Below, one piece after another: positions 1-64,000 of a stretch of DNA of 64,000 bases. A model generated the notes under the pieces. That model saw nothing but the letters and a program-made list of their open reading frames with translations, made no database searches and was not told the DNA's origin. How positions within the stretch are numbered: position 1 is the stretch's first letter; every line of letters starts with the position of its first letter. The stretch spans positions 620,001 to 684,000 of the forward strand of contig JAPDFW010000147.1 of assembly GCA_028826165.1 (NCBI GenBank), written 5' to 3'. Origin of the DNA: Anaeramoeba ignava BMAN. Taxonomy: Eukaryota; Protista; Anaeramoebae. Position numbers and translations under genes: made by a program.

Positions 1-2969
<2,969 letters not shown>

Positions 2970-3114
2970 TCTTGACCAACCTTAGACGAAATTTCATTAA
3001 TAATCCAATTTACATTCAAATCAAAATTTAATTCAAAATGGATCCACAATTTCAAAGGAAGAAGATCGCAATGATCCACTTTTTCTTTTCTTTTCTTTTT
3101 CTTTTTTCTTTTTT

Positions 3115-5530
3115 TTCAATCAAAATAAAAACAAAAAATCTTTTCCAAATTTAAAATCATTTTATTTTAATTTTAAATTTAAATTTTATAAATAAATTAA
3201 TAAATAATTTATTATTAAATTTATTTAAAATTTTGATTAATAATTTTTTATTCCACTTTTTTCTTAATAATAAAAATAAAAATAAATTAAATAATAAAAA
3301 TATTATTTTAATAAGAAATAATTTAATTTCAAATTAAAATAAAATTAAAATTAAATTAAATAATAATTTAAAATTATTAAATTTGATTTTAATTTATTTA
3401 TTAAAATATTTTAATTTTTTTTATCAATTTTTTATAATCAAAATGAAAATAAAAACCTTTTCTAAATTTAAAAATCATTTTATTTTAATTTTAAATTTAA
3501 ATTTTATAAATGAATTAATAAATAATTTAATATTAAATTTAATTAAATTTTTGATTAATAATTTTTATTCCACTTTTTAATAATAAAAATAAAATTAAAT
3601 TAAATAATAAAAATATTAATCTAATAAGTAATAATTTAATTTCAAATAAAAATAAAATTAAAATTAAATTAAATAATAATTTAAAAATTATTAAGTTTCA
3701 TTTTAAATTATTTATTAAAATATTTCAATTTTTATTAATTTTTATAATCAAAATAAAAATAAAAACCTTTTCTAAATTTAAAATCATTTTATTTTAACTT
3801 TAAATTTAAATTTTATAAATAAATTAATAAATAATTTAATATTAAATTTAATTAAATTTTTAATTAATAATTTTTATTCCACTTTTTAATAATAAAAATT
3901 AAATTAAATTAAATAATAAAAATATTATTTTAATAAGAAATAATTTAATTTCAAATTAAAATAAAATGAAAATTAAATCAAATAATTATTTAAAATTATT
4001 AAATTTGATTTTAAATTATTTATTAAAATATTTCAATTTTTATTAATTTTTATAATCAAAATAAAAATAAAAACCTTTTCTAAATTTAAAATCATTTTAT
4101 TTTAATTTTAAATTTAAATTTTATAAATGAATTAATAAATAAATTAATATTAAATTTATTTATAATTTTTATTAATAATTTTTATTCCACTTTTTTTAAT
4201 AATAAAAATAAAAATAAATTAAATAATAAAAATATTATTTTAATAAGAAATAATTTAATTTCAAATTAAGATAAAATTAAAATCAAATTAAATAATAATT
4301 TAAAATTATTAAATTTCATTTTAAATTATTTATTAAAATATTTCAATTTTTATTAATTTTTATAATCAAAATAAAAACAAAAACCTTTTTCTAAATTTAA
4401 AATCATTTTATTTTATTTTTAAATTTAAATTTTATAAAGGAATTAATAAATAAAGTAATATTAAATTTAATTATAATTTTTATTTAATAATTTTTATTCC
4501 ACTTTTTAATAATAAAAATAAAATTAAATTAAATAATAAAAAATATTAATTTAATAAGTGATAATTTAATTTCAAATTAAAATTAAATTAAAATTAAATT
4601 AAATAATAATTTAAAATTATTAAATTTAATTTTAAATTATTTATTAAAATATTTCAACTTTTTATTAATTTTTATAATCAAAATAAAAACAAAAACCTTT
4701 TCCAAATTTAGAATCATTTTATTTTAATTTTGAATTTAAATTTTATAAATAATTTAATAAATAATTTAATATTAAATTTATTTAAAATTTTGATTAATAA
4801 TTTTTATTCCACTTTTTAATAATAAAAATTAAATTAAATTAAATAATAAAAATATTATTCTAATAAGAAATAATTTAATTTCAAATTAAAATTAAATTAA
4901 AATTAAATTAAATAATAATTTAAAATTATTAAATTTCATTTTAAATTATTTATCAAAATATTTCAACTTTTTATCAATTTTTATAATCAAAATAAAAACA
5001 AAAATCTTTTCCAAATTTAAAATCATTTTATTTTATTTTTAAATTTAAATTTTATAAATAAATTAATAAATAATTTATTATTAAATTTAATTAAAATTTT
5101 AATTAATAATTTTTATTCCACTTTTTTTTAATAATAAAAATTAAATTAAATTAAATAATAAAAATATTAATTTAATAAGTAATAATTTAATTTAAAATTA
5201 AAATTAAATTCAAATTAAATTAAATAATAATTTAAAATTATTAAATTTCATTTTTAAATTATTTATCAAAATATTTCAATTTTTTATCAATTTTTTTATA
5301 ATCAAAATGAAAATAAAAATCTTTTCTAAATTTAAAATCATTTTATTTTAATTTTAAATTTAAATTTTATAAGGGAATTAATAAATAAATTAATATTAAA
5401 TTTAATTAAAATTTTAATTAATAATTTTTTATTTCACTTTTTTTTTAATAATAAAAATAAAAATAAGTTAAATAATAAAAATATTATTTTAATAAGAAAT
5501 AATTTAATTTCAAATCAAAATAAAATGATT
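3115..5530. repeat. ~310 bp AT-rich tandem repeat, about 8 copies
   Basis: TTTTATTCCACTTTTT recurs near 3250, 3567, 3877, 4185, 4497, 4806, 5116 and (variant) 5432. Confidence 0.9.
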
Positions 5531-5658
5531 TCAAATTGATTTATTAATTTTTATTTTTGATTTATTAATTTTTTCATTTTTATTTTTATTTTTTCATTTT
5601 TTCATTTTTTCTTTTTTTTATTTTTTCATTTTTTTTTCATTTTTTTTTAAATTTTGTT

Positions 5659-7538
<1,880 letters not shown>

Positions 7539-7711
7539 TCAAAAAGAAAATCTTTTATCTTTTATCTTTTATCTTTTTCTTTTTTTTTTCTTCAAATTCA
7601 AATTCAAAACAAAATTTTTTTTTGTATTTGGAAAAAAAAAAATTAAAAAAAATTTCATTTTCATTTTTTCATTTTTTCATTTTTTTTTAAAATTTTTATT
7701 ATTCAAATAAA

Positions 7712-8525
7712 ATGGATGAAGAAGATAATTGGAAAAAAATTGAATTACCAGAAGAATATAAAGATGAAATTTGGGTTAATATTGATGAATATGATTTAAA
7801 TTATTTTGATACAAAAGAAATACATAAAGGAATAATTATAGAAAAAGAAAAGGAAAAGGAAAAGGAAAAGGAAAAGGAAAAAGAAAAGGAAAAAGAAATT
7901 ATTGAACATTTAAAACAACAAGAAAAAGAATTTGAACAAAATCAAAATGAAAAATTTTCTCCAAATGATTTTGCAGAACCAGTTTGTTTGTTTCCAAACT
8001 CAGATTCATATAAACAAATACAAATACAAAGAGAATATCAAAGAAGAGTAAATCGTGAAAGAGAAAGAAGGATGATTTTTCTTCAATTTCAAAATCAGAG
8101 TCATTCATTTTCTTCATTATTTTCAGAAACAACTTCTGAATCAAATCAAAATGGACTTTCTGTTGAAGATATTTCACATTTACCAGTTTCAAAATATAAA
8201 CAATCTGGAGCAATTCCATCAAAGTAAAAAAAATAATAAAATAATAAAAAATAAACGAATTTTTCCGTTTAAAATTTTATTTAATTTAAAACCATCTTTT
8301 TTAGATGCATCATTTGTTTATCGGAATTTTCAAATGGTGATCTTATTCGAACTTTACCTTGTTTTCATTTTTATCATAAAAAGTAAAAAAAATTATTTAA
8401 AAAAAATCATTTAAAAAAAATCATTTAAAATAAAATAATTATTATAAAAAAATAATTATAGTTGTATTGATCCTTGGTTGTTGAAAAATAAAAAATGTCC
8501 AATTTGTAAAAGAGACGTTTTTTGA
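7712..8525 (+). CDS. C-terminal RING-H2 E3 ubiquitin ligase (3 exons)
   Basis: Spliced C-terminus CIICLSEF...LPCFHFYHK.CIDPWLLKNKKCPICKRDVF* fits the C3H2C3 pattern. Confidence 0.88.
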
Positions 8526-8654
8526 AGAGAAAGAAATTTTGATCTTTTAAAAATGAATTGGAAAATTTTTCTTTTTTAAATCAAAAATCAAAATTATAAT
8601 TATAATTTAAAATTTAAAATATAAATTTGTTCTTTTTGGTTTTGGATTTTTTTG

Positions 8655-11600
8655 TTAAACGAAATAACTTTGGGTTAAATTTTCATAACTCAATTCCATT
8701 AAAAGCTGGAAATCATCGTTTGAAAGAGAATCCAAAAGAACTTGTTTTTCATGTGTTTTAAAAAACTTAGCAAAAGTATCTTTTATAGAATTCCTGATGA
8801 TTGGATGAGACCAAGAAATATTTGAAAGTTCGACAAGAGAATCAAATTGGAATTTTGCAATTGAATAAGGATCACGAAGAGCAAGAGCAGAGAGGAAAAC
8901 AACATAGCCATGAGCAAGAGGAAGAAGCTCTTTGTTGCGAGAAAGAAGTTGAGGCGATGATTTCTTGTTGATGAAATTGCAAATTTTTTCAAACTCCATT
9001 TTGTATTTTTCAGGTTCTTTTGAATAACGAAGAAATCCAGAAAGTGTGATTCCTGAAAGAATTCTTACTTCGTTATTTTTGTCAATGTGCAATTTCATGA
9101 TGAATAAAATGACCTTTTCAAACAACTCGTTTGAAATCATCAAAATGTTATTAAACACAAAAATTTGAATAAAAGAAAGCGATAAAAGTGTAATTTTGTG
9201 GTTTTTTTCTCCTTCTTTTTCGCAGTAATCCATTATAAATAATATCATTTCTTCAACAAATATTGATCTTCCATTTCGAACAGGTTCAATCGAAAATGAA
9301 TTGGAAATTAATTCAAGAGTTGTTTTGATATTTTCGTGGAGTTTTTCGTGTTCAGTTTGTGAAAAATTTGCTGATGTTTCAAGAAGAATTTTGACGAAAT
9401 CAACCAACAAAGGACGTGGAGCAAGATGAAGCCCAGCACCAAATAAATGGGAGATGAGGAGAAAATGGACGATTGTGGAAACAAAGTTATTTGCGCGATC
9501 AATTAAGTTTTCATTTAATTTTTCATTTAAATTTTCTTTCATTTGTTTTAATAATTCCTCAAATTTCTTGATTATTTTATTCACAAATTCGTTTCCAATC
9601 TCGTTGTATTCTAAATTTTTCGCTTCATCCATTTTCTCAGAAACTTTTAACCATGGATCAAGAAGACAAGACTCAAGAAGAACATAAATTCCCACTGAAA
9701 AAGAAGAACGGACTAAAGAGTTTGATTTTTCCAAATTGTTCTGGAGAAATTCGCTCATAATTTTGCAAAGTTGGGGTGTTTTCCATGAAAAATTCACAAG
9801 CATATGAGCAAAATATGCAATTTTTTTGGTTTTTTGGAGATCTGTTTCTTTGTCCAATTTCTCAAGCGATAAGAAGTCAATAAAAAGTTTAAAACGTCTT
9901 GGATCGCGGTTTACTGTCAAAAAAACAACTGCATTGCAAATTTCGAGGAAAACATCTTGCGAGGAATGCATCATAACTGTTTCAACATGCTCCTTCAATT
10001 TGCTCCAAATATACTCAATTTCTTTGTAGCTAAAATGCTTGAAAACACCTCGAAGAATACCAAAAATAATTTGTGCACTCACAATTATTGAGCTTGAGTT
10101 TTGCTCGTCCTTGCACAATTTGGAAATATGAGGAAGAATTGCGTTGAAAAAATCAACTCGAGAAATTTGGATTAATCCTTTGAAAACATTTGCAATAAAG
10201 GCATCAAATTTTTCTTTGTTTGCTGTTTGTATGCTTGTTGAATAGCGAATGAGACTTTCCAGAAACTCCTCTTTTATAACACTTTTTGTAAATCTTTCCT
10301 TATCAAATCCGTCTACAAATTTTAGAGGAACTGAATAATCGTATATAAACAGCAATTTCGGGTCTATGTTCTCAAGATTTGCATGCGATCCAAACCATCC
10401 TTTGTCGTAAAATGCGCATTTGGAGTATTGTTCTTCTGTTGAAGGATAATTTTCGATCAATGTTTTGTTCATTTCGTCAAAATATATTTTGGGAGAAATG
10501 AGCATTTTATTTTCATTTGCTTCATTTGATGTAATCCGTTTTGCTATTGGTTTGCACATAATCAATATTTTATTAATTCCTTCAATTGCACTTTTTTGCA
10601 CTGAAACAACTTCACTTGTAATTTTTTTAAAGAAAATTTCCATGTGATTTATTGAAGTGTGTTCGTAATCGGAAATCAAGAATTGAAGAAAAGAAGTGAT
10701 CATTGAATTATATTTCCAATTGATATTTGTGCTTGTTGTTTTTGGAATTGGTTTTTTTTCATCACTTTCATTTTGTTGAATCTTATTTTTATCAAGGAAA
10801 TTGATTAAATTTGAAACTAATAATGCATATTGATCCCAAAATGGTTCATTTTGATTTTCATTTTGATTTTCATTTTGTTATAGGAATGAATTGTCTGATA
10901 TCCATACCTTTGAAATAACTCAAATAAAGATCTGTGATTTTAAGTTGAATAGGAGAAAATGTGTTGTGAGAAGATTTACATATGGAATAAATAAATTGTT
11001 TTGTCAAAAACCAATGACTTGTGATTTTCCATCGTATGTTTTTTGAAAATAAAATATCTAAAGCACTCAAAACAACTTTTCGAGACTTTCCAGGAGTAGA
11101 TATAATTTGAATAATTTCTGGAATAACAGAATATGCAATTTTTGGTTTAACTCGAAAAAGATTGAGAAGTACTTTTTTGGATTTTGATTGAATTGTTTTG
11201 TATTGACTTAAAAGAAAATTGAGCAAATTTGCAATAATGTTATTTAGTTTTGGTGTGTGAGGAGATTCTTCCATAAATCCCAATCGAAATTTATACAAGA
11301 AGTCGATTTTTTGAAGATGGAAACTTCTTGGTGTAATTTTTTTGGGTAAATGAACTTTTTGTATTTTCTTTCTTAAATTATGAATTTTCATTGTTTGAGA
11401 AAAATTTTGAAAGTATATTCTGTGTGCTTTTAAAAGATATGAATGAATATTTACTAAAAGTGTTAAAAGAACTTGATTATCTTGTTGGTTTTTGAGTGCA
11501 CTAAATGTGAATTGAATAATTTTGTTTGTAATAATTTCGCACCAATTATTTTGAGGATATATTTCAATTCCACAAGAGATATTATTTTGAATATTTTCAT

Positions 11601-14452
11601 TTTCATTTTCATTTTGATTTAAATTATAAATTTCATAATTTTCATTTTCATTTTCATTTTCATTTTCATTTAAATTATAAATTTCATAATTTTCATTTAA
11701 ATTTTCATTGAAAGAATTCAAATATAACGTTGATCCAGAAATCATTTTGGATAAAAATTCAAAAATCTTATTGACTTCTTGTAACTCCTTCCGACTCAAC
11801 TTCCTTTTTTCAAAAGAATTCCCAAAAATACTAATCTTCTGAAGATATGGACTCAAAAAATATTGGAAAATTTCTTCAACAAATTCAACTTCTTCCTTAG
11901 AAGGAATATGCCAATTAGTTCCAATAAAACCCTTGCGGTTATTCTGATAATTTTTATAATCAAATCCCCAATATTTCCAATGATTCATTCTGAAATGAGG
12001 ATCAATCCATATCTCATAAGGTACAGAACGGTATTCTGTAATATAATATCTAGTAAGACTAGTCAAAACGTTGTAAATGATTTTCCCAGCAATTTCATTA
12101 ACTTCTTTCTTTTCGTGTTTCAATGCTAGATCAACCATCAAAATAATAGGTTTTTTATACGGAAGTAAATATTTCCCAACATTATTGAAAAGCTTTGAAA
12201 ATATTGTTAAAACACGAATGATTTCAGAATCTGTACAATTTTCTCGAGGTCGAATATCCGCTTTTTCATAATCTTCAACTTTTTTCACTTCTTTTGAAAC
12301 AAGAAATAATCTCTCAAAACAAAACGGTACAAAAACTTCAAGTGTTGCTTCGGGATGTGTTATACTTGCTATCCCACAAATACTGCTCACTCGATCAATA
12401 TAGGAATCAAACACAGAATCTCCAACTAAAACTTGAAGACGAGCAAGAATTTTACTGAAAATTCTTTCTGAGCATTGAGTAAAAATTGTTGAAAAAGTAT
12501 TATTTATCAAGTCATTAATGGATATTCGAACCTTTTTTAATTTAAAAGGCGTTGAAGAGACATTGCGAGAGATCAGAAACAATGACTCAATAAATTTTAG
12601 AATCCATTCAGTCAACCAAGAAGTGTTTTTTTCAAAAACTTCATAAGCACTCATTAAAGCCATTGCTCTGTGTTCATACCCAAAATCTACAATACTCCGA
12701 ATTGCATCCAAATTTGATTTTTCTGTGTCTTTTTCATCATTTCTTTTTTCTCTCCAACTCTTCAAATCTTCTGAAGTTACAATTTCGTCATCATTCGGAT
12801 CAATAATTGGGATAAAACTGAATAAATTTTGAACAAAAAACATCACAGAAAAAGTTTTCCATGAGCTTGAAGTGTTCATTTCCTCAAGAATAATTTCTAA
12901 AAATGGCTTGAAATAATACAGCCCAAGTGTTGGTCCTTGAATTTTGGCAATCCTTTGCTTCTGAAATGTAAATAGAGTTGTTGAGATGTTTTGTAAAAGA
13001 AGAAGGGAAGCCTCTCGTTGATGGGCTTGTTCTAGTGAATCAAATCCCTTCTTGATAATTTTCATAATTCGCAAAATTGTATACTCAGGAATCATTTCTG
13101 CAAATATTTTGAATTGAGCACAAGTTGTCAATCTTAAAAAAAATGCCTTTGAATATGTTGTTTGATAAAGTACAGAAAAAAATATGTCAAACATTTCCTC
13201 TGCTTGTTTTTGAAGCGCAGAAAGTATTTCTTGCTTTTCTTTTTCTTCTCTTTGGAGCTTGTTTTTTTCCACATTACATATTCTTTTTTTCATACATTTT
13301 GTCAACTCATTCACAAAATTATGTAATTCTTTTGAAAGATTGCTAATATTTGATGGATGGAAATATGATTCAAATGCTGCTATGAATCGCTTTAAATGGT
13401 CTTTTGTTGCTTCCCATGAATAACAGATAAATGGTGTTATTTGCGTATGCACAAGATCTCTGAATAATTTAGTTCCAATCTGTTTGGTTTCAATTGGTTT
13501 TAATTGATTTTCACTTCCAATTTTCGGATTGATTTTACCAATTAATTTTGTCATTAAAAAATTTGCATTTTGTGCAAACTTTTCTGAAATGGCTTCTTGA
13601 CAAACACTTCCAGATTCATGCGTATCTTCAATTAGTCTCCCAAAAAGCGAGAGAAAATTCCCGTGCCAAGAAGGAACAGAATCTTTACAAAACAAAATGA
13701 ATTTTAAAATGAATTTTAAAATGAGGATAAAAAGAAAATTACAATTAGATTTTTTTTTTAAATACCAATCCAATCCCATGCATTTATAAGAATATCAAAC
13801 CATTTTGGAACCGAAGTAAGATTCCATGTTGGTAAAAAAAGACATAAATAAGCTTGTGAATCGAAAATTTCCAGAGAATGAATATCTAATTTTGGTAAAA
13901 ATAATCCTAACATTTCTTCTGTAACTTTTTCTGGAAAAAACTTTCTTGATAATTTTACAAGATGAATTAATTTTTTTGAATTTTGAGATTTATTAATTTC
14001 TCTTTTTTTAAGAAAGAGATTTTTTTGAACAAGTTTATAAAGTAATTCCCATGAAATTGTTAAATTTATATCATCTTGTTTCTTGTTTAATAAGCGAATG
14101 AGAAGAGAAGTCATCTTAGAAACTGTTATTGGATCATCTTGAAAAATTGAAAGAACATCAAATAATAAATTAATAATTTCTTTGCTTTCTAAATCTGGTA
14201 ATGGATATTTAAGTTGTGTGTATCTTTATTTATTTTTTAATTCAATTATTTTTTCAATTATTTTTCAATTATTTTTTCAATTATTTTCTTTTTTTTTTAC
14301 TTTTTAATTTCAAAATTTAAATTGCTAATAAAATGTTTATTTTGTGTGGTTTTTAAATCAATTAATGAAGATTTAATTGATTCTAATAAAGTTTTTTTTT
14401 CTTCTTCAATTTTAGAAGAATAATTTGAAGGTAAATTTTGAAAAATTTCCAT
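8655..14452 (-). CDS. PSME4: Proteasome activator PA200/Blm10 (2 introns, one apparent frameshift near 10875)
   Basis: Long HEAT-like protein with ISWELLY, ESYFHPSN, WHIPS, NRDPRR and NWKY motifs. C-terminal SYFV resembles the YYX/HbYX tail. Confidence 0.85.
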
Positions 14453-15031
14453 TTAAAAAAAATGAAAAAAAAAATGAAAAAAAAAATGAAAAAAAAATGT
14501 TTTGTAAATGATTTTTTTTCAATTATTTTCTCTTTTTTTTCTTTTAAAATGACATTAAAAAGAATAAAAGAAAAAAATTATTTTTGTTTTTAAATTCATT
14601 TTTCTTTTTTATTTTAAAAAAAAAATTAATTAATTAATTAATTAATTAAATGGAATTAATTAAAGATTTTGATTATTTTTCTTTTTTAAAAATTAATCAA
14701 AAAAATAATGAAAAAGAAAAGAAGAAAAAGAAAAAGAAAAGAAAAAGAAAAGAATATTAATGATAATAATGATAATAATGAAGAAGGAGAAGATCAAGAA
14801 GAGAAAAATTTTGAAAAAAGCAAAAAAATGTGGAAAAATTTGATTAATTTACTTTCAAAATAAATTTCAAATTAAAATAAAATTAAAAAAATTAAAACAA
14901 TTTTTTTTTTGGACTTTCATTGTTTATTTTGTTTTTAAATTTGGAAAATTTCAAATTCAGTTTTTCTTAAATTAAATCGAAATTAATTTGATTAAAATTT
15001 GGAAAAAAAAAAAAAAGAAAAAAAAACTGTT

Positions 15032-18000
15032 TCAATTTTTAGATTTGTTTTTAGATTTGTTTTTGCCTTTGTTTTTGATTTTAGGAGAAGGATATTTTGG
15101 TTTTGATTTTTGAGAATTTGCAGCAATTCTTTGACTTTTTTTTATAACTCTACGACTGTGTAATTTTGTGTTTTGTATTTTTTTTAAATTTTCTTTTGCT
15201 TCTTTTTCTTTTCTTTCTTTTTCTAATCTTTCTTTTTCTAATCTTTCTTTTTCTTTCTCTTCTTTTTCTTTTTCGTCAAAAATAATCCGAATTGGAGAAA
15301 TTTGTTTATCATATTTATCTTTAATAACTTGAATTTCTTTGTTCATTTTTATTGTTAACATATCAATCAAGACCTTTAATTCTTCTAAACCAAGATCATG
15401 AAACTTTTTAATTTTAATTTTAATTTTTTATCCAATTTTAATTTTTTATCCGATTTTAATTTTAATTTTAATTTTAATTTTAATTTTAATTTTAATTTTA
15501 ATTTTAATTTTAATTTTAATTTTAATTTTAATTTTAATTTTTATTTTAATTTTAATTTTAATTTTTAATTTTAATTTTAATTTTAATTTTAATTTTAATT
15601 TTAATTTTAATTTTAATTTTAATTTTAATTTTAATTTTAATTTTAATTTTAATTTTACATTTGATCTAATAGGTTTTTGTTCTCCTTTATCTGATTCTTT
15701 TGTATTATCTTCTTCTTTTGTATCTGCTTGAATCATATCTAGAAATGCAGGTTTATAATCTTCTCCTCCTTTTTTCTTCATACTTCGAATATCAACAGTT
15801 CCATAATTTCCATCACCATCATCATCATCATCTGAATCAGAACGAGTGTTTACAGTCTTTTAAATTATAATTATAATTATAATTATTATTATTTTTTGAA
15901 ATTAATTTTTGTTTGTTTTATAATTATAAATCAAATAAAAATTAACTGAATCGCTTGAATCTGTTCTTGAATCAGAATCAGAATCTGATTCAGTATCTGA
16001 TGTTCGAGATTCACTATCACTATCTGATTCTGAAGATTCAGAAACACCTTTTCCTCCATTATTTTTTTTACTTTTCTTTTTCAGTAAAAGTGCTTTTGTT
16101 CTATCAATAAGTTCAAGTAAAGTTTGATGAGTTCCTTTTGCTTTTTTGATAAACTCATGCTAATTTCCAAAAATATAAATAATATTTTAATTTTAATTTT
16201 AATTTTAATTTTATAAATGAATTTTAATTTTAATTTTAATTTTAATTTTAATTTTATTTTAATTTTAATTTTAATATTAATTTTAATTTTAATTTTAATT
16301 TTAATTTTAAAATTAATTTTAATTTTAATTTTAATTTTAATTTTAATTTTAATTTTAATTTTAATTTTAATTTTAATTTTAATTTTAATTTTAATTTTAA
16401 ATATTTTACTTCTAAAAGTTCTATTGCACCTGGTCTTTTATCTGGGTCTTTAGTTAAACATAATGCAAGAAAATCTTTTAATGTTTTACTCCATTTTTCT
16501 GGTTCTCTAAAAGTTGGAGATGGTCTACTTGGAATTAAAAAGATTGCCTTTTTGAAAGAAGAAAATTTTTTTTTTGAAAATTTAAAAAAAAAATTAACCA
16601 TTTTGATTTTAAAAGGAAATATAATAAATAATTTGTTTACTCTCATTGGATGTGTATCTGATAAAGGTGGATTCCCTTCAGCAAGTTCTAAAATTGTAAT
16701 ACCGAGTGACCAAATATCAATTTTGAAATCATATCCAGTTTCTTGAATAACTTCAGGAGCCATCCAATATGGCTTTAAATAATAAAAATATTTAAATATA
16801 AGTTTAAAAATTTGAATAAAAATGTTTTAAAATGAAAAAACAAGAGAATTTTTACTGTTCCTATAACAGTTTTTCTTTTTAACATAGTATCACTTATTTG
16901 ACCAGATACACCAAAATCAGCTAAAATATAATATAAAATATAATAATAAATATAATAATATAAATATAATATAAAATATAATAATAAATATAATAATAAA
17001 TATAATAATAAATATAATAAATATAATAATAAATATAATAATAAATATAATAATAAATATAATAATAAATATAATAATAAATATAATAATAAATATAATA
17101 AATATAATAATAAATATAATATAAAATATAATAGAATTGATATATTTTTATAATTTTCATTTTGTTTATAAACCTAATTTGGAATGACCATTATCTGTAA
17201 GAAGTACATTTCCTGCTTTAATATCTCGATGTATTTTTTTAATCTCATGTAAATATTTTAAACCTAAAAGAACTTCTTTGCAAACAGATGCAATTTGTTC
17301 TTCATTTAAAGTAGTATCACAAGTTTCAATAATATCTGAAACTGATCCACCTCCACAATATTCCATAACAATCTTTTATAATGAGAAATAATTTTAATTT
17401 TATTTTAATTTTAATATTTTAAATGAATTATAAATGAATTATAAATGAATTATAAATGAATTATAAATGAATTATAAATGAATTTTAAATTAATTATAAA
17501 TGAATTATAAATGAATTTTAAATTAATTATAAATGAATTTTATTTGAATTTTAATATTATAAATGAATTATAAATAAATTTTAAATTAATTATAAATAAA
17601 TTTTAAATGTATTATAAATGAATTATAAATGAATTATAATTTAATTTTAAATGAATTATAAATGAATTTTAAATTAATTATAAATGAATTATAAATGAAT
17701 TATAAATGAATTATAAATGAATTATAAATGAATTATAAATAAATTATAAATGAATTATAAATTAATTTTAAAATTATAAATGAATTATAAATGAATTATA
17801 AATTAATTTTAAAATTATAAATGAATTATAAATGAATTATAAATGAATTATAAATTAATTTTAAAATTATAAATGAATTATAAATGAATTATAAATGAAT
17901 TTTAAATTAATTATAAATGAATTTTAAATAAATTTTAAATGAATTATAAATGAATTATAAATAAATTTTAAATTAATTATAAATGAATTATAAATGAATT

Positions 18001-20649
18001 ATAAATGAATTATAAATGAATTATAAATGAATTATAAATTAATTATAAATGAATTATAAATGAATTATAAATGAATTTTAAATTAATTTTATTTTAATTT
18101 TAATATTATAAATGAATTATAAATGAATTATAAATGAATTTTAAATAAATTTTAAATGAATTTTAAATAAATTTTAAAATGAATTTTAAATGAATTATAA
18201 ATGAATTTTAAATGAATTTTATTTTAATTTTAATATTATAAATGAATTATAAATGAATTTTTAAATGAATTTTAAATAAATTTTAATTTAATTTTAATAT
18301 TATAAATGAATTATAAATGGATTATAAATTAATTATAAATGAATTATAAATGAATTTTAAATGAATTATAAATGAATTATAAATGAATTATAAATGAATT
18401 ATAAATTAATTTTAAATGAATTATAAATGAATTTTATTTTAATTTTAATATTATAAATGAATTATAAATGAATTATAAATGAATTATAAATAAATTTTAA
18501 ATGAATTATAAATAAATTATAAATTAATTATAAATGAATTATAAATGAATTATAAATGAATTATAAATTAATTTTTAAATGAATTTTAATATTATAAATG
18601 AATTTTAAATGAATTTTAATATTATAAATGAATTATAAATGAATTTTTAAATGAATTATAAATGAATTATAAATGAATTATAAAATGAATTATAAATGAA
18701 TTATAAATGAATTATAAATGAATTATAAATGAATTATAAATGAATTATAAATGAATTTTATTTTAATTTTAATATTATAAATGAATTATAAATGAATTTT
18801 ATTTTAATTTTAATATTATAAATGAATTATAAATGAATTATAAATGAATTTTAAATTAATTATAAATGAATTATAAATGAATTATAAATGAATTTTATTT
18901 GAATTTTAATATTATAAATGAATTATAAATGAATTATAAATGAATTATAAATGAATTATAAATGAATTATAAGTAAATGAATTATAAATGAATTTTAAAT
19001 AAATTATAAATGAATTATAAATGAATTATAAATGAATTATAAATTAATTTTATTTTAATTTTAATATTTTTAAATGAATTATAAATGAATTATAAATGAA
19101 TTTTAAATTAATTATAAATGAATTTTTAATTTAATTTTAATATTATAAATGAATTATAAATGAATTATAAATGAATTATAAATGAATTTTAAATTAATTA
19201 TAAATGAATTATAAATGAATTATAAATGAATTTTTATTTGAATTTTAATATTATAAATGAATTATAAATGAATTATAAATGAATTATAAATGAATTTTAA
19301 ATGAATTTTAAATGAATTATAAATGAATTATAAATGAATTATAAATGAATTATAAATGAATTATAAATGAATTTTAAATGAATTATAAATGTATTATAAA
19401 TGAATTATAAATGAATTATAAATGAATTTTAAATTAATTTTAAATGAATTATAAATGAATTTTAAATGTATTATAAATGAATTATAAATGAATTTTAAAT
19501 GAATTTTAAATGAATTATAAATGAATTTTATTTTAATTTTAATATTTTAAATGAATTATAAATGAATTTTAAATGAATTTTAATATTATAAATTAATTTT
19601 AAATTAATTATAAATGAATTATAAATTAATTTTATTTTAATTTTAATATTTTAAATGAATTATAAATGAATTATAAATGAATTATAAATGAATTTTAAAT
19701 TAATTATAAATGAATTATAAATGAATTATAAATGAATTATAAATGAATTATAAATGAATTAATTATAAATGAATTATAAATGAATTATAAATGAATTATA
19801 AATGAATTATAAATGAATTTTAAATTAATTATAAATGAATTTTAAATGAATTTTATTTTAATTTTAATATTTTAAATGAATTATAAATGAATTATAAATG
19901 AATTTTAAATGAATTTTAAATGAATTTTAAATGAATTATAAATGAATTATAAATGAATTTTAAATGAATTTTAAATGAATTATAAATGAATTTTAAATGA
20001 ATTTTAAATGAATTATAAATGAATTATAAATGAATTTTAAATGAATTATAAATGAATTATAAATGAATTTTAAATGAATTATAAATGAATTATAAATGAA
20101 TTTTAAATTAATTATAAATGAATTTTAATTTAATTTTAATATTATAAATGAATTATAAATGAATTATAAATGAATTATAAATGAATTATAATTTAATTTT
20201 AATATTATAAATTAATTATAAATGAATTATAAATGAATTATAAATTAATTTTAAATGAATTATAAATGAATTTTATTTTAATTTTAATATTATAAATGAA
20301 TTATAAATGAATTATAAATGAATTATAAATGAATTTTAAATGAATTATATTTGAATTTTAATATTTTATTTTAATTTTAATATTTTAAATGAATTATAAA
20401 TGAATTTACCCAAAGTTCATTGTCTTTTGAATAAGTATCATAATATTTAACAATGTTTTCATGATGGCATTGACGCATAATTGAAATTTCTTTCACAATT
20501 GATTCTAAATCAGCCTCAACTGGTACTTTTTTTACTGCAACAATATCTCCCGATTTTATCATTCTTGCTTTATGAACTGTTCCATAACTTCCTTCACCAA
20601 TTTGTTCAATAATTTGAAGATCCTTTAAAGGATCTTTTGAAGACATCAT
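15032..20649 (-). CDS. STK3/STK4-like: MST1/2 (Hippo/Krs-like) Ste20 kinase with C-terminal SARAH domain, multi-exon
   Basis: IGEGSYGTV, MEYCGGGSVSDI, HRDIKAGNVLL, DTMLKRKTVIGTPYWMAPEVIQE, and a SARAH-like FHDLGLEELKVLIDMLTIKMNKEIQVIKDKYDKQISPI. Confidence 0.88.
17420..20405. repeat. 11-bp satellite (AAATGAATTAT)n filling the ~3 kb kinase intron 1 (17373-20409)
   Basis: Long 11-mer array with TAT/TTT variants between the splice sites. Confidence 0.95.
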
Positions 20650-20843
20650 TTTTATAAAAGTTTTTTTTTGGTTAAAAAAAAAAAATGAAAAATAAAAAAG
20701 AGAAAAAAAAATGAAAAAAAAAAATGAAAAAAAAAAATAAAATAATAAAAAGGAGAAAAAAAAATTATAATTGATTTTCTCCTTTTTATTCTTATTTCTT
20801 TTTTTTTGGTTTTTATTCCTCTTTTTTTTTTAAAAATTTAAAT

Positions 20844-21770
20844 TTAAAGTTCATCTTTTTCAAAATTTTCATTTCTTGTTGAATTTCTTGTTGAATTTGT
20901 TGTTGAATTTTGAAGAGAAATAAATTGTTTATATCTTTTTCTTAATTCTTTTTCATAAAAAAATTGTTTATCTGCTAAATTAAATCTAGCAAGTAAAAGA
21001 GCACCTTTTGGAGTAAAAAGTGAATTACATTCAAAACAAACATTTCCATCAGGTTTTTTTTCACAAAAACTTAAAAAAATTTGATATCCTTCAGCAAGAA
21101 GAGCAAGAAGATTTGCTTGATCAATTTTATCCAATTTTGATAATTCTTCATCAAATGATTTTTTAGAACAAGTGAAAAAATTTTCTGCAATTATAAATAA
21201 TATATTATCTCCAAATTCTTTTTCTGCTCTTAAATTCAAAGAAGTAAAATTTGAAGAATTTTTAAGATCTAATTAAAATTTTTTAAAAAAACAATCGGAA
21301 AAAATTTTTTTTGCTTTTTTAATTTTAATTTTAATTTTAATTTTAATTTTTTTAATAAAAATTTTAATACATTCAGAAACATTTTTGTCTTGATCATAAA
21401 TAAGTCCAGATGAATACCATTTTGCTTCTAATATTCCAAAAGTAATTTTTCCATCTTCAGTTAATTTCTTACATAATTTCTCATGTTTATGACAATTAGT
21501 TGAAATAAAATAACTTGTATGATAAGCAGATTCAAAAACTCCATAAATATTTGCATATTTTTTTTCATTTGAAAGTATATCATATGCTTCTTCAAAATCA
21601 AAATGAATTAATGCACGAATTGCTTTATATCTAATTGTTTCTGAGTTTTCTTTTCCAAGTTGATTAAGATCTTTTGTTTTATAACCAGAAATAGTATCTT
21701 TTTTTTTAGTAAATGAAATTTGGAAAAGGATAAAAAAACAAATTAAAAAAACAATTATGTAATTTTTCAT
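20844..21770 (-). CDS. Uncharacterised, probably secreted protein (2 exons)
   Basis: Hydrophobic N-terminus MKNYIIVFLICFFILFQISFT. Two ORFs are joined by an intron near 21270-21370. No family recognised. Confidence 0.65.
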
Positions 21771-21829
21771 AATAAAAATAAAAATAAAAATAAAAATTGA
21801 AAAAATAATTTTTCATTTTTTTTTTAAAA

Positions 21830-23862
21830 ATGTCTTCTCTTTCTCATTATTTTCCAACTTTAATTATTAAACGTTTTAATGAAATTGGAATAAATACAAG
21901 TATAATTCAATTTTTATTTTTATTTTTATTTATTTTTTCTTGAATTAAAATTTATTATTATTATTATTATAATTTTGTTTTTAAAAGTTTATGATTTTAT
22001 TTGTACAGATCCAAAAACAATTGCAACAAAATTATCAGTTCCTCAAAATATTATTGAAGAATTAAATTTTGAAATTTTGAATAGTTCTAAAAATTTACAA
22101 ATAAATGGAGCTGATTTGTATTTAAATCCTCCTTCTTGTATCAAAACTGGATGTAAAAAATTTGATGATTTATTTTCAGGAGGAATTTTTACACGAGAAA
22201 TTACAGAAATAGCTGGAAAATCTTCAACAGGAAAAACACAGTTTTGTTTTACATTGATTCATCATTTAGCTTATAAAAATAAATCTAATATTTGCTATAT
22301 AGATACAAGTAATAGTTTCTCTGCAATGCGTTTAAAAGAAATACATGAAAATTATATTAAAAATGAAATTAAAGAAGATGAATTAGGAGAAAATGATCAA
22401 AGTATAAAAAAATTATTTAAATAATTTATTTCCAAAGAATTTATTTAAAGAATTTATTTCCAAAATAATTTATTTCAATATAATTTATTCCAAATGAATT
22501 TATTTCAAAAGAATTTATTTATTTCAAGAATTTATTTCCAAATTAATTTAAAATTTATTTCAAAATAATTTATTTCAAAATAATTTATTTAAAAATAATT
22601 TATTTAAAGAATTTATTCCAAAATAATTTATTCAAAGAATTTATTTCCAAAATAATTTATTTAAAGAATTCATTTCAATATAATTTATTTAAAGAATTTA
22701 TCAAAAGAATTTATTTAAAGAATTTATTTATTTCAAATTTATTTCCAAAGAATTTATTTCCAAAGAATTTATTTCAAGAATTTATTTAAAATTTATTTAA
22801 AGAATTTATTCCAAAATAATTTATTTCAAAATAATTTATTTCAAAAGAATTTATTCCAAAATAATTTATTCAAAGAATTTATTTCCAAAATAATTTATTT
22901 CAAAATAATTTATTTCAAAATAATTTATTTAAAAATAATTTATTTCCAAAATAATTTATTTAAAGAATTTATTTCCAAAATAATTTATTTCCAAAATAAT
23001 TTATTTAAAATAATTTATTTCAAAATAATTTATTTCCAAATTAATTTAAAATTTATTTATTTAGGATTTATTTCAAAAGGATTTATTCCAAAATAATTTA
23101 TTTCAAGAATTTATTTCAAAAGAATTTATTTCAAGAATTTATTCCAAAATAATTTATTCAAAAATAATTTATTTCAAAAATAATTTATTTCCAAAATTTA
23201 TTTATTTAAAGAATTTATTTCCAAATTAATTTAAAATTTATTCCAAAATAATTTATTTAAAAATAATTTAAAATTTATTTTCAAAATAATTTTGTTTTGA
23301 TTAATTAATATAGAAAATCAAGAAGATCCTTACGATTTTCTTTTTAGGATAAGAGTTGCTAAATTATTTAATATATTCGATCTTTTCAAAACTATAAAAG
23401 AAATATCAAGTCAAAAATTGGAATTTTTCCAAGATATTAAATTATTAGTTATTGATTCAATTTCTCATATTTCATCACCAATAATTTCTAAGGCAACTCG
23501 AGGAAGAGAACTAATTAGTTTTCTTTCACACGATTTAAAAAAAATTGCAAATGATTTGGATATTGCGATTTTAATTACAAATGCATTTGTATCAGTTGAT
23601 TTAAACAGAAAAAAACATAAACCAGCACTTGGTGAAATGTGGTATACAGTTCCTTCAGTTAGATTAGAAATGGATTATCAATGGATTGGTGATGGAAATG
23701 TTTTATGTGCAAAAATTACTCGTTCTCCAAGAGTTGTAATTTAAAATTAACAAATAAAAAATATTTTAATAATAATTTATTTATTTATGAAATCAAAAAT
23801 AGAAAAAAGAAAATTCTTTAATTTATCAAATTGATGAATCTGGAATTCATGGAAAAAATTAA
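21830..23862 (+). CDS. RAD51D: RAD51 paralog D (4 exons)
   Basis: Walker A GKSSTGKT, YIDTSNSFSAMRL, LLVIDSI, and KPALGEMWYTVPSVRL resembling RAD51D KPALGRSWSFVPSTR. Confidence 0.8.
22420..23290 (+). repeat. Degenerate ~14-16 bp satellite (AATTTATTT[C]CAAAAT/GAAT) in a RAD51D intron
   Basis: Tandem variants lying between exons. Confidence 0.85.
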
Positions 23863-24079
23863 TCAAACAAAAAAAAGAAATCAAATTTCTTTCTTTCTTT
23901 CTTTCTTTATCTCCTTTTTTTTATTCTCTTTTTATTTTGTTTCTTTCTTTTTTTGTTGTTGTTCTAAAAAGAAAAAAAAATTTTTTTAAAATTAAAAAAT
24001 TATTCATTTTTTTCTTTTTCTTTCTTTCTTTTTTTTCTTTTAATAATAATTTCCAAATAAAAATTGATTAGTTGAAAAA

Positions 24080-26198
24080 ATGCAAATACAAAAATTGAGG
24101 ACGAAACAAATAACACTAACAGCATTAATTATACAAACAATTATACAAATCACATACACAGAAAAAGTAGGGGATCACGAGCACAAAACAGAACTTGAAC
24201 CAGGAACAACAGGATTTTGGATAAACGTTATGGTGTGTGTGATATTAGTATTAATAGCAGGATTGATGTCAGGATTGACATTAGGATTACTAAGCTTAGA
24301 ACTACGAGATTTAGAGATTCTTCGTCAAGCAGGAACAACAAAACAGAAGAAATACGCGAAGAGATTAATCCCAGTAATTCGAAAGCATCACTTACTTCTA
24401 GTGACACTTCTTCTTTGCAATTCAGCAGCAATGGAGACGTTACCGATCTTTTTGGATCGCATTTTATCTCCAGTAATGGCGGTTGTACTTTCGGTGACAG
24501 CAATCCTAATTTTTGGAGAAATCATCCCGCAGGCGTTATGTTCACGATATGGACTTGCTATTGGCGGCGAAATGGCTTGGCCTGTGCGTATTTTGATGTA
24601 TCTTACTTTCATAGTGTCATGGCCTATAAGCAAACTTTTGGATTGTCTTCTTGGTCAAAGTAGTTCCTTTCTCAGACGCTCCCAGCTGAAAGAGCTCATG
24701 AGACTCCACGGCCAGCTTGATGGTGGTCCGTTAACTGAGGACGAAATCACCATCATTCGTGGTGCAATTGATCTGCGGGAAAAAACTGCAATCCACGGAA
24801 TGACTCCGATTGAGTCGGTTTTTATGCTTGAATACAACACAAAATTCGACAAGGAGACATTGGATCTTATCCTCAGAGAAGGTCACTCGCGAGTGCCTGT
24901 CTTCAAAGGGTCGCGACTGAATATTGTTGGGATTCTGCTTGTCAAAAGTTTGATCCACTTGGATGCAAATGATAAGGTCCCGCTTTCGACTATTAACTTG
25001 AACCCAGTGTCTCGAGTCCTGGACAAAACGCCCATGTATGATATCCTGAATCTGATGAGAACAGGCAAGTCCCATATGGCGCTTGTGCTTGACTCAACAC
25101 ACGGTGATTATTCAACAAGCTTGTCTGTTATGCGAACTGATCCAAATCCTCCAAGAGGAATCAAGGATGTCTTTCCTAGCGCCAACCAGCATCTTGATAA
25201 GGACCACAAGAACGTCCATGTTTTTTCCCCTGATGATACCTCCTCATTTACATTCGAGAGCAGTGATGTTTCTGGTGATAATCTTCCTTCTGCTGTTGCA
25301 ACTACTGAATCAACTGGTGAAACTACTCCATTTAATGCTCAGAAACGTAAACAGAGTTACCAAGCTATTAGATCAGGTCCTTCAGTTAGAAGTAGTGAAA
25401 TGGATGTTATTTATTCGGATGATGATGGAATTCCTGATTCTTTACTTCCTTCAAAACCTGAAAAGAATAAGAAGAAGAATCAAAAAACAAAATTAAAAGA
25501 GAATTTAAAAGAAAAATTAAGAGGAAAAGATAATTTAAAATACAAAGAGAGGCAAAATCAAAATCAAAATCAAAATCAAAATCAAAATCAAAAATGAAAA
25601 TCAAAATCAAATTGAAAATGAAAATGAAAATGAAAATGAAAATGAAAATCAAAATGAAAATCAAAATGAAAATCAAAATCAAAATCAAAATCAAAATCAA
25701 AATCAAAATCAAAATCAAAATATAATTGAAAAATCAAAAGAAAAACCTCAACAAAAACCAAAATCAAATTCAAAATCAAAAGAAAAATCAACAGAAAAAT
25801 CAAATTCAAAATCAATCTCTTTATCAAAGGAAAATACAACCAAAATAGATCCAAATAATCCAACAATCAAACAAAATATTCTTGCACTTCAATCACAAAA
25901 CAAAGAAAATGATCCTTCTCTTGAAGGAACAAATGTTATTGGAATTATTACATTGGAAGATATTCTCGAAGAGTTAATCCAACAAGAAATTGTTGATGAA
26001 ACTGATGTTTATGTTGATGTTCATCATCATGTCAAAGTTTCTGATTTACTTCGTAAATTATCTATTGATAATGTTAGAGAAAATCGATTCAAAAAATCAG
26101 AAATTACAGTTCCTCATCCTTTGAATTATGATAAAAACCTTAAGAGAAAATTGGAGAAAATGTCTTTAAGTTACAGTAGTGATAACAGTATTTTTTAA
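24080..26198 (+). CDS. CNNM/DUF21-CBS metal transporter (Mam3-like), frame disrupted in a QN/EN repeat at ~25590-25730
   Basis: [46 protein letters not shown] and [22 protein letters not shown]. Confidence 0.92.
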
Positions 26199-26607
26199 TT
26201 TGGAGATTTTTAGTTCTGAAAAGAGAGAATCAATTAAAAATAAAATTAAAATTAAAATTAAAATTAAAATTAAAATTAAAATTAAAATTAAAATTAAAAT
26301 TAAAATTAAAATTAAAATCAAAAATTAAAATTTAAAATTAAAAATTAAAATTAAATTTAAAATTAAAATTAAAATTAAAATTAAAATTAAAATTAAAATT
26401 AAAATTAAAATTAAAATTAAAATTAAAATTAAAATAAAATTAAAATTAAAATTAAAATTAAAATTAATTGATTTCTTGATTTATTTTCTTTTCTCTCTTT
26501 TTCTCTTTTTTTGGATTAAAAAAGAATTTTTTTTTTTTCATTTTTTAATCCAAAAATTCTCAAAAAAAAAATAATAAAAATAAAAATAATTTTCTTTCTT
26601 CTTTCTT

Positions 26608-28825
26608 TTAAATTTCTTTTTCATTTTCATTTTCAATTTCATTTTCTTTTTCATTTTCAATTTCATTTTCATTTTCAATTTCTTTTTCTTTTTCATTTTC
26701 TTTTTCAATTTCTTTTTCAATTTCTTTTTCTTTTTCTTTTTCTTTTCCAATTTCTTTTTCTTTCCAAAATTGTTCAAGATCTCCTTTTGTTTTAGAAATT
26801 GAACGAAAAGATTCAACTCTTAATAAACGATAAGCTTTCCAACGAAACGAAATATTATTTTTAAGTTTAAATTCTTCAGGTCCAGTATCATCACGAATTG
26901 GTTCTAAAAATCTATTGATTTGAGGTCTTGGAGTCAAATATTCAATATTTTTTTGATCATATCCAAACATTTCTTTAAATTCTTCAAGAATATTGAAACT
27001 ATCTTGATTTTTGGATAATAATTGTTTGCGAAAATCAAGTGTTGAATTTTCCAAAAAATTTGATTCCTTTTCATCCTCAGTTTTTTCAATTTGAGGACAT
27101 TTGTTTCTTTTCCATTCAATCCATGATTTTTCTCTTGACATGATTTTATGTATTTGTTGTGATTCTGAATAATCTTGTATTTTTTGTATTTTATTGGATT
27201 TTTTTCTTGCTTTGATTTCTACAAAATCAAGTATTTGATAAATTTTTTTTGTATATTCTGAAATACTTTGTAATTTCCGATTTATTTTTTGTTTTTTTTC
27301 TCTTTCTTCTTTTTCTTGATTTTTTTTGGTTTCATGATTTTGTTTATTTTCCAAATTTTCTTTAATAAATCCAAAAAGAACAAGAAGTTGAATTAAATTT
27401 TCACAACAAAAAATATCATCTTTTAATTGAACACTAAAAATATAAATATTATTATATAAAAATATCAATATATTTACCAATATATAAATTGATTTTGATT
27501 TTTACCTTAATATTTCACTATTAGCAATATATTTTGTAAAATTCACTCGAAAATCTGAATCAATATCTTCTTTTTGGTTTTCATTTCTTTCTTTTCGACT
27601 TCGATTTCTATTCCAATCTCTATTATTTCTATTTCTATTTCTATTTCTATTTCTATATTTGTTTAATTCAGACTCAAATTTAGATAAAATTATTTCTAAA
27701 TCTTGAATAAGATTTGCCCAATTTTCTTCAACCAATGCTTTTTGTGGATTTCGGAAATAATCATGAAATTTCCAAAAACGATAATAGAAAGAATAATCAA
27801 GAATTTTATTTTCTTTTTCTTTTTGATTTTCTTTTTGATTTTCTTTTTGATTTTCTTTAATTTGCATTTTGACATCTTGCAAATTATTTTCAGAAATCTC
27901 CAAAGATTGATCTTTTGGATGAGCTTCCTCAATTTTTCTTTTCCTTCGAGTGTCCTTTGTGCTAGTTATTACTTCATTTTTTTCATTTTGTCCATTTTCT
28001 TCGTTTTTTTCTTGTTCAATAACATTCATATCAATAACATTTTTGTCATCAACATTTGCTTGATTTTCTTGATTTTTCACAGACTCTTGCAATTCATTTT
28101 CTTTTGAAATTATTAAAGAATAAGGATCATTAACTGCATGATCTAAATTAAGACCTGATTTTTCTGATAACGGAAAAAATGAAGCGAGAAAAAGAAGAAT
28201 TTTTCCTCGCATTTCTGAGCTTTGTGATTTAGAAAGCCTGTTGAGTAACTGATTGCACATTCTGAGTACAATCAATTTACTTCGCATTTGAACCAGTTTT
28301 TTCAATTGGTTTATCCTTTTTTCAAGGAAAAGAAAAATTTGGAAACATCCATCATAAATGGTTTGACAATCAACCCAATCTTCAAGTAAAATAAACACAA
28401 CGCTCTCATCAATCTCATTCCTCACACAACACTCTAATAAAATATCTAGAATATCCTCTTCAAAATTGTTCCCGTTTTTCTTTTTTAAGTCGTAAAATCA
28501 TTCCAGTTTTGTCACATTGTTTTATCGTTTAAAATCATTTATAAAATTAAATAATTTGCTTTTAATTCTTTTTCAAATTTTCTTTCTGTTTTGTTTCGTG
28601 TTTTGGAAATACCATGAAGTTGATAAAAACATGACGAAATGAATGATCAATTATTATCTTATTTTTTTCTTCTTTTAAATCTTGTCCTAATATTTCCTTT
28701 AATTGACTAACAATTAAAGAGCAAGCATCGTCTTTTTGGATTGTATTTATTTGTTCCTTTAATTTTATAAAGGTATCATTTATCATTTGAATACAACGAG
28801 ATTGAAAATCACTTATATTTGTCAT
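26608..28825 (-). CDS. THOC1: THO complex subunit 1 (Hpr1), multi-exon
   Basis: LRMCNQLLNRLSKSQ...LFLASFFPLSEKSGLN, FYYRFWKFHDYFRNP, REKSWIEWKRNKCP and WKAYRLL. Confidence 0.9.
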
Positions 28826-28915
28826 TTTAAAAAAAGTGAAAATAAAAAAATAAAAAAATTTTTTTTTTCATTTTTCATTTTTTTTCATTTTTTTTTTTCA
28901 TTTTTTTTATTAAGA

Positions 28916-31900
28916 ATGAATAATAAAAAAGAAGAAGATGTTGATTGGGGAGATGATAATTTTACAAATTCTATAGATTGGGAAAAGAAAATTAATGATG
29001 AATGGGATTTAGAACGTCAAAAACAACAAAAAAAAAATAATAATAACAATAATGATAATGAAATAAAACAAATTTTAGTTAAAAAGCCTTGGGATTTAAA
29101 AAAAGAAACAAATCAAAATCAATTAAATCAATCAAATCAATTAAATCAATTAAATCAAAATCAATCAAATCAATCAAATCAATTAAATCAATCAAATCAA
29201 TCAAATCAATTAAATCAATTAAATCAAAATCAATCAAATCAATTAAATCAATTAAATCAAAATCAATCAAATCAAAATCAATTAAATCAAAATCAATTAA
29301 ATCAATCAAATCAAAAAAACCAAAATCAATTAAATCAAAATCAATTAAATCAAAATCATGATAATGATGATAATGATGATAATCATGATAATCACGATAA
29401 TCATGAAAATGATGAAAATGATGAAAATAATGATGAAAGTGATGAAAGTGATGAAAATGATAATGAATTAAACGAAAATGATGAAAACAATAAAGATAAT
29501 TCGGATAATTTATACACTAATAAAGATAATTGGAATCAAAATGATAATATAAATGAAAGAAAACAAATTGATAATAAAAATAATTGGAATCAAACTGGAA
29601 ATGATTTAAAAGAGAAAAAAGATAATAAAGATGATTGGGATAATTTATACACTAATAAAGATAATTGGAATCAAAATGATAATATAAATGAAAGAAAACA
29701 AATTGATAATAAAAATAGTTGGAATCAAACTGGAAATGATTTAAAAGAAAAAAATGATAATAAAGATGATTGGGATAATTTATACACTAATAAAGATAAT
29801 TGGAATCAAAATGATAATATAAATGAAAGAAAACAAGATGATTTCAAAGAGAAAAAAAATAATGAAGATGATTGGCATAATTTCTATAATAAAGATAATA
29901 GAAATGAAAGAAATGAAAGAAATTATAGAAATGAAAGAAATAAAAGAAATGAAAGAAAACAAGATGATTTCAAAGAGAAAAAAAATAATGAAGATGATTG
30001 GCATAATTTCTATAATAAAGATAATAGAAATAAAAGAAATGAAAGAAATGAAAGAAATGATAGAAATGATAGAAATGATAGAAATTATAAAAATGATAGA
30101 AATTATAAAAATGATAGAAATGAACAAAACCAATCAAATTTAATTGAAAATCAACAACCAAAAGAACCTCATAAAAAAAGACAAACAAACTCTCAAAAAT
30201 TCCAACTTATCAAAAATTTCTATCAAGAACATCCAAATGTAACAAAAATGTCTGAAGAAGAAGTTTTGAAATTTCAAAAATCAAAAATGATTTCATTTTT
30301 CTCAAAAAAAGAAGAAGAAATATCAAAAATTAAACCAGTTACAGATTTTGAATATATTACTTGTTTTCCTGAAAAAATCAGAGAAACATTAAGAAGTAAA
30401 AATTTTAAAGAACCAACACCAATTCAAGCACAAGGATGGCCAATAATTTTATCAGGTCATGATTTTATTGGAATTGCAGAAACAGGAAGTGGTTAGTATT
30501 CTAAATATTTAAAATAATTTCAAAATAATTTATATTAAATATTTTAAAATAATTTCAAAATAATTTATATTAAATATTTCAAAATAATTTATATTAAATA
30601 ATTTAAAATAATTTCAAAATAATTTATATTAAATAATTCAAAATAATTTCAAAATAAATTCAAAATAATTTATATTAAATAATTCAAAATAATTTCAAAA
30701 TAAATTCAAAATAATTTATATTAAATATTTCAAAATAATTTCAAAATAAATTCAAAATAATTCTAAATATTTTATATTAAATATTTAAAATAATTTATAT
30801 TAAATATTTTATATTAAATATTTCAAAATATTTTCAAAATAATTTCAAAATAATTCCAAAATATTTTATATTAAATATTTCAAAATAATTTATATTAAAT
30901 AATTTATATTAAATATTTCAAAATAATTTATATTAAATAATTTATATTAAATATTTTCAAAATAAATTCAAAATAATTCCAAAATAATTCCAAAATATTT
31001 TATATTAAATAATTTATATTAAATATTTCAAAATAATTTATATTAAATATTTCAAAATAATTTATATTAAATATTTTATATTAAAATAATTTCAGGAAAA
31101 ACATTAACATTTGTACTTCCTGCATTGGTACATCTTCTTGCACAACCTTCATTAAGTCATGGAGATGGTCCAATTGTTGTAATTCTTGTTCCAACACATG
31201 AACTTGGATTACAAATAGCAGATGTATGTGAAAATTATGGAGGAGGATTAAACATTCACACAATTTGCATTTATGGAGGAATATCTCGCCAAGCACAAAT
31301 GAAGAAAGTCAAAGCAGGAGCAGAAATTGTAGTTTCAACACCAGGAAGACTTATTGATTTTCTTGAAAACGGAGTGATAAATCTTTCACGAACAACATAT
31401 TTTGTACTTGATGAAGCCAGATAAAATGCTTGAATTAGGATTTGAATCTCAAGTAAGACGCATTGTTCAGGATATCTCACAAGAAAGACAAACGCTTATG
31501 TTTAGCGCAACATGGCCAAAAGAGGTTCAAAGTCTTGCTACTGATGTTTTTACAAATTCTCCAATTAAATGTAATATAGGAAGTTTAAAATTATCTGCAA
31601 CTCAAAATGTAACTCAAATTGTGGAAGTAATTGAAGAGTCTCAGAAACTTAATCATTTACTTGATCTTCTTCCAAAAATTAAGTCTTTTGAGAAGATTAT
31701 TATTTTTACTGAAACAATCTCCAAAACTGATGATTTAACTGTTATTTTAAGAAAATCTGGTTATGCTTGTTTAGGTATTCATAGTGGAAAAGATCAACTT
31801 GAAAGAGAATGGATTATTTCTGAGTTTAGTAAAGGATCTCATCCAATTTTAGTAGCAACAGATGTTGCAGGTCGTGGATTGTATGGAACACATTTAAATT

Positions 31901-34720
31901 CCAAAACAAATTTAAAACAAATTTAAAACAAATTCAAAACAAATTTAAAACAAATTCAAAACAATTTAATTTCAAAATAATTTAAAACAAATTTAAATTC
32001 AAAACAAATTTAAAACAAATTTAAAACAATTTAAAACAAATTAAAAATAATTTCATTTCAAAATAATTTAATTTCAAAATAATTCCAAAATAATTTAATT
32101 TCAAAATGATTAAATTTCAAAATAATTTAAAAATAATTTAATTTCAAAACAATTTCAAAATAATTTCAAAATAATTTCAAAACAAATTAAAAATAATTTA
32201 ATTTCAAAATAATTTAATTTCAAAATAATTCCAAAATAATTTAATTTCAAATAATTTCAAAATAATTTAATTCCAAAATAATATAATTCCAAAATAATTT
32301 AATTCCAAAATGATTAAATTTCAAAATAATTTAATTCCAAAATAATTTAATTCCAAAATAATTTAATTTCAAAACAAATTAATTCCAAAATAATTTAATT
32401 TCAAAATAATTTAATTCCAAAATAATTTAATTCCAAAATAATTTAATTTCAAAATGATTTAATTTCAAAATAATTTAAATTTAAAAATAATTTAATTCCA
32501 AAATAATCCCAAAATAATTTAATTTCAAAATAATTTAATTCCAAAATAATTCCAAAATAATTCCAAAATAATTTAAATTTAATTTCAAAATGATTTAATT
32601 TCAAAATGATTTAAATTCCAAAATAATTTAATTTCAAAATAATTTAATTTCAAAATAATTTAATTTCAAAATAATTTAATTTCAAAATAATTTAAATTCA
32701 AAATAATTTAATTTCAAAATGATTTAATTTCAAAATAATTTAATTTCAAAATGATTTAATTCCAAAATAATTTAAATTTCAAAATAATTTAACTTCAAAA
32801 TAATTTAATTCCAAAATAATTTAAATTTAAAATAATTTAATTTAAAAATAATTTCAAAATGATTTAATTCCAAAATAATTTAATTTTAAAAATAATTTCA
32901 AAAAATAATTTAACAGAGATATAGAACAGGTTAATTACGTAATAAACTATGATTTCCCACTTTCTAAACAAACATACGTTCATCGAATTGGAAGAACAGC
33001 AAGAGCAGGCGCAAAAGGAATATCACATTCATTTTTTACACCTTCTTCTTTTCATCAAGCAAAAGGATTAATCAAGATTTTAAGAGAATCAAATCAACCT
33101 GTTCCTCAAAAATTAATTGATTTAGTTAATCTAGGAATAAAAAAACAAATTTCTTATAACAAAATTCATTACAGAGATCCTTCTGAAAAAATACAAGATT
33201 ATCGTTTATCTTTTTCTAAAGAACATCGACAAAGAAATGAATTTGCAATAAGACCTGATGAATATGAAGAGATACAAAAATATAATAAATATGTTGTTAA
33301 AGATGAATCAAATCAAAAACAAAATTATGAAAATGATAATTCAAATGAAAATTCAAATGAAAATTCAAATGAAAATTCAAATTTAAATGAAAATGAAAAT
33401 GAAAATGAAAATGAAAATGAAATATCACCTTATCAAGAATCAAGAGCAAAATATCATTTCCATAGATCACCTTTTAATCAAAATGAAAAACAAAAAGAAC
33501 TAAACATTCAAACAATTATCCCACTTTCTCAAGAAGAAGAATTTGAAAAATGGAAAAATCAAAGAGTTTTACCAAAAAAAGTTAATAATCCAATTTCTTA
33601 TAATATTTCAGATCAACAACAAATCCAAAATGTATATCAAGAAGAACCAAAAGATAATTTTAAACAAATGTTTTCTGAAATCAAAGAAGAACTTAAAAAA
33701 GCAATTTTAACAGAACTTCTTCAAGAAATACATAAAGACAAAGATATAAAATCATTAATTACTCAAGATTCAACATCAAAAACAAGAAATGAAGCAAAGG
33801 AAAATTTCACACCAAAACTTAATGAAAGTTTCAAACAAGAATATTCTGATCAAGAAATAAAGGAAAAATTTCATCCAAAACATCCATTTGAATCAAATGA
33901 AAATCCATATTTTCACCATTATCCTTATCCAAATCCTTATAATTATCATCATCCAAATCCTTATAATTATCCTTATCCAAACCCTTATAATTATCCTTAT
34001 CCAAATCCTTATAATTATCCTTATCCAAATCCTTATAATTATCATCAATTTCCTCATTTTGATCCATTTTCTAAAGATAATTATCCAATTCATCAACAAA
34101 CATCTTTTAAATCTTTTCCTAAAAATACATTTAATCATAATTCACCTCATTTTAAAGAAGATGAAATTGAATTTGATCAACTCCAGAAAAGTAAACAAAT
34201 TCAAAAACAAACCATTCAAGAAAGTTATCCTTATATTCCAAATCGATTTTTTCCACAAGATAAAAAAGAAGAATATTTCCAATTTCATGAAAAAGATCAT
34301 TTAGAAAGAACTGGAATTCCATATTTTAATCAAAAATCTAGAAAAGAAATCCCAAAACAAGAAGAAAATTCAATTCCTCATTATTATCCAAAACAAGAAA
34401 ACCAACAAAATCAACTTCAAAAAAGAAATTATTTAAAATCAACCAATCAAAAAGGAAATTTATCACAAAATTACATTCAAAACAAACAAAGAATAAATGA
34501 ATTTGAAAGAGAAGAATTTGGAAATCAATCTAATGATCAAAAAAGAAGGAAATTAAGAGAAGAAGAATTAAAACAAATTTTAAGACAAAGAAGAGAAGAT
34601 GCAGATTATGATGATGATTATTATAGGGATTATTCCTTTTTAAATCATCAAAATCAAAGAAATTTAGATACAAATTTTGAATTAGAAAAAGAATTAAAAA
34701 GAAAACAATTTTTTGATTAA
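28916..34720 (+). CDS. DBP2-like: DBP2/p68-like DEAD-box RNA helicase with very long N- and C-terminal low-complexity extensions (3 exons, 1-nt frameshift in the DEAD motif)
   Basis: PTPIQAQGWP, AETGSGKT, TPGRLIDFL, LDEA/DKML, SATWPKEV and YVHRIGRTARAG. The last exon is open from 32917 to 34720. Confidence 0.88.
30510..31092 (+). repeat. AT-rich satellite in DEAD-box helicase intron 1
   Basis: Tandem AAAATAATTTATATTAAAT / TTCAAAAT units. Confidence 0.85.
31895..32910 (+). repeat. ~16-bp satellite (AAAATAATTTAATTTC)n in DEAD-box helicase intron 2
   Basis: Tandem array between the GT at 31881 and the CAG at 32916. Confidence 0.88.
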
Positions 34721-34753
34721 TTCAAAAATTTAATTCAAAATAAAAAAAAAAAA

Positions 34754-37700
34754 TTACAAATTTTTAAACAATTCTAAAAATTGATGAAAAATTTCAGATT
34801 CATTAATCCATTGTTGAATATTTAAATTAGGATTTTTAAAATTTAAAGAATCTAATCCATTCAAAATCATTTCATAAATTTCTTTTGAATTAATCTTAAT
34901 CATAATATTTGATTGAATAATAAATTTTCGAAAAATTTGATTAAATGAAAATGGAATTGGATAATCTAATACTAAAAAAGATTCAATATCAAATTCTTGT
35001 TTTTGAGAAGAATAAATAAAATCTTCTTCAGAATCATCACTTGAGGAAAAAGCTGAAACAATTAATTCTAAAATTGATTGTAATTTTGGGAAAATAATTT
35101 CTTCATAATTTTGAAATAAATATCCAAATGAAAGAGCAATTATTTTTTTTTGAAAAGAAAATGTACAAAAATCAGAAAATATAATCATTTGATCAATAAA
35201 ATTGAGAATAAAGTGTTGATATTCTTCATTTCCATCTTTGTTTTCGTTATTTCTTTTTGATTGATAAAAATCTTGCAATATTTTTGATGAAAAAGATGGA
35301 TTATGAACGATTATTCTTGAAAAAAGAAAGATATAATTCAATTTAAGGTTTAAAGCAACCTCATCAAAATCATCTTCACAAATAATCCCTTCAAGAATAG
35401 ATTGCAAGATGTTAGTATTTGCAAGTAATTCTGAGATTCTATGAGGGATCTTATCAAATAATTTTTGTAAAACTTGAATCAAAACAAAAGTTCCTTGATC
35501 TGTAATTTTCAAAATAATTTCATCAAAAACTGAGATGATTTGAGAAGAAAATAATTCAATGAAGTCTGTAGTTTCTAATATTATGTATGCCTCAATAATT
35601 TCAAGTGATTTGAAGAGATGATCATCCATAAATAATGATATAACTTCAAGTATTTTTGGAAAAATTGTTCTCAATAATGAAAAATATTCTGAAAGATTCA
35701 TATCGATATTGGATTGATAATCAACTTGGAAAACATTCTTATTCCTCAACAAATTACACCAAAGAGAAAGAAACTCTTCCAAAATGAGAGAAGAAGTTGC
35801 AAAATTAGAATTTGCAATTTTGTTAATAATGGGGATAATAAACGGATATGTTTGTTTTGAATCTTCACCAAATGAATGTATAAATGCAGATAAAAGACGC
35901 AAAAAGGAGTTTTGAAGAATTGATTGAGAAAAGGTATTGTTTCGATGATTGAATTTTGAATTTGGAGATTCGATATTCTGCCACAAATTAATAGATATTT
36001 CAAGAATTTTGAGAAGATGAGGTTTCAAAGTATTCCCGAAATGGAACAACAACAAAAACAAAGCAGAAAAAACAGAATTGATATTATCCTCGTCAGAAAG
36101 CAAGTCTATCATTCCGATTAGATTATCAATCCAAGATAAAACATGCGTTTCTTGTCCAAGAACATCAATACAAGGTGAAATTATTTTAAGTGTTTCAACA
36201 GCTTGAATTTTAACAATGATATTTTGACTTGAGATTGCATTTGTGATTAATTGAAATGCTTGAGACTGAATTTCTTGCGGAATTTTTCCAAAAAGAAATA
36301 TACCGAGGATCCAACAAACTCGACGAAGAAGAATTCCTGAAACATCTTCTTGAGTTTCAGGAAGAAGATGATTTAAGAACCATTCATTAAAGTTGATTCT
36401 TTCAAAAAGCGCAAAGGAACCCAATCCAATAAAACGATAAATTGCATCTTTGGTTAGCACATTTTCTTTAGTAAATTCGTTGTAATCTTGACCCAGAAGA
36501 GCAGTGTATAATTCAAGTGAAACTGAGGAAACCAACTCTGGAAATTCCTCATAGAGAGTTTCAATAAAACGTTCTGCTGCAGGAACAATATCATATCTCC
36601 AGCTATTGAATGTGGTTCTTTTGATGTAATTTTCTTGTTCTTTTTCTTGTTGCCATTGTTCTATATCTTCGTCTGTCATCACAAATATATTTTGAACAAG
36701 AGATTTTGCACATTAAAGATATGGTTTCTGGATTGATAATCTCCTTTACTTCAAGATGTGAAGACAAAATATTTAACCATTCCATAACAAATATCAATTC
36801 TTCAATGAAAAAAATTGATTTTTTTGATGATTCTGTATTTGAATATTGTGAAATAAATGAATAAATTTCTTCAAGTAAAATTTTCATAATTGGAAATATA
36901 TTGCTTTCAAAAAGCACTGGCAAATCTTTGTGTTGATAAAGAAATCTCATCATATAAATGCTTATATATTCATTCATTTCTAATTCTTCCTGGTTTTTTA
37001 TTTTTGAATTTTCTTCACTTCGTTTTTTATTGTTTTGGATTAAAAGTTCCCATTTGATCACAAATTGTGTAAAAAATTCTTGGAAGTTTAACTCTAGATT
37101 AAGTTTGTTTGATCCTTTGATTAAAATTGCCAATGATTTTGTTATTGATTTGATATTTTTTCGCATATTTTTGCAATTAAATTCATTTGGTTTTTGCGAT
37201 ATTTCTTTTTCTGAAATCAATTTTTCGTTGAAAGCAAAAACTTGATTTAATTGTGATTCAAAAATAGAATTTAACATTGGGAAGATTTGAGATATGGTTT
37301 GCTGAATAAATTGAGGATAAAGGTTGATTGAATCTTCATTTATCACTTCAAAAATCATAAAATATAATAATTTGATTTTATGTTTGTTTTTAAAATTTGA
37401 TAAATTTTCAATGGAAAAAATGTTTCCAATAATTTCTTCAAGCATTGGAAGCCTATTTGAATAAATAGTAATAAATAAATATTGCTTTAAAAGTTTTATA
37501 ATTTCATTTTATTTTACCAAGAATCTGGTTTTTCTTGTGAAAATATTTTAGAAATTGTGAGAGAATTTTGGATTAAAATCTGTTTTGTTTTGTTTTTTTG
37601 AATTTTTAAAATTAATTTTCTTTTAATAAATATAATTTATAATATTTTTCACAAACATTATTTTGGTTTTCGTTATTATCATCTTTTTCCAAAATATTAA

Positions 37701-38114
37701 GTAAATTATGGAGAATTTCTGATTTTTCTTGATTATCAATTTTCAATCTTTTTTTTTTTAAATTTTAAAATTTAATTTTTAATTTGAAAATTTTTTGTTA
37801 TTAAAATTTAATTTAAATTTACTTTTTATTATTTAAATAAATTGAAGAAAATAAATTCTTTAAAAATATTGAAGCAACAAGACGAATTTTAATTGGAATA
37901 TCAACGTTAGAAATGAAGTTCTTTTTTTATTTAGAAATAATTTATAATTTTATAATTGTTTAATTTATTAATTTTAAATTTAATTTACTGAAATTAATAA
38001 AGGAATTCCTTTTTCTTCACTTGAAATTAATAAAAATTGTTCTGATGATTTTCTTATTTCTTCTTTTTGATTTAAAATATTTAGAAAATGATAATGAAGT
38101 TGATCAAAATTCAT
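34754..38114 (-). CDS. IPO11: Importin-11 / Kap120-like karyopherin (multi-exon, frameshift near 36685)
   Basis: IBN_N-like IRLVASIFLKN, plus KDAIYRFIGL, INFNEWFLNHLLPE and LLRRVCWILG resembling IPO11 motifs. Confidence 0.8.
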
Positions 38115-38212
38115 TTTTTAATTAAAAAGAAAAAATGAAAAATGAAAAAAAAATTTTGAATAAAAAAATATTTTTTCCGGTTTTTAATTTTTCATTTTTT
38201 TTTAATTAAAAA

Positions 38213-40224
38213 ATGAATCCAAGAGAAACAAATAGTGAAATAAATCAAGAATTTGTAATTTTAAATTAAAATTTCCAAAAAAAGAAAAAAAAAATATTAA
38301 TTCTTTAAACAATTTTTTTTGGAAAGAATATTGAAACATTTACATTTGGGAATGAACGTCCATATCAAAAAGATTATTTTGATGAAACTGTTAAATTACT
38401 TATATTATTTAAAAAATATCACAAAAAACAAATTATTATTGATGAAAAGGAAGTTCGTTTTATTTTTTTAGCAATTGATAAAAAAACATTTCTTAGAATT
38501 AAAGTTTCTAAAGAAATTTCTCATTCAGTTCTTTATATTTATTCAAGTTTATTTATTGATTTTATCAATTGTTATCAATCTGACATGGATCTTTGTTATT
38601 ATGAAAGGAATGAATTAAGTAAAATTTATTCAGATATTGGAATAGAAAAAGATATGAAAAAAAATCAAGTTCATTTTCCTTCTTTTTTTGTTTCATTGGT
38701 TAGTAGAATTTTTTCAATGAATTTAATTAATTTTAAATGAATTTAATTGAATTTTAAATGAATTTAATTGAATTTTAAATGAATTGAATTGAATTTTAAA
38801 TGAATTTAATTGAATTTTTAAATGAATTGAATTGAATTGAATTGAATTGAATTGAATATTGAATTGAATTAAATTGAATTAAATTGAATATTGAATTGAA
38901 TATTGAATTGAATTGAATTGAATTAAATTGAATTGAATTGAATTGAATTGAATTGAATTAAATTGAATATTGAATTGAATTGAATTGAATTGAATATTTA
39001 ATTGAATTGAATTAAAATATTTGGATTAAATATTGAATTGAATTGAATTGAATTGAATTGAATTGAATTGAATTAAATTAAATTGAATTGAATTGAATTG
39101 AATTAAATTGAATTGAATTGAATATTGAATTTGAATTGAATTGAATTGAATTGAATTGAATTGAATTGAATTGAATATTGAATTTAATTGAATATTGAAT
39201 TTAATTGAATTGAATTGAATTGAATTGAATTGAATTAAATTGAATATTGAATTAAATTGAATTGAATTGAATATTGAATTGAATTGAATATTGAATTGAA
39301 TTGAATATTGAATTGAATTGAATTGAATTGAATTTAATTGAATTGAATTGAATTATTTTATTTGAATTATTTTATTCGAATTAGGAACAAAAATATAAAT
39401 TGCTTTATGTTATTCAAAGAATGGAAATTTTAAGAGATTCTTGTTTTTTTGCTCATTTTTGTATTTTTTATCAAGATTCTTTACTTTTTTCAAGTTTTTT
39501 TGATCCTCGTTTATCTTATTTAATGCTTTTACTCTCAAGATTAATTCAAAAAAGAAAAAAAAAAGAACCAAATAAAAGTTATTTTGAAATGGATTTTTAT
39601 TTCGGAAAGATTTCAAAAAGGAAAAAATATGATCATGAAATGGGAGTTGATGATCAAATATATTTTAAAAATGGGAATTTTGACTCTTTTGATCCAAATT
39701 CTCCAATAAAAACTTATTTCTTCAAAAGAGAAAAAAACAAAAAAGAAATAGGATTTTTATTCATTTCAAAAAATGTATTTTATTTATTAATATTAAATTT
39801 TGATCCAAAAAATTTTTTATATTATTTTTTACGATTTTTATTATAAAGAAAATTGATACTATTAGTGAAAAAATTCAAAAAGAATTTGCTTTATTTCCTA
39901 ATTTTGATTTTGTTGTTGAAGATGATTCTATTATTGAAACTCTTCTTGTTGATAAAAAAAATATTTCCGAATTGAAAAGAAATGTTTTTGATCCAAATTT
40001 TCCCGAATTTATAGATTATTCAAATCAAATTTTTAATCAAGAAGATGATTGGCTTTATTTAAAGTAAATTCAATTTAAATTAAATCAAGAATTTTCTTAT
40101 CTAATTTTATTTTTTAATTTTTAATTTTAGGAATTTAAAATTTTCCCAATTTTTAATTCAAAATGAAAATTTTAAACAATTTGAAAGATTAAAAATTCAA
40201 AATAATAATTTCAAAAATAATAAA
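38213..40224 (+). CDS. Uncharacterised multi-exon protein (weak resemblance to the Ccz1/Intu/HPS4 longin family)
   Basis: Open exons at ~38328-38698 and ~39386-40063 with GT-AG boundaries. The family call rests only on the CIFYQDSLLFSS pattern. End coordinate approximate. Confidence 0.45.
38718..39355 (+). repeat. (GAATT)n pentamer satellite in an intron
   Basis: Direct tandem array. Confidence 0.93.
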
Positions 40225-40299
40225 AATAAAAATAAAAAATAATTTAAAAAAAATTTTTTTCATTTTTTTCGTTTTTCATTTTTTTTCTTTTTTTTTAAA

Positions 40300-42636
40300 A
40301 TGAAATTAGATGTTCGAATGTTTCGTTATTTATCAAAAGAATCATTTAGAGTTCTTGCAGCAGTTGAATTAGGAATGAGAAATCATGAACTTGTACCACT
40401 TCCTTTAATAGAATCACTTTCAAAACTTAAAAGAGGAGGATCAAGAAAATTAATTAAAAATCCATGTCTTAAACATAAATTAGTAACACATAGCTCAAAA
40501 GATTGTAAAAGAACATTTCAATTAGAACAATTATAATTATAATTATAATTATAATTATAATTATATTTATATATTTATATTTATATCTATATTTATATTT
40601 ATATTTATATTTATATTTATAATTATATTTATATTTATAATTATATTTATATTTATAATTATATTTATATTTATATTTATATTTATATTTATATTTATAT
40701 TTATATTTATAATTATAATTATATTTATATTTATATTTATATTTATATTTATATTTATATTTATATTTATATTTATATTTATATTTATATTTTATTTATT
40801 TTTATATTTTATAATTATATTTTATATTTTTGTATTTTATTTTATATTTATATTTATGCTTATATTTATCTTTATATTTATATTTATATTTATATTTATA
40901 TTTATTTATATTTATATTTATAATTATATTTATATTTATATTTATATTTATAATTTATATTTATATTTATAATTATATTTATATTTATATTTTATATTTT
41001 ATATTTATATTTATAATTATATTTATTTTTAAATTTATTTTTATATTTTATATTTATATTTATATTTATATTTATATTTATCTTTATATTTATATTTATA
41101 TTTATATTTATATTTATATTTATATTTATATTTATATTTATATTTATATTTATATTTATATTTATATTTATATTTATATTTATATTTATATTTATATTTA
41201 TATTTATATTTATATTTATATTTATATTTATATTTATATTTATATTTATATTTAGATGACGGATATAAACTCACTTATTTGGGTTATGACTTTCTTGCTT
41301 TAAATGCATTTGTTAATCGAAGAACTGTTGTTTCAGTTGGAAGAAAAATCGGAGTAGGGAAAGAATCAGATATTTATTTAGTTAGAGGACGTATGGATAT
41401 TCAAGAAGACAAAACCAAAGATAAGAAAAAACAAAGGGAAGAATATGAACAAAATGAATTACTTAATGAGGAAAACAAAGAGGAAGATGTTGTTCCACTT
41501 ATTTTGAAATTACATCGACTTGGAAGAATTAGTTTTCAAAAAGTTAAATTGAAACGTGATTATTTAAAAAACAGAAATTCATCTTCTTGGATTTATCTCT
41601 CACGTTTATCTGCACTGAAGGAATATAGTTATATGAAGCTTCTTTATGAAAGAGGATTTCCTGTTCCTCGACCTGTTGATGTTAATAGACATTCAATTGT
41701 TATGGAACTTGTTAATGGTTATCCTTTAAATCAAGTCAAGAATATTCAACATCCTCATATTGTTTTCCATAAAATGAAGGAATTAATGATTGAAATTTTT
41801 AATATTGGTTTGATTCATTGTGATTTTAATGAGTTTAATGTCATGATTGATGACAAAGAGGATATTACTTTGATTGATTTTCCTCAAATGGTTTCTATTC
41901 ATCATCCAAATGCTGAAGTTTTATTTGATAGAGATGTTAAAAATTTGTTGGATTTTTTTAATAGAAGGTTTAAATTTATTCCGGATGATGAAGATGTTAA
42001 AGGTTTTTGTTATAAGGATTTAATCAAGAATTATTCTGAAAATAATGTTGATTTATCAAATGAAATTAGACAAACTGGATTTACAGAAGAAATGGAAAAA
42101 GAATTAATGGAAAATATTGATTTAGATGAAAAATATGATGAAAATGAAATTGAAAATGAAAATGAAAATGAAAATCAAATTGAAAATGAAAATGAAATTG
42201 AAAATGAAAATGAAAATGAAAATGAAAATGAAAATGAAAATGAAAATGAAAATGAAAATGAAAATGAAAATGAAAATGAAAATGAAAATGAAAAATGAAA
42301 AATGAAAATGAAAATGAAAATGAAAATGAAAATGAAAATGAAAATGAAAATGAAAATGAAATTGAAAATGAAATTGAAAATGAAAATGAAAATGAAAATG
42401 AAAATGAAAATGAAAATGAAATTGAAAATGAAAATGAAAATGAAATTGAAAATGAAAATGAAAATGAAAATGAAAATGAAAATGATATAAAAGAAGAAGA
42501 ACTTAAAACTAAAAGAAAAATAATTCGAAAGAATTTAATGAAAAAATATGAAAAGAAAGCAAGACAAACTCAATTAAGAAAGAATAGAAGTAAAGCCTCT
42601 ATAAGAAAAAAAGGGAAAACAATAGAAAAATATTAA
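40300..42636 (+). CDS. RIOK2: RIO2 atypical kinase (1 intron, frameshifts in the poly-EN tract)
   Basis: [53 protein letters not shown] and IDFPQMVS. Confidence 0.95.
40530..41253 (+). repeat. (TATATT)n satellite in the RIO2 intron
   Basis: Hexamer array ending at the TTTAG acceptor. Confidence 0.93.
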
Positions 42637-42721
42637 ATAAAATCAAATAAAATAAAAAATTTATTATTTTCTTTTCAAAAAATTATTCAAAAAAAAATAT
42701 CAAATTTGAATTAAGTTTTAG

Positions 42722-43294
42722 TTAAAAATCTGAAGAATCTTCTTTTTCTTTTTCTTTTTCTTTTTCATTTTCTTGATTTTCTTGATTTTTTTCAGTTTTA
42801 TTTTTATTACTTTTTGTTCTTTTTTTTGTTTGTTTTTCTTTTTCAATATTAATTTGAATAAATCTTTCAATTAAATTCTTTAAACTTTCATTTCTTCTAC
42901 AATAAAGTAAAACATCAGGAGGTTTTATTAATGTTCTTTTACCATGATTAGCAAAAAATTCTAAATCATTTGATATTCTATTTGCTTTTATTTTTTTATT
43001 AAAATATTTTTTTAATTTTATAAATAATTTTTATTTTGAATTTTTTTAATTTTTTTACAAAGTAAATCAAAAACTAAATCTGTTAAATCAAATAAAGTTT
43101 GTTTTGGAATAAATTGTTTTTTATTTTTTGATGTTGCAATTTGAGAAATTGTATAAAATAATGAATAACGAATTTTCTTCCATTTTTCTTCTTCTTCTTT
43201 TTCTTCTTTTTTTTCCTTTTTCTTTTTCATTTTCATTTTCATTATCAATTTGAATTTGAATTTCATTTAAATTATTATTTTCATTTTCATTCAT
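42722..43294 (-). CDS. CENPS: CENP-S / MHF1 histone-fold protein (2 exons, probable frameshift near 43215)
   Basis: IRYSLFYTISQI...NDLEFFANHGKRTLIKPPDVLLYCRRN resembles CENP-S DLEMFARHAKRTTINTEDVKLLARR. The second exon was translated by hand. Confidence 0.82.
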
Positions 43295-43466
43295 TTTCAA
43301 AATAAAAGAAAATAAAATGAAAAAAATGAAAAATGAAAATTTAAATAGTTTTTGATTTTTTTTTGAAAATAATTTCATTAATTAAAAATTGATTAAAAAT
43401 TGATTAAAAATTGATTAAAAATTGAAAGAAATAATTATAATAATTTTAAAAAATAAAAGTTTTAAT

Positions 43467-44996
43467 TCATTTTTTTTTCTGAAGAGAAGCTAATTCCTTT
43501 TTTTTTTGTTCCAATAAATCATCTAAATAATCCAATCTATCTTGAAGACTTTGAACAAGTGGAAGACATAAATATTCCATTAAACAACTTAATTTTTTTT
43601 GATAAACACTTGAATAAAAAATAGTATCCATTGGATGAAGTTGGTTTGAATTACTAAAATTTTATAAATAATTTTGTAAATAATTTAATAAGTAATTTTA
43701 TAAATAATTTTATAAATAATTTTATAATTAATTTTATAATTAATTTTATAATTAATTTTATAAATAATTTTATAAATAATTTTATAAATAATTTTATAAA
43801 TAATTTTATAAATAATTTAATATTTAATTTTATATATAATTTTATATTTAATTTTATAAATAATTTTATAAATAATTTTATATAATTTAATTTTATAATT
43901 AATTTTATAAATAATTTTATAAATAATTTTATAAATAATTTTATTAAATAATTTTATAATAATTTTATAAATAATTTTATAAATAATTTTATAAATAATT
44001 TTATAAATAATTTTATAATTAATTTTATAATTAATTTTATAAATAATTTTATAAATAATTTTATAAATAATTAATTTTATAATTAATTTTATAATTAATT
44101 TTATAAATAATTTTATAATTAATTTTATAAATAATTTTATAAATAATTTTATAAATAATTTTATAAATAATTTTATAAATAATTTTGTAAATAATTTTAT
44201 ATTTAATTTTATAAATAATTTTATAAATAATTTTAATTTTATAAATAATTTTATAAATAATTTTATAAATAATTTTATAAATAATTTTATATTTAATTTT
44301 ATAAATAATTTTATAAATAATTTAATATTTAATTTTGAAATCAAACTTGAGTTTTGAACGTTCAATAAAAAGGGAAAAAGCATTTTTATGTTCATTCAAG
44401 ATAGTTTTTGGTAATTGAAGAATAGAATCAGCCGAATTTCTATTAAAATAAGAGAAATCAGAAGAGACAATACCTAAAGGGATTTGGATATGTTCATGAT
44501 CACCAGATTGAGAATAAATATCATTAGGATCAGAAAAATTCTGTCTGCTTTGAAAGCAAGTGACCTGTATCCTACCGATATTAGTTGAAGGGTCATTATT
44601 AAACACAGAGAAGATAATGCCTATGAAATCAGGATCCATCATCTGGTAGTCATTCTGTGTACGTAAATCAACATGGGAGGGAAACACAGTGATATGAGGA
44701 TGTGAATGGATCCACCCAATAACTCTATGCTCAATATTAGTCTCTTTCGTCAGTCGCTCTGCTAGCGTTACACACTTCGAAAGTTGCTCGGCTGGGATCT
44801 CAACACGATCTCCTCGTTTGTCACTCCGTTGAACAGATACATACTTGTGGATAGTGATAATGTGCTCGTTTGAACTTGTTCGTACTTTTCCTCCTAAAAG
44901 AAGTCCCATTATCTCTTCCCGTTCCGTTGTTAATGCTGTTTGAAGACATGAATAAAATACTTCGCTGCTTAGATTAACGCCTACTAATGTCGACAT
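43467..44996 (-). CDS. BRCC3: BRCC36 JAMM/MPN+ K63 deubiquitinase (2 exons)
   Basis: ALTTEREEIMGLLLG, SDKRGDRVEI, GWIHSHPHITVFPSHVDLRTQ and last-exon LMEYLCLPLVQSLQDR. Confidence 0.92.
43660..44330. repeat. 12-bp satellite (TTTTATAAATAA)n in the BRCC36 intron
   Basis: Direct tandem array. Confidence 0.9.
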
Positions 44997-45165
44997 TTTT
45001 CTTATTGGAAAAAAAAAATGAAAATTAAAAAAATGAAAAATTAAAAAAATGAAAAATAAAAAAATGAAAAATAAAAAAATGAAAATTAAAAAAATGAAAA
45101 ATAAAAAAATGAAAATTATTTTTTTCATTTTTTTTCTTTTAAAAAAAGATTTTAAATATTAAAAA

Positions 45166-47770
45166 ATGTCTTTAAATCAATTTAATTATTCTTTTCAAAA
45201 TTATTCTTTAAAAGATTTTTTGAAGCTTAGTTCTTTTAGAAATAAAGTTATTTTAAATTTTACAAAACAAACTTGTCATTTTTCAGTAAAAATAAATCAA
45301 ATTCAATTTCAAATTCAATTCAAAAATTAATTTATATTCTTTTTTTTTTAGGTTGATTTAATTTCTTCAGTTGCTCTTGTTCCTGCAATTTTAAAAATAA
45401 AATCAAACAAAATTAAATTTAAAATGAATTATACTTCTAATCCAGAAGTTTTAGAACAAAGATTTTCAAACAACCCAAACCTTGAAGTAATCAAAATCAA
45501 AATCAAAATCAATTTCAAAATTAATTTCTAAATCAATTTCAATTTCAAAATCAATTTCAAAATCAATTTCAAAATCAAAATCAAAATCAAAATCAAAATC
45601 AAAATTAAAAATTAATTTCAAAATCAATTTCAAAATCAAAATCAAAATCAATTTCAATTTCAAAATCAAAAATTAATTTCAAAATCAAAATTAAAAATTA
45701 ATTTCAAAATCAATTTCAAAATCAAAATTAAAAATTAATTTCAAAATCAATTTCAAAATCAATTTAAATTTCAAAATCAAAATTAATTTCAAAATCAATT
45801 TCAAAATCAATTTCAAAATCAAAATTAATTTCAAAATCAAAATCAATTTCAAAATCAATTTCAAAATCAATTTCAAAATTAATTTCAAAATCAAAATCAA
45901 AATCAATTTCAAAATCAAAATCAAAATCAAAATCAATTCCAATTTCAAAATCAATTTTAATTCTAATTTAGATGGAATTTTCAAAGAAAGAAGAGAAAAA
46001 ATTACGTTTAAAAATTGACCAAAAATCTTGTTTTAATTTTATTGCTAAAAATGAAGAACAAAGATTCTTAATTTTATTAACTTTTTTAATGTTCAAAACT
46101 TATCAAAATAGTTTTGAGAAAATCAATAGTCAATCTCTTCAAATTTCAGGAAATATTTTAACAAGTTAATTTAAAATTAAAATTAAAATTAAAATTAAAA
46201 TTAAAATTAAAATTGAAATTAAAATTAAAATTAAAATTCATTTTGAAATTAAAATTAAAATTAAAATTAAAATTCATTTGAAAAATTAAAATTAAAATTC
46301 ATTTGAAAATTAAAATTAAAATTCATTTGAAAATTAAAATTAAAATTAAAATTAAAATTAAAATTAAAATTAAAATTAAAATTTATTTGAAAATTAAAAT
46401 TAAAATTCATTTGAAAATTAAAATTAAAATTCATTTGAAAATTAAAATTAAAATTCATTTGAAAATTAAAATGAATTTTGAATTTTAGCTCAAGATGAAA
46501 TTGAAGCTATTGCTCAAATGTGCTCAACTCGCAACTTAATATCTTTTAAATTACTTGTTTCAGATTCAACAAACAACAAAAAAATCCTTAAAATTATCAC
46601 AATGAATCAAAATGGATTAACATTAATAACACCAAATCAACTAGAAAATAGTATCGAAATTCCTTTTAAAATTGGAGTAGTAAAACAAAAAGAAAATATA
46701 AGAAAGGAAAATTATTTGAATCAATTTATAAAAACAAAATACTTTCGGTTTTTTTAGGCAATTAAATCAAATGACGAATCAACAATAACTAAATTAATTC
46801 TTTCAAATATTACTTATTACATTGATTGTCAAAATCTAAATATTTTAAAACTATTCCAACGTAGTTTTGCTATAATGAAACATGGAACAATATCTCCTAT
46901 TATTTTTGGAGCAAAAAACAACCCTCATCATTTATCTTTATCTTTGAAACATGAAGAAGTGAAATTAAAAAGATTAGAAGAACAACGTGAAAAAATCATT
47001 TCTCAACATAATGAGAAATTATTTCAAATTGACTTAATGGATATTGAAGCAAAGAAAACAATTGAAAGCAATTGTGCAATTTCTATTTGTTTAACACATA
47101 TAAATTTATTTACAAACAAAGAAGTTTCAATACTTCCTATGAATCAAAATCTCAAGGTTGATTTAATTTTTAAATTGAATTTTTAAATTGAATTTTTAAA
47201 TGAATTTTTAATTGAATTTTTAATTTGAATTTTTAATATTCAGATTTATTCACATCCTTCAAATTCTACTGTTTGCAAAATCAATTTATCCAAAAAAAAT
47301 ATTGTCGCAAATTTTCATTCTGTGGAATTATTAAATCAATTCATAAGTTTTTTATCTAGTTGTAAAGAATATCAAATTGAAGATCATCATTTAATTCCAA
47401 AAGATCTATTTGCTATTCAATTTTCTAAATCTGGAAATTTTGAAGAAGATAACAATTTTGGAGTGATTTTATTAAGTGATTATGGAATTCATTTAACAAC
47501 AAAACCAGAAATTAGAATGATTTTATCTTCAGAATTAATAAGAGTTAATTTTAAAAATATTTTTATAAATAATTTTAATTTTATAATTAATTTTATAAAT
47601 AATTTTAGATTCAATCAAATTCTCAAAACAGAAGAATTTCAAAACTAAATTTCGCAAAAGATCAAACACTATTTTTTCTTTTCACTTTAACATCAGACAA
47701 AGAAGAATTTAATGAAAGAATTGAAGATTTTATTTTAAGAGAATCTGATGAAAACACGAAAATGGAAATT
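45166..47770 (+). CDS. Uncharacterised multi-exon protein
   Basis: A series of open segments bounded by GT/AG (e.g. 45972-46143, 46489-46676, 46778-47156, 47244-47543). No family recognised. End approximate. Confidence 0.5.
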
Positions 47771-47816
47771 TTTTAAAAAACCAAAAAAAAACTTTTTTTT
47801 CTTTAAAAAAAAAAAA

Positions 47817-48735
47817 TCAGCAACAATGACCATTAATAAAAGAAGAAATAAAATACCACCAATTATCGGGAACAGGTTCATCCCAAATTCCAATACCTTT
47901 AATTTGATTTTGTGTAAGTTGACTAAATCTCAAAATAAGTTGGTCAGTTGTAAAAGGTTTTTGAGTATTTGGATCAACAGTGATTAAACCAACAAGTAAT
48001 TTTTGAATAGGAATTTTTTGGATTGCTTTTTGAAGATATTGAACAAATAAATCATCGTTTCCACAATAAGTATCCATTGTGATAATCCAATCAACAGAAG
48101 TATTAGAAATCAAGTCAAAATCCCAAAAAGTAGACCAAGAAGCAATATCAACAGATAATTGAATATTATGCTGATGAAGAGCATCAGCAAATTGGGTTAA
48201 AAATTGAGCAAAAAGTTGAGCATCTGATTCGGAATCACTTTCAATTTCAAAATCAATATTATATCCAGTAAATTGTCTTTTAACTGCTTCTTCAGTTGCT
48301 TGAGTGATAAATTGATTTGGATTTTCCATTAATTCGTGAAATTTTGTCAAACTAACAGTTGTTATCATTGGCCATGTTCCAAGTCCATCTGATTTGATAT
48401 CATTTGTAACATCTGTGAATCCGTTATTGACTAAAGTACTTTGTGAACCTAAATCATATCTTTCATAACTAATATCTGTGAAAGTTGTAGAATAAGAAGA
48501 AATTTGAGAAAGATCCGATTGAATATTTTCTCCTGTTCTTTCTAATCCCATCCTTTTAATAAAAATATAAATTTTAAATTGAATTTTTTAATTTGGATTT
48601 TTTATTTGAATTTATTTACCAAGAAGAAATATATTTTCCATTTGCTTCTTGTTTAATTTCTTCTTTCTTTTTTTCTGTTATTGTAAAAATTTCAATTATT
48701 AAAATTAATAACAAAATAATTTGAAAATAATTCAT
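47817..48735 (-). CDS. Secreted glycoside hydrolase family 18-like protein (2 exons)
   Basis: Signal peptide MNYFQIILLLILIIEIFT, FTGYNIDFE (GH18 DxDxE-type motif), VDWIITMDTY, KLLVGL and GIGIW. Confidence 0.75.
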
Positions 48736-48824
48736 TTTAAATCCAAAAAAATGAAAAAAATGAAAATGAAAAAAAATGAACAAAAAAGAAAAATTTACAA
48801 AAAAAAAAAATAATTGATTTTTCA

Positions 48825-51800
48825 CTATTTTGGAAAAGAATCAAGAATTTGAATAATTTCATTTGAAGAAGGCCTATCATTAGGATTATTAGCCCAACAT
48901 TTCAAAATCAAATTTTTCCAATTTTCATCTTTAATTTGGTCCAAATCAGGTCTTAAATTTTGGAAACCAACTTGAATACCAAGTTGAATAGGATCAGTAA
49001 CTTGTCTATAAGGAACTTTTCTAGTAATCAATTCCCACAAAACAACGCCATAAGAATAAATATCGACTTTTTCAGAATATTTTTCACAACGGAATATTTC
49101 TGGAGCCATCCAACAAGGAGTGCCTCTAAATTTACTCAATTCCAAAGAATGTTCCTTAATTTTTGACATTCCAAAATCTGCCACTTTTGCGTTTTGATGT
49201 TGATCCAAAAGAACATTTAAGCTTTTAAGATCGCGATGGATCACAGGTTTGGGCTTTGTGAGATGAAGATAATTCAGTCCCAATGCAATATCCTTTGCAA
49301 TCTTGATTCGGATTTGTTCTGAGTTTGGAAATGTTTTTTTTTGGAGTGAATGATACAAACTCCCTTCCTTAAGATACTCAGTAACAAGGAACACATTTGG
49401 CGGTTTTGTGCTTGCAGCCATGAAAAGCACAATATTTGGGTGTCGCATTCGACTGAGTATCAAGGCTTCTCTTTTGAATTCGGATAAATATTTTCCGACA
49501 TGATATTCTTCAAATATTTGTTTAACTGCGACTTCTTTTCCTCTCCAAATGGCTCTAAATACTTTTCCAAAAGAGCCTTTTCCAATTTCCTCCTTCAATT
49601 CAAACTCAGAAAGATCCACCTCGTTATAATTGTCTTCAAACCCTATTTGATTCTCTATTGTGTGGAGTTGCATTCTGAGTTGCTGCAATTCTTCTTTATT
49701 TTCCTTCAATTTTTCTTCAAGATGATAAATTCGACGAATTGCTTCTTTTCGTGAATTGGCTACTTTTTTTGTCACCTTTTCCAACTCGTTGATAATGTTA
49801 TATGCTTCTAAAAGCTTGATTTCAAGTTGTATTGTTGGTGGATGTAAATTTCTTTCCTTCTCATTCATTTTAATCATTGGAATTTGAATTCTTTGGAAAG
49901 GATTTTTCGAAAGTTTTTCAAAGTGATTTGTAACAAATTGCTTGAAATTTTCGTTGTTATTTCGAAGATTTTCAATAATTGTCTCGAAATCTTCTTCAGA
50001 ATGAAAATGTGTTGAATATTGATATTCATTTTCATTCAATAAATGGAATAAACTATCTCCTCCAAAATTATTATTATTATTATTCTCATTATTTTCATTA
50101 TTATTATTTTCATTATTAAATGTAAAATTAAGTAAATTTGGATCAAGTAAACTTTTGCCAAAAATTTCAGTTAAAGTTTGTGTTGAATGCACTTCTGATA
50201 AATCTGGATTTGTGCTTTTTGTTGATATTGTTGATATTGTTGTTTGTGGATTATCATCAATTTTTTTTAAATTTTGAGATGGGAAAATCCAAACTAAATT
50301 TTTTTGATTAGATTTTTCTTGGAAATTTGTTTTAAAATTTGAAATGATTGAATTAATTTGTTGATTATAATGTTCATCATTTATAATTTTTTCAGAAAAG
50401 GTATATGAAGAACTTGATTTTGAAGAAGAACGAGATAAATTAAACAAAGTGAATGATCTTCCTTTAAATATAAATATATAAAAAAAATGTAAATATTTTG
50501 AAATTTAAATTTAATTTTAAATTTAATTTTAAATACTTGGATTTTTCAAGGAATGAATATTTTGATACTCCTCAGGAATAATATCAATAAGATTCTCTGA
50601 AATATCAAAATCGGATAAATTTTTCAACAAAGATAATTCTTTTGGAAGAGAACTAATTCTATTTTCAGTTAAAATTAATCTTTTCAAATTGAGTAAGTTT
50701 CCAATAGAATTTGGTAATTCTTCAATTCGATTATGATATAATTCCAAATCAATTAAATTAGAACAGTTTCCAATTTCAATAGGTAAATTAATAAGTCTAT
50801 TTTCATTTGCTCTTAAAGATCTTAAATTTGATAAATTTCCAATTGAATGAGGAATATTTAATAATTTATTTGAATCTAAACAAAAAATAGAAAGTGAACG
50901 AAGTAATCCAATTTCTTCAGGAATATTTTCCAATTTATTATTCACAACATAAAATGAATTTAACTGCACAAGATTAAATAATTGATGTGGAATTTTGGTA
51001 AATAAATTATTGCTGAGTTCCAATTCTTTTACATTTATTAAATTTCCAAAATTTTCAGGTAAATCAGAAAGTTGGTTATCATTTAAATAAAGTTGTTCCA
51101 ATTTAATCAAGTTACAAATCTATTAAGAGGAAGGAAAAAAATAGAATAATTTGAATTTCAAAATGAATTTTAATTGAATTTTAATTTGATTTTAATTAAT
51201 TTTAATTTAATTTTAATTGATTTTAATTGATTTAAATTGATTTTAATTGATTTTAATTGATTTTAATTGATTTTAAAATGAATTTTAATTGATTTTAATT
51301 GATTTTAATTGATTTTAATTGATTTTAATTGATTTTAATTTTAAATTTGAATTTGATTTTAATTGATTTTAATTGATTTTAATTGATTTTAATTAATTTT
51401 AATTTTAAATTTGAATTTGATTTTAATTGAATTTAATTGATTTTAATTGATTTTAATTGAATTTTAATGATTTAAATTGAATTTTAATTGATTTAAATTG
51501 ATTTTAATTGAATTTAATGGATTTTAATTAATTTTAATTGATTTTAATTGATTTTAATTAATTTTAATGGATTTTAATTGATTTTAATTGATTTTAATTT
51601 TAAATTTGATTTTAATGAATTTTAATTTTAATTAATTTTTATTGATTTTAAATGATTTTAATTGATTTTAATTGATTTAAATTGATTTTAATTGATTTTA
51701 ATTGATTTTAATTGATTTTAAAATGAATTTTAATTGATTTTAATTGATTTTAATTGATTTTAATTGATTTTAATTGATTTTAATTGATTTTAATTTTAAA

Positions 51801-52574
51801 TTTGAATTTGATTTTAATTGATTTTAATTGATTTTAATTGATTTTAATTAATTTTAATTAATTTTAATTAATTTTAATTTGATTTTAATTGATTTTAATT
51901 GATTTTAATTAATTTAAATTAATTTTAATTGATTTCAATTAATTTTAATTGATTTTAATTGATTTTAATTGATTTAAATTGATTTTAATTAATTTTAATT
52001 GATTTTAATTGATTTTAATTTGATTTTAATTTGATTTTAATACCTCAATAGGTAAAATTTGTAAAGAATTAAAAGATAAAGCCAAATCAGTTAATTCAGT
52101 TAAATTCCCAAAACTTTGAGGTAATTCTCCAATTTGATTTCCTCCTAAATCCAATTTAGATAATTTTTTCAAAGAACCCAATTCTTTAGGAATAAATTTC
52201 AAATGATTATCAGTTAAATACAACTCTTCCAAATTTGATAATTTGCCAATTCTTGGAGTAAGAGTTGTTAATTGATTATTGCAAATTGATAATTTATTTA
52301 AAAGTGATAATTCTCCAATTTGTTCAGGTAATGATTTTAAAGAATTGTTATCAAGATTTAATAAAAGAAGAGAAGTTAAAGATCCAAATTCTTTAGGTAA
52401 AATGGATATATAATTATTATTAAGAAATAGACATTTTAATTCTTCAAAATTTATTATTAAATTTTCTAAAGATTTAATTTTAAGTTTTGATAAATCAAGT
52501 GTTTGTGTTTGTTTTTGTTCATTTAAAAATTTTTCAAGTTTTTCTTTAACAATTTCTTGTTCTTCTGTATTCAT
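48825..52574 (-). CDS. LRR - coiled coil - tyrosine-kinase-like (TKL) protein kinase (3 exons)
   Basis: LxxLxLxxNxLxxLP repeats in exons 1-2. The splice CCAA|GTATTT...AAAG|GAAGA joins in frame to the kinase exon with IGKGSFGKV, HRDLKSLNVLL, DFG and GTPCWMAPE. Confidence 0.88.
51165..52040. repeat. 10-bp satellite (GATTTTAATT)n in an LRR-kinase intron
   Basis: Direct tandem array. Confidence 0.93.
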
Positions 52575-52742
52575 GAAATTAAGAATTATTTTTATTATTA
52601 TTTTTAATTTAAAAACCAAAAAAATAATAAAAATAAAAAGGAAAAAAAAATGAAAAAAAAAAAATGAAACTTATAAAAGATTTAAAAAAAAAATTAAAAA
52701 AAAAAAACATTTTTTTTCTTTCTTTTTTTTTCTTTTTTTAAA

Positions 52743-55700
52743 ATGAAAAGAACTTTAGAAAATACAAATTTATTAAATTTAAATAATTCTCAACAACAAC
52801 AACAACAAAATGTTTCTTTTCAAATTAAACAACCAAGATATTCTTCAAAAGTCAATCAATTTATTAACCAAAATATTACTTTAAATCAATTTAATCAAGT
52901 TTTAATAAATAATTCAAATTTAAATTCTTTACAAAATGAACAAGAATCTAAAACTATTTTTAATGTTAACGATTATAATTTTTCACAAGTTCTTCCAAAT
53001 AATGAAAATTTAAATAAAATAATATCAACTCAATCAAATTCTTTTGATAATCAACTTCATTTTAATCCTGATTCAAATCAAAATTTTCAAATTTGTGAAC
53101 AGAAAGAGTTAAAAAAATCAATGATTTCTCAAATTTTTTCTTCTCCAAGTTTAAATTCAAATCAAAAATTTAATTTAAAGAAGAATATTTTTGAAAGAAA
53201 ACTTCATCCAAAGAATTTATTTCCAAATTCAAAGACAAATCAAAATATAAAACTAAATCAAAAACAAAATCAAAAATCAAAATCAAAATCAAAATCAAAA
53301 TCAAAAATTAAATCAAAATATAAATCAAAATCAAAAACTAAATCAAAATATAAAACAAAATCAAAATCAAAATCAATTCCAAAATATAAATCAAAATCAA
53401 AATCAAAATATAAATCAAAATCAAAATCAAAATATAAATATAAATATAAATCAAAAATTAAATCAAAATAAAAATCAATTCCAAAATATAAATCAAAATA
53501 TAAATCAAAATATAAATCAAAATATAAATCAAAATATAAATCAAAATATAAAACTAAATCAAAATCTAAATCTAAATCAAAATCAAAATCAAAATCAAAA
53601 TCAAAATCAAAATCAAAATATAAATCAAAATATAAATCAAAATATAAATCAATTCCAAAATATAAATCAAAATCAAAATCAAAATCAAAATCAAAATATA
53701 AATCAAAATATAAATCAAAATCAAAATATAAAACTAAATCAAAATCTAAATCAAAATCAAAATCAAAATCAAAATCAAAATCTAAATCAAAATATAAATC
53801 AAAATATAAATCAAAATATAAAACTAAATCAAAATCAAAATCAAAATCAATTCCAAAATATAAATCAAAATCAATTCCAAAATCAAAATCAATTCCAAAA
53901 TATAAATCAAAATATAAATCAAAATCAATTCCAAAATATAAATCAAAATCAAAATATAAAACAAAATCAAAATCAATTCCAAAATATAAATCAAAATCAA
54001 AATCAAAATCAATTCCAAAATATAAATCAATTCCAAAATATAAATCAAAATCAATTCCAAAATATAAATCAAAATCAAAATATAAATATAAATCAAAAAT
54101 TAAATCAAAATATAAATCAAAATCAAAATCAATTCCAAAATATAAATCTAAATCAAAATCAAAATCAAAATATAAATCAAAATATAAATCAAAATCAATT
54201 CCAAAATATAAATCAAAATATAAATCAAAATCAATTCCAAAATCAAAATCAATTCCAAAATATAAATCAAAATATAAATCAAAATCAATTCCAAAATCAA
54301 AATCAAAATCAAAATATAAAACAAAATCAATTCCAAAATATAAATCAAAATATAAAACAAAATCAATTCCAAAATATAAATCAAAATCAAAATCAAAATC
54401 AATTCCAAAATATAAATCAATTCCAAAATATAAATCAAAATCAATTCCAAAATATAAATCAAAATATAAATCAAAAATATAAATCAAAAATTCAATCAAA
54501 ATATAAATCTAAATCAAAATCAAAATCAAAATCAAAAATATAAATCAAAATCAATTCCAAAATATAAATCAAAATCAAAATCAAAATCAAAATCAAAAAT
54601 ATAAATCAAAATCAAAATCAAAATCAAAATCAAAATCAAAATATAAATCAAAATCAAAATCAATTCCAAAATATAAATCAAAATCAAAATATAAATCAAA
54701 ATATAAATCAAAATCAATTCCAAAATATAAATCAAAATCAAAATCAAATAAAATCAAAATATAAATCAAAATCAAAATCAAAATCAATTCCAAAATATAA
54801 ATCAAAATCAATTCCAAAATATAAATCAAAATCAATTCCAAAATATAAATCAAAATCAAAATCAAAATCAAAATCAAAAATCAAAATCAAAATCAATTCC
54901 AAAATATAAATCAAAATCAATTCCAAAATATAAATCAAAATCAAAATCAAAATCAAAATCAAAATCAAAATCAATTCCAAAATCAAAATCAATTCCAAAA
55001 TATAAATCAAAATCAAAATCAAAATCAAAATCAAAATCAATTCCAAAATATAAATATAAATCAAAATATAAATGAGAATGAATTAATCCCTCTTTCAAAA
55101 ATAATCACATCAAAAATCTTGTTAAAACAATACGAAAAAAGAGGTATAACAAACCTTTATAATTGGCAATACCAAGCATTAATATCTACAAACGCAATTC
55201 AAGGAGAATCCCTTTTATATTCAGCTCCAACAAGTGGAGGCAAAACTCTTGTTGCTGAAATGCTAATGATCAAAACTTTAATAGAAACAGAAAAAATTAT
55301 TCTTTTCATCCTTCCTTTTGTTGCTCTTGTTTGCGAAAAAGTGGAGGAACTTACAAATACATTCCACCCTTTAAAAATTGGTGTTCATGGATTCTACAGT
55401 AATGTTGGTGGCCAATCTTTATCTAAAAATGATAGAATCGCAGTTTGCACAATGGAAAGAGCCAATGGACTTCTAAATAAAATAATTCAAGATAATCAAA
55501 TACATAATTTGGGATTAGTTGTGATCGATGAAATTCATATGATTTCGGATGAAGGTCGTGGATTTGTTCTTGAAATGATCATTTCGAAATTAGTATTTCT
55601 GGCTACGAGACAGGATATAAATGCATCCTTCCAGATTGTGGGGATGACAGCTACAATTTCCGATCAAGATCTATCTATTCTTTCAAATTGGATTTCAACA

Positions 55701-58700
55701 AAGAAATACATCTGCAAAAAAAGACCAATTCCTTTAGTGGAATATGTCAAGATCGGAAATCAAATTTTGGACAAAACAAAAGTCAAGGTTCGAGAAATTA
55801 AATCTTCAGGAAATCGTGGTGATGCAGACCAAATTTCAGATTTAGTAAATGAAATAATTCCCCAGCATTCTGTACTAATTTTCTGTCCAACAAGAAAAAA
55901 TACTGAAAATAATGCTAAAATGATTGCCAAATTCCTTCCTCAACAAATGTCCAAATTGGGAAATGATCCAGAAATGCAGAAAAGAAGAAAATTACTTATT
56001 GAAGAATTAAAAGAAACACCTGCAGGAATTTCTCCTGAAATTGAGTCTTTGATTCAAAGAGGAATTTGCTATCATCATGCTGGATTGACTGTTGAAGAAA
56101 GAACTTTGATTGAGGCTGGATTTAGAAGAGGATTAATCCGCGTTTTAAGTGCAACAACCACTTTAAGTGTAGGTGTAAATTTACCTGCAAGAAGAGTTAT
56201 TATTAGATCTGCCAAAATTGGTAACAAACAACTTGATTCAACAAGATATAAGCAAATGTGCTTTACTTATAGTACTCCTGTTCTCTTAGAAAACTTCAAA
56301 TGGAAAAAATTAGGCAAAATTGTTGAGACAAATTCCCAAACTCGTGTAATGAGCTTCTCAAATAAATCAGGAAATGCTCATCCAAAAAAAATTACTCGTT
56401 TCTATCAAAATGGAATTCAAATTGTGAATGACTATTACCATATTTCAGTAATTTACAAACAAAATACTCTGAATTTTGTCAATCTGAATTTGATTCAAAA
56501 CACAATTGCTAAATTTCTTCTCTCAAAAATTCATCCTTCTTGTATTTCTAAAAACAAAAATGAATATCTCATTTTCCAAAAATTGTTTCCAAATTTGGAA
56601 ATTTTCATTTCTCCTTTTACTTGCACAAAAGAACATGAATTCTTTATTAATTATCAATGGATTCCTATTAAAAAATTGTTTGCAAATGATTCTTCATTTA
56701 CCTCATTTTTACACTTTGAAAAACCCAAAAAAGTTCATTTTCCTCAAAATAAACCAAAATATTCCTTTTCACTGTTTGATTTATTCCAAAATGTATCAAA
56801 ACATATTTATATACAAAAAAATCCAAATTTAAAACAATATTTCTCACATTTACCTTTCCAAGAAGATTTCATCAATGTTAATAAGTTTCTGGATCTAGAA
56901 AAACATAATCTTCAAAAAATGAAGGATTTGCCCAATATTAATATTAAATTATTCTTGGAAAATTATAAAGAACAAAAACAAAATTCACTTCAAATACCAT
57001 TGAAAATTACAAAAAAATTAATGAATCTTTTTGGGTTTCTTTCAGGAAATGAAATATTCACATTAAATTCAACAAAAAATAACAATCATTTGAAGAATTC
57101 AGAATTATTTATATTTTGTAAAAATGAAAAAATTGCTCAAAAATATTCAAAAAAGATGGAAAAAATTATTTAAAATTCAAAAAATAGAATTGTTTAATGC
57201 AAATAATAATTATCAATTTAAAGAAAACAATTTATCGTTTATAATTAAAAAGCAAATGAAAAGATTCCCAATTTTAATCAAAATCAAAAATATATTATTA
57301 ATATACTTAATTTACAAACTAATGGGAATAAGGAACTATTCTCAAAATAAATTAATTGAACCTAAAAAGATGATTATCAAAAATGAATCTTTATTAATCA
57401 ACCACCAAAAATTCTTTCTAAAAGGTTTATTCAATTCAACAAGTTTCAAATCCAAAAACAACATTGGAATTTTCAAAAGAAGGAACTTACAAATTATCAA
57501 ACAAATAAAAGGTTTAATTTTGACATGTTTTGGAACTGATTCTGGAATTTTTGTAGATTATGGCTATAAAAAACAAATTTATAATTTGCTAATGAAAGAA
57601 TATTTAAAAAAGCAAAAGCTATTCAAATTGAAGATTTTCTTCAATTTATTCACACAAAATATGGGAAAAAATAGTCTCCAGTTTTTTGTTTCCATTTTCA
57701 AAGATTGGGAACAAAAAACAAAATTTGAAATGAGAGAATTTCTTGTAAAAGGTTTAACCAAAAAAGAAAAAGTTTATGATATTGAGGTTGATTTAGATCA
57801 CAACTACATCATAAATCAAGAAAATTTGATAATTGCTCATAATTGTATTCATGAAGAAACAAGAGTCAAAATGTCAAACCAAAAAGAAATATTTAAAAAA
57901 GCAAAAGATATTCAAATTGGAGATTATGTTGCAGGAATTGATAATAATGGAGTTGTTAGCAGAGGAAGAGTCAAAAGAATTTTTCATAGAACTGGAAATG
58001 CACGCAAAATCACATTTTCTAATGGTGATAAGTTGATTTTTAGTAATCATCCAATTTGGATGTTTGACAAAAGATGGGAAAATTCAGATAATTTAAAAAT
58101 TGGAGACAAAATAGCATTAATCACAAATTTCAATAAAATGGAAACCAACTATTCTTTCAAAGAGAAAATAATATCACTTACTAATTCAAATGAAAAACAA
58201 AACTCAGAACATTTTTATGATCAGAAGAGAATTTCCAAAAAAGAGAATCTGCCGCAAGATGATTTATTTTATTTTCTCATTCCTTTCATTTGTGGATTAT
58301 TTTTTATTTGTGGGAAAATTGTCAAAAAAGGAAGTGAGAAAATAATTAAAATTAAAATTAAAATTAAAATTAGACATGAAAAACAAAGAAAAGAAAGCCA
58401 AAAATTATTTGCTAATATTTTGAAATTACTCCAAATCAAATACACAAAAAAGGTTGAAAAAAACAAAATTGAGTTCAAGATCATTTCAGAAACATTATCA
58501 TTTATTATACAAGAATTTATACTCCACAATGACAAGAAAAAGATGAATGAATTTTTTTTCGTATCTTCTGAAGAACAGATGAAATTTATTTTGGGAATTT
58601 TTTCAGGATGTAATTATACAAAAAACAAAAGCAACTTATTGAACTTCTCTTTTGGAAAAGATGAAGAAATGAGAAACTCTGTTTGTGATATTCTCCTTTT

Positions 58701-60561
58701 AATAGGCATTAATTTTTCGAAAAGAAAACAACAAAATTTGTATTCAATAGAATTGAGTAAACTGAGTAAATATAAAATTGAAACCATTAAAGACCAATTA
58801 AAGAAAGTGATATTAAAGATTAAAAATGAAAAACACCAAAATGCATTTTCAACAAATTCAATTCAAGAAATACTAAAAATGAAAGAAAAGAAAAATTTCG
58901 TAAATGTTATTAAAATCAGAGAAATGGAAAAACAGCCTCTAATCAATTATCAAGTAGATGTTATTGAAACATTTATTTGCGAAAGAATAGCAACTCATAA
59001 TTGTGGAAGAGCAGGAAGAGTAGGAATTGATACGGAAGGCGAGTCAATATTGATTGCACCAAAGAAGCAAGAAGAGATTGATAATATCTTCCAAGTTTTA
59101 GTCAACTCACCGCTTCCTCCTTTGGAAAGTACCTTCACATTAAATGAAAGCAAAGGATTAAGAAGAATATTGATTGAGTGTGTATCAAGCGGATTGATTA
59201 GAACAAAATATGATGCAGAGAGATTAATGCAAAGCACTTTGTGTAATTTTTTTGAAGAAAAAAAGCAAAAGGGAAAAATGGAAGAACTTCTTGTAAACTC
59301 TTTGAATTATCTGAAAGAAAACGGTTTTATTCAAAACAACGAGGATGAGGATATTTACCAAATTAGTGATTTGGGACAAGGAGTTGTTGATTCATGCCTC
59401 GATCTGAATGACTCATTGGTTCTTTATCAGGAATTACTAAAGGCAAAAGAAGGGTTGATTCTCGATTCCGAACTGCATGCGTTATATTATATCGTGCCAA
59501 TTTCACACAACATTCCTGTGAATTGGCAAATATATGAGGAGGTTTACTGTAGAATGAATAGAGGCTTAAAGAAGGTAGCAGATTTACTCGGTGTTTCTGA
59601 GGGATACATCTTCAGAGTAACATCTCGAATAATTGATCCTCAAAATGATACTGTGGATGAGATTGCACGAATACATAGAAAATTCTTTGTTGCTTTACTT
59701 CTTTTTGATTTGATCCAAGAAACACCTTTGCCAATCGTGTCCGAGAAATATGGAGTTGACCGAGGAGAAATCCAATCGCTAATGAATTCTGCTGGATCTT
59801 TTTCTTTTCAAGTGGCAACTTTTTGTGAGAAAATTGGTTTTCATTTACTTCATCCAATTATGATCAGCATTTCCGAAAGAGTCAATTTTGGTGTTAAAGG
59901 AGAAATCGTAAATTTGACCCAGATTCCTTATGTAAAACCCTATAGAGCTCGGAAATTATATCAAGCTGGATATGTTTCCATTGAAGATGTTGCAAAGGCA
60001 AAAGTTGAAGATATTGAAAAATTGATTAAAATTAATAAACCTATGGTTCCTTCAGGCAAATTCGAGTTGGACAACAACCAAGAATACGATCAAGAGCAAG
60101 AAGATATCCAAAAAAGAATTCAACGCAAAATCGCATTTAAAATTGTTTATGGAGCTCGTGCATTGTTGAAACAAAAACAAGCAACTTTAATTTCAGGATT
60201 GGATATTTCTCAAGATGAAAACGAAAGGAATTTGAAACAAAAATCAATGAGTTTACTCCAATCTCAACTATTTTCGCAAAGATTTGAAAATGAAAAAGAC
60301 GAATCAAAAGAACCTTTATCAATCCATACAGATTCTACATCTTATTCTTATTCTTATTCTTCTTCTCATAAAAGTGATAATTTTGAGAATGATTTATATA
60401 ATAGCAAAAATGAAAATTTCAGTATTTATCCACAAACAGAAAGTAAAAATTCGTTTGGTTTTAATGGAAATGGTGTTTTTGGTGATTTTGGTGGTGAATA
60501 TGTTGATATTCTTGATAATTTAAGGAATGAATTTAATTTTGATGATTATGATAAATTTTGA
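52743..60561 (+). CDS. HELQ-like: HELQ/POLQ-family (Hel308-like) SF2 DNA helicase precursor with two tandem inteins and a Q/N-rich N-terminus; no polymerase domain
   Basis: APTSGGKT, DEIH, GMTAT, YHHAGL, TTTLSVGVNLPARRVII, YKQM-[inteins]-CGRAGR, and HhH LTQIPYVKPYRARKLYQAG. Frameshifts in the repeat tract and at ~57160. Confidence 0.88.
53265..55072 (+). repeat. Hexamer-based repeat (AATCAA/AATATA/TTCCAA), probably coding NQ/NI/FQ
   Basis: Essentially G-free on +, so it has no GT/AG sites. It runs in frame into the helicase ORF as ...NINENELIPLSK. Confidence 0.8.
56259..57843 (+). mobile_element. Intein 1 (~528 aa) with degenerate LAGLIDADG endonuclease
   Basis: Block A CFTYSTPVLL, block B TCTKEH, C-like LFGFLSGNE, E-like FLKGLFNSTS, block F KVYDIEVDLDHNYII, block G IIAHN followed by C. 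One extra base near 57160-57165. Confidence 0.92.
57844..59001 (+). mobile_element. Intein 2 (386 aa) with degenerate LAGLIDADG endonuclease
   Basis: Block A CIHEETRVKM...KDIQIGDYV, block B FSNHPIW, C-like FICGLFFICG, E-like FILGIFSGCN, block F INYQVDVIETFIC, block G IATHN followed by the host CGRAGR. Confidence 0.93.
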
Positions 60562-60598
60562 AACAAGAAAATTATTTTTCATTTTTTTCTTTTTCAAA

Positions 60599-62377
60599 AT
60601 GAATGAAATTATATTTTTTGGTTCAAATGAATATCCAATTCTTTTAAAAAATGAACCAGATACAATAACAAAACCAATTCAATTTAAATTTGAAAATGAA
60701 AATGAAAATAAAAAACAAATTAAGCAAAATTCATCAGGTTATTTTTCAACAATTTTCCTTTTTGAAAATGGAAAAGCAATAGAATATTTATTTCAAAATG
60801 ATCCAAACCAAAATCCTGAAAAAATCCAAATTGAAGAAAATATTCAAAAAGTAACTGTTGGTCATCGAAATGAAGCTATTTTAACAAAAGAAGGAAATGT
60901 ATTTGCCAAAGGAAATGATATTAATCCAAAAAAACCAAAAGAATTTATCAATATTTCATCATTAATTGAAGATACAAAAGATAGAATAATTGAAGATATT
61001 GTTTCTGGACGGAATTCAATTTATTTATTAACTTCAAATCAAAATGCTTATGGAATTGGTTTAAACGATGATGGTCAACTTGGAGTTGATTCTGAAACAC
61101 TTGAAGAAACAGAAAAACCAATTTTAATGATGAAAAATGTTTCTAAAATATTTTCAGGAAATTCTTCTTATTTTTTTTTTCTTTTAAATTCAAATCAACA
61201 ATTATTTGGATGCGGATATAATCAATATGGTCAACTTGGATTAGGAAAATCAAGAAAAGAAGAATCAAAAATCCAAAAATTAACCAAAATCCAAAATATT
61301 CCAAAAGGTAAAATAATTGATATTCAATGTGGAGAATATCATTCAGTAATGCTAATTGAAGATGAAAATCAAAATCAAAATCCAAAAAGAAAACTTTATT
61401 CATGTGGAGATTATCGATATAATGGACTTGGCAAAAATCGAGAAGATACTTATGAATTTACTGAAATCAAATCACCTTTATTTGAAAATGATGATAATAT
61501 TCTTGATTTTTCAGTTGGAAATTATCATAGTTTGATTTTAACTTCTAATTCAAAATTAATTGGATTCGGAAGTAATTATTCTGGCCAATTAGGAAATGAA
61601 GATACAAATAATCAATTAATTCCAATTCAAATTGAACTTCCTAAATTAAGATTTAATGAAAATATTTCTAATTATCATGTTTCTTGTGGAATTTGGAATT
61701 CATTTCTTTATTATTCTCCTCCTTCTTTTTCCAATCTTGAAGAAGATTTGATAAAATTATTTAGAAGAAAAGAATTTTGTGATATTTCATTTAAAACCAA
61801 AAATGAAGAAATAATTGAAGCTCATAAATTAATATTGAAATATAGATTAAAACAAAATGAAAATCAAATTGAAAAACTTCAAGAAATTATTTCAAATAAA
61901 TCAATTAAAGAATCAAATCAAATATTTGAAATGATTTATTCGAATAATTCCAAAATAAATCCGAAATTATATTCTGAAATTAAAGAAATTATAAATTCAA
62001 ATGAAAAAATTGAAGAAACAATGAAAAGAATTTATTTAAATGAAAATGAAAATGAAAAAGATTTTATTATTGAAAGAAAAGAAAAACAATATAAATTTCC
62101 TAAATTAATATTAATAATGAGAAGTGAATTATATCGAGGAATGTTTTTATCTGTAACTGAAGATAAATCAAACAAAGTTACAGATTATAGTGAATTAAGT
62201 AATAAATCATTTCAAATATTAGAATATTGGATTTATTCAAATCAAATTAAAGAAGGAATTGAAATTACAAAAGAAATAATTGATGAACTTCAAATTGGAA
62301 TTGATTATTTTCAATTAAATCAAACAAATCCAAATTTATTTGATTTATTAATTAATAAATTTAATAATCAAAATTAA
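60599..62377 (+). CDS. RCC1-repeat + BTB/POZ protein, copy 1
   Basis: GxNxxGQLG repeats, CGEYHS, VGNYHSL, FCDISF...AHKLILKYR and a second BTB-like RSELYRGMF. Confidence 0.88.
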   Translation: MNEIIFFGSNEYPILLKNEPDTITKPIQFKFENENENKKQIKQNSSGYFSTIFLFENGKAIEYLFQNDPNQNPEKIQIEENIQKVTVGHRNEAILTKEGNVFAKGNDINPKKPKEFINISSLIEDTKDRIIEDIVSGRNSIYLLTSNQNAYGIGLNDDGQLGVDSETLEETEKPILMMKNVSKIFSGNSSYFFFLLNSNQQLFGCGYNQYGQLGLGKSRKEESKIQKLTKIQNIPKGKIIDIQCGEYHSVMLIEDENQNQNPKRKLYSCGDYRYNGLGKNREDTYEFTEIKSPLFENDDNILDFSVGNYHSLILTSNSKLIGFGSNYSGQLGNEDTNNQLIPIQIELPKLRFNENISNYHVSCGIWNSFLYYSPPSFSNLEEDLIKLFRRKEFCDISFKTKNEEIIEAHKLILKYRLKQNENQIEKLQEIISNKSIKESNQIFEMIYSNNSKINPKLYSEIKEIINSNEKIEETMKRIYLNENENEKDFIIERKEKQYKFPKLILIMRSELYRGMFLSVTEDKSNKVTDYSELSNKSFQILEYWIYSNQIKEGIEITKEIIDELQIGIDYFQLNQTNPNLFDLLINKFNNQN

Positions 62378-62555
62378 AATTAAAATTAAAATTAAAATTA
62401 AAATTAAAATTAAAATTAAAATTAAAAATTAAAATTAAAATAAAATCAAAATTAAAATTAAAATTAAAATTAAAATTAAAATTAAAATTAAAATTAAAAT
62501 CAAAATTAAAATCAAAATTTCAAAAATATTTTTTTCATTTTTTTTCTTTTCAAAA

Positions 62556-64000
62556 ATGAATGATTGTTTATTTTTTGGAAGAAATCAATATCCAATTCTT
62601 TTAAAAAATGAATCAGAAGTAATAACAAAACCAATTCAATTTAAATTTGAAAATGAAAATGAAAATGAAAATGAAAATGAAAATGAAAATGAAAATGAAA
62701 ATGAAAATGAAAATGAAAATGAAAATGAAAATGAAAATGAAAATAAAAAACAAATTAAACAAATTTCATCAGGCTATTTTGCAACAATTTTCCTTTTTGA
62801 AAATGGAAAAGCAATAGAATATTTAAAGGGAAATGATTCAAAACAAAATCCTGAAAAAATCCAAATTGAAGAAAATATTCAAAAAGTAACTGTTGGTTTT
62901 GATAATGAAGCTATTTTAACAATAGAAGGAAATGTATTTGCCAAAGGAAATGATATTAATCGAAAAAAACCAAAAGAATTTATTAATATTTCATCATTAA
63001 TTGAAGATAAAAAAGATAGAATAATTCAAGATGTTGTTTCTGGATACAATTCAATTTACTTATTAACTTCAAATCAAAATGCTTATGGAATTGGTTCGAA
63101 TAGATTTGGTCAACTTGGTTTTGATTCTAAAACACTTTATAAAACAGAAAAACCAATTTTAATGATGAAAAATGTTTCTAAAATATTTTCAAGAAATTCT
63201 TCAAATCATGTTTTTCTTTTAAATTCAAAGCAACAATTATTTGGATGCGGAAATAATCAATCTGGTCAACTTGGATTAGGAGAATCAAGAAGAAAAGAAA
63301 CAAAAATCCAAAAATTAAACAAAATCCAAAATATTCCAAAAGGCAAAATAATTGATATTCAATGTGGATTTTCTAATTCAATAATGTTGATTGAGAATGA
63401 AAATCAAAATCAAAATCCAAAAAGAAAACTTTATTCATGTGGAGAATATCAATATAATGGACTTGGCAAAAATCGAGAAGATACTTATAAATTTACTGAA
63501 ATCAAATCATCTTTATTTGAAAATGATGATAATATTCTTGATTTTTCAGTTGGAAATTATCATAGTTTGATTTTAACTTCCAATTCAAAATTAATAGGAT
63601 TCGGAAGTAATTATTCAGGCCAATTAGGAAATGAAGATACAGGAAAAGATCAATTAATTCCAATTCAAATTGAACTTCCTAAATTAAGATTTAATGAAAA
63701 TATTTCTAATTATCATGTTCTTTTGTGGACATTTCAATTCATTTCTTTATTATTCTCCTTCTTCTTTTTCCAATCTTGAAGAAGATTTGATAAAACTATT
63801 TAGAAGAAAAGAATTTTGTGATATTTCATTTAAAACCGAAAATGGAGAAATAATTGAAGCTCATAAATTAATATTGAAATATAGATTAAATCAAAATCAA
63901 AATCAAATTGAAAAACTTAAAGAAATTATTTCAAAAAAATCAATTAAAGAATCAAATCAAATATTTGAAATGATTTATTCAAACAGAACAATAAATCCAA
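62556..64000 (+). CDS. RCC1-repeat + BTB/POZ protein, copy 2 (frameshift near 63720, runs off the window)
   Basis: Highly similar tandem paralog of 60599-62377. BTB sequence continues in another frame after 63720. Confidence 0.85.

Follow-up and report, generated by a model that had tools for sequence, protein, structure and literature searches.

The sole HELQ/POLQ-like SF2 helicase gene of Anaeramoeba ignava BMAN very likely hosts a tandem of two different inteins, which taken as a whole is the best explanation of this locus. In the window (the whole stretch of 64,000 nucleotides analysed here), the Met and the Cys of motif VI (QM↓CGRAGR, the arrow marking the junction) are separated by two different LAGLIDADG-type inteins placed directly one after the other. 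Intein 1 begins at 56259, at the outer 5′ junction ...RYKQM↓CFTYST. The inner junction ...LIIAHN↓CIHEET is located at 57843/57844, and the outer 3′ junction ...IATHN↓CGRAGR at 59001/59002. Deletion of 56259-59001 gave QMCGRAGR, the SF2 motif VI. No extein codon was found between intein 1 and intein 2, so that the spacer is 0, nor was there any duplicated extein sequence at the inner junction. The insertion point QM↓CGRAGR is common to both inteins, and therefore the terminal Asn of intein 1 is bonded directly to Cys1 of intein 2. A single Cys (TGT, 57844..57846, + strand) is the +1 residue for intein 1 and at the same time the first residue of intein 2. A previous sequence-only reading of this DNA had described two inteins back to back at one motif VI site, a motif restored by their removal, no extein residue between them and a doubly used Cys at 57844. 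The coordinates and junctions bear out all of this anatomy. The same reading had, however, treated intein 1 as a single open frame, overlooking a +1 break.

A literature check for earlier reports showed that the arrangement and its link to ASCC3 are already known. The legend of Fig. 6A in PMC10710043 (Gallot-Lavallée et al. 2023, PNAS) has POLQ inteins “next to each other”, plus their ASCC3 homologues. Since it was published in 2023, the arrangement is no discovery. The same paper counts 103 inteins in A. ignava BMAN, a genome for which the general statement of the sequence-only reading, that nuclear eukaryotic inteins are rare outside fungi and a few protists, does not hold. The KOGs concerned are given there as free of inteins at orthologous sites elsewhere.

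The host gene is present as a single copy. Its N-extein (55119..56258, + strand) comprises the two RecA-like domains and ends at ...RYKQM within motif VI (Pfam DEAD, 1.4e-26; Helicase_C, 2.4e-10). Towards the 5′ end of the gene, the helicase frame is open from about 54849 and has no in-frame ATG. The C-extein (59002..60561, + strand) starts with the Cys+1 of intein 2 (59002-59004) in CGRAGR and continues through winged-helix, POLQ-type helical and HhH regions to the stop codon (POLQ_helical, 4.7e-37; HTH_61, 1e-11; HHH_5). All helicase motifs are intact, and the intein-free numbering of the host protein agrees with the Helicase_C positions. Neither a second copy of the C-extein nor a contig with a second allele was found in the 42.8-Mb assembly.

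Intein 1 (b′ of PMC10710043; 56259..57843, + strand) would have about 528 aa in an unbroken frame, and its identification draws on homology, HMM searches and co-folding. It carries Cys1 (CFTYST, from 56259), a block B (TKEHEF, 56625-56642), two degenerate LAGLIDADG helices (57018-57053 and 57412-57444) and the blocks F/G, ending in ...IIAHN (57772-57843). Its splice residues are all present (Cys1, TKEH, ...AHN, Cys+1). The TIGR01443 intein_Cterm profile scored 23.2 bits, above its cut-off of 15.6, and TIGR01445 intein_Nterm scored 19.1 bits, under its cut-off of 24.5. Modelled as two chains, the N piece and the C piece co-folded with an ipSAE of 0.82, the best of three controls reaching 0.01; the 0.82 mark is attained by 51 of 78 solved complexes and by 2 of 108 mismatched pairs. 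The runs agreed in at least 89% of the contacts, with a partner pLDDT of at least 77. These contacts pair the Hint N part with the Hint C part, residues 1–68 of the N piece touching residues 185–226 of the C piece, and LAGLIDADG helix with helix. The fold predicted from the N and C parts of intein 1 is thus a Hint fold.

Intein 2 (c′ of PMC10710043; 57844..59001, + strand) is a single open frame of 386 aa, characterized by BLASTP, profile searches, AF2 and Foldseek. Its Cys1 (CIHEET, from 57844) is followed by block B (FSNHPIW, 58039-58059), by two LAGLIDADG helices in which the catalytic Asp is replaced by Cys (58285-58317 and 58585-58614), and by the blocks F/G, ending in ...IATHN (58939-59001). 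The splice residues Cys1, FSNHP, ...THN and Cys+1 are present, and C1, H69, H385 and N386 are invariant in 13 family members. No direct family match was found in Pfam or NCBIfam, and a PDB sequence search with a two-sequence profile returned gp41-1 alone (E 0.31). The AF2 model had a pLDDT of 73 and a pTM of 0.74, with block-mean pLDDT values mostly >90 in the Hint part. Foldseek placed PI-PfuI, TliVMA and PI-SceI on top (E 2.9e-11 to 5e-8, TM about 0.6) and matched mini-inteins at E about 1e-4. As modelled, intein 2 is a Hint plus LAGLIDADG fold. From the HMM check of each segment, only the C-terminus of intein 1 came out above its cut-off, with the N-terminus below and intein 2 unmatched. 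Both segments have a predicted Hint fold, intein 1 by co-folding and intein 2 by AF2 and Foldseek, and the sequence-only reading of two inteins holds in this respect.

The acidic catalytic residue expected at the end of each LAGLIDADG helix is missing from both inteins. The helices of relatives end in ...ATDGN and ...IDGDG, those of intein 2 in ...FICGK and ...FSGCN, and those of intein 1 in ...LSGNE and ...FNSTS. From these residues, we judge both endonucleases to be inactive. The catalytic acids were presumably lost after invasion, and with this loss the pair would now be an immobile fossil, kept only by splicing.

For each of the two inteins, the closest relative sits in the A. ignava ASCC3 gene, in one or the other of its two helicase cassettes and again at QM↓CGRAGR. 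This gene has three inteins in all, in agreement with PMC10710043, where heterologous expression of an ASCC3 intein between reporter halves is also described. Intein 1 matched only the 167-aa mini-intein of cassette 1 (NIAQM↓C...AHN↓CGRAGR), with 43% identity at the N end and 41% at the C end. This mini-intein passes Pfam Intein_splicing (53 bits), TIGR01445 and TIGR01443, and matches the Ssp DnaB mini-intein. Intein 2 matched only the 371-aa intein of cassette 2 (VLQM↓C...THN↓CGRAGR), with 30% identity over the full length (BLASTP E 1e-34); the latter passes Pfam Hom_end and LAGLIDADG_3. All catalytic splice residues of the tandem are kept, although identity to the paralogues is 30–43% and the endonuclease catalytic residues are lost. 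Searches within the own genome gave no similarity between intein 1 and intein 2, each query returning itself and its own ASCC3 counterpart only. The proposal of two distinct inteins rather than a duplication is therefore upheld. The separate counterparts and the lack of a mutual match favour two separate invasions of the motif VI site, and we infer that the invaders came from two intein lineages. Both lineages also occupy ASCC3, one at the paralogous motif VI site of each cassette.

For intein 2, a profile search recovered 12 metagenomic DEAD/Helicase_C proteins carrying Q(M/E)↓C...THN↓CG(R)(A/S)GR. The matches ranged from 1e-36 to 1e-11, and all were at Q(M/E)↓C...HN↓CG. Intein 2 thus belongs to the motif VI (QM↓CGRAGR) allelic family of Ski2/Hel308-like helicases, cluster 14 of PMC10710043. 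Both of the two metagenomic relatives examined for genomic context were on phage-like contigs, next to gp32, RecA_N, thymidylate synthase, DHFR and Peptidase_S77. Against named phages, tblastn of intein 2 gave no match, and a relative from a phage contig gave two weak LAGLIDADG matches only. Searches for public homologues and gene models, limited by word match and length, returned only the window’s own gene call for the intein part of the downstream ORF, and none for the ASCC3 mini-intein. Comparison with the other inteins of the genome found an ASCC3 counterpart for each member of the tandem. In the family tree, intein 2 grouped with the ASCC3 cassette 2 intein (support 91/93), although both are AT-biased. 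The branch of intein 2 is the longest in the tree (2.55), which fits relaxed constraint.

The frame break of intein 1 falls within its endonuclease domain. The frame starting at 56259 ends at a TAA (57171-57173), and the frame that runs through ...IIAHN, intein 2 and the C-extein has an offset of +1 and is open only from 57094. As assembled, intein 1 therefore lacks an uninterrupted frame with both exteins, and the tandem precursor cannot be translated through it. The most likely site of the shift is an A6 run (57160..57165, + strand), where dropping one A gives a sensible join (...KKMEK / LFKIQKIELFN...). Around the break there are 0 stops in 304 and in 1145 codons, compared with 17–24 and 86–123 in the other frames, and the probability of 228 codons being open by chance is ~2e-10. 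A/T runs of at least six bases number 18 in intein 1 and 3–4 in each extein; this concentration of homopolymers in intein 1 is in line with an assembly error. Rescue of the frame by an intron was also considered. None of the 17 GT-AG candidates with a length of 1 mod 3 avoids a stop or the loss of core endonuclease sequence. At the sole good 5′ site (57118, GTAAAA), either a TAA arises at the splice junction or core endonuclease sequence is lost.

The break is probably an assembly error, which we prefer to a very recent mutation because similar one-base breaks occur in other conserved genes of the window, for example in a DEAD motif at about 31400. If the break were instead real, HELQ would now yield a truncated N-terminal product only and the inteins would be a freshly dead relic, possibly through poor splicing of the zero-spacer tandem, in a gene whose value was already lost. 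The break and the TAA at 57171-57173 are indeed in the assembly and no intron restores the frame, and many organisms can do without HELQ. The long branch of intein 2 would also fit, and PMC10710043 reports pseudogenised inteins from A. ignava. Against such a recent pseudogene, 1133 codons 3′ of the break are free of stops in sequence of 25–33% GC, in which a stop is expected at about 9% of random codons, and any inactivation must therefore be extremely recent. Moreover, the helicase motifs and splice residues are all intact, and the comparable breaks elsewhere in the window point to assembly indels. We thus regard a pseudogene as unlikely. Far less probable still is a correct assembly with a biological bypass, either by +1 ribosomal frameshifting at ATT-TAA-A (57168-57174) or by transcript slippage on the A run. 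One base skipped at the stop would lead into the correct downstream frame (...KII / KIQKIELFN), but known stimulatory signals and conservation are lacking, A6 is short for slippage, and the other breaks of the window are in unrelated sequence contexts, which random indel error fits better.

An assembly error of another kind, the wrong concatenation of two single-intein alleles, would explain the tandem itself. In favour of such a chimera, the published description rests on the same strain and perhaps on the same data. We consider it highly improbable, as the two inteins meet seamlessly and in frame with extein duplicated on neither side of the inner junction, the inner and outer 3′ junctions have only 11 nt in common (CTCATAATTGT), and the 42.8-Mb assembly contains each intein and the C-extein only once. 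With one-base indels scattered through the assembly, frame breaks in its inteins are no proof of decay before a read check.

Zero stops on either side of the break, together with the retention of all catalytic splice residues, suggest long-term selection for an open, splice-competent precursor. It is a reasonable inference that splicing would be ordered or competitive, and we favour an order with intein 1 acting first. The Cys1 of intein 1 would take the N-extein as a thioester and pass it to the Cys1 of intein 2, after which Asn cyclisation would free intein 1. The product would chemically be the first intermediate of intein 2, now with its native Met at −1. Intein 2 would then move the N-extein to Cys 59002 and leave, this acyl relay resulting in an intact QMCGRAGR. 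We put forward only tentatively, at somewhat less than even chances, that the zero-spacer pair is translated and spliced in vivo in this way, with the N-extein acyl relayed via the Cys1 of intein 1, the shared Cys and Cys+1. Two Hint active sites one peptide bond apart may be sterically hard to accommodate. A phrase-match search of the literature, a weak negative, found no experimental precedent for zero-spacer tandem splicing. If true, the relay would couple two splicing reactions chemically and in an obligate order, a process so far without biochemical description. The tandem is a useful natural test case: it asks whether one cysteine can serve two Hint active sites, and which of them acts first.

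The POLQ (DNApol theta/eta KOG) inteins b′ and c′ of A. ignava BMAN in PMC10710043 are almost certainly the same object as the pair studied here. In that paper, too, each POLQ intein is homologous to one intein of one ASCC3 helicase cassette, and its main text is silent on the zero spacer, the shared Cys, the frame break in b′ and the splicing order. To this we add that phage-like contigs encode Hel308-like helicases with members of the c family at the homologous motif VI site; a eukaryotic intein lineage is thereby connected with phage-like Hel308 helicases. In the literature, phrase matching, again a weak negative, gave no zero-spacer intein pair other than the one in the Anaeramoeba figure legend. 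The ASCC3 inteins b (167 aa) and c (371 aa) are like the HELQ pair in lineage, in the QM↓CGRAGR insertion point and in Cys+1, but they sit one per site in two separate cassettes. Furthermore, ASCC3 intein b, a mini-intein, lacks an endonuclease, while its counterpart HELQ intein 1 has a degenerate LAGLIDADG part and an extra insert before block B.

With respect to fold, PI-PfuI, TliVMA and PI-SceI (PDB 1dq3, 7qss, 1vde) share the two-domain architecture, a Hint domain into which a LAGLIDADG domain is inserted. Their identity to intein 2 is only 10–14%, they occupy other host proteins and sites, and unlike them intein 2 has the catalytic Asp of both LAGLIDADG motifs replaced. [quoted passage not shown] They differ in using two distinct sites with extein between them, in having their own +1 residues and in their active endonucleases, whereas the HELQ pair shares one site and both of its endonucleases are apparently dead. 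The HELQ tandem suggests that a second invasion is possible even at an occupied homing site.

The helicase gene of the HELQ/POLQ-like type (superfamily 2; 55119-60561, + strand) was recognized by the Pfam domains flanking two inserts. The N-extein, before 56259, had DEAD (1.4e-26) and Helicase_C domains, and the C-extein, after 59001, had POLQ_helical (4.7e-37), HTH_61 and HhH domains. In translation, the inserts were found between ...RYKQM and CGRAGR.... Intein 1 (56259-57843, + strand) begins with CFTYST and terminates with ...LIIAHN, and intein 2 (57844-59001, + strand) begins with CIHEET and terminates with ...IATHN. Deleting both restored QMCGRAGR, which is motif VI in helicases of this class, as the sequence-only reading had proposed. 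The junctions at 56259, 57843/57844 and 59001, read from the sequence, place the inserts end to end at one motif VI site. No extein codons separate them and the inner junction shows no duplication of extein sequence, so the TGT at 57844-57846 is both residue +1 of intein 1 and residue 1 of intein 2, the common Cys already noticed in that reading. The inner and outer 3' junctions (57835-57846 and 58993-59004) share an 11-nt identity, comprising the final 8 nt of each intein and the Cys codon after them, CTCATAAT|TGT.

Upstream of the helicase core (54380-55118) the HELQ frame had no in-frame ATG, and ~700 nt of a (AAATCAAAATC)n-type repeat, resembling the introns of this genome, precede it. A first exon, and with it the 5' end of the gene, is probably located further upstream.

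In HMM searches, intein 1 was recognized by the NCBIfam C-terminal intein model and intein 2 only through its relative in ASCC3, another helicase gene of this genome, with two helicase cassettes. Intein 1 scored above the C-terminal cut-off and slightly under the N-terminal one, and its two ends were 43% and 41% identical to a mini-intein of 167 aa found in this genome, which clears the thresholds of Pfam Intein_splicing (53 bits) and of both TIGR models and matches the Ssp DnaB mini-intein. Intein 2 gave no direct match against Pfam and NCBIfam. Over its whole length it was 30% identical (E 1e-34) to the intein of ASCC3 cassette 2, which passes Pfam Hom_end and LAGLIDADG_3 and just misses Intein_splicing. 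The AF2 model of intein 2, built from a 13-sequence alignment, had a pTM of 0.74, with block-mean pLDDT mostly >90 in the Hint parts. Its best PDB matches were the inteins PI-PfuI, TliVMA and PI-SceI (TM ~0.6, E 2.9e-11 at best), with mini-inteins and I-DmoI next, in support of a Hint/endonuclease fold.

The feature is real, and the sequence-only reading was essentially right except that it missed a frame break in intein 1. The frame entered at 56259 stops at a TAA (57171-57173), and the +1-shifted frame, open only from 57094, holds ...IIAHN, the whole of intein 2 and the C-extein. Skipping one A in the A6 run at 57160-57165 links ...KKMEK to LFKIQKIELFN..., which to us reads like the strand-helix-strand segment following a first LAGLIDADG helix. 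Because the break precludes treating it as a single chain, intein 1 was folded as two chains, one per side of the break, and gave an ipSAE of 0.82 (best of three controls, 0.01), a mark attained by 51 of 78 solved complexes and by 2 of the 108 mismatched pairs. Contact agreement between runs was at least 89% and partner pLDDT at least 77. The co-fold is the outcome expected if one two-domain intein were divided at the break, its scores expressing model confidence rather than a measured interaction.

Coding sequence is clearly maintained on both sides of the break: there were no stops in 304 codons (17-24 in the other frames) and none in 1145 codons (86-123). With ~9% of random codons here being stops, 228 open codons would occur by chance with P ~2e-10. 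This leaves two readings of the break, an indel of the assembly and a mutation of very recent date. We favor the indel, because A/T runs of at least 6 abound in intein 1 (18, vs 3-4 in each extein) and conserved genes of the window carry further one-base breaks with both sides open. An intron restoring the frame was rejected: among 17 GT-AG candidates, just one had a good donor, and its use makes a TAA at the junction or deletes core endonuclease sequence. Genuine introns of this genome, as seen in ASCC3, are long, repeat-rich and ~10% GC. That the tandem as a whole is an assembly chimera of two alleles we regard as very improbable. The inner junction is seamless, the extein duplication expected from such a chimera is absent, and in the 42.8-Mb assembly both inteins and the C-extein occur only once.

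In a DEAD-box helicase gene (31071-31923, + strand), one extra base within motif II, near 31400, separates ...YFVLDEAR* from ...KPDKMLELGFESQ...SAT in the next frame, both sides being open; the break appears to be an indel of the assembly. An RCC1/BTB-like paralogue (62439-63999, + strand) has a frame break in a T run near 63700, right after ...NISNYHV, and the downstream frame resumes the sequence expected from the gene at 60527-62377. At 34757-37508 and 8658-14225 (both - strand), there are overlaps of 107, 34 and 5 nt between long open frames that share a strand but differ in frame, with one junction in an (AAAATG)n repeat; additional indels, or short introns, may account for them.

Searches of the genome itself found exactly one relative per intein, both in ASCC3 on another contig. 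Cassette 1 carries a mini-intein related to intein 1 (NIAQM|CFTANT...LIAHN|CGRAGRPQYD) and cassette 2 an intein related to intein 2 (VLQM|CVDENS...VTHN|CGRAGRPQFD). The three empty target sites would have CAAATG|TGYGGNNGAGCNGGANGN in common. Because each relative occupies an ASCC3 motif VI site, the HELQ inteins are, judging from these sequences, members of two lineages each targeting motif VI and not duplicates of each other, in agreement with the earlier argument against recent duplication. In the ASCC3 locus (L011:3190-4130), the Walker A motif of cassette 1 is followed, right behind its APTGAG, by a repeat-rich GT-AG intron of ~700 nt. As the third ASCC3 intein begins directly next to this intron, intron and intein adjoin at one P-loop.

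Among 1.84 billion representatives, a profile search retrieved 15 proteins at E ≤1e-10. Twelve metagenomic matches (E 9e-36 to 1.4e-11) were Hel308-like helicases of ~680 aa without the intein, and all nine scanned matched DEAD and Helicase_C. They carry the intein 2 family at Q(M/E)|C...THN|CG(R)(A/S)GR, and none of the 12 had tandem inteins. Two, with their context checked, were on dense phage-like contigs encoding gp32, RecA/UvsX-like, thymidylate synthase, DHFR and Peptidase_S77 proteins. The tree grouped intein 2 with the ASCC3 intein (support 91/93), both being compositionally biased and intein 2 the longest branch. On two phage-like metagenome contigs (L014:5326-10065 and L015:4554-9293), the Hel308-like helicase was called as two genes with one stop between, ~25 codons ahead of the intein in motif VI. 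Another intein lies in the upstream half, and the adjacent RecA-like gene has one as well.

Splice residues were complete in both inteins (Cys1, block B His, terminal His-Asn, Cys+1). The LAGLIDADG motifs of intein 1 end in ...LSGNE and ...FNSTS; in intein 2 the two catalytic positions are taken by Cys, where its relatives have ...ATDGN and ...IDGDG. Judged by sequence, both endonucleases look inactive. Open frames and splice residues have apparently outlasted endonuclease death, which argues that the tandem has long been removed as spliced protein. We favor an order in which intein 1 splices first, since it would be complete and foldable before synthesis of intein 2 reaches its final 40 residues, and its action would supply intein 2 with Met at -1, a position with Met or Glu in all intein 2 relatives. 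Intein 1 would shift the N-extein to the shared Cys thiol and exit by Asn cyclization; the resulting species would be the thioester intermediate in the intein 2 reaction, so that this second reaction could go straight on. With intein 2 first, the Asn-Cys bond to be cleaved by intein 1 would have to be activated by intein 2, at the risk of uncoupled cleavage.

The tandem and its origin story are already published for this very genome: the legend of Fig. 6A in Gallot-Lavallée et al. 2023 (PMC10710043) places inteins c/c' and b/b' at the same helicase-domain site (b' and c' being inteins 1 and 2). The intein inventory of the genome agrees with that described there for Anaeramoeba ignava BMAN, with five in PRP8, three in a dynein and three in ASCC3. 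The main-text sections consulted there mention no zero spacer, shared Cys, frame break or splicing order, and the remaining interest would lie in the splicing chemistry of the tandem. These sections also state that these KOGs have no inteins at orthologous sites elsewhere, a picture extended by the phage-like Hel308 relatives. In phrase-based literature searches, no further case of inteins sharing one site with zero spacer came up; the closest case is the haloarchaeal MCM double intein, which, in contrast, occupies two separate sites (PMC10643990).
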